Below the pieces are notes generated by a model. It ran no database searches. It was not told the origin of the DNA and saw only the letters and a list, made by a program, of their open reading frames with translations. Positions 1-49,529 of a stretch of DNA of 49,529 bases are shown in pieces. Source of the stretch: Coriobacteriia bacterium (GTDB taxonomy: Bacteria; Actinomycetota; Coriobacteriia; Anaerosomatales; PALSA-660); NCBI GenBank assembly GCA_025361445.1, contig JANYLP010000056.1, forward strand, positions 1-49,529, given 5' to 3'. How positions within the stretch are numbered: position 1 is the stretch's first letter; each line of letters opens with the position of its first letter. The position numbers were made by a program, and so were the translations under genes.

Positions 1-566
1 AGCTCACCGCGCAGGTCGCGGAGATCGTCATCCAGGGCGACGACGAGATCGACACCCGGACGCTGGCGGTCGAAGAGCATTCGCTGGAGGTCATGGCCAC
101 CCAGTTCCCCGTCGCTCGCGATCTGAGGCTGCTCCACTCCCTCACCTACGTCGCATGGCACATGGAGCGAATGGGTGACCTGGCGGTCAACATCGCCAAG
201 GCCGCGCGCCGCACCGCAGGGCGAAAGGGTCCGCAGACCCTCTACGATCTGATCCAGGCTCAGGGCAACCTCGTGCATCGCGTCCTCGACGCCATGCTGG
301 CCGCGCTCGAGAACGGCGACCTGGAGCTCGCGCGCAAACTCCCCGAGCTCGACGAGCCGATCGACCATCTCTTCAAGCAGTTCTTCCGCGAACTCGCGCG
401 CCTGCAGAACGAGGATGACATCGAGTGGGCATCCTCGATGGTGCTCGCGAGTCGCTATCTCGAGCGTGTGGCCGACAATGCCGTCGACATCGGCGAGCGC
501 GTACAGTACATGCTCACCGGCACGTTCGACTCCGTCGAGCACACCGCGGACGCCTCCTCGAGCTAG
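1..566 (+). CDS. phoU: Phosphate-uptake regulator PhoU, 5' partial (continues upstream of the window)
   Basis: The frame is open from the window edge (LTAQVAEIVIQGDDEIDTRTLAVEEHSLEV-MATQFPVARDLRLL...). It shows the two-repeat PhoU pattern (PVARDLR...ERMGDLAVNIAK; ...ASRYLERVADNAVDIGE). Stop at 564-566. Confidence 0.85.
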   Translation, partial: LTAQVAEIVIQGDDEIDTRTLAVEEHSLEVMATQFPVARDLRLLHSLTYVAWHMERMGDLAVNIAKAARRTAGRKGPQTLYDLIQAQGNLVHRVLDAMLAALENGDLELARKLPELDEPIDHLFKQFFRELARLQNEDDIEWASSMVLASRYLERVADNAVDIGERVQYMLTGTFDSVEHTADASSS

Positions 567-578
567 GGCGGGACTGGC

Positions 579-1256
579 ATGAGCGCGATCGCGGAGCGGT
601 ATCGGAAGGTGCTCCGCGAGATCGCCGATGCGGCCGATGTGGCCGGACGCGATCCCGCGGAGATCACCCTCGTCGCGGTCAGCAAGACGGTCGGAGTCTC
701 GGAGATCGCCCAAGCCGCCGCCGCGGGGGTTCACGACTTCGGCGAGAACCGTGCTCTCGAGTTCACCGGCAAGCAGGGGCTATTCCCCCGCGAGCGGTGG
801 CACTTCATCGGCACGCTCCAGAGCAACAAAGCCAAGCAGGTCGTCGGCCGCGCCGCGCTCATTCACAGCATCGACTCCGCCGGGCTGCTCGATGCGGTGG
901 ATCGTCGGGCACGGGAAGCCGGCGTCGTGCAGCCCGTCCTGCTTCAGGTGAGCGTTTCGGGGGAGGTCTCCAAGCACGGGATGACCTTCGAGGAGGCTGA
1001 GGACGCGGTGCGGGGCGCTCATGAGATGCCCGGGGTGTCCATCCGCGGGCTGATGACGATGGCCCCGCTCGGTCGGCCAGAGTCCACCCGTTGGGTATTC
1101 AGGGAATGCGCCGAATGGATGGGGCGCCTTCAGTCCCTGCATTGCGACGCCGCGGAACTCACCGAACTCAGCATGGGTATGTCGAATGATTTCGGCGTCG
1201 CCATCGAGGAAGGCGCTACAATCGTTCGGGTAGGCCGGGCGCTGTTCGGCCGATAG
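579..1256 (+). CDS. yggS: YggS/YlmE family pyridoxal-phosphate homeostasis protein
   Basis: Motifs AVSKTV, FGENR and WHFIGTLQSNKAK are typical of the YggS family. It sits in the cell-division cluster upstream of sepF. Confidence 0.9.
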   Translation: MSAIAERYRKVLREIADAADVAGRDPAEITLVAVSKTVGVSEIAQAAAAGVHDFGENRALEFTGKQGLFPRERWHFIGTLQSNKAKQVVGRAALIHSIDSAGLLDAVDRRAREAGVVQPVLLQVSVSGEVSKHGMTFEEAEDAVRGAHEMPGVSIRGLMTMAPLGRPESTRWVFRECAEWMGRLQSLHCDAAELTELSMGMSNDFGVAIEEGATIVRVGRALFGR

Positions 1257-1299
1257 GCGCGCACGCGCGCGTGGTGGAGACGTCCAAGGAGACCGCGCA

Positions 1300-1842
1300 A
1301 TGGGCTTCATGCACCGCTTCAAAGTCATGCTCGGTCTGGCCGACGAGTTCGATGACGAGTACGACGATGAGGACTACGGTCCCGCCGACACCTATGACGA
1401 CGAAGAGGACGCCCCCGCGCGTTCCTACACTTCGCCCTACGGGACGGAGTCGAACTCCGTGCGCAGGATCAATCGGGAGCCCGATCTGACGCGTGCGCGC
1501 GACGCTGCGCCGCTTCGAGCCGTGCCGCCGATGACGGAGTCCGCTGCATCCGCCTCCGGGCCGCAGGTGCGGATCCACACGATCGAGCCGCGTGCGTTCT
1601 CTGAGGCGCAGTCGATCGCGGACAAGTTCAAGGCCGGACAGCCGGTCATCATGAATCTCACCGGTACCGACGCGGAGCTGTCGCGGCGGCTGCTCGATTT
1701 CGCCTCCGGACTGACCTACGCGCTCGACGGGGGCCTCCAGAAGGTGTCCGACCGCGTGTTCATGCTGACACCGCGCAACGTCGACGTTTCCACGGCCGGG
1801 CAGGTTCGCTCGCGTAGCGCCGCCGGCCTGTTCGGCGAGTAG
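1300..1842 (+). CDS. sepF: Cell division protein SepF
   Basis: Acidic low-complexity N-terminal half followed by the conserved SepF core (IHTIEPRAFSEAQSIADKFKAGQPVIMNL...DFASGLTYALDGGLQKVSDRVFMLTP). Confidence 0.9.
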   Translation: MGFMHRFKVMLGLADEFDDEYDDEDYGPADTYDDEEDAPARSYTSPYGTESNSVRRINREPDLTRARDAAPLRAVPPMTESAASASGPQVRIHTIEPRAFSEAQSIADKFKAGQPVIMNLTGTDAELSRRLLDFASGLTYALDGGLQKVSDRVFMLTPRNVDVSTAGQVRSRSAAGLFGE

Positions 1843-1844
1843 GC

Positions 1845-2663
1845 GTGCCGCACATCGAGGGCGTCACCCGCCTGGCGATCATCGGCGGTGGACGGATGGG
1901 CGAGGCCATCACCGCAGGCTTGGTGCGGGCCGAGGTGCTTGCCCCTTCAGAGATCGTCGTCGCAGAGCCGGATCCCGGGAAACGGGACCGGCTCGTTGCG
2001 TCCCATGGCGTTAAGGTGGCACAGGACGGTCTCGACGCGGTCTGTGGCGCGGATGCGGTCATCGTCGCCGTGAAGCCGCAAGTCATCGACGCCGTGCTGA
2101 CCTTGCTGTCCTCGGCCGTCGGAGACGCCCTCGTGGTGAGCATCGCCGGCGGCGTGACCTGCGCCCGCATCGAGTCGCACCTGCCCCCGGGGACGCGCGT
2201 GGTGCGCGTCATGCCGAACACCCCCGCGCTCGTCGGAGTTGGGATGAGCATAGTCAGCGGCGGAACCGAGGCTACGGGCGGCGACGTGGCGAAAGTCGAG
2301 GCGCTCTTCGGTGCCGTCGGCGACGTCGTGGTACTCCCCGAGGACCTGCAGGATGCCTGTACGGCGATATCGGGCTGCGGTCCCGCCTACATGGCGCTCT
2401 TCGTCGATGCGCTCGCCACGGCGGGTATCACCGAGGGGCTCACGCGCGAGCTCGGCGAGCGTCTGGCTCTGCAGACCATGGCGGGCACCGTCGAACTCCT
2501 CCGGTCGACCGGTCAGACCCCCGCGGAGGTCATCGATGCGGTCTCGAGTCCGGGCGGATCGACCGTGGCCGCGGTTACGCAGCTCGAGGAGCGTGGGGTC
2601 CGCACGATCATCGCCGCCGCAGTGCATGCCGCGGTGGTTCGCTCCCGAGAACTCGGACGCTGA
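1845..2663 (+). CDS. proC: Pyrroline-5-carboxylate reductase
   Basis: GTG start. Contains the Rossmann motif IIGGGRMGEAI, plus VKPQV, MPNTPALVG, SGCGPAY and SPGGSTVAA. Confidence 0.9.
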   Translation: MPHIEGVTRLAIIGGGRMGEAITAGLVRAEVLAPSEIVVAEPDPGKRDRLVASHGVKVAQDGLDAVCGADAVIVAVKPQVIDAVLTLLSSAVGDALVVSIAGGVTCARIESHLPPGTRVVRVMPNTPALVGVGMSIVSGGTEATGGDVAKVEALFGAVGDVVVLPEDLQDACTAISGCGPAYMALFVDALATAGITEGLTRELGERLALQTMAGTVELLRSTGQTPAEVIDAVSSPGGSTVAAVTQLEERGVRTIIAAAVHAAVVRSRELGR

Positions 2664-2666
2664 CGG

Positions 2667-2933
2667 ATGAGATTGACCGGGTACGTCGCCAACTTCATCA
2701 GCATCTACTCGTTCGTGATACTGGCTTACATCGTCATGAGCTGGTTCGCGTCGGAGGTGAGCGGCCCTCTCGGAGGGATCTACCGCGGTCTTGCATCGAT
2801 ATGTGAGCCGTTTCTCGGGATCTTCCGACGGCTCCTGCCGCCGGTCATGGTCGGCTCCGCGGGCATCGATCTGTCACCCATCATCGCTCTGTTCGTTTTG
2901 AGGCTCCTTGGCGGGTACATCGGCGGCCTCTGA
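2667..2933 (+). CDS. yggT: YggT/YlmG family small membrane protein
   Basis: 88 aa with two hydrophobic helices and a YggT-like pattern (YSFVILAYIVMSW...P...I...EP.L...R...P....GIDLSPI). Conserved position between sepF and divIVA. Confidence 0.85.
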   Translation: MRLTGYVANFISIYSFVILAYIVMSWFASEVSGPLGGIYRGLASICEPFLGIFRRLLPPVMVGSAGIDLSPIIALFVLRLLGGYIGGL

Positions 2934-3009
2934 GACCGACGCGTTCTGGTATCGTGCGTATCAAATGGACGGGGAGTCCCTCGCACGGCTTCGAAAGGAA
3001 CGTCAGGCC

Positions 3010-3735
3010 ATGAAACTCACGCCTCTCGATATCCATCACAAGGAGTTCCGCAATGCGCTTCGCGGCTACAGCCCCGAGGAAGTCGACGACTTCCTCGACG
3101 AGGTTGCCGACGAGTTCGAGCGGCTCTTCAAGGAAAACATCGATCTGAACGAGAAGCTGGAAGTCGCGGCTGCCCGTGTGCGCGACTACGGCGCGCTCGA
3201 GCACACGCTCCAGGCAACGCTCGTGTCTGCTCAGCAGTCCGCTGAGGACATCAAGGCGCGCGCCGGCGCTGAGTCCGACCGTATGCTGCGCGAGGCCGAG
3301 GCGAAGGCCGCCGAGGTCGTGGGATCCGCTCTCGAGGAGAAACAGCACTCGCAGGCCGAGTACGCGCGCCTCCAGAAGGCCGAGAAGGAGTTCCGCTCGT
3401 CTTTCCGCGGCATGCTCGAGGCGTACCTCAAAGACGTTGCCGACGCGGTCGCCCCGGTGGCTGCGCCCGTCTTCGTCGCTCCGGAACCGGTCGTCTTCGT
3501 CGCTGAACCCGAGCCCGAGCCTGAGCGGGAACCAGCACCCGCGCCCGTGCAGGAGGTCATCGCCGCCGTCGGGGAAACGGGCGCCGTCGTCTCTCTGACA
3601 CTCGGCGAGGTCGGTGGAGCCGAGCCGTCTTTTGAAGATGACATGCCCTCCCTCGAGATTCCCGAGGAGTTCGCGATTCCGCCGCGCGGTGTGGTCGGAG
3701 AGCTGGACGACCTCGATATCGAGGAGATCGACTAG
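3010..3735 (+). CDS. divIVA: DivIVA domain protein (Wag31-like)
   Basis: Start chosen at ATG 3010 (MKLTPLDIHHKEFRNALRGYSPEEVDDFLDEV, the canonical DivIVA N-terminus). Coiled-coil middle and acidic C-terminus. The track ORF beginning at 2908 overlaps yggT and is probably too long. Confidence 0.9.
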   Translation: MKLTPLDIHHKEFRNALRGYSPEEVDDFLDEVADEFERLFKENIDLNEKLEVAAARVRDYGALEHTLQATLVSAQQSAEDIKARAGAESDRMLREAEAKAAEVVGSALEEKQHSQAEYARLQKAEKEFRSSFRGMLEAYLKDVADAVAPVAAPVFVAPEPVVFVAEPEPEPEREPAPAPVQEVIAAVGETGAVVSLTLGEVGGAEPSFEDDMPSLEIPEEFAIPPRGVVGELDDLDIEEID

Positions 3736-3745
3736 GCCCCGGCGC

Positions 3746-4009
3746 ATGACCGCGCGCATCACCGTACGCGCCACCCCCCGCTCCGGCCGCGACTTCATCG
3801 AGGCAGGAGCGGGGGGTGTCTTTCTCGTGCGGGTGACCGCGCCACCCGACGACGGAAAGGCGAATGCGGCCGTTTGTCGTGTGGTCGCAGAGGCCCTGCA
3901 GGTCCCCAAGAGCGCAGTGACCGTCGTCCGTGGTCACACGGCACGGGTCAAGACGCTCGAGGTCGCCGGGCTGACGGACGATGAGGCGGCCGTGCGCCTG
4001 CCGCGTTGA
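3746..4009 (+). CDS. DUF167 (YggU-like) protein
   Basis: Start at ATG 3746 (MTARITVRATPRSGRD...V.APP.DGKAN.A...V.A..L.V.KS.V.VV.G..ARVK). This is the typical DUF167 signature. Confidence 0.8.
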   Translation: MTARITVRATPRSGRDFIEAGAGGVFLVRVTAPPDDGKANAAVCRVVAEALQVPKSAVTVVRGHTARVKTLEVAGLTDDEAAVRLPR

Positions 4010-4084
4010 CCCTCCCGTGGTCGAGAGCTACCCTAGTTACCCATCGTGCGGCAGGCGCGCACGCCATAGTGTGTGAACGGCGAT

Positions 4085-4372
4085 GACGAGGACGAGTAGG
4101 AGCGGGGAGACCCGGTCGTCCAGCGAGCGGGGCACCTTCGATGGAAGCCCGCGGCGGGACCGCTTCGAAGATCACCTCACCAGCCCCGGACCGATACGGC
4201 CGCACGCGCGCCGGGTAGGCTCCGGCGGGGCCCGCACCCCGTTACGGAAGCGGCCGAGTGGCGCGCGGACCTACGAATGTGGGGTCGGCGCAAGCTGGGT
4301 GGTACCGCGGAGTGCTCCGGAACTATCTGAGGCGCGCTTCGTCCCGGCGACTGGACGAGGTGCGCCCTTTGC
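4085..4372 (+). promoter_or_regulatory. T-box leader RNA upstream of ileS (Ile specifier AUC)
   Basis: The T-box core GGGTGGTACCGCG is present at 4297-4309, preceded by AAGCT. A stem-I-like region contains AGTA (about 4096) and GAAG-ATC-A (ATC at 4171-4173), which could present an Ile codon followed by a purine. A continuous 14-bp helix at 4331-4366 is followed by CTTT and looks like a terminator. The downstream gene is ileS. Confidence 0.75.
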
Positions 4373-4423
4373 GTGCCGCGTAGGCGATCGCGGCACGAAC
4401 GGACACGAGGAGCTGGAGCGAAG

Positions 4424-7210
4424 ATGGCTGACAAGGCCGACTACAAGAGCACGATGAACCTGCCGGTCACGGACTTCCCGATGCGCGCGAACCTGAGCGC
4501 GCGCGAGCCGGGATTCGTCGAGCGGTGGGACGAGATGGACATCTACCGCCGAACGCTCGAGGCGAACGCTGACAAGCCGGTGTTCATCCTGCACGACGGC
4601 CCACCGTACGCCAACGGCCACATCCACATGGGCACCGCCTTCAACAAGGTGTTCAAGGACCTCATCGTGAAGTACAAGACGATGCGGGGGTACTTCTCGC
4701 CGTACGTTCCGGGTTGGGACTGCCACGGGCAGCCCATCGAGCATCAGGTCGAGAAGAACCTCGGACCGGATCGGATGAAGCAGACCTCGCGCGCCGAGGT
4801 ACGTGCGCTGTGCCGCGACTACGCCCTGTCCTTCGTGAAGACGCAGGGTGACGAGTTCCGCCGCCTCGGCGTTCGCGGCGATTTCGCCGACCCGTACCTG
4901 ACGCTCAACCACTCGTACGAAGCGGGCAACGTTCGCATCTTCAAGAAGATGTACGAGAGCGGCATGATCTACCGGGGCGCGAAGCCGATCCACTGGTGCG
5001 TGCGCTGTAAGACCGCGCTCGCGGAAGCAGAGATCGAATACGGTGATGAGGTTTCCGACAGCATCTACGTGAAGTTCCAGTTCACATCGAGGGTTGATGC
5101 CTTTGCGGATCGTGCCGAGCCAGTCTCCGTGGTCATCTGGACCACGACACCGTGGACGCTTCCGGCCAACGTGGCGGTCACACTGTCGGACGACGCCGAC
5201 TACGTCGGAGTGCTCGTCGATGGCGAGATCCTGGTCATGGCTTCTGCGCTCGTCGAATCAGTGGCCGCGGCTGCCGGTTGGGACGCGTACGAACTCCTGC
5301 CGTCCAAGGTGAAAGGCTCCGCGCTGGCGGGGCTGCACTACTCCCACCCCGTCCATGAGGGGGTCGAGGGGGTCATCATCACCGGCGACCACGTTGAACT
5401 CTCGACGGGAACCGGTGCGGTCCACACCGCCCCCGGCCACGGTGAGGACGACTACATCGTGGGCCGCAAGTTCGGTCTCCCGATGCCAATGCCGGTGGAT
5501 GACGACGGGCGCTTCGACACCGGAGGAGGGCCATTCGCGGGCCTGTCGGTCCGCGAGGCGAACCCCGTGATCGTCGAGTGGCTGCGCGAGCGCGGATCCC
5601 TGCTGGCCGCGGGCAAGATCTCGCACAGCTATCCGCACTGCTGGCGCTGCAAGAAGCCGGTCATCTTCCGAGCGACCGAGCAGTGGTTCGTGTCGATGGA
5701 TCGTGCCGCCGAAGGCGTGCGCCCGCTTCGCGACGCCGCTATGGAAGCCATCGGCCAGGTCGAGTGGATCCCCGGCTGGGCCGTGAACCGGATGTCCTCG
5801 ATGGTCGGCGACCGACCGGACTGGTGCATATCGCGTCAGCGCGCCTGGGGCGTGCCGATCCCGGTCTTCACCTGCGCGAAGTGCGGCGAGACCATCGCGA
5901 CCCCGGCGACGTTCGACGCCGTCATCGCGCTGTTCGAGACTGAGGGTGCCGACGCATGGTTCACCAAGTCGCCTTCGGAGTACCTGCCGGAAGGCACTGC
6001 ATGCACGCGTTGCGGCGGTACGGAGCTCACCCCCGAGGACGACATCCTTGACGTCTGGTTCGAGTCCGGTGTCTCGCACACGAGCGTTCTCGAGGCTCGT
6101 CCCGAACTGCGGCGTCCGGCCGAGCTCTATCTCGAGGGTTCCGACCAGCATCGCGGTTGGTTCCAATCCTCACTGCTCACGAGCGTCGGTGCCTACGGCG
6201 AAGCGCCGTTCCGGTCGGTTCTCACGCACGGCTTCATCGTGGACGGCGACGGTCGGAAGATGTCGAAGTCGCTCGGCAACGTGATCAGTCCCACCGACGT
6301 GGTCGGCAAGTACGGCGCCGACATCATCCGGCTCTGGGCGGCGAGCGCCGACTACGGACAGGACATTTCCGTGTCCGACGAGATCCTCGAGCGCACGAGC
6401 GAGGCGTACCGGCGCATCCGCAACACGTTCCGGTTCCTGCTCTCCAACCTGTACGACTACGATCCGAAGGACGCCGTGTCCTTCGCGGACATGGTCGAGC
6501 TCGATCGATACGCGATGGTGCGGCTGGCCGACCTCGTTCGCGACGTCACCGCCGCCTACGACGAATGGCGCTTCCACGCGGTCTACCGCCACATCTACGA
6601 GTACTGCGTCACTGACCTCTCATCGTTCTACCTCGACGTGCTCAAGGACCGCCTCTACGCAGACGCCGCGGACTCGCACGAGCGCCGCAGCGCGCAGACC
6701 GTGCTCGCGGCCATCGCCACCGCCATGGTCCGTACCGTGGCCCCGATCCTCACGTTCACCTCCGAGGAGGTGTGGCTCTCGCTCCCCGAGACGATGCGTG
6801 GCGGGGTCGACACCGTGCAGCTCGCCGGGTGGCCCGTCGTGGAGATCGACGAGAGCGCCGCCGGAGGGCTCCGTGCCGCGTACGGGACCGTTCTCGAAGT
6901 TCGTGACGTCGTGACCAAGGCCCTCGAAGACGCGCGCAACGCTGGCGTGGTCGGGAAGTCGCAGGAGGCGTCGGTCACGCTCACCGCGCCGAGCGACATG
7001 ATCGCTGCACTCGACCAACGGCCTTCCCTCGCGGACCTCTTCATCGTCGGAGGCGTCACGCTGGTCGTCGGCGCGGCAGGAACGGACGTGCGAGTCGATC
7101 GCGCCGCGGGGGAGAAATGCCCACGCTGCTGGAATATCCGGACGGACGTGGGTTCCGATGCTTCGCATCCGGAGGTCTGCGCGCGCTGCGCAAGGGTGCT
7201 CGGAGCCTGA
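4424..7210 (+). CDS. ileS: Isoleucine--tRNA ligase
   Basis: Start at ATG 4424 with GAGGAG at 4407-4412. HIGH-type motif (PYANGHIHMGT), KMSKS motif (KMSKSLGN) and C-terminal zinc cysteines (CPRCW...CARC). Confidence 0.97.
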   Translation: MADKADYKSTMNLPVTDFPMRANLSAREPGFVERWDEMDIYRRTLEANADKPVFILHDGPPYANGHIHMGTAFNKVFKDLIVKYKTMRGYFSPYVPGWDCHGQPIEHQVEKNLGPDRMKQTSRAEVRALCRDYALSFVKTQGDEFRRLGVRGDFADPYLTLNHSYEAGNVRIFKKMYESGMIYRGAKPIHWCVRCKTALAEAEIEYGDEVSDSIYVKFQFTSRVDAFADRAEPVSVVIWTTTPWTLPANVAVTLSDDADYVGVLVDGEILVMASALVESVAAAAGWDAYELLPSKVKGSALAGLHYSHPVHEGVEGVIITGDHVELSTGTGAVHTAPGHGEDDYIVGRKFGLPMPMPVDDDGRFDTGGGPFAGLSVREANPVIVEWLRERGSLLAAGKISHSYPHCWRCKKPVIFRATEQWFVSMDRAAEGVRPLRDAAMEAIGQVEWIPGWAVNRMSSMVGDRPDWCISRQRAWGVPIPVFTCAKCGETIATPATFDAVIALFETEGADAWFTKSPSEYLPEGTACTRCGGTELTPEDDILDVWFESGVSHTSVLEARPELRRPAELYLEGSDQHRGWFQSSLLTSVGAYGEAPFRSVLTHGFIVDGDGRKMSKSLGNVISPTDVVGKYGADIIRLWAASADYGQDISVSDEILERTSEAYRRIRNTFRFLLSNLYDYDPKDAVSFADMVELDRYAMVRLADLVRDVTAAYDEWRFHAVYRHIYEYCVTDLSSFYLDVLKDRLYADAADSHERRSAQTVLAAIATAMVRTVAPILTFTSEEVWLSLPETMRGGVDTVQLAGWPVVEIDESAAGGLRAAYGTVLEVRDVVTKALEDARNAGVVGKSQEASVTLTAPSDMIAALDQRPSLADLFIVGGVTLVVGAAGTDVRVDRAAGEKCPRCWNIRTDVGSDASHPEVCARCARVLGA

Positions 7211-7245
7211 GCACACCCCGTACGGTGGTATGATTGAACCAAGCC

Positions 7246-7271
7246 GCGACCCCCGCCAGCTCGGGGGTCGC
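7246..7271 (+). terminator. Stem-loop after ileS (terminator-like, no T-tract)
   Basis: GCGACCCCCG-ccagct-CGGGGGTCGC forms a perfect 10-bp GC-rich stem 36 nt after the ileS stop. It lacks a U-run. Confidence 0.5.
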
Positions 7272-7333
7272 GTCCTACGACCACCAGAACGAGACCCACT
7301 CGTGGACCGCTCCGGATCGGGAGGACGACCACC

Positions 7334-7699
7334 ATGGATGCGAAGGCGCTCGCCGAGATCACGGACGCCCTGCTCGCTGAGCGGGCGCGGCTCGCGCACG
7401 AGATCACGGATCTGGAGCGTGATAGCTCCGTAAGCCAGTCGGACACGTCCGGTGAGAACGCCTACCGCGACCACATGGCCGATCAGGGCACCGCGACGTT
7501 CGGCAAAGAACTCGACATGACGCTCGAGGGCAACGCTCGCGAGCTCTACGAGGCGGTCCTCGCAGCTCTCGCCCGAGTGGACAAGGGCGGCTTCGGAACG
7601 TGCGTCCGCTGCGGCGCCGAGATCAACATGGACCGGCTGCGAGCGATGCCTGCGGCCGAGTTGTGCATCTCATGCAAAGAGTGGGAGGAATCCCGCTAG
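7334..7699 (+). CDS. DksA/TraR-family C4 zinc-finger protein (YlyA-like position)
   Basis: C-terminal CVRCGAEI...(17 aa)...CISC four-cysteine finger preceded by a coiled-coil. It occupies the position between ileS and lspA, as ylyA does in Bacillus subtilis. Confidence 0.8.
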   Translation: MDAKALAEITDALLAERARLAHEITDLERDSSVSQSDTSGENAYRDHMADQGTATFGKELDMTLEGNARELYEAVLAALARVDKGGFGTCVRCGAEINMDRLRAMPAAELCISCKEWEESR

Positions 7700-8199
7700 T
7701 GCGCAGAGGCCCCGTCGTCTCCGCGGCCATCGCGGCCGCAGTACTGGCGGTCGACCAGGCAACGAAGGTCGCGGTCCGCGCCGCCATGCCGACGCCGGGC
7801 GCATCGGTGCCCGTCTTCGGCGACCTCGTGCGTCTGACGTTCACGCAGAACGACGGAGCGGCCTGGGGCCTGCTTCCGGGTGGTCGAGTATGGTTCATCA
7901 TCGTGTCGTTCGCGGCGGTGTGCGTCATCGCCGGCTACCTGATCCGGCGTCGCCCACAGAACGCATGGCTGGTCGTCGCGCTCGGGCTCGTCGCCGCCGG
8001 CGCGCTCGGGAACGCGATCGACCGCGCCTACTTCGGGTGGGTCACCGACTTCATCCAGATCCCCTTCGATTTCCCCGTGTTCAACGTTGCCGACGCCTCC
8101 GTTGTGGTCGGTGTCGGCATGCTGGTGTGGTGGCTGCTCTTCGGTCCCGCACCGGCGGACGGCGAGATCGCCTCGAGCGGCCCTGCCGAAGGGCGGTAG
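7699..8199 (+). CDS. lspA: Lipoprotein signal peptidase II
   Basis: GTG 7699 overlaps the TAG of the preceding gene. Motifs FTQNDGAAWGLL, GNAIDR and FPVFNVADASV. The track ORF start at 7600 overlaps the upstream gene and is unlikely. Confidence 0.9.
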   Translation: MRRGPVVSAAIAAAVLAVDQATKVAVRAAMPTPGASVPVFGDLVRLTFTQNDGAAWGLLPGGRVWFIIVSFAAVCVIAGYLIRRRPQNAWLVVALGLVAAGALGNAIDRAYFGWVTDFIQIPFDFPVFNVADASVVVGVGMLVWWLLFGPAPADGEIASSGPAEGR

Positions 8200-8205
8200 C
8201 GGCTC

Positions 8206-9234
8206 ATGTCGCGCGCCACTGAAGGAACGGTCACCCATACGGTGCGCGCCGACGAGGCCGGCGGTCGCGTCGACGTGCTCATCGCCGAGATCGGTCTGCT
8301 ACCGAGCCGCGCTTTCGCCCAGAAGCTTATCGAGCGCAACTGCGTCAGCGTGAACGGTCAGACGGTCACCAAGCGGTACAAGCCATGCGGCGGCGACCGC
8401 ATCCAGATCGAGATCCCGCCGTCGGAGTCCTCCGAGCTGATCGCTGAGGACATCGCTCTCGACGTCCGGTTCGAGGACGAGTCCCTCATCGTGCTGTCGA
8501 AGGCCGCTGGTATGGTCGTGCACCCGGCGCACGGTCACTGGTCGGGAACGCTCGTGCATGCGCTGCTGGGGTACTCAGACGACCTCGGAACGCTTGCGGG
8601 CGACGAGCGTCCGGGCATCGTGCACCGGCTGGACAAGGACACCTCCGGCCTCATGATCGTCGCGAAGAACGACGACGTTCAGCGGGCTCTTCAGTCGATG
8701 ATCAAACAGCGTCTGGTCGACCGCCGGTACCTGTCGCTCGTGCACGGCCGGATCGTTCCGGACACCGGCCTGATCGATGCCCCGATCGGTCGTCATCCCA
8801 AGGAACCGAAGAAGATGTGGGTCAGCGACGCGGCGCAGGCGCGGCAGGCGGTGACGTCGTTCTCGACGCTCGAGCGCTTCGAAGCCGGTGGAGTCGATGA
8901 CGGCTATACGCTCGTGGAGTGCAAGCTGCAGACGGGCCGGACGCATCAGATCCGCGTACACATGGCCTACATACAGCACCCGGTCGTTGGCGATCCGCTC
9001 TACGGCAGGCGCAAGATCAAAGAGGACCTCGGGCTGGAGCGCCAGTTCCTCCACAGCTGGACGATCGGCTTCGATCACCCGGTCACGGGGGAGCGGATCG
9101 AACTCACCGAGCCGCTGCCGGCGGACCTGATCGGCGCTCTCGCCGTCATAGCGGGGCGCAGTGACGGAAGGACGCCCAGAGGCGTCGGGGTCGAGGCCCA
9201 GATCGTCGCGAAGGGCGCCTCCACGGCCGAGTAG
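8206..9234 (+). CDS. rluD: RluA-family 23S rRNA pseudouridine synthase (RluD-like)
   Basis: N-terminal S4-like segment, catalytic HRLDKDTSGLMIVAKN, and GRTHQIRVHMA. Confidence 0.9.
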   Translation: MSRATEGTVTHTVRADEAGGRVDVLIAEIGLLPSRAFAQKLIERNCVSVNGQTVTKRYKPCGGDRIQIEIPPSESSELIAEDIALDVRFEDESLIVLSKAAGMVVHPAHGHWSGTLVHALLGYSDDLGTLAGDERPGIVHRLDKDTSGLMIVAKNDDVQRALQSMIKQRLVDRRYLSLVHGRIVPDTGLIDAPIGRHPKEPKKMWVSDAAQARQAVTSFSTLERFEAGGVDDGYTLVECKLQTGRTHQIRVHMAYIQHPVVGDPLYGRRKIKEDLGLERQFLHSWTIGFDHPVTGERIELTEPLPADLIGALAVIAGRSDGRTPRGVGVEAQIVAKGASTAE

Positions 9235-9426
9235 GCCGGCCCGGCGCGGCGCGACGGGATTCCCGCGAGTCGCCGGCAGGCCGACGCTCTCGTGGTGTCT
9301 CCGTGGATTATCGCCACCTCACGGGCGGAACGGAGGGTCGAAGCGGTATCCTCGGAACCGGCTCCGCGTGATCGTCTGCGCGGGCTGGCGACAGGGCTCC
9401 ACCACGTTTCGACCGGAAGGTACCCC

Positions 9427-10143
9427 ATGGAAACCACGAAGCGCGTTCTTGTCGTCGAAGACGAGAAGGCGATCCTTGACGCCGTGACGGCGTATCTGGA
9501 GCGCGACGGCTACTGGGTGACCCCTGTCGGCGACGGCGCGGCCGCCCTGGAACAGGCCTCCCGCAAGGCCTTCGACCTGGTCGTGCTCGACCTGAACCTC
9601 CCGAAAGTCTCAGGCGAGGAAGTCTGCCGGCGTATCCGTGACGTCTCCGATGTGCCGATAATCATGCTGACGGCGAAGGGCGCCGAAGAGGAGCGCATAA
9701 AGGGACTCGAGATGGGCGCCGACGACTATCTTGTGAAGCCCTTCTCGCCGCGTGAGCTCACCGCCCGTGTACGAGCCCTCCTTAGGCGCGCGCATGCCGA
9801 GTCGGACCCGCAGCGCGACCGCATGGACTTCGGCGACCTCTCCATCGACCTGCGGTCTCACCGCGTCCACCTCGACGGCGCGGAAATCGAGTTGACGGCG
9901 AGCGAATACAAGTTGCTCGTCACGCTCGCCCGTTACCCGGGGCGGGTCTATCCGCGCATGGAGCTGGTCGAGAAGGTGCTCGGGTACGACTTCGAGGGCT
10001 ACGAGCGGGCCATCGACTCCCACGTGAAGAACCTTCGGGCGAAGCTCGACGACGATCCCCGCGAGCCCCGCTTCATCCACACGGTGACCGGCGTCGGCTA
10101 CCGCTTCGAGGCGGAGCGCACTGTGCCGGAGAGCACCGTCTGA
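9427..10143 (+). CDS. OmpR/PhoB-family response regulator
   Basis: Start at ATG 9427 (METTKRVLVVEDEK). Receiver domain (DLVVLDLNLP, MLTAKG, KPF) followed by a winged-helix output domain (LT..EYKLL..LA..PGRV..R..L...V). Confidence 0.9.
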   Translation: METTKRVLVVEDEKAILDAVTAYLERDGYWVTPVGDGAAALEQASRKAFDLVVLDLNLPKVSGEEVCRRIRDVSDVPIIMLTAKGAEEERIKGLEMGADDYLVKPFSPRELTARVRALLRRAHAESDPQRDRMDFGDLSIDLRSHRVHLDGAEIELTASEYKLLVTLARYPGRVYPRMELVEKVLGYDFEGYERAIDSHVKNLRAKLDDDPREPRFIHTVTGVGYRFEAERTVPESTV

Positions 10144-11558
10144 TGAGAAGGATCACGCTCCGCACGCAGCTGGGGCTGGCCTTCGCCGCGGTCGCCGTCT
10201 TCACCGCCGCCTTGGTCGCGATGGTGCTCGCCGTGACGTGGCAGGGGCTGTTCAACGACTACGTGCAGGAGCGGGTGCAGACCTCCGCCACCAACTTCGC
10301 GCAGATAGCGGGGACCTCGTTCGCGAACTTCGGCCGCAGGTGGGAGAGCACCGGGCTGCAGACGCTGGCTCGCACGGCGCTGTTCTATCACCTCAGGGCG
10401 CAGGTGCTCGACGTCAACGGGGCGGTCCTGATCGACAGCGAGTGGCTCTCAGAGGAGACCCCGCTGCCCGGGATGCCGAGGGTGGCGGCAGGGGACGAGA
10501 CGGACACCGTCACCCCCATGAAGGAGCCGGTCGTCAGCGCGCTCGTCTCGGTCTCGGGCGTCATCGTCGGTTCAGTCCGCGTTTCATCACTTTCTCCCGG
10601 GTCGTTGCTCACCGATTCCGACCTCCAGTTCCGCACCGCCTCGACGGCCGGTCTCGGCGTCGCCGCGACCCTGGCGCTGCTGCTGGCCACGGCCGCGGGC
10701 CTTCTCTACTCCCGCGTGTTCGTCCGTCCCATCCAGCGTGTCACGCGAACCGCCGAGGCTCTTCGGGCCGGTGATCTCGCGGCGCGTACCGGTATGGGTG
10801 GCGACGACGCCATCGGCATGCTCGGAAGCACCCTGGACGAGATGGCAGCGTCGATACAGGCGGAGCGCGAGTTCGAGCGCCGCCTCACGGCTGATGTGGC
10901 ACATGAGCTCCGGACACCCCTGCAGGCCATCCAGGCGACCGTAGAGGCGATGCAGGACGGTGTCCTGCCGGCAGACGGCGAACACCTGGGTGTGGTCCGG
11001 AACGAGACCGTGCGGCTCGGACGGCTCGCGGACTCGATCCTGGAACTCTCCCGGCTGGAGAACCGCAGTGTCCAGTTCCGTCGCGCGAACGTGGACCCGG
11101 CGGTCCCTCTCACACGGGCGGTCGACGCTCACCGGGCGCTGCTCGAGTCACTCGAGCTCGCCGTCGTCACCTCCATCGACGAAGGCGCGGTGGTCTCGGC
11201 CGACATCGATCTGCTGACGCAGGCGTTCAGCAACCTTCTCGGCAATGCCGCGCGCTACACGCCCGAGGGGGGGACCGTCACGGTGGCGCTCCACTCGGAC
11301 GGGCGCCAGGCGATCATCACAGTGGCCGATACGGGCATCGGGATTCGAGAAGAACATCGCGACCGGATATTCACCCGGTTCTACCGGTCGGAGGAGGCGC
11401 GGGAGCGCTCGCGGAGCGGTTTCGGGATAGGACTCGCGGTCGTGCGCGAGATCGTGGACCAGCACGGCGGGACCGTCGGATTCGCGGCCAACGAGCCGGG
11501 GCCGGGAACCGTCTTTGAGGTCCGCCTTCCGCTCGTGCGCAAGAAGCAGAGAGCCTGA
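10143..11558 (+). CDS. Sensor histidine kinase (2 TM, HAMP, HisKA, HATPase)
   Basis: The ATG overlaps the response-regulator TGA (TGATG). H-box is ADVAHELRTPL, with N and G boxes (LLGNAARYTP, DTGIGI, GFGIGLAVV). Confidence 0.9.
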   Translation: MRRITLRTQLGLAFAAVAVFTAALVAMVLAVTWQGLFNDYVQERVQTSATNFAQIAGTSFANFGRRWESTGLQTLARTALFYHLRAQVLDVNGAVLIDSEWLSEETPLPGMPRVAAGDETDTVTPMKEPVVSALVSVSGVIVGSVRVSSLSPGSLLTDSDLQFRTASTAGLGVAATLALLLATAAGLLYSRVFVRPIQRVTRTAEALRAGDLAARTGMGGDDAIGMLGSTLDEMAASIQAEREFERRLTADVAHELRTPLQAIQATVEAMQDGVLPADGEHLGVVRNETVRLGRLADSILELSRLENRSVQFRRANVDPAVPLTRAVDAHRALLESLELAVVTSIDEGAVVSADIDLLTQAFSNLLGNAARYTPEGGTVTVALHSDGRQAIITVADTGIGIREEHRDRIFTRFYRSEEARERSRSGFGIGLAVVREIVDQHGGTVGFAANEPGPGTVFEVRLPLVRKKQRA

Positions 11559-11567
11559 GACACGACG

Positions 11568-11597
11568 ACGGCTCCGACCTGTGCAGGGCGGAGCCGT
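11568..11597. terminator. Stem-loop between the convergent histidine kinase and GerMN genes
   Basis: ACGGCTCCG-(12 nt)-CGGAGCCGT forms a 9-bp stem in the 73-nt gap between two convergent stop codons. Confidence 0.45.
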
Positions 11598-11631
11598 GTC
11601 GAACGCGATTCGCAGCGGAGCGTCACCAGGG

Positions 11632-12519
11632 CTACGGCGCGATGACCACCGGTATCGTGACGACGTCGATCGGCTTGCCATCCTTCGGCGACTCCGCGAA
11701 CACCTTGAGCTCGCCGACTCCGGCCTTGGCATCGCTCCAGGTGAGCGGCTGGGACCACGTGCCCCGCGTCCCGGTCCCGCTGGTGGCCTTGACCGTCGTG
11801 TCCAGAATGAGGGTGCCTGCGCTGTCGCGGAGCTGCAGCCGGAATACGGCTTCGAAGACGTTCGCCGTCCCGCCGGCAGTGAGGCCCTTGACGATGTGCC
11901 CCTGCCACGCGGGGTTGTCGACGAAGATGGCCGCCGTCGAATACTCGTAGTCGGCTCGGGTCTGCGGTTTGTCGATCATGATGCCCTCGCCGCTGAAGAT
12001 CTTGACCGGCTTGCCGTTGAGCTTGAACTTGACGTTTGCGACCGTGGGGAACTGGGTGGCCGTGTACACGACCTGTGCCAGGCGGTTCGTCATGGACAGA
12101 GAGCCGCCGCCGGATTCGTACTGAGAACTCAGGTCGACGGTCGCGGTCTTACCGGAGATCACGAGGCCCAAAAGTGTCGTTCCGGAGGGGATCTGCGAGC
12201 TGAGCCCCGCAGCTGACTCGGCCGCGTCCGGTCCGGCCAGAAGCGCAGTAATGGCCGCGCTCAGGGTGGCTTTCGTGCCTGCGGGCAGCGTCCGAAGCAC
12301 CGGCTGCATCTTCTCGTTGCGGGAGAAGTACACGCGTACGGTGACCGCAGTCGTCGACGGCGTGTTCGTGGCTTCCGACGCGATCGTGGTCGTAGGTGTC
12401 ACGGACTGGGTCGTGACCTGTGTGGTGCCCGGCCCGGTCCCGTCGGTGGGTGGCGTCGGCGTGCAGCCGGCAGCCACGACCGCCATGAGGACCATCGCGA
12501 TGATCGAGAAACGTTTCAC
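11632..12519 (-). CDS. Lipoprotein with a GerMN domain and a C-terminal Ig-like (Gmad2-type) domain
   Basis: Start preferred at GTG 12519 (VKRFSIIAMVLMAVVAAGC, a lipobox) with GGGGGTGG upstream. An alternative ATG lies at 12561. GerMN-like core (VRVYFSRNEK...LLAGP...GLSSQIP.GT.LL...). C-terminal beta-rich domain (IFVDNPAWQG...TANVFEAVFRLQLRD). Confidence 0.8.
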   Translation of the reverse strand: MKRFSIIAMVLMAVVAAGCTPTPPTDGTGPGTTQVTTQSVTPTTTIASEATNTPSTTAVTVRVYFSRNEKMQPVLRTLPAGTKATLSAAITALLAGPDAAESAAGLSSQIPSGTTLLGLVISGKTATVDLSSQYESGGGSLSMTNRLAQVVYTATQFPTVANVKFKLNGKPVKIFSGEGIMIDKPQTRADYEYSTAAIFVDNPAWQGHIVKGLTAGGTANVFEAVFRLQLRDSAGTLILDTTVKATSGTGTRGTWSQPLTWSDAKAGVGELKVFAESPKDGKPIDVVTIPVVIAP

Positions 12520-12618
12520 GTCCTGCCACCCCCTGATTCGGTCGATGCGCTTCGTGCGCATCCTCGGCTCACACGGCCCTTTGTCATCCGTGCGCCCGTG
12601 CGGTATTCTTCTACCCGA

Positions 12619-12650
12619 CCTTTAACTCGGTCCCGTGAGGCCGGCAAGGG
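12619..12650 (+). promoter_or_regulatory. PyrR-binding hairpin (pyr leader)
   Basis: CCTTTAACTCGGTCCCGTGAGGCCGGCAAGGG. The flanks CCUUU/AAGGG can pair and the loop carries UCCCGUGAGGCC. That matches the Bacillus-type PyrR box UCCAGAGAGGCU at 9 of 12 positions by eye. It lies upstream of pyrR. Confidence 0.65.
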
Positions 12651-12655
12651 CATGA

Positions 12656-13344
<689 letters not shown>

Positions 13345-13345
<1 letters not shown>

Positions 13346-14266
13346 TGCTGTCGTCGAAGCACATCCTCGGGATGGACGATCTGACCTCCGACGACATCGC
13401 GCGCGTCCTCGAGACCGCGGAGTCGTTCGCTGAGGTCAACCAGCGGCGGATCAAGAAACTGCCGACGCTGCGCGGACTCACGGTGGTCAACCTGTTCCTC
13501 GAGCCCTCGACTCGGACGCGTACGAGTTTCGAGATCGCGGCGAAGCGCCTCTCGGCTGACGGCATCAACTTCACCGCTTCGGCCTCGGCCACGGTCAAGG
13601 GCGAGAGCCTGCGAGACACGGCCGCTACGCTGTCGGCGATGAACTGCGATCTCGTCATCATCCGCCACAAGTACGCGGGCGCTCCCCGGATCCTGTCCGA
13701 GATGATGGACTGCTCGATTGTCAACGGTGGCGACGGCATCCACGAGCACCCGACGCAGGCGTTGCTCGACCTCTACACGATGAAGGGCGCGCTCGGCCAC
13801 CTCGAAGGCCTGCGCGTCGGTATCGTCGGCGATATCGCGCACTCGCGCGTCGCCGGTTCGCTCGTACCGGCGCTGCGCAAGGTGGGCGCGACCCCGGTCG
13901 TGATCGCTCCGCCGACGCTGCTGCCCTCACGCCCCGACGTCTTGGGCGCTGAGGTCGCATGGGACCTCGACGAGCAACTGCCCTCACTGGATGTGGCGTA
14001 CATGCTCCGCGTGCAGATGGAACGCTCCGATGGAGGCATGCCGTTCCCGAGCCTGCGAGAGTACGCGCGGTTCTACGGCATGAACGCGCGGCGTCTCGCC
14101 GCGATGAAGCCGGAGGCGATAGTGATGCACCCCGGTCCCATGAACCGCGGTGTGGAGATCTCCGCGGACGTCGCCGACGGCGACCGCTCGCTCGTGCTCA
14201 CACAGGTCGAGTCGGGCGTCGCCGTCCGCATGGCCGTCATGTACCTGCTGCTGGGAGGTGCCGATA

Positions 14267-14283
<17 letters not shown>
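13345..14283 (+). CDS. pyrB: Aspartate carbamoyltransferase catalytic subunit
   Basis: EPSTRTRTSFE, HPTQALLD and HPGPMNRG motifs. The ATG overlaps the pyrR TGA. Confidence 0.95.
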
Positions 14284-15559
<1,276 letters not shown>

Positions 15560-15606
15560 CGTCCGTGGGCGCTGCCGTGCACGGACGCACACATGAGGAG
15601 GAGCCT

Positions 15607-16908
15607 GTGGGGGTGAGGGCACGCGCCGTTCTGGCGCTCGAGGACGGCACGGTATTCCAGGGCTGGTCGTGCGGCGCCGAGGGCGAGGCGTTCGGCGAGG
15701 CCGTCTTCAACACGTCGCTCACCGGCTACCAGGAGGTGCTGACCGACCCGAGCTACGCCGGTCAGATCGTCACGATGACGATGCCCCACATCGGGAACTA
15801 CGGCGTGAACGGCGCCGACATGGAATCGCGCGGGTGCTTCGCTGCCGGGTTCGTCGTCCGGAGCATGAGCCGGATCACCTCTTCCTGGCGCGCGGAGCTA
15901 TCGGTACCCGACTTCCTGCGCCAAAACGGCGTCGTCGCCATCGAGGGTGTCGACACGCGCCGGCTGACCCGTCACGTCCGTGAGTGCGGTGCGATGCGCT
16001 CCGTCATCTCGACGACCGACCTCGATGCCGCATCCCTCGTGCGCAAGGCGCAGGAGTCGCAGGGGCTTGTGGGCCGGGATCTGGTCCGTGAAGTGGCCAT
16101 CACGGCGCCGTACGAGTGGGGGAGCGAGGACGCGACCGGCTGTCTCCCCATCGACACCGGGGTTCTGCCGGTCAAGCCGCTCTACCGTGTTGTGGCCTTC
16201 GATTCAGGCATCAAGTTCAACATCCTGCGTCGCCTGTCCGAGTCGGGTTGCTCCGTTCTGGTCGTTCCACCCACCACGACGGCGTCCGAGGTGCTCGAGC
16301 TCGGCTGCGACGGGGTGTTCCTGGCCAACGGGCCGGGCGATCCGGCCGCGGTGGACTACCTGTACTCGACCGTTCGCGACCTGCTCGGGACGGTCCCGTT
16401 GTTCGGGATCTGCCTCGGGCACCAGATGCTCGCGCTGGCGCTCGGGGCCGAGACGTTCAAGCTCCGGTACGGGCACCGTGGCGGCAACCAGCCGGTGATG
16501 AACCTGCTCTCCGGTCAGGTCGAGATCACGAGCCAGAACCATGGGTTCTGCGTCGACTTCGCATCGATCGGACCGATCGACGTCGAGGCGTCCGCGAATC
16601 TCTCCTACGACATCGGCGACCTCGGGGCCTGGGTCCGCGCAGGTGTTGCTCCCGTGGTGACAAGCGCGGCACACGGCCGCGTCCAGCTCACGCACGTGAA
16701 CCTGAACGACATGACCGTCGAAGGCGTACGCTGCCTGGACCGCCACGCGTACTCGGTCCAGTACCACCCGGAGGCCGCTCCCGGCCCGCACGACTCGAGG
16801 TACTTGTTCGGTGCGTTCACCGCGCTCATGGATGGGCGCGAGGACTACCTGTCGGTGTCGGACCCGCGGTTCGCCAGCGCTCGCGGGCGCGACGTGAAGG
16901 GGGAGTAG
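15607..16908 (+). CDS. carA: Carbamoyl-phosphate synthase small (glutaminase) subunit
   Basis: Preferred start is GTG 15607, preceded by GAGGAGGAG. An alternative GTG at 15556 overlaps the pyrC stop. Motifs LALEDGTVFQG, GICLGHQ and YHPEA. Short C-terminal extension. Confidence 0.93.
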   Translation: MGVRARAVLALEDGTVFQGWSCGAEGEAFGEAVFNTSLTGYQEVLTDPSYAGQIVTMTMPHIGNYGVNGADMESRGCFAAGFVVRSMSRITSSWRAELSVPDFLRQNGVVAIEGVDTRRLTRHVRECGAMRSVISTTDLDAASLVRKAQESQGLVGRDLVREVAITAPYEWGSEDATGCLPIDTGVLPVKPLYRVVAFDSGIKFNILRRLSESGCSVLVVPPTTTASEVLELGCDGVFLANGPGDPAAVDYLYSTVRDLLGTVPLFGICLGHQMLALALGAETFKLRYGHRGGNQPVMNLLSGQVEITSQNHGFCVDFASIGPIDVEASANLSYDIGDLGAWVRAGVAPVVTSAAHGRVQLTHVNLNDMTVEGVRCLDRHAYSVQYHPEAAPGPHDSRYLFGAFTALMDGREDYLSVSDPRFASARGRDVKGE

Positions 16909-16913
16909 CAGGC

Positions 16914-17741
16914 ATGTTGAGCACCGTGCTCGTCCCGACGGACCTGAGCGCCGCTCAGGAAGGTGTCATGCGCTTCGTCCGCGGCTTGCCCGCACTGGGG
17001 GTGCGACGAGTCGTGTGCTGTCATGTGGTGGATACGACCGGGCTCGAGGGGAAGGTCGTCGCCGCGAAGGTGGATGCCGCGCGCGCGCAGCTCCAGCGCG
17101 CCGCCGCCCCGCTCCGCGAAGCCGGCCTCGAAGTCGACCTGAGAGTCCCCACGGGGGACCCCGAACGTGAGCTGCTCATGCTCGCTTCGGAGGAGCACGT
17201 GGATGCGATCGTCTGCGGTTCGAGCGGCAAGAGCGCAACCGACCGCCTCTTCGTCGGGTCGGTGGCAGAGCGCCTCGCGCGCGATGCCGGTATCCCCTCA
17301 CTGACGCTGCGTTTCGACATGTTGCGTGGCGCTGAGGACCCCGCGGAGCTTGCACGCAGGTTCGCCCGGATGGTGCTTGTCCCGACCGACTTCTCGGCCA
17401 CGGCGGCGCGCGCTCTCAACGTCGCCCTGTCCTTCCCGAAGCGGACGGTCGGTGCGATGCGGATACTCAACGTACTCCCGAACGGCGACACCAACGAGGT
17501 CGAGGCCGCCGGCCTGCTGCGCAAGCTCGCCGAGATCGCGAAGGAGCGTGGGATCCACGCGACGCCTGTCGTAGGGCACGGCGCGGCCGAGCGGGCGATC
17601 ATCGCCGAGATCGATGCCTCGGGCATCACGGGCGTCGTGATAGGTACCCGGGGTCGCACCCCAATACAGGAGGCGCTCATGGGATCGGTCTCCATGACGC
17701 TGATCCGCCAGGCCACGGTCCCCGTATTGGTCGTCCCCTAG
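16914..17741 (+). CDS. Tandem universal stress protein (two UspA domains)
   Basis: Two repeats, each beginning (V/L)VPTD(L/F)S. Each carries a G-x2-G-x9-G-S motif (GSSGKSATDRLFVGS and GTRGRTPIQEALMGS). ATG 16914 lies 5 nt after the carA stop, with GGGGGAG upstream. Confidence 0.85.
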   Translation: MLSTVLVPTDLSAAQEGVMRFVRGLPALGVRRVVCCHVVDTTGLEGKVVAAKVDAARAQLQRAAAPLREAGLEVDLRVPTGDPERELLMLASEEHVDAIVCGSSGKSATDRLFVGSVAERLARDAGIPSLTLRFDMLRGAEDPAELARRFARMVLVPTDFSATAARALNVALSFPKRTVGAMRILNVLPNGDTNEVEAAGLLRKLAEIAKERGIHATPVVGHGAAERAIIAEIDASGITGVVIGTRGRTPIQEALMGSVSMTLIRQATVPVLVVP

Positions 17742-17774
17742 CGCGTCGAAAGGCGCAGTCAAGGAGCCAGACTC

Positions 17775-21037
<3,263 letters not shown>

Positions 21038-21041
<4 letters not shown>

Positions 21042-21862
21042 CGTGCACCGCCGCCGGACACGACACGCACCCGCTCCTCGAGCGGGTCGAGGTCGTGCGC
21101 AATGATCGCGTTGCGGAAGGCGTCGGCCTGCTGGTGCTTCGCGCCCCTCGTATCGCGGCGACGGTGCAGCCCGGACAGTTCGTCCACGTGCGCATCGCCG
21201 CCGACGCCGACTTCATCCTGCGTCGACCGTTCTCGGTCCACCGCGCCTCCGCAGGCGCGGTGGAGATCCTGTACCAGGTCCTCGGGCGTGGGACGCGGGA
21301 GCTCTCGATGCGCGCCGCCGGTGACGTCATGGATGCGATCGGGCCTCTGGGCAGCGGTTGGCGCGTCCCGGAGGGTACAGTGCACGCGCTGCTCGTCGCA
21401 GGCGGACTCGGTGCGGCGCCGCTCGGCATGCTCGCTGAGGTGTTGGCTGCGCGAGGCGTCGCCGTCAGCGTCGCCCAGGGTGCGCCCACGGCGGAAAGGC
21501 TCGTCGCACGAGACCTGTTCGAGTCGGTCGCCCGACGCGTCGAAGTGGCCACCGATGATGGCTCCGCCGGCGAACGGGGTTTCGTGACCGTGGTGAGTGA
21601 GCGGTTGCTTGCGGCCGACCGCCCGGACATGGTGTTCGTGTGCGGACCCGAGGCGATGGCCCGCGCCGTAGCCGCACAGGCAGCTGCCGCAGGTGTGGCG
21701 TGCCAGGTATCGCTGGAACGCCTGATGGCGTGCGGGATCGGAGCGTGCCTATCCTGCGTCGTCACGACCACGTCGGGACGCAAACGCGCGTGTGTCGACG
21801 GTCCGGTATTCGACGCGGGGGAGGTGTGCTGGGATGGAACAGAAGTCCCGCCCCGCCATTAG
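21038..21862 (+). CDS. pyrK: Dihydroorotate dehydrogenase B electron-transfer subunit
   Basis: GTG 21038 overlaps the carB TGA. FAD/NAD-binding fold (RRPFS, GGLGAAP) and a C-terminal 2Fe-2S cysteine cluster (CGIGACLSC...CVDGPVF). Confidence 0.9.
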
Positions 21863-22793
21863 CGCCTCGCCCGGCTCGGCGACTGTCGACCTGTCCGTCG
21901 AGATCGCGGGATTGGTGTTGCGCAATCCGGTCATGACGGCCTCCGGGACGTTCGCTTCCGGCCGGGAATTCGCCGGCTTCGTCGACCTTTCACGCCTCGG
22001 CGCGCTTGTCACGAAGGGTGTCTCGTCCGATCCCTGGTCCGGCAACGAGTCTCCCCGCATCGCCGAGACGTCGAGCGGCATGCTCAACTCCATCGGCCTG
22101 CAGAATCCGGGAGTCGAGGCGTTCTGCGAGCGTGACCTCGCCTGGTTGGCCGGACAGGATGTGCCGGTCGTCGTGAACGTCTCGGGGCACACGGTGGCCG
22201 ACTACGCCGCGGTCGTGGAGCGCCTCGAGCGTGAGCGCGGTGTTGCCGCGTACGAGGTCAACATCTCGTGTCCCAACCTCGACGCGGGAGGGATGGCGTT
22301 CGGCACCGCATGCGCGCCGGCGGCCGAAGTCACACGCGCGGTGCGCGCGGTCACGAAGCGCCCGGTCATCGTGAAGCTGTCTCCGAACGTGACCGACATC
22401 GCCGAGATCGCGCGTGCCGTCGAGGCGGCGGGTGCTGATGCGGTGTCGCTCATCAACACGTTGCTCGGGATGGCGATCGACGCGCGGACGCGGCGGCCGA
22501 AGCTGGCCCGCACCGTCGGCGGGTTGTCGGGTCCGGCGATCAAGCCGGTGGCGCTCCGGATGGTCTGGCAGGTCGCAGGCGCTGTCTCGATCCCGGTCAT
22601 CGGCTGCGGCGGCATCATGACGGGGGAGGACGCGGTGGAGTTCCTGCTCGCCGGCGCCTCGGCAGTCCAGGTCGGAACGGCGAACTTCGTCGACCCGGGG
22701 GCGACCGTGCACGTGATCGACGGGATCGTCGAGTACTGCCGCATCAGCGGGATCTCGAGCGCGCGCGAACTCATCGGCGCTCTCGATACGTGA
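21834..22793 (+). CDS. pyrD: Dihydroorotate dehydrogenase B catalytic subunit
   Basis: ATG 21834 with GGGGAGG upstream. Motifs [18 protein letters not shown] (Cys active site) and [10 protein letters not shown]. Confidence 0.93.
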
Positions 22794-22806
22794 TGGAGGA
22801 GTCGAA

Positions 22807-23541
22807 GTGACAGGAGTACCCGCGATGCGCGACCGGATCATTGTCGCCCTCGATCAGCCCGACCTCGTGGGCGCGCTCACCTGCGCGCGTACGTTGGTGG
22901 GCCACGCTCGCTGGGTTAAGGTCGGCATGACGCTCTTCTACCGCGAGGGCCCCGGCGCCGTCGCGGCGATGCGCGATCTCGGCTTCGAGGTCTTCGTCGA
23001 CCTGAGGCTGCACGACATACCGCATCAGGTCGAGGGCGCGGCTCGTTCACTCGGCGCGCTGGGTGCCGGCATGCTGACCGTGCATGCGTCCGGGGGTGCG
23101 GCGATGATCGAGGCCGCGGTACGCGGTGCCCTCGATGGCGCCCAGACCGCAGGCCTCCCGGCGCCCGCGGTGATCGCGGTTACGGTCCTTACCAGCATGG
23201 ACGCCGAGACGCTGAGCTCCGTCGGCGTCTCGGACGCGCCAGCCGAGCAGGCTGCCGGCCTGGCCGCGCTCGCCAAGACCGCCGGCGCACATGGGGTCGT
23301 GTGCTCCCCGCAGGAGGCCGCGGATCTGCGGGCGCTGCTCGGCCCCACCGCACTCATCGTCACGCCGGGGGTCAGGCCCGCCGGTTCTGACGCCGCCGAT
23401 CAGGCTCGCATCGCCACTCCGGCATCCGCGTTCGCCGCCGGAGCATCCCACATCGTGGTCGGACGACCGATCACCGATGCCGCCGATCCGATCGCCGCTT
23501 TCGAGGCGATCGTCAACGATCTTCAGGAGCCGCCACGATGA
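22807..23541 (+). CDS. pyrF: Orotidine-5'-phosphate decarboxylase
   Basis: IIVALD, VKVG and D(L)RLHDIP motifs. The start is either GTG 22807 or ATG 22825, and both have a Shine-Dalgarno-like sequence. Confidence 0.9.
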   Translation: MTGVPAMRDRIIVALDQPDLVGALTCARTLVGHARWVKVGMTLFYREGPGAVAAMRDLGFEVFVDLRLHDIPHQVEGAARSLGALGAGMLTVHASGGAAMIEAAVRGALDGAQTAGLPAPAVIAVTVLTSMDAETLSSVGVSDAPAEQAAGLAALAKTAGAHGVVCSPQEAADLRALLGPTALIVTPGVRPAGSDAADQARIATPASAFAAGASHIVVGRPITDAADPIAAFEAIVNDLQEPPR

Positions 23542-24122
23542 GCCGGATGACCGAGCCCGAAGTCCTGTCGGCACTCGAAGACGCACACGCGATACTCGCC
23601 GGGCACTTCCGGCTCACGAGCGGACGCCACTCCGACCGCTACGTGCAGTGCGCTCGCGTCCTTGAAGATCCGGCCCTCGTCACGAAGCTCGCGCACGCGA
23701 TTGTCGGGCGTCTCGGTGAACGGCGAGTCGATCTGGTCGCGGCTCCCGCGGTGGGCGGCATCATGATCGGATTCGCTGTTGCGCAGGCCCTAGGGGTCAA
23801 GTTCATCTTCAGTGAACGAGAGAAAGGTGTCATGACGTTCCGCAGAGGATTCGAGGTGCCCAAGGGCGCCCGGGTGCTCGTGGTCGAGGACGTCGTCACC
23901 ACAGGTGGTAGCGTCGCCGAGGTCGTGGAGCTGGTCCGCTGCGCCGGTGGCGTCCCGGTCGCGGTCGCGGCACTCATCGATCGCGGGGGACCCAAGTCCT
24001 TCGACGTGGAGTTGCTCCCTCTGCTTCGACTGCAGGTTGAGTCTTGGGAGGCCGAATCGTGCGGCCTCTGCGCCTCGGGGGTGCCCCTGTACGCCCCGGG
24101 AAGCCGAGCCCTCACGAAGTAG
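23538..24122 (+). CDS. pyrE: Orotate phosphoribosyltransferase
   Basis: PRPP loop VLVVEDVVTTGGS. The ATG overlaps the pyrF TGA. Confidence 0.92.
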   Translation: MSRMTEPEVLSALEDAHAILAGHFRLTSGRHSDRYVQCARVLEDPALVTKLAHAIVGRLGERRVDLVAAPAVGGIMIGFAVAQALGVKFIFSEREKGVMTFRRGFEVPKGARVLVVEDVVTTGGSVAEVVELVRCAGGVPVAVAALIDRGGPKSFDVELLPLLRLQVESWEAESCGLCASGVPLYAPGSRALTK

Positions 24123-24260
24123 GCGGTTGGCATCGCCGCAGGTAGGCGGTACTATCGACCACGCACCGCACGGTGAAGATGTCGCCGATACCGCGACTCA
24201 GCAATCGTTCGGGAGGGTCTCCGGAGCAATCCGGGTCAGGGGCGCGACGAGGAGGAACCG

Positions 24261-24572
24261 ATGGCACTGCCGAACCTGTCCGACGCCGATCGTCAGGCGG
24301 CGCTCAAGAAGGCCGCCGAGTCGCGCGCCAAGCGTGCCGCGGTCCGGGCGAGCATCAAGGCGGGGAAGATGAGCTTCGCACAGGTCATGGCGAAGGCCGA
24401 CGACCCGATCATCGCCCGCATGAAGGTCTCGGCGCTGTTGGAGTCGCTTCCGGGGTTCGGGAAAGCGAAGTCCGCGCGCGTCATGTCCGAGCTCGAGATC
24501 TCCGAGAGCCGTCGCGTGCAGGGGCTGGGTGCTCGTCAGCGCGAACAGCTGATGGAGCGCCTCGGCAAGTAG
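24261..24572 (+). CDS. mihF: Actinobacterial integration host factor (mIHF)
   Basis: 103 aa (LSDADRQAALKKAAESRAKRA...SLPGFGKAKSARVMSELEISESRRVQGLG.RQ...L). It sits immediately upstream of gmk, as in mycobacteria and streptomycetes. Confidence 0.85.
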   Translation: MALPNLSDADRQAALKKAAESRAKRAAVRASIKAGKMSFAQVMAKADDPIIARMKVSALLESLPGFGKAKSARVMSELEISESRRVQGLGARQREQLMERLGK

Positions 24573-24592
24573 CGCGTGACCAGGTAGCCGCC

Positions 24593-25171
24593 GTGCGCTC
24601 CGGTCATCTGTTCATCATCTCCGGGCCTTCGGGCGCGGGCAAAGGCACGCTCGTGAAGGAACTGATCCATCGCCTCCCCGACCTGTGGGTATCCGTGTCC
24701 GCGACGACTCGGCTGCCTCGTCCCGGAGAGCGGGATGGGGTAGACTACTACTTCCTCACGTTGACCGAGTTCGAGGGTCGCGTGCGTTCCGGCGAGTTCC
24801 TGGAGCATGCTCAGGTCCACGGCAACTCGTATGGGACGCTGCGGACGGCCGTCGAAAGACGACTCGCGCATGGGATGGACGTCATCCTGGAGATCGATCC
24901 GCAGGGTGCGTTCCAGGTTCGAAAGCGTATGGACCGCTCGAGGCTCATCTTCGTAAAGGCGCCCTCATCCGAGGACCTGGAGAAACGGATCCGGAACCGC
25001 GGTGCGGAGACGGACGAGCAGATCCGGACCCGCATGGAGACCTCCCGGCGGGAGATGGAACTTGAGGGTAACTACGATCATGTGGTAATAAACGACGATG
25101 TCCCGCGTGCCGTGGACGAGCTGATCGACTACATCCGATCCGTCTCCGAACCACCCGACGACCAACCATAA
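24593..25171 (+). CDS. gmk: Guanylate kinase
   Basis: GTG 24593 is the first in-frame start after the mihF stop. P-loop GPSGAGKGT and TTR.PR.GE.DG.DY.F motif. Confidence 0.92.
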   Translation: MRSGHLFIISGPSGAGKGTLVKELIHRLPDLWVSVSATTRLPRPGERDGVDYYFLTLTEFEGRVRSGEFLEHAQVHGNSYGTLRTAVERRLAHGMDVILEIDPQGAFQVRKRMDRSRLIFVKAPSSEDLEKRIRNRGAETDEQIRTRMETSRREMELEGNYDHVVINDDVPRAVDELIDYIRSVSEPPDDQP

Positions 25172-25193
25172 AGACAAGGACCTGTGACACCCC

Positions 25194-25442
25194 ATGGTCA
25201 TCCAGCCCGAGATCGACCTGCTTCTCTCGAAAGTGGACTCCAAGTACACGCTCTGCATCGTGTCGGCCAAGCGCGCCCGTCAGATCAATGACATGTTCCA
25301 CGGCGTTCGCGACCAGGCTCTGCTCACGATGTCCGCACCGCAGATCGCGAACCTCACCTCCACGAAGCCGCTGACGCTTGCGATGGAGGAGATCGCCGAC
25401 GGCGACGTGAGCTACGAGCGCGTCAAGGACGGCATCAAGTAG
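25194..25442 (+). CDS. rpoZ: DNA-directed RNA polymerase subunit omega
   Basis: 82 aa with IDLLLSKVDSKYTLCIVSAKRARQIN, the canonical omega N-terminus. Confidence 0.9.
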   Translation: MVIQPEIDLLLSKVDSKYTLCIVSAKRARQINDMFHGVRDQALLTMSAPQIANLTSTKPLTLAMEEIADGDVSYERVKDGIK

Positions 25443-25498
25443 CTGTCGGGGGTATCACGTGTTCGAGTGGCTCTTGCTCCTCCATAGGCATTACACAC

Positions 25499-25524
25499 GA
25501 CGCGCGACCTCCGGGTCGCGCGTC
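25499..25524 (+). terminator. Intrinsic terminator-like hairpin after rpoZ
   Basis: GACGCGCGACC-tccg-GGTCGCGCGTC forms a perfect 11-bp stem with a 4-nt loop, followed by GCTGTT. Confidence 0.6.
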
Positions 25525-25541
25525 GCTGTTCGCGTGACGCG

Positions 25542-26687
25542 GTGAGCGCGCCGGCGCGGCGCCTGCTCGTGCTCGAGCCGTACTTCGGCGGCTCGCATCG
25601 CGCCGTGCTCGAGTGCCTGCTTCCCGCGCTCGGATGGGAGTACGACCTGCTCTCCCTGCCTCCCCGCAAGTGGAAATGGCGCATGCGCGGTTCAGCGATC
25701 ACGTTCGCGAGCGAGACCCGGCGGCTCGACTCCGACTGGCGCGCGGCGCACCCGCACGGTGAGCCGGCGCGCGTGGGCGCGCGTGGGCGATGGGATGCCG
25801 TGTTCGCGTCGACCTTCGTCAACCTCGCCGAGTTCAGGGGCCTTGCAGGCGAAGCGGTGGCGGGCGTACCGACAGCGATGTACTTCCACGAGAACCAGCT
25901 CGTCTACCCGAACCGGCACATCGCCGAATGGGATCTGCAATTCCCGCTCACCAACGTCACGAGCGCGCTCGCGGCGGACGAGTGCTGGTGGAACACGCAG
26001 TGGAACCTGGAACGGTTCCTGGAGGAGGTCGACCCGTTCATCCGGCAGTTCCCCGATCACCATCCGCGCGGTCTGGCCGAGGCGGTCGCCGAGAGGTCGA
26101 GCGTGCTGCATCCGCCCTTCGATCCCGATCCCTTCGACGCCGCGCTCGTACAGCGCGGCTCTTACTGCCGCATCGTGTGGCCGCACCGATGGGAGCACGA
26201 CAAGGACCCGGAGACGTTCTTCCGGGTGGTGTCAGGACTCGCCGACGAGGGGCTCGACTTCGAGGTCGCGGTGGCGGGTCAGGCGTTCCTTGAGACCGCT
26301 GAGTCGTTCGTGAGCGCCGGACGCTCGCTCGGGGACCGTTTGGTGCATCTTGGGGAACCCGAGAGCCGGGAGGCGTATGCCGCTCTCCTCGCGAGTTCGG
26401 ACGTGGCGGTCTCGACCGCGGTGAACGAGTTCTTCGGACTCGCCATGATCGAGGCGTCGGCGGCGGGCTGCATGCCGCTGGTGCCGGACCGCCTCGCGTA
26501 CCCCGAGCTCTATCCCGTGGCGATGCGGTACGAGTCTCCGGAGGCTCTGGCGGCCCGACTTCGCGAGCTCATCGAGCGGAGACCGGCGCCGGGGCAGGGG
26601 AGGGCACTGGCGGCGCGCTACACGATCGACGCGCTGCTGCCGGAGTATCGCACCGCGTTCGAGCGGCTCTTCGCGCTCGCTCGGTAG
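25542..26687 (+). CDS. DUF3524 + GT1 glycosyltransferase (GTDC1 / tRNA-queuosine mannosyltransferase-like)
   Basis: N-terminus LLVLEPYFGGSHRAVLECLL and LPPRKWKWRMRGSAITFA resemble the animal GTDC1 N-terminal domain. The C-terminus has the GT1 signature EFFGLAMIEA..AGC.PLVPDRLAYPELYP. GTG start. Confidence 0.85.
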   Translation: MSAPARRLLVLEPYFGGSHRAVLECLLPALGWEYDLLSLPPRKWKWRMRGSAITFASETRRLDSDWRAAHPHGEPARVGARGRWDAVFASTFVNLAEFRGLAGEAVAGVPTAMYFHENQLVYPNRHIAEWDLQFPLTNVTSALAADECWWNTQWNLERFLEEVDPFIRQFPDHHPRGLAEAVAERSSVLHPPFDPDPFDAALVQRGSYCRIVWPHRWEHDKDPETFFRVVSGLADEGLDFEVAVAGQAFLETAESFVSAGRSLGDRLVHLGEPESREAYAALLASSDVAVSTAVNEFFGLAMIEASAAGCMPLVPDRLAYPELYPVAMRYESPEALAARLRELIERRPAPGQGRALAARYTIDALLPEYRTAFERLFALAR

Positions 26688-26753
26688 GCGGGCAGTGCGA
26701 CTCGGACGCGTACCCATGGCGATCCGCTTCAGAGGATCCGCAACGGTATCTTG

Positions 26754-26803
26754 CGTGACACGCTAGCGTGTGATACAAGGAAGCGTGTACGACACACTAC
26801 ACG
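26754..26803. promoter_or_regulatory. Cluster of CGTG/CACG inverted repeats (candidate PadR operator)
   Basis: A perfect 14-bp palindrome ACACGCTAGCGTGT lies at 26758-26771. A second inverted repeat, CGTGTA-N8-TACACG, lies at 26784-26803. Both are within 85 bp upstream of the PadR start, in the locally most AT-rich stretch. Confidence 0.45.
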
Positions 26804-26838
26804 TTGAGTGATCTTTCAGTGATGAAGGGCCGTGGGAT

Positions 26839-27186
26839 ATGGGAACGGACGGCGACGGTCGACTCTCACAGTTCCGCAAGGGTGTCGTCGAGCTGGCGAT
26901 CCTCGCGCTGCTGCACCGTGGCGAGGCGTACGGGGGCGAGATCGTTGATCGGCTGGGTGAGCACCCCGGACTCGCGATCAGCGCGGGCACGGTCTATCCG
27001 CTGCTCTCCCGGCTGAAGAAGGCGGGAGTGATCGACTCCGCGTGGAGGGAATCGCCTGTGGGGCCGCCGCGCAAGTACTACCGCCTCTCGCAGATGGGCG
27101 CGGCGGAATTCGAGGAGATGGCACGGGCGTGGGACGGCGTCACGGCCGCGATGGATCAACTGCTCGGGAAGGAGCAGGCGCTGTGA
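26839..27186 (+). CDS. PadR-family transcriptional regulator
   Basis: FRKGVVELAILALL..GEAYGGEIVDRL.......ISAGTVYPLLSRLKKAGVI...W......PRKYYRLS..G matches the canonical PadR winged helix. Confidence 0.88.
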   Translation: MGTDGDGRLSQFRKGVVELAILALLHRGEAYGGEIVDRLGEHPGLAISAGTVYPLLSRLKKAGVIDSAWRESPVGPPRKYYRLSQMGAAEFEEMARAWDGVTAAMDQLLGKEQAL

Positions 27187-28157
27187 ACGCACCCGAACGT
27201 CAGCCGGTCTCGGCGTTGACTCCCGAAGCGGCCGCACTGGTCGAGACGTACTTCACCCGCGTCCACGGTGCGCTGCTCGTCTCCGCCGCAGGAGAGTGTG
27301 AAGAGGCGATGCTGGACCTGCGCGCGTACGTGATGGAGGAGCTGTCGGGAGGGGCCGGTACGCCGGCCGACGTCACCCGCGTGCTGTCCGGTCTCGGTTC
27401 GCCAGAGGCGCTGGCCGCGCAGTACTCCGCGACCACGCCCGGATCGGATGACCCGGGACGACTCCCGGGCTCCGATTCCGGTCGCCTGTACGGCAGAGTT
27501 CTCGGTATGCCATACGACGTGCGTGTCCCCGACTCGGGACGCATCGCGAGCCGGTGGTGGAACCCCCTCGACCCCCGGGTCTTCGTGCCGCGCGTCTTCG
27601 GACTCGGATGGGACGTCAACTTCGGCTCGCTTGCCGTGAAGCTGCGCCTCGTGCGGCCGGACGACGAGGACGAGCCGTTCGCGGCGGTACCCGACCGCGT
27701 CGTGACCGCCACACTGCTGTTACCGCTCGTGCTCGCGGGCGTTCTGGCTGCGCTCGTGGCGATCACATGGACGGGTCTGCCCCCCAGCCTTCCCGCCCAC
27801 TGGAACGCGGTCGGGGTCGCGGACCAGTTCTGGGACGGCTCCGCGCTGGTGGCGTTCCTCGCGCTCATGTCGCTCGCGCCGCTTCTGTTCGCTGGTTGGG
27901 TGCACTCCCGCCGACGCGCGGCGCTGAACAGGGTCGCGGCATCGGCCCTCGCGACGCTGATGGCCACCCTTGCGCTCACGCAGTACGTCCAGGCTCTGTT
28001 CTACATCGGCGGAGAGCGGGGAATCGTGCCGACCTTCGCAGGTCTCGCTCTCGGCCTACTGCTCCCGTTCGTGTTGTTCGTCGTCATCTCGCGTATCGGC
28101 CGCGCCGCTGAACAGCGCCGCGACTTGGATGGTTCTAAGAAGAGAAGGAGCATGTGA
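27183..28157 (+). CDS. Membrane protein: DUF1700-like N-terminal helical module + DUF5808-like + DUF1648-like TM region
   Basis: GTG 27183 overlaps the PadR TGA. The N-terminus (YF.RVH..L.....ECEEAMLDLRAYVMEEL......ADVTRVLSGLGSPEALAAQY) has the pattern of PadR-partner DUF1700 proteins. FVPRVFGLGWDVNFGS and LPAHWN motifs follow, then about 4 TM helices. Confidence 0.7.
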   Translation: MNAPERQPVSALTPEAAALVETYFTRVHGALLVSAAGECEEAMLDLRAYVMEELSGGAGTPADVTRVLSGLGSPEALAAQYSATTPGSDDPGRLPGSDSGRLYGRVLGMPYDVRVPDSGRIASRWWNPLDPRVFVPRVFGLGWDVNFGSLAVKLRLVRPDDEDEPFAAVPDRVVTATLLLPLVLAGVLAALVAITWTGLPPSLPAHWNAVGVADQFWDGSALVAFLALMSLAPLLFAGWVHSRRRAALNRVAASALATLMATLALTQYVQALFYIGGERGIVPTFAGLALGLLLPFVLFVVISRIGRAAEQRRDLDGSKKRRSM

Positions 28158-28483
28158 TGGATATCTTGGCCAGAATCCAGTCGTTGCCGACCGAGGCCCT
28201 GATCGGACTCGGGGTGCTCCTCGTCGTGCAGGTGATTCTGGACGTGATCGCGCTCACGGATCTCTACAAGCGCCCCGTCGAGCAACTGGTGCTGCCCAAC
28301 AAGTGGATCTGGGTCGCGATCATCCTGCTGGTGAGCACGATCGGCGCGATCCTGTACCTCGTCGTCGGACGCAAGCGCGTTCCGGTGATGGCGGACGCAC
28401 GCCCGTCGAGCCCGGTCGGTTCCCGTGCAACGGACGCCGCAGACCTCCTGTACGGCCAGCGCACGGACGCTGACCCGCGATGA
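28154..28483 (+). CDS. PLDc_N-type small membrane protein
   Basis: Two TM helices with LPNKWIWVAIILLVSTIGAILYLVVGRK. The start is GTG 28154 or, more likely, ATG 28157, with AGAAGGAG upstream. It overlaps the upstream stop. Confidence 0.7.
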   Translation: MMDILARIQSLPTEALIGLGVLLVVQVILDVIALTDLYKRPVEQLVLPNKWIWVAIILLVSTIGAILYLVVGRKRVPVMADARPSSPVGSRATDAADLLYGQRTDADPR

Positions 28484-29409
28484 CCGCGGCGCTCGAGATC
28501 CGGCATCTGTCCAAGCGGTACGGTGACAAGCGCGCTCTCGACCACGTGGATCTCACGGTCGAGGAGGGCTCGATCTTCGGGTTCCTCGGGGCGAACGGCG
28601 CCGGCAAGACCACGACGCTGCGCATACTCACGGGGCTCGCACAGCCGAGCCATGGCACGGTCCGGGTGCTCGGGCACGACGTGGCCGGCGCCGGCAACGA
28701 CGTGCGGGCGGAGATCGGGTTCCTGCCCGACGTGCCGGGGTTCTACGAGTGGATGACTGCCGACGAGTTCCTGCGGTTCGCCGGGAGTCTGTTCGGTATC
28801 CCCAAGCGCACTCTGGACGAGAGGGTCCGTGTCCTGCTCGAACTGGCAGGACTCACGGGCGTGGGTACGCGGATCGGCGGGTACTCTCGCGGGATGAAGC
28901 AGCGGCTCGGGGTGGCTCAGGCACTCATCAACGCGCCGAAGCTGCTCATGCTCGACGAGCCGACGAGCGCGCTCGACCCCATGGGTCGTCGCGACGTGCT
29001 CGAGATGCTCGCATCGCTCAAAGGCCGGACGACGGTCTTCTTCTCCACACACATCCTGTCGGACGTGGAACGGATCTGCGACACGGTCGCCATCCTGGAT
29101 CAGGGCCGCGTCATGGTGCAGGCTCCGATCGACGAACTGAAGGCCCGCTACGGCGCCTCGAAGGTGATCGTCGAAGTGGAGGAGGGCGCTGAAGCGCTGG
29201 CGGCAGAAATCGGAGCACAGCCCTGGGCGAGCGCCGTGGAACACCCGGAGAACGGAACGATCGAGGTCACGGTCAGCGACACGACTGCGGCCAAGCGAGC
29301 CATCCCCGCACTGGTGGCTGCGCGCGGACTCGCGCTCACGCGCCTGGAGGCGGGGGAGATGGGACTCGAAGAGGTCTTCGTCGAGTTGGTCGGCGGTGAG
29401 CAGAGATGA
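28480..29409 (+). CDS. ABC transporter ATP-binding protein (exporter 1)
   Basis: Walker A GANGAGKTT, signature YSRGMKQRL and Walker B LLMLDEPT. ATGA overlap with the upstream gene. Confidence 0.93.
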   Translation: MTAALEIRHLSKRYGDKRALDHVDLTVEEGSIFGFLGANGAGKTTTLRILTGLAQPSHGTVRVLGHDVAGAGNDVRAEIGFLPDVPGFYEWMTADEFLRFAGSLFGIPKRTLDERVRVLLELAGLTGVGTRIGGYSRGMKQRLGVAQALINAPKLLMLDEPTSALDPMGRRDVLEMLASLKGRTTVFFSTHILSDVERICDTVAILDQGRVMVQAPIDELKARYGASKVIVEVEEGAEALAAEIGAQPWASAVEHPENGTIEVTVSDTTAAKRAIPALVAARGLALTRLEAGEMGLEEVFVELVGGEQR

Positions 29410-30173
29410 GAGGGTTCGCGGCCTTTGTACGCAAGGAAGCGGTCGAGATAGTGCGCACGTGGCGGATCTGGGTGTTGCCGGGGCTCCTGCTCGTCTTCGC
29501 GCTGACCGGACCTGTGATGGCGAAGTACACGCGCGAGATCGTGGGCGCCGCCGGAGGCAGCCAGATGGCCGCTGTCATCGCCGGGATCCCGATTCCCACC
29601 TATCTGGATGCCTACGCACAGTGGATCAAGAACCTCTCGCAGATAGCCCTGTTCGCGATCATCATCATCTACGGGGGGATCGTCTCGTCCGAGAACAAGA
29701 GCGGCACGGCGATCCTCGTGTTGACGAAGCCGGTCTCCCGCTCGGCTTTCGTCGTGGCGAAGGCGCTCGTTCACTCCGCGTTCCTGGCTCTGACCGTCCT
29801 TCTCGGGACGCTCCTCACGTGGGGCGGAACATCCGTCATGTTCGGGGCAGCGCCGGCCGGGCCACTCTTCGCCGCCGCGGGCGCCTGGCTGGTCTTCGGT
29901 GTGCTGTTCGTATCCGTCATGACGCTGCTGTCGGTCCTTGTGGACTCACAGGCGGGAGCCGCGGGCATCGGGCTCGGCGTGTACGCTCTCGTCTCGATCT
30001 CGGCGATATGGGAGCCTGTCGGTACGTACTCGCCGGCGGCGCTGGCGGGGCGACCGATGGCGATCGCAGCGGGGCAGTCGGCCGACGTGACGTGGCCGAT
30101 AGCGAGCGCGCTGATGCTCTCCGTGGCGCTCGTGGCGATGGCGGCATGGGCGTTTCGTCGAAAGGAACTGTGA
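29406..30173 (+). CDS. ABC-2 type permease (exporter 1)
   Basis: About 6 predicted TM helices and an ATGA overlap with the ATPase gene. No more specific motif was recognised. Confidence 0.75.
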   Translation: MRGFAAFVRKEAVEIVRTWRIWVLPGLLLVFALTGPVMAKYTREIVGAAGGSQMAAVIAGIPIPTYLDAYAQWIKNLSQIALFAIIIIYGGIVSSENKSGTAILVLTKPVSRSAFVVAKALVHSAFLALTVLLGTLLTWGGTSVMFGAAPAGPLFAAAGAWLVFGVLFVSVMTLLSVLVDSQAGAAGIGLGVYALVSISAIWEPVGTYSPAALAGRPMAIAAGQSADVTWPIASALMLSVALVAMAAWAFRRKEL

Positions 30174-30174
30174 C

Positions 30175-31158
30175 GTGCTTCAAGGCGCGGCGGATAGTGG
30201 CGAGGGCCTCGCGGTCGACGTGCGAGGTCTGACCCGCTCGTTCGGGGCGGTCACCGCTCTGGCAGGGATCGACCTCGAGATCGAGCGGGGAGCGGTGTTC
30301 GGGCTTCTCGGTCCGAACGGCGCCGGGAAGACGACGACCGTTCGCATCCTGAACGGGGTGCTCGATCCGACCCGCGTCGAGGTCCTGCGCGTGCTCGGAC
30401 GCGACCTGCCCGAAGGCGATGCTCTCGTGCGGCCCTTGGTGGGAGTGCAGACCGACACGAATCTCTACGACCGTCTGAGCGCGCGCGAGAACCTCGCGCT
30501 CTTCGCGCGGTTCTACGGTCTGGATCGCGTGGCCGCCGCGGCTCGGGCGGACGGCCTTCTCGACATGTTCGGATTGCTCGACCGAGCCCGCGAACGGGTC
30601 GAGCGATTCTCCAAAGGCATGAAGCAGAAGATGCTCATCGCTCGCGCGCTCGTAGGATCGCCCCAGCTCGTCTATCTCGATGAGCCGACGGCCGGCCTCG
30701 ACCCGGAAGCGTCTCATGAGCTGATGTCGTACATCCGGACCGTGAGCCGCGCTGAACACACCACGTTCTTCATCACCTCGCACCGTTTGGACGAGATGGA
30801 GACCGTGTGCACGAAGGTCGCGGTTCTGGCCGACGGCGTCATCCGTGCCCAGGGCTCGCCCGCGGCGGTCGCGCGCGCGGCCGTCCCGCGGGTGCGCGCG
30901 CGCGTGACGCCTCTCCCCGGGACCGCAGTTCCTATCGACGACCTGCTGGCACTTCCGGGAGCGTTGCGCGCCGAGTTCGGCCCGGACTTCACGCTTGTGG
31001 ATCTGTGTCGGGTGGACGATGTCCCTGCATTCATCAGGGCCGCGGCGGCACTGCCGGTCCAGCTGCTGGGGGTCGCAGAGGAACCGCCCACGCTGAAGGA
31101 AGCGTATCTCGCACTGGTCGGCGCCGCGGGCCGCGCGTCCGGGGATGTGACGTCGTGA
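30175..31158 (+). CDS. ABC transporter ATP-binding protein (exporter 2)
   Basis: Walker A GPNGAGKTT, signature FSKGMKQKM and Walker B LVYLDEPT. GTG start 1 nt after the upstream stop. Confidence 0.92.
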   Translation: MLQGAADSGEGLAVDVRGLTRSFGAVTALAGIDLEIERGAVFGLLGPNGAGKTTTVRILNGVLDPTRVEVLRVLGRDLPEGDALVRPLVGVQTDTNLYDRLSARENLALFARFYGLDRVAAAARADGLLDMFGLLDRARERVERFSKGMKQKMLIARALVGSPQLVYLDEPTAGLDPEASHELMSYIRTVSRAEHTTFFITSHRLDEMETVCTKVAVLADGVIRAQGSPAAVARAAVPRVRARVTPLPGTAVPIDDLLALPGALRAEFGPDFTLVDLCRVDDVPAFIRAAAALPVQLLGVAEEPPTLKEAYLALVGAAGRASGDVTS

Positions 31159-31970
31159 TCCGGATCGACCGCGTGCGAGCGCTGCTGACCAAGGACCTGC
31201 GCGAGACCTTCTCCACTGCCCAGATCATGCTTCCGTTGGTCGTGGTCCCCCTCATGATCATCATCGGATACCCGGTCGCGTTCCTGTGGGCGATCCGCGT
31301 GGCACCGGACGCGGTCGACGGCCTCAAGGAGTTCATCTCCGGGTTCCCGGCCTCCGCGATCCCCGCGATCCCGGGGCTCACCGCCGCCGGCCGCGCCGCC
31401 TACATCGGCGTCGTCTACCTGTTCGCGGGCTTCTTCCTCATCGTCCCGGTCATGGTCTCCACGGTGATCGCCGCCAACAGTTTCGCGGGGGAGAAGGAGC
31501 GCCGCACGCTCGAAGGACTGCTCTACACGCCCCTCTCCGATGCCGAACTTATCGTCGGGAAGATCGCCGCGTCGTTCCTGCCGGCGGTCGCGTTCGCGTG
31601 GGTGTGTTTCGCGATCTACACGGTGATCGTCGATGTCATGGGCGCCCCGATCGTGGGCGCGCTGTTCTTCCCGACCGCCAACTGGTGGGCGCTGATGGTG
31701 CTGCTCGTGCCCGCCGTGTCGCTGTTCGTGATCTCGATCGTCGTCCTCGTCTCCACGAAGGCGCGCGGCTTCCAGGAGGCCAACGCGATCGGGGGATCCA
31801 TCGTGCTCCCCATCATCGGCGTGGTCGCCGCCCAGGTGTCGGGGCTGATGGTGCTGTCGGCGGAGGTGATCGCCGCCGTCTCAGTGGTGTTCGTTCTCCT
31901 TGACGCGGGGCTGCTCCTGATGATCGTGCGCGCGTTCCGCCGGAGCCGGATCGTGAGCTACCTGCCGTAG
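31155..31970 (+). CDS. ABC-2 type permease (exporter 2, NatB-like pattern)
   Basis: GTG 31155 overlaps the upstream TGA. Contains FAGEKERRTLEGLLYTPLS, as seen in ABC-2 permeases, and multiple TM helices. Confidence 0.75.
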   Translation: MIRIDRVRALLTKDLRETFSTAQIMLPLVVVPLMIIIGYPVAFLWAIRVAPDAVDGLKEFISGFPASAIPAIPGLTAAGRAAYIGVVYLFAGFFLIVPVMVSTVIAANSFAGEKERRTLEGLLYTPLSDAELIVGKIAASFLPAVAFAWVCFAIYTVIVDVMGAPIVGALFFPTANWWALMVLLVPAVSLFVISIVVLVSTKARGFQEANAIGGSIVLPIIGVVAAQVSGLMVLSAEVIAAVSVVFVLLDAGLLLMIVRAFRRSRIVSYLP

Positions 31971-31978
31971 GGCGCGGC

Positions 31979-32509
31979 TCAGATGTAGCTCTTGGCCAGC
32001 GCGTCCAGCTCGATGTGGTCCGTTTCCACGGCCGATACCGCCTGCCATACCTCGATGAGGCGGGCGTTGGTAGCCCGGTCGGCGAAGTCCGCGTAGAGAG
32101 CACTCGCGCGCCGCTCGCGGCGGGCGGACTCGTCGATGTCCGCGTCCCAGCCTCCGAGTTCGGTCCCGGCCTCTCGGAGATCCGCGGGCTTCGGCACGCC
32201 GGCGATCTTGCAGAAGACCGAGCAATGTTCCGTCTCGACCGCGGCCAGCCGCTTGTAGGCGCTCGCGAGGGCCGGGTTGTCGGTGCGCAGCGACATGGCG
32301 AGGTAGAAACGCGCGTTCGAAAGCTCGATGTCGATGGCGGTCTCGAGATCGGCACGCTCGACTTCGGTCAGTTGCACGACGTTGATGTCGAGCGGGTAGT
32401 CGCCCGTGTCCACCATCAGCTCGCGATGCGCGCCGCAGAAGGGGCACATCGCCGGGGCCTCGGAGCCGAGATACGTCTCGCCGCAGATGCGGCATCGGTA
32501 GATCTTCAT
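31979..32509 (-). CDS. Rubrerythrin-like protein with N-terminal rubredoxin-type finger (reverse rubrerythrin architecture)
   Basis: ATG 32509 with AGGGA upstream. CRICG...(13 aa)...CPFCG is followed by a ferritin-like four-helix region with E...ExxH twice (AVETEH, AVETDH). The longer track ORF (to 33148) has no support. Confidence 0.8.
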   Translation of the reverse strand: MKIYRCRICGETYLGSEAPAMCPFCGAHRELMVDTGDYPLDINVVQLTEVERADLETAIDIELSNARFYLAMSLRTDNPALASAYKRLAAVETEHCSVFCKIAGVPKPADLREAGTELGGWDADIDESARRERRASALYADFADRATNARLIEVWQAVSAVETDHIELDALAKSYI

Positions 32510-32710
32510 CGGGAGTCCCTTTCCGGCTTGTGCGTGCGGGAGCACCGCGGCGCGATCATGTGAGCGTCGACACGAGTATAGACCGCCCGGGATGTGCGCA
32601 TTCCATGCCTGAGCAGGGCGGATGTCATCCCGGTCTGCTACGCTGGCGCGGCGCAGCACGCAATGCGGCGGTCGCGGCGGAAGTGTGTCCAAGGCGTCGT
32701 GAGGAGCAGG

Positions 32711-34882
32711 GTGGTTCCCAGTGTTGACGAGAGCGGGTCCGGCACGCCCGGGACGCCGCTCTTTCGCATGCGCCCATCGACGGTCCGCGTCTTGACATGG
32801 ATCGTTTTCGCGCTGGCGGTGACCGGCTTCCTTGGTATCTACGCCTTCGTCCAAGACGCACATCTTGTGCGCGTCGCTGAGGAATCGGCCATCTGTGCCG
32901 TGTTCGTGCTCGGTGCGGTCTGCTTGTTCGGCGCCTGGGTCCACACGCGTGACATGGAGCGCCGCTTCTGGGGTCTGGTCTTGGCCGGAATCGTTTCTCT
33001 GGGCGCCGCGCGGCTCTATGAGATCGCAACCGTCGCCGGCTTCGGCGCCGGCTGGTTCATCCCCGGCGATGTGCTCTCGGGGGCTTTCGAGATGGCGGCG
33101 GTCGTGTGCCTGCTCGTGATACTGACGTCCTTCTCCCGGTTCCGACATTCCTCGGCATCAGCGCAGGTGCGCTACATGGTGGATATCCTCGCCGTGTGTG
33201 TGGTCGCCGCGGGGGCGCTCGAGATCTGGGTCATCGGCCCGTGGTACGACGGTTTCGGACGCGTCAGCGGCTGGATCCGTCTGATCTACTCCGCCGCGCC
33301 TATCGTGGGCGCATTCGCTCTGGTGGGCATGACGGCGGCGGTATTGGGAACGCGTTCCTCGCGGTGGGAGTCGTGGGAGCGCCTTCTCGTGCTCGCGTTG
33401 GTGGCTCTTGCAGGCGGACTCGTTCTGGCGCCTGTGTCATACGCGGACGCCACATGGTCGGTGCTGGGCGGGTGGGCACACGGGCTGTCCGAATTGGCTT
33501 GGTTGTGCGCCGGGCTGCTCGTGATCGTGAGCGCGGTGTATCGCCATGTTGAGGAGCAGACGGAGTGGCGGGTGCGGCCCCTGGCAGTGCTCGAGCCCGC
33601 CTACGGTGTCGCTTCGTCGGTGATCCTCCCGACGATACAGATAGCGGCGCTCTTGCTCTTCGGGTTGTCGGCGGCTGACGCGCAGGATCCTGGGGCGCGA
33701 GCGGTGCGGCTCGGTATCGTGGGGCTGGTCGCTACGACGATCGCGACACGGACATTCCTCACGGTCGCAGACACACATGCGCTTGCGTCCGGAGTCGTGA
33801 CGGACACGCTGACGGGACTACACAATCGCCGGCACATGCTGACGTCGCTTGCGGATCAGATGGCCCTGGCCGTCCGTCATGGCGAGCCGGTCAGCGTCCT
33901 TGTTCTGGATGTGGACGACTTCGGGCGCACGAACGCCGTTGCCGGGCATGTCGCCGGAGACGCCGTCCTCTCCGAGGTAGCTCGCGCTATCGACCGTGGG
34001 GTCCGGACCCGAGACATCGTGAGCAGGGCGGGTGCCGACGAGTTCGTCGTCATCCTGCCGGGTGCCGATGCTGCGATCGCGGAGCAGGTCGCCCTTCGCG
34101 TGCTGGTTGAGATCGGCACCCTCAGCGTACCCGGTGTCGGTTCGCTGAGCGCATCTGCGGGTGTCGCGTCCCTTCCGGCCGATGACGGCGAGGATCTGCT
34201 CATCAGGGCACAGGCAGCTCTCAGGTCCGCCCGGGCGGGTGGGGTCGGTGCTCTGGCGATGTACGACCCGGAAATCGCGGAGTCACCGGATCCGGAGAGC
34301 CGCCTGCGCGAGTCCAACGAGCGTGCGGAGACTGCGACCGTGCGGGCGCTGGCGTCGGCGGTCGACGCCCGCGACGAGGCGACTCAGGATCACTCGAGGA
34401 ACGTTGCGCGATACGCCGCGATGCTGGCACGAGCGATCGGCCTGGAGGAGGGCACCGTTCTCCACATCGAGTACGCGGGTTTGCTGCACGACGTTGGAAA
34501 GATCGGGATCCCCGACGAGCTTCTGCACAAGGTCGGACGGTTCACGCAGGCCGAACAGGAGCTCATGCAATCACACGCCGTACTCGGGGAGGAGATCCTT
34601 CAGTCGATAGCGATGCGGGACATCCTTCCGTGGGTGCGCCATCATCACGAGCGTTGGGATGGCAGCGGCTACCCTGACGGTCTGGCCGGCGACGAGATTC
34701 CGCTCGGTGCTCGCATACTGGCCCTCGCCAACGCGTACGACTCGGTGCGTTCCGATCGGGCGCACCGCGGGGGCCTCTCTCGAAGCGCTGCCCTCCAGGA
34801 GATCGATCTGGGAATGGGTTCCGCGTTCGATCCGGTGCTCGGCGAACGGTTCCTCGACGTGATCGGGAGGACGTTTCTGTGA
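32711..34882 (+). CDS. Polytopic membrane protein with GGDEF-type (GADEF) and HD-GYP domains
   Basis: Start proposed at GTG 32711 (GAGGAG 4 nt upstream). Alternatives are ATG 32594 and ATG 32768. About 8-10 TM helices. Then LTGLHNRR...DVDDFGRTN...RTRD-IVSRA-GADEF, followed by HD-GYP motifs (DHSRNV, LHDVGKIGIPD, HHERWDGSGYPDGL). Confidence 0.88.
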   Translation: MVPSVDESGSGTPGTPLFRMRPSTVRVLTWIVFALAVTGFLGIYAFVQDAHLVRVAEESAICAVFVLGAVCLFGAWVHTRDMERRFWGLVLAGIVSLGAARLYEIATVAGFGAGWFIPGDVLSGAFEMAAVVCLLVILTSFSRFRHSSASAQVRYMVDILAVCVVAAGALEIWVIGPWYDGFGRVSGWIRLIYSAAPIVGAFALVGMTAAVLGTRSSRWESWERLLVLALVALAGGLVLAPVSYADATWSVLGGWAHGLSELAWLCAGLLVIVSAVYRHVEEQTEWRVRPLAVLEPAYGVASSVILPTIQIAALLLFGLSAADAQDPGARAVRLGIVGLVATTIATRTFLTVADTHALASGVVTDTLTGLHNRRHMLTSLADQMALAVRHGEPVSVLVLDVDDFGRTNAVAGHVAGDAVLSEVARAIDRGVRTRDIVSRAGADEFVVILPGADAAIAEQVALRVLVEIGTLSVPGVGSLSASAGVASLPADDGEDLLIRAQAALRSARAGGVGALAMYDPEIAESPDPESRLRESNERAETATVRALASAVDARDEATQDHSRNVARYAAMLARAIGLEEGTVLHIEYAGLLHDVGKIGIPDELLHKVGRFTQAEQELMQSHAVLGEEILQSIAMRDILPWVRHHHERWDGSGYPDGLAGDEIPLGARILALANAYDSVRSDRAHRGGLSRSAALQEIDLGMGSAFDPVLGERFLDVIGRTFL

Positions 34883-37065
34883 AACACCGCGAGGTTGACT
34901 CGACTGCGGTATCGCCGCACGTCAGCGACGCCGCTCCCGTACAGACGAACCCCGGCCTCGTTGTTCTTGCGGCAGTCGGTTTCCTTGCGCTGTGCATCCT
35001 GTATCTCGAGTCGGCGGCGATCCCCGGTAACTCGGGACTCGTCGTCGCGGACATGGCCTTTCTGGTACCCATCGCGTTGGGTCTGACGCTCTGCTTCGTG
35101 GCGTACCGTCGCTCGCACGGTGTGGAGGCTGCATTCTGGCTCACTGCAACGGCTCTCTACATCGTCCTGACCGTGAGTGAGTTGTACTACCTGTGGTGGC
35201 TCGTCGTCGAAGGCGGTCCGCCTCCTCCGATCTATGCGCCGTTCCAGATCCTGCACTCGGTGGCCGCTGCCAGCTTCCTGCTCGTTCTGGCGGCGATGAC
35301 ACGGTTGGCGGATGCCCCTGCGCCCGTACGTTTGCGTTGGCTCTTCGACGTGGGCGCGGTCGCGGCGATCGTGTACGTCCTGTGCCTCAAAGTGTTCGTC
35401 CAGCCGCTCTTCGCCGGTTTGTCGGGAGACCAGGCGGGCGCGGGTCTCGTCGCCGCCGTCTACCCGACGTGGGGCCTCCTGATGGGCGTCGGCGTGCTCT
35501 GGACCCTCATCCGACCCGGCTTCGGCCGTTGGCGAACGTGGGAGCGCCTGATCGCCGTTTCGATGGTGATCTACGCGGCCGGGATCATCATGTGGCCCAT
35601 GTGGTTCGTCGCGTTCCAACCGGGCGCGCCCGCGGAAGAACGCAGCATCCTTGACCTGATCCTTGTCCTCGGGCACTACCTGTTCGTGCTGGCTGCCGCG
35701 TACCGCGTCCTGCGTCCGTCGCAGGCGTGGCCTATGCGTCAGGTGGGACCGGTCCGGCGACTGCCCGGTTCCGGCGCGACCTTCATCGCGATCGGCATCG
35801 CGGTCATCGGACTGCCCGCGTTGGTGAGCTTGGCGGTGAGAGCCGAGGCAGGATCGCTCGACCGCACCGTGTTCGGCATCGCCGCGGGCGTCATCGCGGT
35901 GTTGGCGGTGGCGCGGACGATCGTATCGGCACTCGAGAACGGCCGGCTGTTCCGGGCCTCGACGATCGACGCACTCACCGGACTCCCCGGACACGGCTAC
36001 TTCCACGAGCGAATCGCGTCCGAGCTCAAGATGGCCGAGCGCTTCGGGGAGCCGCTGTCCGTCATCTGGATCGACGTCGATGACTTTGGCCGATTCAACC
36101 GGCTCGCGGGACATGATGCGGGGGACGAGGTCCTTCAGGGACTCGCGTCCGCGATCAGAGCGACGATCGCCTCGAACGACATCGCGTGCAGGGTCGGAGG
36201 CGACGAGTTCGGCATCGTGTCCCGGGGGTCGGACACGGCGGAGTCGGTGGCCATCGCAGAGAGGGTGCGCGGTGCGCTGCGAGCGGCCGTCGATGCCGGT
36301 TCGCCCGCTGCAACGGTTTCGGTCGGGATCGCGCGCTACCCGGAAGATGCCCGCAGCGCCGCGGAGCTCGTGAAGCTGGCGCGCGGGACGGCATACTGGG
36401 CCCGACTCCGCGGTGCCGATCGTGTTCTGGAGTACGAGGCCGAGACCGTTCTCGGCCTGGACCCGGAGGAGCGTATCCGCGCCATCGAACAACAGTCGCG
36501 CACGGGCACCGTACGTGCGCTGGCAACCGCCGCCGACGCGCGTCTCGCGAAGACCGGCAGTCAGTCGACCGCTGTCGCCGAGCTCGCCGTCGGCATCGGT
36601 CGTCGTCTTGGGCTCGATGCCGAGCGGATCGAACTGCTCGAGACCGCCGCACTCGTCCACGACGTCGGGATGATCGCGCTCGGCGATGACATCCTGGCCA
36701 AACCTGGTCCACTGACGGCCGAGGAGACGGAGCGGGTTCGCAGGCACCCGCAGCTCGGGGAGCGGATCCTCGGGTCAGCGGTTCCGGAGCGTGTGGGGAA
36801 GTGGGTGCTGCACCACCACGAGCGATGGGACGGCACCGGCTACCCCGATGGGCTCCGCGCTGCAGGGATCCCGCTCGAGTCACGGATCCTGGCCGTGTGC
36901 GACGCGTGGGCGGCGATCACGTCCGAGCGCCCATACCGCTTCGCTCGCACCGCACAGGAGGCAGCTGTCGAGTTGCGGGCATGTGCCGCCACCCAGTTCG
37001 ACCCGGCCATCGTGGAAGCGCTCTTCGGCGACGCGGAAACGGCCACCGAAGAGTCCGCTCGATGA
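34879..37065 (+). CDS. Polytopic membrane protein with GGDEF and HD-GYP domains (paralogue of the upstream gene)
   Basis: GTG 34879 overlaps the upstream TGA, with GGGAGG upstream. Similar TM region. Then LTGLPGHGYF...DVDDFGRFN...RVGGDEF, followed by HD-GYP motifs (VHDVGMIALGD, HHHERWDGTGYPDGL). Confidence 0.88.
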   Translation: MKHREVDSTAVSPHVSDAAPVQTNPGLVVLAAVGFLALCILYLESAAIPGNSGLVVADMAFLVPIALGLTLCFVAYRRSHGVEAAFWLTATALYIVLTVSELYYLWWLVVEGGPPPPIYAPFQILHSVAAASFLLVLAAMTRLADAPAPVRLRWLFDVGAVAAIVYVLCLKVFVQPLFAGLSGDQAGAGLVAAVYPTWGLLMGVGVLWTLIRPGFGRWRTWERLIAVSMVIYAAGIIMWPMWFVAFQPGAPAEERSILDLILVLGHYLFVLAAAYRVLRPSQAWPMRQVGPVRRLPGSGATFIAIGIAVIGLPALVSLAVRAEAGSLDRTVFGIAAGVIAVLAVARTIVSALENGRLFRASTIDALTGLPGHGYFHERIASELKMAERFGEPLSVIWIDVDDFGRFNRLAGHDAGDEVLQGLASAIRATIASNDIACRVGGDEFGIVSRGSDTAESVAIAERVRGALRAAVDAGSPAATVSVGIARYPEDARSAAELVKLARGTAYWARLRGADRVLEYEAETVLGLDPEERIRAIEQQSRTGTVRALATAADARLAKTGSQSTAVAELAVGIGRRLGLDAERIELLETAALVHDVGMIALGDDILAKPGPLTAEETERVRRHPQLGERILGSAVPERVGKWVLHHHERWDGTGYPDGLRAAGIPLESRILAVCDAWAAITSERPYRFARTAQEAAVELRACAATQFDPAIVEALFGDAETATEESAR

Positions 37066-37069
37066 CTCG

Positions 37070-37954
37070 TCAGGACTGCTGAGCGACGGCTTTCGTGATG
37101 TCCCGCGGACCGAGCGCCTGTCTCCAGAGCGGGCCTGTGAGCTGTGGAAGGCCGTCTGCGTACGTGGGACGGCCCTCTTCGCGGTAGATGACCCCGATCG
37201 GGACCCTGCACGCCTCGGGCGAACATGACATGTCCGAAAGCGACGACATCGTGAGCGCCATCGCGGCCTGACGGTCGGTCGCGTCCCAGCCGCTCTCCTC
37301 GAGCTTGTAGACGCGCTCCCTGAACCAGGCGTGGGTGTTGAGCTTGTTCCACGTCACGCAGGGCTGGAACACGTCGAGCACCGCGAAGCCACGGTGGCTG
37401 ATCGCTTCCTTCATGAGGCCGGTGAGGTGTTCCACATCGTCGGAGAAGCCGCGCGCGACGAACGTGGCGCCCTCTGCGATCGCGAGGCCGACCGTGTTGA
37501 CCGGCTGTTCGAGCACGCCGCCGGGCGTCGAGGGCGTGTGCACGCCCTGCGCGGTCGTAGGGGAGGCCTGGCCCGTCGTGAGCCCGTAGACCTGGTTGTC
37601 GTGCGTGATGGCGGTCATGTCGAGGTTGCGGCGGCAGCTGTGCGCGAAGTGCCCCAGTCCGATGCCGAATGCGTCGCCGTCGCCCATCTCGACCACAACG
37701 GTCAGTTCGGGGTTCGCGAGGTGGAGGCCGGTCGCTACGGGAAGCGCGCGCCCGTGGAGGGCGTGAAAGCCTTGAGTACGGGTGAAGTCGGCGCCGTTGC
37801 CGTGACAGCCGATCCCCCAGACGACGGCGAGCGCCTCTGTGGGGATGCCCAGTTCGGCGTAGGCGGTGCGCAGTGCCCGCCACATGCCGAAGTTGCCGCA
37901 GCCGGGGCACCAGGTCGGGACGTTCGGGGTCTCGAAGTCACTTGGCGTGGTCAT
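37070..37954 (-). CDS. korB: 2-oxoacid:ferredoxin oxidoreductase beta (TPP-binding) subunit
   Basis: WCPGCGNFG and the TPP motif GDGDAFGIG. GGAGGTGG Shine-Dalgarno sequence upstream. Confidence 0.92.
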   Translation of the reverse strand: MTTPSDFETPNVPTWCPGCGNFGMWRALRTAYAELGIPTEALAVVWGIGCHGNGADFTRTQGFHALHGRALPVATGLHLANPELTVVVEMGDGDAFGIGLGHFAHSCRRNLDMTAITHDNQVYGLTTGQASPTTAQGVHTPSTPGGVLEQPVNTVGLAIAEGATFVARGFSDDVEHLTGLMKEAISHRGFAVLDVFQPCVTWNKLNTHAWFRERVYKLEESGWDATDRQAAMALTMSSLSDMSCSPEACRVPIGVIYREEGRPTYADGLPQLTGPLWRQALGPRDITKAVAQQS

Positions 37955-39758
37955 CGGAGACCACCTCCTTCACCGTCTCGAAGACCTGTTCGGGAGAGAA
38001 CGGTCTGCCGTCGTAGCGGTTGATGCGCCAGTCGAACGTCCGCAGGCACTCCTGGCGGATCAGGCCCTCGAGCTGACCGGTGTAGTTGCCCTCGACCACC
38101 ATCGTGCGGGTCGACCTGTCCATGAAGGCCGCGACGGCATCGGCGGGGAAGGGCCAGAGCGTCACGATCTGCATGACGCAGGCCCGGATCCCCTCGGTCG
38201 CGAGCCACTCGACGGCCTCGAGCACCGGGCCCTTGGTCGAGCCGAAACACACGATCGAGATGTCCGCCCTCTCGGCGTCGCACCCGAAGCGGGCGGGTTG
38301 CGGGGCGAGCTTGCGTGCGAGCTCGAGCTTCCGCATGCGCTTCTCGTTCTGTGCGGTGCGGTTCGCGGGCTCTTCTCCCTGTGCACCCCAGCCGTACTCG
38401 TCGTGCTCATAGGAGTTGACGAGTTGCGACGCGCCCTTGACGCCGGGGAGGGCGCGTGTGCTGACACCGTCCTCAGTGACCTTATACCTGAGATAGAGGC
38501 CTGCATCGTCCAGTGCCTCGGGTCGGCTCGCTACGTCGCCCTCGGTCAGGAGCTTGCCGCGATCGATCGTCACCTTCGACAGATCGAAGGGCGGCAGCGA
38601 TTCGCGGTTATCCGAGAGGTAGCTGTCGCCGAGCAGTATCACGGGGGTCTGGAGCTGGTCGGCGAGGTTGAACGCCTTCCACGTCAGCTCGAACGCGTCC
38701 GCTCGGTCGCCGGGTGCCAGGATGACACGGGGGAACTCGCCCTGAGCGGCGTGGAGTACGAATCGAAGGTCGGACTGCTCGGTCCATGTGGGAAGGCCCG
38801 TCGCAGGGCCGGGGCGGGTGAAGACGCCGCACACGATGGCCGACTCGCTCACGCCGGCCAGTCCGAGGCCCTCCACCATCAGTGAGAAGCCGCCGCCTGC
38901 CGTGGCGCACATCGCCCGCGCGCCTCCGAAGGCGGCGCCGATCACCATGTTCATGGCGGCGATCTCGTCTTCGGTGTGCTTCACGACGACGCCGTATTCG
39001 CGGTCGTGCGACGCCATGAAGTGCAGTAACGACGACGCCGGCGTCATCGGGTATGCGCAGTACATCCCGACGCCCGCAGCCAGGGCACCCAGTCCGATCG
39101 CCTCGTTGCCGTCGACCAGGATCTGCGGGGGAGCGTCAGGCGTGGGTGCGAGGCGGACCGGGAAGGGACAACCGGCTGCGGCGCCGTACTCGTGGCCCTT
39201 GGCCGCGATGGTGACGTTGAGCTCGGCGACCTCGGGCGCTTTGTGCGCGAACTGAGCACGGAGCGAAGCGGTCAGGAACTCGAGAGGGTATCCGGTCAGG
39301 CCGAGTACCGCACCGAGCGCGGCGACGTTGCGCATGATGCGTTGGCCGCCCGCTGCGGCGACGATGTCATCGAGCGGGGCGGCGACGATGCAGAAGCGTG
39401 CAGGGTCCGCGAGCGAGGCCACAGAGGTCGTCTTCGGGTCGTAGACGATCGCGCCGCCATCAACGAGTCCTTGGGAGTGTCGCTCCACCGTCTCGGTGTT
39501 GAGCGCGACAAGCACGTCGAGCGGCGTGACGTGGCAATGGATCGGAGTTGGCGAGACGCGCACCTGGTAAGAGTTGTGGCCACCCCGGATCAGGGATGGG
39601 TACTCGGTCAGGTCGAACGTGTGCAGGCCGCCCTGTGCGAAGCAGCGCGCGAGGGTGCGGCCGGCGGCCTTGATGCCGAAACCGGCCTGCCCCCCGATCA
39701 TGATCTGCACGTCCGGTCTCGAGCTGCCCCGCGGGTCTGCCGGCATCAGCTTCTCCAT
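37938..39758 (-). CDS. korA: 2-oxoacid:ferredoxin oxidoreductase alpha subunit with fused N-terminal gamma domain
   Basis: Start proposed at ATG 39758 (MEKLMPAD...). Gamma-like IGGQAGFGIKAAGRTLA is followed by alpha-like VDGNEAIGLGALAAGV..YCAYPMTPAS. It overlaps korB by 17 nt. The 759-aa track ORF extends into the coaBC promoter and gene and is not credible. Confidence 0.9.
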   Translation of the reverse strand: MEKLMPADPRGSSRPDVQIMIGGQAGFGIKAAGRTLARCFAQGGLHTFDLTEYPSLIRGGHNSYQVRVSPTPIHCHVTPLDVLVALNTETVERHSQGLVDGGAIVYDPKTTSVASLADPARFCIVAAPLDDIVAAAGGQRIMRNVAALGAVLGLTGYPLEFLTASLRAQFAHKAPEVAELNVTIAAKGHEYGAAAGCPFPVRLAPTPDAPPQILVDGNEAIGLGALAAGVGMYCAYPMTPASSLLHFMASHDREYGVVVKHTEDEIAAMNMVIGAAFGGARAMCATAGGGFSLMVEGLGLAGVSESAIVCGVFTRPGPATGLPTWTEQSDLRFVLHAAQGEFPRVILAPGDRADAFELTWKAFNLADQLQTPVILLGDSYLSDNRESLPPFDLSKVTIDRGKLLTEGDVASRPEALDDAGLYLRYKVTEDGVSTRALPGVKGASQLVNSYEHDEYGWGAQGEEPANRTAQNEKRMRKLELARKLAPQPARFGCDAERADISIVCFGSTKGPVLEAVEWLATEGIRACVMQIVTLWPFPADAVAAFMDRSTRTMVVEGNYTGQLEGLIRQECLRTFDWRINRYDGRPFSPEQVFETVKEVVSDDHAK

Positions 39759-39833
39759 CGTCGACGCGACGTCGTGCTTCCTGCTCAGTCTATCTTCCCG
39801 GGTCGCGGTCGGCGCACGCGGTATCATGCCGGC

Positions 39834-41042
39834 ATGGAGAACAGCCCTCGCATACCCCTCGTCGTTCTCGGCGTGACCGGCGGCATCGGCGCCTACAAGG
39901 CGTGCGAGCTCGCCCGTGAGCTCATGCGTCGCGGCATGCGCGTCAAGACGGTCATGACTGACGCGGCGCAGAAGTTCGTGACCCCGCTCACCTTCCGTAC
40001 GCTGACCGGCGAGGACGTCGGGGTGTCTCTGTGGGACGATCCGACCAGGCACGTGCACCACATCTCGCTCGCCGCTGAGGCCGACGTGATCGTGATAGCC
40101 CCGTGTACGGCCAACGTCATCGCGAAGGTGGCCCACGGGCGCGCCGACGACCTGTTGACCACGACGGTACTGGCCACAGAAGCCCCTGTGGTGCTCGCTC
40201 CCGCCATGAACACCCACATGTGGCGTGATGACGCCACCGTGGCCAACGTGGCGGTTCTGCGCGATAGGGGCGTCCTTTTCGTCGAGCCGGGGTCGGGGGA
40301 GCTCGCCTGCGGGGATGTGGGAGAGGGCCGCTTGGCGGACGTGATCGCGATCGCGGACACGGTCGAGCGTGAGGTCGCGCGCACGAGGGCGCTGGCGGGC
40401 GTGCGCGTGGTCGTGACCGCGGGCCCCACCCGCGAGCCGCTCGACGCGGTCCGCTTCCTCGGGAATCGCTCGAGTGGGCGGCAGGGATACGCGATCGCGG
40501 AGGAAGCTACGCGGCGCGGCGCAACGGTCACACTCGTGAGCGGGCCGACGACGCTACCGGACCCCTTCGGCGTGACGACCATCCGTGTCGAGACCGCGGC
40601 GCAGATGCTCGCGGCCGTCGACGATGAGTACGGCGAGGCCGACGTCGTCATCGCCGCTGCGGCCGTTGCCGATTTCCGGCCGGCCTCGACGGTCGCCGGC
40701 AAGTTGAAGAAGGCGGAAGCGCCGGAGGAGCTCGCACTCGAGCGCACGGTGGATATCCTCGCGTCGCTCGGCGCGCGCAAGGATGGCCGCGTGCTCGTCG
40801 GTTTCGCAGCGGAAGCGGGCGACCCGGTCGACAGCGCGCGGGTCAAACTCGCGGCCAAGAACCTCGACCTGATCGTCGCCAACGACGTCACCGAGCCCGG
40901 CGCCGGTTTTGAAGTGCGCACCAATCGGGTGACGTTCGTGTCCGCGAACGGCGACGAGGAGCTACCCTGCATGGACAAGCGCGCGGTCGCGCGAGAGCTG
41001 CTCGACCGCATCGAGACGATCCTGAAAGGCGGAAGACGATGA
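39834..41042 (+). CDS. coaBC: Bifunctional phosphopantothenoylcysteine decarboxylase / phosphopantothenate--cysteine ligase
   Basis: ATG 39834. Motifs GVTGGIGAYK, PAMNTHMW, TAGPTREPLD.VRFL.N.SSG and AAAVADF. Confidence 0.93.
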   Translation: MENSPRIPLVVLGVTGGIGAYKACELARELMRRGMRVKTVMTDAAQKFVTPLTFRTLTGEDVGVSLWDDPTRHVHHISLAAEADVIVIAPCTANVIAKVAHGRADDLLTTTVLATEAPVVLAPAMNTHMWRDDATVANVAVLRDRGVLFVEPGSGELACGDVGEGRLADVIAIADTVEREVARTRALAGVRVVVTAGPTREPLDAVRFLGNRSSGRQGYAIAEEATRRGATVTLVSGPTTLPDPFGVTTIRVETAAQMLAAVDDEYGEADVVIAAAAVADFRPASTVAGKLKKAEAPEELALERTVDILASLGARKDGRVLVGFAAEAGDPVDSARVKLAAKNLDLIVANDVTEPGAGFEVRTNRVTFVSANGDEELPCMDKRAVARELLDRIETILKGGRR

Positions 41043-41389
41043 GTATCGAAGGATCTGCGAAGAAGTTGTCCGCCTACATCGGCGAGAACGATGAGTACAA
41101 CGGCAAGCCGCTCTATACCGCGCTCGTCGAGGCCGCCAGGACCGCGGGCTGCGGCGGGGCGACGGTCCTGCGTGGAGTGTCGGGCTTCGGAGCCACGAGC
41201 CGCATCCACGCCAGGCACAACCTCCGCATGAGCTCGGATCTGCCCGTCGTCGTTCAGGTCATCGACGTCGAGCACAAGATCATCGCGCTGGGAGAGGTCT
41301 TTCGGGCGATGGTGGGGGACGGGCTCATCACCATCGAGGACGTCCAAGTGATCCAGTATCGCGGCGGAGTGACCGGCGGTCCCTCGTAA
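41039..41389 (+). CDS. DUF190 (PII-like fold) protein
   Basis: KKLSAYIGENDEYNGKPLY.ALVEAAR.AG..GATVLRG..GFG.......................VVQVID matches the DUF190 pattern. ATGA overlap with coaBC. Confidence 0.8.
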   Translation: MSIEGSAKKLSAYIGENDEYNGKPLYTALVEAARTAGCGGATVLRGVSGFGATSRIHARHNLRMSSDLPVVVQVIDVEHKIIALGEVFRAMVGDGLITIEDVQVIQYRGGVTGGPS

Positions 41390-41493
41390 GGTTGCGGTGG
41401 GTCGCGGTTTCGCGCTTGCGGCGGGGTACGCGCACCTTGTAGGATTACGACCTGCCGCCGCCGGGCCACACAGGCCTGGCGAGGGCGACATTT

Positions 41494-41570
<77 letters not shown>

Positions 41571-41582
41571 TTAGAACGAACG

Positions 41583-41607
41583 CGGGGCACCTTCGGGTGT
41601 CCCGTTT
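41583..41607 (+). terminator. Intrinsic terminator after tRNA-Pro
   Basis: CGGGGCACC-ttcg-GGTGTCCCG (9 bp including one G-T, TTCG tetraloop), followed by TTT. Confidence 0.6.
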
Positions 41608-41655
41608 CGCTTACCTGCGGAAACGGCCAGAAGCTGCGCCCACGGGCAGGCCAGG

Positions 41656-42165
41656 CTACTTCTCCACAAAGACGACGTTGTCGATGAGCCACTTGCCGCC
41701 GGAGTACTTGAATACGACGTCGGTCTTCAGCAGCGCAGTATCTTCGGGGTTGACGATGGTCAACGTGTTCCCGGCGATGCTGGCCTTCCCTCCTGCTTCG
41801 CTCTGCAGGAGCTTGAGCGTCGATATCGACATGGGTTCGGCGGGAAGCCCATCGTTCGCCAGCGTCTTCGCGTTGGACTTCACGAAGTTCGCAACGTAGT
41901 CCTTGGTTGTGACTATGTTCTCCAGTTTCGCAATCACCTCAGGGGTCACGTCTTCCGCCCCATTCACTGCCTCCAGTTTGGAGGTTGCCAGAGCCATCAC
42001 GGTATCCGCGTCCTTCCGGGTCAGCACGGCGTCAGGGGTATTCACCGGGTTCTCCGCCGGGGTCTGCACCTGGGTCCGCTCCGACGAAAATTCCTTCACC
42101 GGGGAGCACCCCGCCCCGGCGACGGCGACAAGCAGCAGACACACCAGCGGGATCATCCTCTTCAT
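41656..42165 (-). CDS. Hypothetical lipoprotein
   Basis: MKRMIPLVCLLLVAVAGAGCSP is a signal peptide plus lipobox. GAAGGGAAG lies upstream. The mature part is K/N/E/T-rich and matched no family I can recognise. Its codon usage is visibly less GC-biased than that of its neighbours. Confidence 0.7.
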   Translation of the reverse strand: MKRMIPLVCLLLVAVAGAGCSPVKEFSSERTQVQTPAENPVNTPDAVLTRKDADTVMALATSKLEAVNGAEDVTPEVIAKLENIVTTKDYVANFVKSNAKTLANDGLPAEPMSISTLKLLQSEAGGKASIAGNTLTIVNPEDTALLKTDVVFKYSGGKWLIDNVVFVEK

Positions 42166-42560
42166 CGGGACATCTTCCCTTCATGGGGCCTGATTGAGAT
42201 GACGACGATTTCCTGAAGTCCCTCGGTTGGATCATACAGACCCGCATAGCTTCCAAGTATCAACGGAAACGGGGCGGCTCCAACCCCATACTGGTTCATC
42301 TCACTTTGCAGCAATTACAAACGCGTCTACCAAGTCCGACCAGACTCTTCGCAGGTGGAGGGCTCGTTCCGGAAAACCGGGGCGGGCCCTCTCCTCGTCT
42401 CTGGCCGGCTCCTGCACCGCGTCCGCGCAATCGGGTAGACTCAGCAGCGCCCCGCAAGGGGTGGCGTTGGAGCCGGGATATGCGCTCGCCGTGCAGTTCC
42501 GGCTCCGCGTCTCTTCTCATGCAGTTCGCGATCCGCACGGATCCCGGCGAGAGGACGATC

Positions 42561-44324
42561 GTGGCGCCTGTGCTCCTTTCCGGTAATGAGGCCATCGCCC
42601 GCGGGGCTTGGGAAGCCGGCGTGCGCTTCGGCTCGGGCTACCCGGGCACCCCCTCCACCGAGATCCTCATCGCCCTGGCCAAGCTCCCCGGCGTTCGGTG
42701 CGAGTGGGCGCCGAATGAGAAGGTGGCGCTCGAAGTCGCTATCGGTGCGGGAATGGCGGGGCACCGTTCCCTCGTGACGATGAAGCACGTGGGGCTGAAC
42801 GTCGCCGCCGACCCGCTGATGACCCTTGCGTACACAGGCGTCTCGGCCGGCGTTGTCATCCTCGTGGCCGACGATCCCGGCATGCATTCCTCCCAGAACG
42901 AGCAGGACTCCCGCAACTGGGGCCCCTTCGGGAAGATCCCGATCCTTGAGCCGTCCGATAGCGCCGAGGCCCTCGCCATGGTCCGCGATGCGTTCGGTCT
43001 CTCAGAGCGGCTCGACATGCCGGTTCTGGTCCGCTCAACGACCCGGCTGAGCCATGGCAAGACGCTCGTCGAGGTGGGGGAGCGCGTCGAATCCGACACG
43101 CCCGGCTACCGCAAGTCGGCGGCGAAGTGGGTCATGGTGCCCGGGAACGCGCGTGGGCGACGCGTGGACCTCGAGAAGCGTCTCGCTGCGGCGCGCGCGG
43201 AGAGCGAATCGTTCGCGTACACGGTCGAGGAGATGCGCGACGCCTCGCTCGGCATCGTGTGCTCCGGCGTCGTGTATCAGTACGTGCGGGAAGCACTTCC
43301 CGACGCGTCCACGCTTCGGATCGGGATGTCGTTCCCACTGCCGGAGGACCGCATCCGGGAGTTCGCCGGCAAGGTCGGTCGCCTGGTCGCCATCGAAGAA
43401 CTCGACCCATACCTGAGGTCGAGCCTTGCAGCGATGGGGCTCGCCGTCCAGGTGGTACCGGTCCCGCACATAGGTGAGCTATCGCCCGGCCGGATCGCCG
43501 ACGCGTTCGGCATCGCGGCGCCCGATACGCGCGATCCGATGGATGATCTCCCGGCGCGGCCGCCGATGCTGTGTCCGGGCTGCCCACACCGTGGAGTGTT
43601 CGCGGCGCTGCGGACAATGGGGGCGGTCGTTCAGGGTGACATCGGGTGCTACGCGCTTGCGGCGCTACCACCGCTCTCCGCGATGGACAGCTGCGTCGAC
43701 ATGGGCGCCTCCATCGGCATGGCGCACGGCATGAGCGTCGTCAACGCGTCCACGGGCGTCTCAGGCGTCCCCGTGGTCGCGGTGATCGGCGACTCGACCT
43801 TCGCCCACTCGGGCCTCACAGGGCTTCTGAACGCTGTGTACAACAATACCGACACCACGGTCGTGATACTCGACAACCGCACAACCGCGATGACCGGCCA
43901 CCAGGACAATCCCTTCACCGGACGCACCCTGATGGGCGTTCCGGCCCCCGAGATCGACATCGAGGCCGTGGTGCGTGCGCTTGGCGTCACCAGCGTGCAG
44001 ACGGTGAACCCGAACCTTCTCAAGCCGACGGCGAAGGCCCTCGGCGAAGCGGTCGCGTTCCCGGGTGTCTCGGTCGTCATCGCCCGCGCACCCTGCGCGC
44101 TGCTCGACAAGGAGCCGCACGACCCGTTCGCCGTGGACGAAGACGAGTGCACCGCCTGCGGGGAGTGCATCCGTCTGGGATGCCCGGCGATCAGTCGTGA
44201 CGACACGGCCAAGGCCGTCATCGACACCGCGCTGTGCGTGGGGTGCCGTCAGTGCGTGCAGGTGTGCAGGTACGGAGCGATCGTGCGCGCGGGGCGCGCC
44301 TGTGACATCGGGAGCGGCCTGTGA
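42561..44324 (+). CDS. iorA: Indolepyruvate:ferredoxin oxidoreductase alpha subunit
   Basis: Start proposed at GTG 42561 (GAGAGGA upstream), with ATG 42519 as an alternative. Motifs LLSGNEAIARGAWEAGV and CPGCPHRG. Two C-terminal 4Fe-4S motifs (CTACGECIRLGCP and CVGCRQCVQVC). Confidence 0.9.
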   Translation: MAPVLLSGNEAIARGAWEAGVRFGSGYPGTPSTEILIALAKLPGVRCEWAPNEKVALEVAIGAGMAGHRSLVTMKHVGLNVAADPLMTLAYTGVSAGVVILVADDPGMHSSQNEQDSRNWGPFGKIPILEPSDSAEALAMVRDAFGLSERLDMPVLVRSTTRLSHGKTLVEVGERVESDTPGYRKSAAKWVMVPGNARGRRVDLEKRLAAARAESESFAYTVEEMRDASLGIVCSGVVYQYVREALPDASTLRIGMSFPLPEDRIREFAGKVGRLVAIEELDPYLRSSLAAMGLAVQVVPVPHIGELSPGRIADAFGIAAPDTRDPMDDLPARPPMLCPGCPHRGVFAALRTMGAVVQGDIGCYALAALPPLSAMDSCVDMGASIGMAHGMSVVNASTGVSGVPVVAVIGDSTFAHSGLTGLLNAVYNNTDTTVVILDNRTTAMTGHQDNPFTGRTLMGVPAPEIDIEAVVRALGVTSVQTVNPNLLKPTAKALGEAVAFPGVSVVIARAPCALLDKEPHDPFAVDEDECTACGECIRLGCPAISRDDTAKAVIDTALCVGCRQCVQVCRYGAIVRAGRACDIGSGL

Positions 44325-44911
44325 GCGTCACATCCGTCATGCTCGTCGGCGTGGGCGGTCAGGGCACGATCCTGGCATCAGACGTCCTTGCCAAGGTCGC
44401 CGCGACCTCAGGACTCGACGTGAAGCTCGCCGAGGTCCACGGCATGTCCCAGCGAGGCGGTTCCGTCGACACCGTCGTGCGCTTCGGGGAACAGGTCTTC
44501 TCGCCGACGATCGACCCGGGGGTGGCCGACCACCTCGTGAGCTTCGAGCTCATCGAGGCCGCGCGTTGGCTGCACTGGCTCAGGCCCGGCGGCCGGCTCG
44601 TCGTCAACAACAACGTCATCGCCTCGCTACCCATGCTCACGGGGTCCTGCGTGATGCCGACAGGACTCGAAGCGGCGCTCGCATACGAAGGCGCGGTATT
44701 CCTGGATGCCGAGGAGCTCGCGTGCGAGGCGGGTTCTCCACGCAGCGCCAACATCGTGCTGATGGGTGCGCTCTCGGTGGGGCTGCCGTTTCCGGAGCAA
44801 GTCTGGCGCGACGTGATCACGAAGCGCGTCCCGCCGAAGACCGTCGAGGGTAATCTCGCGGCGTTCGAACTCGGCATGCGGGCGTGCGCGCACGGCGTGT
44901 GCGAGATCTGA
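44321..44911 (+). CDS. iorB: Indolepyruvate:ferredoxin oxidoreductase beta subunit
   Basis: GTG overlaps the iorA TGA. N-terminus VGVGGQGTILASDVLA. Confidence 0.9.
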   Translation: MSVTSVMLVGVGGQGTILASDVLAKVAATSGLDVKLAEVHGMSQRGGSVDTVVRFGEQVFSPTIDPGVADHLVSFELIEAARWLHWLRPGGRLVVNNNVIASLPMLTGSCVMPTGLEAALAYEGAVFLDAEELACEAGSPRSANIVLMGALSVGLPFPEQVWRDVITKRVPPKTVEGNLAAFELGMRACAHGVCEI

Positions 44912-44927
44912 GCGAGGCCGCACTGAG

Positions 44928-46214
44928 CTAGAAGCCGCCCACCAACGGGCTGCCGTTGGCCAGGTTACCCTTCGCGTGGATATGGCACGCAGCGCAGTTC
45001 GTCGGGAACACGGTCGTGTCGACCGTCGTCGCAGTGATGGCGCTCGCGCGCGCATCGTGTGAGGCCGAGTCCCACACGTGGCACGTGTTGCAGAAGAACC
45101 GGAAATCCTTGACCCCACCGCCGACCCGCGCCGTCAGCACGCCGTGGATCGTCTTGTCGCCACTCGCCGACACGATCTCGGTCTGGATCGCGTCCCCGTT
45201 GGCCGTACCGTGAGGATCGTGGCACACGCGGCACTCGAGCACATCACCGTACTTATAGCCCATATCCGGCCGCAGGTATGCATTGGTGGTCGTCGAGTCG
45301 CTTCGCTGGTCGAACCCGTGCACATTCGTCTGGTACAGGGTCTGCACGTCTAACGTGGTTGTCGCGGCGTTACGCGCAAGCACGGCGCCCGCCCACGGAG
45401 CGGTCTCCGCGGCCGTCGGCAGCGCCTGCCCGTTGTGGCACCGGAAGCAGAAGCCCTTCTCATCCAGGCGTGGCTGCAACCAGGCCCCCGCAGGGCTGGG
45501 GTTGTGGGGATCGACCAGCGGGAGCGTCTTGGTGGTCGCGTGGGTGTTGTGGCAGTTCTGGCACGTCATGCGCGCACCGGTCACCTGGTCCTGAGGCAGC
45601 AGGGGATGCTTCGAGTTGGAGGCCTCATTCAGGGTCAGCTTCGTATAGATATCCGTCTCGTCGGGGTTGGATGCTGAGGCGGTGTGGCACTGCATGCAGA
45701 CCATGTACCCCTCGTACTTGAGCAGCCCCGTGTTCCTGGACGAGTGCGACTCGTGGCAGGTATCGCACACGATGCCGGCCCCCGTCGGGGGAGGCGGGAT
45801 GTTGCGGTGGCCTGACGCCTCGAATGCGGTCAGGTCGCCCATCGGCAGGGTCGAGCCGGGACCGTGGCACTTGTAGCAGAAGCTGTTGCCGGCGGGCGTG
45901 TCGGTGGTCAGGACGCACGGTGACGATCCGTTCGTCCGCATCAGGTTCGCGGCCGGTGTGCCGGTCTTGTGCAGCGGTACGTGGCACGTTATGCACACGA
46001 ATGGCTGGTCGACTGTCGGCGTAGCGCCCTCTGAGTGCTTCGACTTGAGCAGCGGATCGAGGAACTGCTGGTACGAGGACGCAGGCGCGTGGCAGGTCGG
46101 ACACATCGTCTGCTTACCGACGTCCGGGAAACGGATCAGCGTATCGACGCCCGCCGCGACGTGCGTGGCGTGGCAGATGCAACCAGACGCGGCGCTGCCG
46201 AACTCGTGCGGCTG
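44928..46214 (-). other. Multiheme cytochrome c domain of the giant protein
   Basis: Motifs in order: CICH, CPTCH, CITCH, CYKCH, CDTCH, CMQCH, CQNCH, CFRCH, CRVCH, CNTCH and CAACH. Several are of the CxxCHxxH type (CHESH, CHNTH, CHDPH). Confidence 0.85.
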
Positions 46215-49200
46215 GGCGTTGGCCCCCGGTATCGCCACGATGGATCGGGCCAGCGCCTCGACCGACGGTGAGCTGAGCGTGCCCGACGCGTCGATTGCGG
46301 TCACGGAGTAGAAGTACGGCTCGCCGTCGTTGACCGCCCAGTCGATGTATCCGAGGTTGGTGATGGGGATCACCGTGAGCGTAGTGATCGTCGAGGTGGC
46401 CGCCAGGCTGGCCGGGCCGCGCTTGACGATGTAGCCCATGATCGCCGGGTTCGAGGACGCGGCCCACTGCACGAAGACCCCGCCAAGGATCGGCGTAGCC
46501 GTGATTCCCAGGGGCCGAGGAGGGCGATAGGTGACGGGTGCGATGTACGGCCAAACGGCGGCCAGCGTGTTGGAGGTCGTCGGACTCTCGCCGCGTGAAT
46601 CAACGGTGGAGATCGCGTACCAGTATCGGGTCGATGAACGCCGGCCTGTATCGATGTAGGAGCAGTCGAGCACTCCGCCTGTGGTCGTGGCGATGGCGGA
46701 GAACGTCGCGCCGTCTTCCGAGCGCCAGATCCGGTAGGAGGCCGTCCCGACGGAGTCAGTCGTCGCCGTCCAGTCGATGTAGACGGAATCGCCTGTCGGC
46801 GCCTTCGCATACACGGCATCGGGCGCGGTCGGCAGGGGGGAGTTGTCCGTGGTGACAGTGACGGTGGCCGAAAGCGTAGAAGTGGCACCAGCACTGTTCA
46901 CGGTCATGACCCTGATCGCATACGGGGTCGCCTTGTGCAGGCCGACGATGTCGACGAGCGGACTCGTGACCGACGCGTAGAGCGCCCCATCGACGAACAC
47001 GTCGTATCGGGCGATCCCGCTCGGGGTTGCGACCACCGGAGTCCAGCTCGCGTTGATGCTCTGGTAGCTGGTGGCGGCCCCGATGACGGTCGGAGCTGGC
47101 GGTGTCTGCGTGTCGACGAGGAAGAGATGGGATCTGACGAGTTCATCGGCGCGACCCGTGCCCGTGTCCTTGGTCCAGTAGTAGAGCGTGCTGACGGGCC
47201 CCGGGGGGGTCAGTGCGGTCGCGTAGTCCGTCCAGGGGCCGGAGACGCTGGTCCAGCTGTAGCGAGTCGTCCGCGGCAGTCCCCCGGTGTCCGGAGGAAA
47301 CGACGCCAGACTGATCGTAGGCGTCGCGTTCACGAACCAACCGCCGAGTCCGTTCGCAGTGAACGGTGCGGTCGTCAACAGTGTCGTGTAGGGCGCTGTC
47401 TCGAGCGCGGAGGTCAGAAGCGCCGTCGCCGGAGCGCTGTCACTTGACGAGTTGCCGGCAGTGTCCACGGTCCTGACGGTGATCGAGTACAGGGTGTACG
47501 GTGACAAGCCGGCGACCGACAGAGAGCCCGTGATCGAGTTGCCGTAGTAGGCGCCGTCAACGTAGACCTCGTAGCGGGCGACCCCGGACACCGCGTCGGT
47601 GCCTGCGGTCCACGTGACCAGGGCGCTCGATGTAGTGACCGCGGAGACGCCGACCGAGGCCGGCGCCGTCGGGTTCGACGCGTCGGTCTTCAGGGAGATG
47701 CTGCGAACCGTCTCAGCATCGCTTCCGACGTTCACTGAGTAGTAGTAGAGCGTCTGCGTGCCCTCCATCGCCGAGAAAGGGGCGACGTACGCGCTGAAGG
47801 GGCCAGCGGCCGAAGTCCAACCGTAGTAGGTCGTAGCCCCGACCGTCGATGTCGCGGTGATCATCGGCGCGGCACCCTTGTACCAGCCGCTCGCCCCGTT
47901 CGGAGAGACCGGGTTGACCGTCATCGTCGTCGTGGGTGGCACCAGGTTGTTGTTTTGCAGGATCGTTCCGTTGACACCGACGATCCAGCCGCGAGACGTG
48001 CCGGAAAACGCGATCGAGGACAGTGCCTGGTTGGTTCCTGCGTCGCGCATGGTCCACGTTTCGCCGCCGTCGATCGTGCGAACGGCTATGCCGCCTCCTC
48101 CGACGGCCCAGCCGGTATTGGCATCTGCGAAGCGGATCCAGTAAAGAGGCGAGCTCGTGGGCGTGGACTTGCGGGTCCACAACGCTCCGCCGTTGGTCGT
48201 CTTGAGGATGACGCCGGAGTCTCCGACCGCGTAGCCGGTGTTCGCGTCGCGGAAGTAGACGTCCCAGAGGTTCGCGTTGGCGGTCGTCGACTGCGACGTC
48301 CAGTTGATGCCGTGGTTGGCGGTGACCCAGACCGCGTTGTTGCCTGAGACGCGGGTCGTCACGGCCCAGGCCTTCTCGGCGTCCACCATGTAGAGACCGG
48401 TCACGGGCTGGGTAGGCAACGTCGACGCGGTCGTCCACGTCGAGCCGGCGGTGGTGGTGAATTTGAGCGCACCTGTCCCGGCGATGATCGCGCGGCTCGG
48501 ATCACCGGAACCGATCGCGGCGAGGTTGACGGTGACACCCGAGGTCTGGGCGAGCCAGGTCAGACCACCGTTGACAGTGCGCCGGACCGTGCCGTTATCT
48601 CCTGCGGTCCAGCCGTTGAGCGCGTCGCTCATGAGGACTTGGTTGAGAGACACCGTGCTGCCGGTCTTCTGTTGAGTCCACGTCTGACCGCCGTCCGCGG
48701 TGCGCATCATCGTTCCGCCGGTGCCGGAGGCCCATCCGTTTGCAGCGTCCGTGAACATCACGGAGTTGAGCGTGCTCAACGTCCCGTATTGTAGGGAGGT
48801 CCAGGTCGTTCCGCCGTCGATGGTGCGGCGGACCGTGCCGGAGTCACCAACAAGATACCCGGTGTTCCCGCTGAACCAGGAGCCATAGACGCCGGTGGCC
48901 GGATCGAGAGTGGACGTGGGCATTCCGGCAACCTGTGAGACCCATGTCACGCCGCTGTCGGTGGATTTCTGCACGATGCCGAAGCTGCTTCCGAGCCAGC
49001 CGGTGGTAGTCGAGATCGGGAATACCGTTCGAACAGGGTTCGTCCCGGCGCCGGTCGTCTGCGTGGTCCAGCTCGTGCCGCCGTTGATGGTCGTGCGCAT
49101 GGTGCCGTTGTTGCCCGAGACCCACACCACGGATGCGCTGACACCACGGACGGAGAGGAGCGCCTGACCACCGGACGCCGAGGAACTCCACGTCTCGCCG

Positions 49201-49529
49201 GCGTTGATGCTCTTTCGGATGGTGCCGGTCGCGCCAACGGCGTATCCGGTGTTGGCGTCCGCGAACCACACCGCGTTTAGGTTCTGGACGGTCCCCGACG
49301 GCTTGGCAACCCATGTAGTCCCGCCGTCGATGGTCTTCAGGATCGTGCCGGTGTTGCCCACCGCGAAGCCGGTGGTCGCGCTGGTGAACCAGAGGCCGTT
49401 CAGCTGGTTCGTCGTCGTGGATGTCTGCGCGACCCAGTCGATACCGTTGCCGTTATTGGTAGCAGGGCGATGTTGTCGGGCACTTTTGGGTGCCGCCGCA
49501 GTGCCGGCTTTGGTCGCATTTCTGGCGTT
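44928..49529 (-). CDS. Giant secreted/surface protein, N-terminus off-window: Asp-box beta-propeller repeats + beta-sandwich/FN3 stalk + C-terminal multiheme cytochrome c domain
   Basis: The minus-strand frame stays open from 49361 to the window edge (...NGIDWVAQTSTTTNQLNGLWFTSATTGFAV-GNTGTILKTIDGGTTW...). The track's 'M' at 49361 is therefore an internal GTG. At least 12 repeats of about 40 aa carry (T/S)x(D/N)GGxTW. FN3-like modules follow. The last ~430 aa hold 10 CxxCH motifs and one CxCH. Confidence 0.85.
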   Translation of the reverse strand, partial: NARNATKAGTAAAPKSARQHRPATNNGNGIDWVAQTSTTTNQLNGLWFTSATTGFAVGNTGTILKTIDGGTTWVAKPSGTVQNLNAVWFADANTGYAVGATGTIRKSINAGETWSSSASGGQALLSVRGVSASVVWVSGNNGTMRTTINGGTSWTTQTTGAGTNPVRTVFPISTTTGWLGSSFGIVQKSTDSGVTWVSQVAGMPTSTLDPATGVYGSWFSGNTGYLVGDSGTVRRTIDGGTTWTSLQYGTLSTLNSVMFTDAANGWASGTGGTMMRTADGGQTWTQQKTGSTVSLNQVLMSDALNGWTAGDNGTVRRTVNGGLTWLAQTSGVTVNLAAIGSGDPSRAIIAGTGALKFTTTAGSTWTTASTLPTQPVTGLYMVDAEKAWAVTTRVSGNNAVWVTANHGINWTSQSTTANANLWDVYFRDANTGYAVGDSGVILKTTNGGALWTRKSTPTSSPLYWIRFADANTGWAVGGGGIAVRTIDGGETWTMRDAGTNQALSSIAFSGTSRGWIVGVNGTILQNNNLVPPTTTMTVNPVSPNGASGWYKGAAPMITATSTVGATTYYGWTSAAGPFSAYVAPFSAMEGTQTLYYYSVNVGSDAETVRSISLKTDASNPTAPASVGVSAVTTSSALVTWTAGTDAVSGVARYEVYVDGAYYGNSITGSLSVAGLSPYTLYSITVRTVDTAGNSSSDSAPATALLTSALETAPYTTLLTTAPFTANGLGGWFVNATPTISLASFPPDTGGLPRTTRYSWTSVSGPWTDYATALTPPGPVSTLYYWTKDTGTGRADELVRSHLFLVDTQTPPAPTVIGAATSYQSINASWTPVVATPSGIARYDVFVDGALYASVTSPLVDIVGLHKATPYAIRVMTVNSAGATSTLSATVTVTTDNSPLPTAPDAVYAKAPTGDSVYIDWTATTDSVGTASYRIWRSEDGATFSAIATTTGGVLDCSYIDTGRRSSTRYWYAISTVDSRGESPTTSNTLAAVWPYIAPVTYRPPRPLGITATPILGGVFVQWAASSNPAIMGYIVKRGPASLAATSTITTLTVIPITNLGYIDWAVNDGEPYFYSVTAIDASGTLSSPSVEALARSIVAIPGANAQPHEFGSAASGCICHATHVAAGVDTLIRFPDVGKQTMCPTCHAPASSYQQFLDPLLKSKHSEGATPTVDQPFVCITCHVPLHKTGTPAANLMRTNGSSPCVLTTDTPAGNSFCYKCHGPGSTLPMGDLTAFEASGHRNIPPPPTGAGIVCDTCHESHSSRNTGLLKYEGYMVCMQCHTASASNPDETDIYTKLTLNEASNSKHPLLPQDQVTGARMTCQNCHNTHATTKTLPLVDPHNPSPAGAWLQPRLDEKGFCFRCHNGQALPTAAETAPWAGAVLARNAATTTLDVQTLYQTNVHGFDQRSDSTTTNAYLRPDMGYKYGDVLECRVCHDPHGTANGDAIQTEIVSASGDKTIHGVLTARVGGGVKDFRFFCNTCHVWDSASHDARASAITATTVDTTVFPTNCAACHIHAKGNLANGSPLVGGF
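47951..49529 (-). repeat. Coding tandem repeats: Asp-box (BNR/Ycf48-like) propeller blades
   Basis: Blade motifs seen in the translation: TIDGGTTW, SINAGETW, TINGGTSW, STDSGVTW, TIDGGTTW, TADGGQTW, TVNGGLTW, TTAGSTW, ANHGINW, TTNGGALW and TIDGGETW. Each is followed about 20 aa later by (F/W)xDxxxG(W/Y)AVG-type strands. Enough blades are present for about two 7-bladed propellers. Confidence 0.75.

What the first reader, a model, noticed from the sequence alone, without database searches (positions are those of the whole stretch)
44928..49529. Giant beta-propeller / FN3 / multiheme cytochrome fusion protein at the window edge
**What the sequence shows.** A single minus-strand reading frame of more than 4.6 kb is still open at the window end. 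Read from N- to C-terminus it encodes:
- At least 12 Asp-box blades (xxDGGxTW), enough for about two Ycf48/BNR-type propellers.
- Two copies of a beta-sandwich module plus an FN3 module, then two more FN3-like modules.
- A ~430-aa C-terminal domain with ten CxxCH haem-binding motifs and one CxCH.

No C-terminal LPXTG-type sorting signal or terminal TM helix is visible. Any anchor or signal peptide would be in the missing N-terminus.

**Why it is unusual.** Multiheme cytochromes are uncommon in Actinobacteria. I do not recognise this domain order from characterised extracellular electron-transfer proteins such as MtrC/OmcA, the OmcS/OmcZ filaments or the Thermincola surface cytochromes.

**Working hypothesis (inference only).** This is a wall-spanning or surface-displayed redox protein. 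The FN3 stalk would space a haem domain away from the membrane, and the propellers would bind a substrate, mineral or polymer.
Basis: partly seen in the sequence, partly recalled or inferred. Interest (0 to 1): 0.8.

Follow-up and report, generated by a model that had tools for sequence, protein, structure and literature searches.

The report
Giant secreted propeller–stalk–eleven-haem cytochrome
The open frame at the contig end is a real gene for a ~1,900-residue secreted protein of an uncultured anaerobic actinobacterium that carries an eleven-haem electron-transfer domain on a long rod of non-redox modules; it is an uncharacterised variant of the surface cytochromes bacteria use to pass electrons to minerals.

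Summary
Window 44928-49529 (-) is one unbroken frame. Pfam finds Ycf48/BNR propeller blades, FN3 modules and multihaem cytochrome domains.

The window is a whole contig, so the frame runs off a contig end. An independent assembly (99.98% identical over 5.2 kb) gives the intact gene of 1,912 aa (1,941 aa from an upstream ATG). Its parts are:
- a Sec-type signal peptide;
- 21 Asp-box blades (three 7-bladed propellers);
- six Ig/FN3-type beta modules (AF2 pLDDT 88);
- a 434-aa C-terminal domain with 10 CxxCH, one CxCH and 11 conserved extra His, consistent with eleven bis-His haems.

The CxCH aligns with a canonical CxxCH in distant homologues, so it is a contracted haem site.

About 45 clusters have the same architecture, mostly labelled Coriobacteriia. 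The haem module also caps other extracellular scaffolds. Cultured relatives (Anaerosomatales) respire Fe(III) and carry 17-18 multihaem cytochromes.

Best reading: a secreted, envelope- or surface-associated electron-transfer cytochrome on a non-redox scaffold. No paper describing this architecture was found. I rate it a new variant of a known kind, of moderate interest.

The parts
44928..49449 (-). 3' 4.5 kb (residues 408-1912 plus the stop codon) of the giant cytochrome gene. This is the part shared with independent assembly L001.
   Evidence: Open frame. It is 99.98% identical to L001 11191-16401 and 100% identical to P0001, 1,912 aa.
49450..49529 (.). Last 80 nt of the contig, which diverge from the independent assembly. 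Probably a contig-end artefact or a strain variant, not the gene's true upstream sequence.
   Evidence: No BLAST match to L001. A 50-mer from this stretch is absent from metagenome contigs. The window is the whole contig.
47952..49445 (-). 13 Asp-box (xxDGGxTW) blades: blades 9-14 of propeller 2 and all of propeller 3. Propeller 1 and the start of propeller 2 lie off the contig.
   Evidence: Pfam PSII_BNR E 2.8e-32. Blade spacing is 39-47 aa, with 21 blades in P0001. Ycf48 structures match at E ~1e-15.
47682..47951 (-). Beta-sandwich module X1 (NGxxGWY...TYYGW...TLYYYS). No Pfam family matches it.
   Evidence: AF2 model residues 11-93, pLDDT ~90. No Pfam hit at E<=1.
47406..47681 (-). FN3 module 1.
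   Evidence: Pfam fn3, best stretch at window aa 622-702. AF2 and Foldseek agree.
47109..47405 (-). Beta-sandwich module X2, a repeat of X1.
   Evidence: AF2 model residues 192-283. No Pfam hit. The invariant G..W motif is shared with X1.
46836..47108 (-). FN3 module 2.
   Evidence: Pfam fn3 E 5.5e-07 when scanned alone, plus Ig_RIMBP2.
46233..46835 (-). FN3-like modules 3 and 4.
   Evidence: NCBIfam matches the FN3 region of CbhB at E 6.1e-19, window aa 899-1091. Pfam fn3 is weak. AF2 gives beta modules at model residues 383-454 and 487-572.
44931..46232 (-). C-terminal undecahaem c-type cytochrome domain (434 aa): 10 CxxCH, 1 CxCH and 11 conserved non-motif His.
   Evidence: Pfam Paired_CXXCH_1, Cytochrome_C7, Cytochrom_c3_2 and Mtrc-MtrF_II-IV_dom. 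Motif positions. Conservation of Cys and His. Profile match to MtrA 6r2q_A at E 6.3e-16.
46170..46181 (-). Contracted haem-binding motif C-I-C-H (P0001 residues 1496-1499).
   Evidence: Conserved as CxCH in about 29 homologues. It aligns, with a one-residue gap, to a canonical CxxCH in distant members that have 11 CxxCH.

Best explanation
**What it is.** The gene encodes a secreted c-type cytochrome of about 200 kDa from an uncultured anaerobic Coriobacteriia (Anaerosomatales/OPB41-like) bacterium.

**Shown from sequence.**
- A Sec-type signal peptide.
- Three Ycf48/BNR-type 7-bladed propellers.
- A rod of six Ig/FN3-type modules.
- A C-terminal domain with eleven haem c attachment sites, one of them a contracted CxCH, and eleven conserved distal His. 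This pattern is typical of hexacoordinate electron-transfer haems rather than a catalytic site.

**Inferred.**
- After export and haem attachment by a system II maturation machinery, the protein stays in or on the Gram-positive envelope.
- The haem domain acts as a short haem wire. Its N-terminal half is MtrA/NrfB-like and its C-terminal part resembles MtrC domain II/IV. It passes electrons between other envelope cytochromes and extracellular acceptors or donors such as Fe(III) minerals, humics or partner cells.
- The propellers and the FN3 rod carry no redox cofactors. They serve as a scaffold that positions, spaces or attaches the haem module.
For: **The gene is intact and real.**
- An independent Logan assembly gives an uninterrupted 1,912-aa ORF, identical to the window over 5,211 nt but for 1 nt.

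**Export.**
- An in-frame ATG in L001 gives MRIPRRASSTRRIRIDRKRPLPSQGTALLVQLAVIVALLVPALAAA|YLSTGA.
- 35 of 37 homologues with a complete N-terminus have a hydrophobic h-region (Kyte-Doolittle score above 2). They also have small residues at -3/-1 before a conserved YLSTGP.

**Haems.**
- 10 CxxCH plus CICH.
- Distant homologues have CxxCH at the CxCH position, giving 11 CxxCH in total.
- A CKCH motif is a proven haem site in a Kuenenia tetrahaem cytochrome (Ferousi 2019, as summarised in PMC7096707).
- 11 non-motif His are conserved in 94-100% of 34 homologues.

**Relatedness of the haem domain.**
- Pfam PF22113, PF09699, PF14522 and PF14537 all score above their gathering cut-offs.
- The profile matches MtrA at E 6.3e-16 and NrfB at E 2.8e-06.

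**Scaffold.**
- AF2 pLDDT 88 for six beta modules, with Foldseek matches to FN3/Ig arrays.
- Among proteins that cover the whole 428-position profile (about 50 of the 150 listed representatives), the same undecahaem module always sits at the C-terminal end of proteins of 440-3,017 aa.
- Their N-terminal parts differ: propellers + FN3, FN3 only, Gly_rich_2 + YDG + InlB-repeat, or none. So it is a portable cap on extracellular scaffolds.

**Lineage.**
- The best named IleRS hits are Coriobacteriia and Anaerosomatales, 68-81% identical.
- Cultured Anaerosomatales are Gram-positive and have 66-68% GC, like this contig. They carry 17-18 multihaem cytochromes and cytochrome c biogenesis genes. Parvivirga is an obligate Fe(III) reducer (PMC9686372).

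**Possible partners.**
- In two relatives a hexahaem gene overlaps the 3' end.
- One of these loci also has a second hexahaem gene and a Ferric_reduct/NAD_binding_1 membrane protein.
Against: - No experiment exists on any member of the family.
- The haem-domain structure could not be modelled (pLDDT 49), so the haem packing is unknown.
- No cytochrome c maturation genes, quinol dehydrogenase or partner cytochrome lie on this contig.
- Gene context is not conserved among relatives.
- No wall-anchoring element (LPXTG, SLH, lipobox, C-terminal TM helix) is present, so retention at the surface is assumed, not shown.
- The 1,470 non-redox residues cannot conduct electrons, so the protein alone is not a conduit.
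- The direction of electron flow is undetermined.
- Whether the cultured Fe(III) reducer has a member of this family was not established.
Confidence: 0.6

Rival explanations
1. Redox enzyme. The propellers would be the catalytic or substrate-binding part, as in PQQ quinohaemoprotein dehydrogenases, cytochrome cd1 or hydrazine synthase. The haem domain would be their built-in electron relay.
For: Propeller + cytochrome c fusions are a known enzyme design (established knowledge). The propellers are the largest and a well-conserved part of the protein, with many invariant G/W positions.
Against: The propellers match only the cofactor-less Ycf48/BNR type. The same triple-propeller module is widespread in Bacteroidota, Ignavibacteria and Zixibacteria. 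There it is fused to T9SS sorting, PKD or Ig domains with no redox part. Six beta modules (about 570 aa) separate the propellers from the haems. The haem module also occurs without any propeller. All 11 haems appear to be bis-His.
Confidence: 0.12
2. Mainly a structural or adhesive surface protein (matrix, sheath or S-layer-like). The haems would have a secondary role such as redox sensing, electron storage or detoxification of oxidants, not respiration.
For: Three quarters of the protein is adhesin-like scaffold. There is no conserved respiratory gene neighbourhood. The gene sits among housekeeping and 2-oxoacid:ferredoxin oxidoreductase genes.
Against: An 11-haem bis-His chain related to MtrA/NrfB and MtrC domains is costly and typical of long-range electron transfer. 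Two relatives have adjacent extra multihaem genes. The lineage respires Fe(III) using multihaem cytochromes.
Confidence: 0.2
3. Assembly chimera or pseudogene. The long frame would be an artefact of joining repeated blade sequences, or the gene would be disrupted just upstream in this strain.
For: The frame ends at a contig end. The last 80 nt disagree with the other assembly and were not found elsewhere.
Against: An independent assembly, seen in 3 samples, has the whole 5.7-kb ORF intact. About 45 homologous clusters of 1,680-1,990 aa have the same domain order. Conservation runs the length of the protein.
Confidence: 0.04

Closest known systems
MtrA/DmsE-family decahaem cytochromes (Shewanella Mtr complex, PDB 6R2Q chain A) and the pentahaem NrfB
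   Same: These are the best solved-structure relatives. The haem-domain profile aligns hemes 2-6 to MtrA at E 6.3e-16 and to NrfB at E 2.8e-06. Both share the CxxCHxxH spacing and doubled-CXXCH units. Both are presumed to be linear bis-His haem wires.
   Different: It scores 49 bits against TIGR03508, far below the 192-bit cut-off. It has 11 sites in 434 aa, not 10 in about 300. There is no porin partner. The host is Gram-positive. It is fused behind about 1,470 residues of non-redox modules.
MtrC/OmcA/MtrF outer-surface decahaem cytochromes
   Same: Pfam PF22113 (MtrC/MtrF domains II/IV) matches the last ~160 residues above its gathering score, 48 vs 30 bits. Both are proposed to face extracellular acceptors.
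   Different: It has no four-domain staggered-cross architecture, no lipoprotein signal and no MtrAB partners. Only one pentahaem-type domain matches.
Thermincola potens wall and surface cytochromes (OcwA/TherJR_2595, TherJR_1122), the model for Gram-positive extracellular electron transfer
   Same: Same proposed job: multihaem cytochromes placed in or on a Gram-positive wall and fed by other cytochromes (PMC7096707).
   Different: No OcwA chain is among the nine PDB sequence matches at E<=1. OcwA has 9 haems, two of them high-spin. Here there are 11, apparently all bis-His. OcwA has no propeller or FN3 scaffold.
Multihaem cytochrome repertoire of cultured Anaerosomatales (Anaerosoma tenue, Parvivirga hydrogeniphila)
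   Same: Same class, with IleRS 71% identical to an Anaerosomatales MAG. Same GC content. These genomes carry 17-18 multihaem cytochromes described as MtrA/OmcH/OcwA homologues, with biogenesis genes (PMC9686372).
   Different: That paper describes no propeller-FN3-undecahaem protein. Whether those strains carry a member of this family was not determined here.
Ycf48/HCF136 photosystem II assembly factor
   Same: Same blade type: PF14870 at E 2.8e-32, and PDB 2XBG/5OJR at E ~1e-15.
   Different: Ycf48 is a single 7-bladed propeller of about 330 aa in phototrophs. Here there are 21 blades in a non-phototroph. The NF010237 equivalog score is 120.6 against a cut-off of 326.
Contracted CKCH haem-binding motif of the Kuenenia stuttgartiensis tetrahaem cytochrome (Ferousi et al. 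2019)
   Same: A C-x-C-H site inside a multihaem cytochrome.
   Different: A different protein family and phylum. Here haem attachment is inferred only from positional equivalence to CxxCH in homologues.

Membership tests
Multihaem c-type cytochrome | Multiple CxxCH haem-attachment motifs | tested here: met
   10 CxxCH plus 1 CxCH in 434 aa. All are invariant or nearly so in 34 homologues. Pfam cytochrome families score above their cut-offs.
Multihaem c-type cytochrome | Export signal, since haem c is attached outside the cytoplasm | tested here: met
   The N-terminus recovered from L001 has a positively charged n-region, a hydrophobic h-region and an AAA|Y site. The pattern is conserved in 35 of 37 homologues. 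No dedicated signal-peptide predictor was available.
Multihaem c-type cytochrome | Cytochrome c maturation system (CcsBA/ResBC or Ccm) in the genome | not testable with these tools
   None among the genes of the 49.5-kb contig. The rest of the genome is not available. Cultured relatives have biogenesis genes next to their cytochrome clusters.
Multihaem c-type cytochrome | Covalently bound haem in the mature protein | not testable with these tools
   Needs haem staining or mass spectrometry.
DmsE/MtrA decahaem family (TIGR03508) | Whole-protein score at or above the curated cut-off (192.2 bits) | tested here: not met
   49.4 bits, covering model positions 3-186 of 258.
DmsE/MtrA decahaem family (TIGR03508) | Ten haems in about 300 aa, working inside an outer-membrane porin | tested here: not met
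   11 sites in 434 aa. No porin gene nearby. The lineage is Gram-positive.
MtrC/OmcA surface decahaem cytochromes | Pentahaem domain II/IV fold (PF22113) | tested here: met
   48.3 bits against a cut-off of 30, window aa 1359-1519.
MtrC/OmcA surface decahaem cytochromes | Four-domain architecture with two beta-barrel domains and a lipoprotein signal | tested here: not met
   No lipobox Cys follows the signal. Only one PF22113-type region matches. The haem-domain model was too poor to judge the fold.
Ycf48/HCF136 | Ycf48-type Asp-box blades (PF14870) | tested here: met
   E 2.8e-32, 112.6 bits against a cut-off of 27.
Ycf48/HCF136 | Single 7-bladed propeller protein meeting the equivalog cut-off (NF010237, 326 bits) | tested here: not met
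   120.6 bits. There are 21 blades in a 1,912-aa protein.
Fibronectin type III / Ig-like tandem array | FN3 profile match and beta-sandwich fold | tested here: met
   PF00041 at E 6e-15. AF2 pLDDT 88.3 with six beta modules. Foldseek top hits are FN3/Ig arrays at E 1e-18 to 1e-11. Modules X1 and X2 have the fold but no Pfam family.
OcwA-type Gram-positive terminal reductase | Detectable homology to OcwA (NrfA/c554-like nonahaem core with two high-spin haems) | tested here: not met
   No OcwA chain is among the nine PDB sequence matches at E<=1, with either the single sequence or the profile. Eleven conserved distal His leave no obviously open haem.
Contracted CxCH haem-binding site | C-x-C-H at a position equivalent to a canonical haem site | tested here: met
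   CICH aligns with CxxCH of distant homologues across a one-residue gap. It is conserved in about 29 homologues.
Contracted CxCH haem-binding site | Haem actually attached at that site | not testable with these tools
   Needs peptide mass spectrometry or a structure.

The most novel reading that the evidence does not exclude
The protein could be the building block of a self-assembled conductive surface appendage. The C-terminal undecahaem modules would stack head-to-tail, as in OmcS-type filaments; a weak OmcS match exists at E 1.9e-04. The propeller-FN3 arms would project outward as a sheath or adhesin. This would give Gram-positive Coriobacteriia a new kind of cytochrome nanowire. It might explain the ferrihydrite-induced 'pili-like' appendages reported for Parvivirga. 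A contracted CxCH haem would be a conserved functional element of it.
Probability: 0.06. Interest if true: 0.85.

Novelty: new variant of a known kind. Interest (0 to 1): 0.55.

Why it matters
How Gram-positive bacteria move electrons across and beyond a thick wall is known in outline only for Thermincola. In Actinobacteria it has not been worked out at the protein level.

This family offers a concrete, conserved candidate from the one actinobacterial lineage with proven dissimilatory Fe(III) reduction. It is a portable eleven-haem module displayed on long non-redox scaffolds.

It also provides comparative evidence, from about 29 sequences set against sister clades with CxxCH, that a contracted CxCH motif is a maintained haem site outside anammox bacteria.

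If confirmed, it would give targets for haem-protein biochemistry, for cryo-ET of subsurface Actinobacteria, and for annotation. Database entries currently call these proteins 'YCF48-related' or 'fibronectin type III domain-containing', which hides the cytochrome.

Tried and rejected
- **AF2 on the haem domain.** A 24-sequence alignment gave mean pLDDT 49. The model was not used, and no fold search was run on it.
- **Tracing the divergent 80-nt contig end.**
  - BLAST against L001 and against the window gave only matches of 13 nt or less.
  - An exact 50-mer scan of metagenome contigs found nothing.
  - Its origin stays unresolved.
- **Recovering the source contig beyond the window.** An exact look-up of the neighbouring IorB protein returned only the Logan contig. 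later showed that the window is the whole contig.
- **Genome-contig scan.**
  - It was dominated by the propeller pattern.
  - It returned mostly non-cytochrome 'YCF48-related' proteins of Bacteroidota, Ignavibacteria and others.
  - Only four full-length relatives were among the 80 loci kept, so the taxonomic survey is incomplete.
- **Literature searches.**
  - I searched multihaem with beta-propeller, FN3, BNR or Ycf48, and 'CXCH'. No paper on this architecture was found.
  - The Anaerosomatales supplement held nothing relevant.
  - The primary CKCH paper is not held.
- **Conserved operon.** Rejected. Neighbours differ between relatives, and only 2 of about 7 loci have an adjacent hexahaem gene.
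- **'Standalone' short haem-domain hits.** Several (P0137, P0147, P0152) look like truncated or frameshifted gene calls. They were not counted as separate architectures. P0162 (444 aa) does look standalone.
- **Overlap of long frames at 37938-41042.** Considered and dismissed. The domain positions show two divergent genes (OFOR and CoaBC) that do not really overlap.
Full report

Yes. The minus strand of window 44928-49529 translates into 1,533 codons with a single stop at the end. GC at the three codon positions is 0.53/0.59/0.84, the third-position bias shared by neighbouring genes.

Pfam gives hits above the gathering thresholds:
- PSII_BNR: E 2.8e-32, eight stretches.
- fn3: E 6e-15.
- Paired_CXXCH_1: E 1.8e-12.
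- Cytochrome_C7, Cytochrom_c3_2 and Mtrc-MtrF_II-IV_dom.

NCBIfam adds partial, sub-threshold matches to Ycf48, to the FN3 region of CbhB, and to DmsE-family decahaem cytochromes and NrfB. The last 434 residues hold ten CxxCH and one CICH. All but one Cys of that domain lie in these motifs. No other ORF of the window has two or more CxxCH.

**2. The gene is longer than the window shows, and the window ends at a contig end.**

A protein search found a 100%-identical 1,912-aa protein, P0001. It lies on a 16.4-kb Logan contig, L001, seen in three samples. Window 44239-49449 equals L001 16401-11191 at 99.98%, one mismatch in 5,211 nt, which gives K/N at one residue.

The last 80 nt of the window (49450-49529) match nothing in L001. 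A 50-mer from this stretch is absent from the metagenome collection. The window's own IleRS is recorded on a contig of exactly 49,529 bp, so the window is the whole contig. The frame therefore runs into a contig end inside a repetitive blade region. I treat the 80-nt tail as a contig-end artefact or strain variant. This is unresolved.

In L001 the frame extends to an ATG at 9887. That adds MRIPRRASSTRRIRIDRKRPLPSQGT in front of the called start and makes the protein 1,941 aa.

**3. Anatomy of the full protein** (P0001 numbering; window aa = P0001 - 379).

*(a) Signal peptide.*
- It has a positively charged n-region, a hydrophobic stretch ALLVQLAVIVALLVPAL, and then AAA|YLSTGATADRSWFWQN.
- Of 37 homologues with a complete N-terminus, 35 have small residues at -3/-1 directly before a conserved Y/F-L/I-S-T-G-P. 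Their h-region hydropathy is above 2.
- This is the Sec/SPase I pattern. A signal anchor is not excluded, because no dedicated predictor was available.

*(b) Propellers.* Residues ~30-905 hold 21 Asp-box blades spaced 39-47 aa apart, that is, three 7-bladed propellers. The window holds blades 9-21. Solved Ycf48 structures match at E ~1e-15.

*(c) Rod.*
- For residues 906-1478, AlphaFold2 on a 15-sequence alignment gives mean pLDDT 88.3 and six separate all-beta modules.
- Foldseek's best PDB matches are tandem FN3/Ig arrays: titin, RPTP-sigma, contactin and fibronectin, at E 1e-18 to 1e-11.
- Modules 2 and 4 are clear Pfam FN3. Modules 5 and 6 are FN3-like.
- Modules 1 and 3 are two copies of a beta-sandwich with no Pfam family.

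*(d) Haem domain.* This covers residues 1479-1912.

*(e) C-terminus.* It has no TM helix or LPXTG. It ends in F or L in all homologues.

**4. The haem domain.**

In an alignment of 34 homologues, all motif Cys and His are invariant or nearly so. Eleven further His are conserved in 94-100% of sequences, allowing a +/-3 column shift: positions 1487, 1502, 1544, 1620, 1641, 1687, 1709, 1783, 1819, 1870 and 1897. Eleven attachment sites plus eleven candidate distal ligands fit eleven bis-His haems, the usual state of electron-transfer haems. This is an inference from sequence.

The CICH site is conserved as CxCH in about 29 homologues. In more distant members, which have 11 CxxCH, the same alignment position is a canonical CxxCH, offset by a one-residue gap. 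A CKCH motif has been shown to bind haem in a Kuenenia tetrahaem cytochrome (Ferousi et al. 2019, as summarised in PMC7096707). So the CxCH is best read as a contracted, maintained haem site.

A profile of the domain finds these solved relatives:
- MtrA (6R2Q chain A) as the closest, E 6.3e-16, covering hemes 2-6.
- NrfB, E 2.8e-06.
- OmcS, weakly, E 1.9e-04.

No OcwA chain is among the nine matches. The AF2 model of this domain was unusable (pLDDT 49), as is common without haems.

**5. Relatives.**

About 45 clusters at 90% identity have the same propeller-rod-cytochrome order, at 1,680-1,990 aa. A few have extra X+FN3 repeats, reaching about 2,680 aa. Source names are 'YCF48-related protein', 'fibronectin type III domain-containing protein', 'hypothetical protein' or 'predicted CXXCH cytochrome'. 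The organisms are labelled Coriobacteriia, Actinomycetes and, once, Clostridiales. Four species-representative genomes, all Actinomycetota/Coriobacteriia MAGs, hold full-length copies.

An exhaustive profile search of 1.84 billion representatives gave 186 hits at E<=1e-30. Among the 150 listed, about 50 cover the whole 428-position profile, always at the C-terminal end of proteins of 440-3,017 aa.

Sampling seven of these shows several N-terminal parts:
- propellers + FN3;
- FN3 only;
- Gly_rich_2 + YDG + InlB-repeat + FN3;
- nothing.

The undecahaem module is therefore a portable C-terminal cap on varied extracellular scaffolds.

Conversely, the triple-propeller module occurs without haems in many Bacteroidota, Ignavibacteria and Zixibacteria proteins. 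There it is fused to T9SS sorting, PKD or Ig domains.

**6. Organism and context.**

The rest of the contig is housekeeping:
- PhoU, SepF, ProC, DivIVA, IleRS, LspA and RluD;
- a two-component system;
- the pyr/car operon;
- ABC transporters;
- rubrerythrin;
- two GGDEF-HD-GYP proteins;
- CoaBC;
- 2-oxoacid:ferredoxin and indolepyruvate:ferredoxin oxidoreductases.

This is an anaerobe's core chromosome. It has no cytochrome maturation genes and no second cytochrome.

The best named IleRS hits are Coriobacteriia (68-81%) and Anaerosomatales (71%). IleRS is 84% identical to that of the organism carrying homologue P0014. That locus shares CorA, CoaBC and POR synteny with the window.

The cultured Anaerosomatales are Gram-positive with 66-68% GC. 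They have 17-18 multihaem cytochromes per genome, with biogenesis genes beside them. Parvivirga is an obligate Fe(III) reducer (PMC9686372).

Neighbourhoods of the giant gene are not conserved. In two relatives a 439-aa hexahaem gene overlaps its 3' end. One of these loci also has a second hexahaem gene and a Ferric_reduct/NAD_binding_1 membrane protein. Here the next gene is the convergent IorB.

**7. Mechanism.**

Shown from sequence: export signal, eleven haem sites, non-redox scaffold, and family conservation.

Inferred: the protein is secreted, matured by a system II machinery and kept in or on the wall. Its haem module relays electrons between other envelope cytochromes and external acceptors or donors. 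The propellers and rod position or attach it.

By textbook domain sizes, six Ig-like modules would span roughly 20-25 nm and an 11-haem chain about 9 nm. That is comparable with a Gram-positive wall. This is my estimate, not a tool result.

Because the scaffold has no cofactors, the protein cannot be a conduit by itself. Which end is cell-proximal is unknown, especially if the signal is cleaved.

Rivals:
- a propeller enzyme with a built-in relay (0.12);
- a mainly structural or adhesive protein with accessory haems (0.20);
- an artefact or pseudogene (0.04).

**8. Comparison and novelty.**

It works like the surface and wall multihaem cytochromes of Thermincola and Shewanella, but it fails the membership tests for each family:
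- DmsE/MtrA: 49 bits against a cut-off of 192.
- MtrC/OmcA: one domain only, and no lipobox.
- OcwA: no detectable homology.
- Ycf48: 121 bits against a cut-off of 326, and three propellers.

No paper combining multihaem cytochromes with Ycf48/BNR/FN3 modules was found. The Anaerosomatales paper does not describe such a protein.

I therefore rate it a new variant of a known kind. It is real, conserved and uncharacterised, with two features of note: the scaffold architecture and the conserved contracted CxCH site. Its role belongs to an established category, in a lineage already known to be rich in multihaem cytochromes. Interest 0.55.

Noticed in passing
window 49450-49529: The last 80 nt of the contig do not match the otherwise identical independent assembly, and a 50-mer from them was not found in the metagenome collection. 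The divergence starts after a 6-nt insertion (CCGTTA) relative to L001. It may be a contig-end misassembly in the repeated blades, or a strain-specific rearrangement or insertion.
   Followed up: partly
L001 1038-5435 and 5451-9503 (upstream of the cytochrome gene, beyond the window end): Two same-strand giant ORFs (1,465 and 1,350 aa) have no Pfam or NCBIfam hit at all. The first starts with a Tat-like ...LTRREAIAG... motif and ends in hydrophobic Gly-rich segments. They sit between CorA and the cytochrome gene, where relatives (L083) have nothing, so they look like an insertion.
   Followed up: partly
L082 15739-17058; L084 15700-17019 and 17854-19816: In two relatives a 439-aa hexahaem cytochrome gene overlaps the stop of the giant gene. 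In L084 there is also a 203-aa hexahaem gene, a CarboxypepD_reg protein and a Ferric_reduct/NAD_binding_1 membrane protein. Together these could be an electron supply route. None of them is next to the gene in this contig.
   Followed up: partly
window 44931-44960 (C-terminus of the protein) and homologues: The final residue is F or L in every family member (…GGF, …GNF, …TRL, …TGL), after a conserved CxxCHxH. A conserved C-terminal aromatic or aliphatic residue in a Gram-positive secreted protein is unexplained.
   Followed up: no
window 32582-37065 (+): Two tandem paralogous GGDEF + HD-GYP (HD_5) proteins of about 700 aa lie next to a rubrerythrin gene (31979-33157, -). They suggest cyclic-di-GMP turnover signalling.
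   Followed up: no
window 37070-40553 (-), 42198-44911 (+): A 2-oxoacid:ferredoxin oxidoreductase pair and an indolepyruvate:ferredoxin oxidoreductase (IorA/IorB) flank CoaBC. IorB converges on the cytochrome gene, leaving only 16 nt between the two stop codons.
   Followed up: no
window 41656-42180 (-): A 174-aa ORF with coding-like GC3 (0.81) has no Pfam or NCBIfam match.
   Followed up: partly
window 11632-12621 (-): A GerM-like protein (Germane + Gmad2 domains) lies on the opposite strand to its neighbours, in a lineage described as non-spore-forming.
   Followed up: no
homologues P0010 and P0014 (second haem site); P0033, P0036, P0042-P0048 (last haem site): Other sites in the family also vary in spacer length. 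The second site is CxxxCH in two homologues. The last site is Cx4CH (for example CTAGGCH) in the distant clade. The haem-attachment spacing in this family is unusually plastic.
   Followed up: partly
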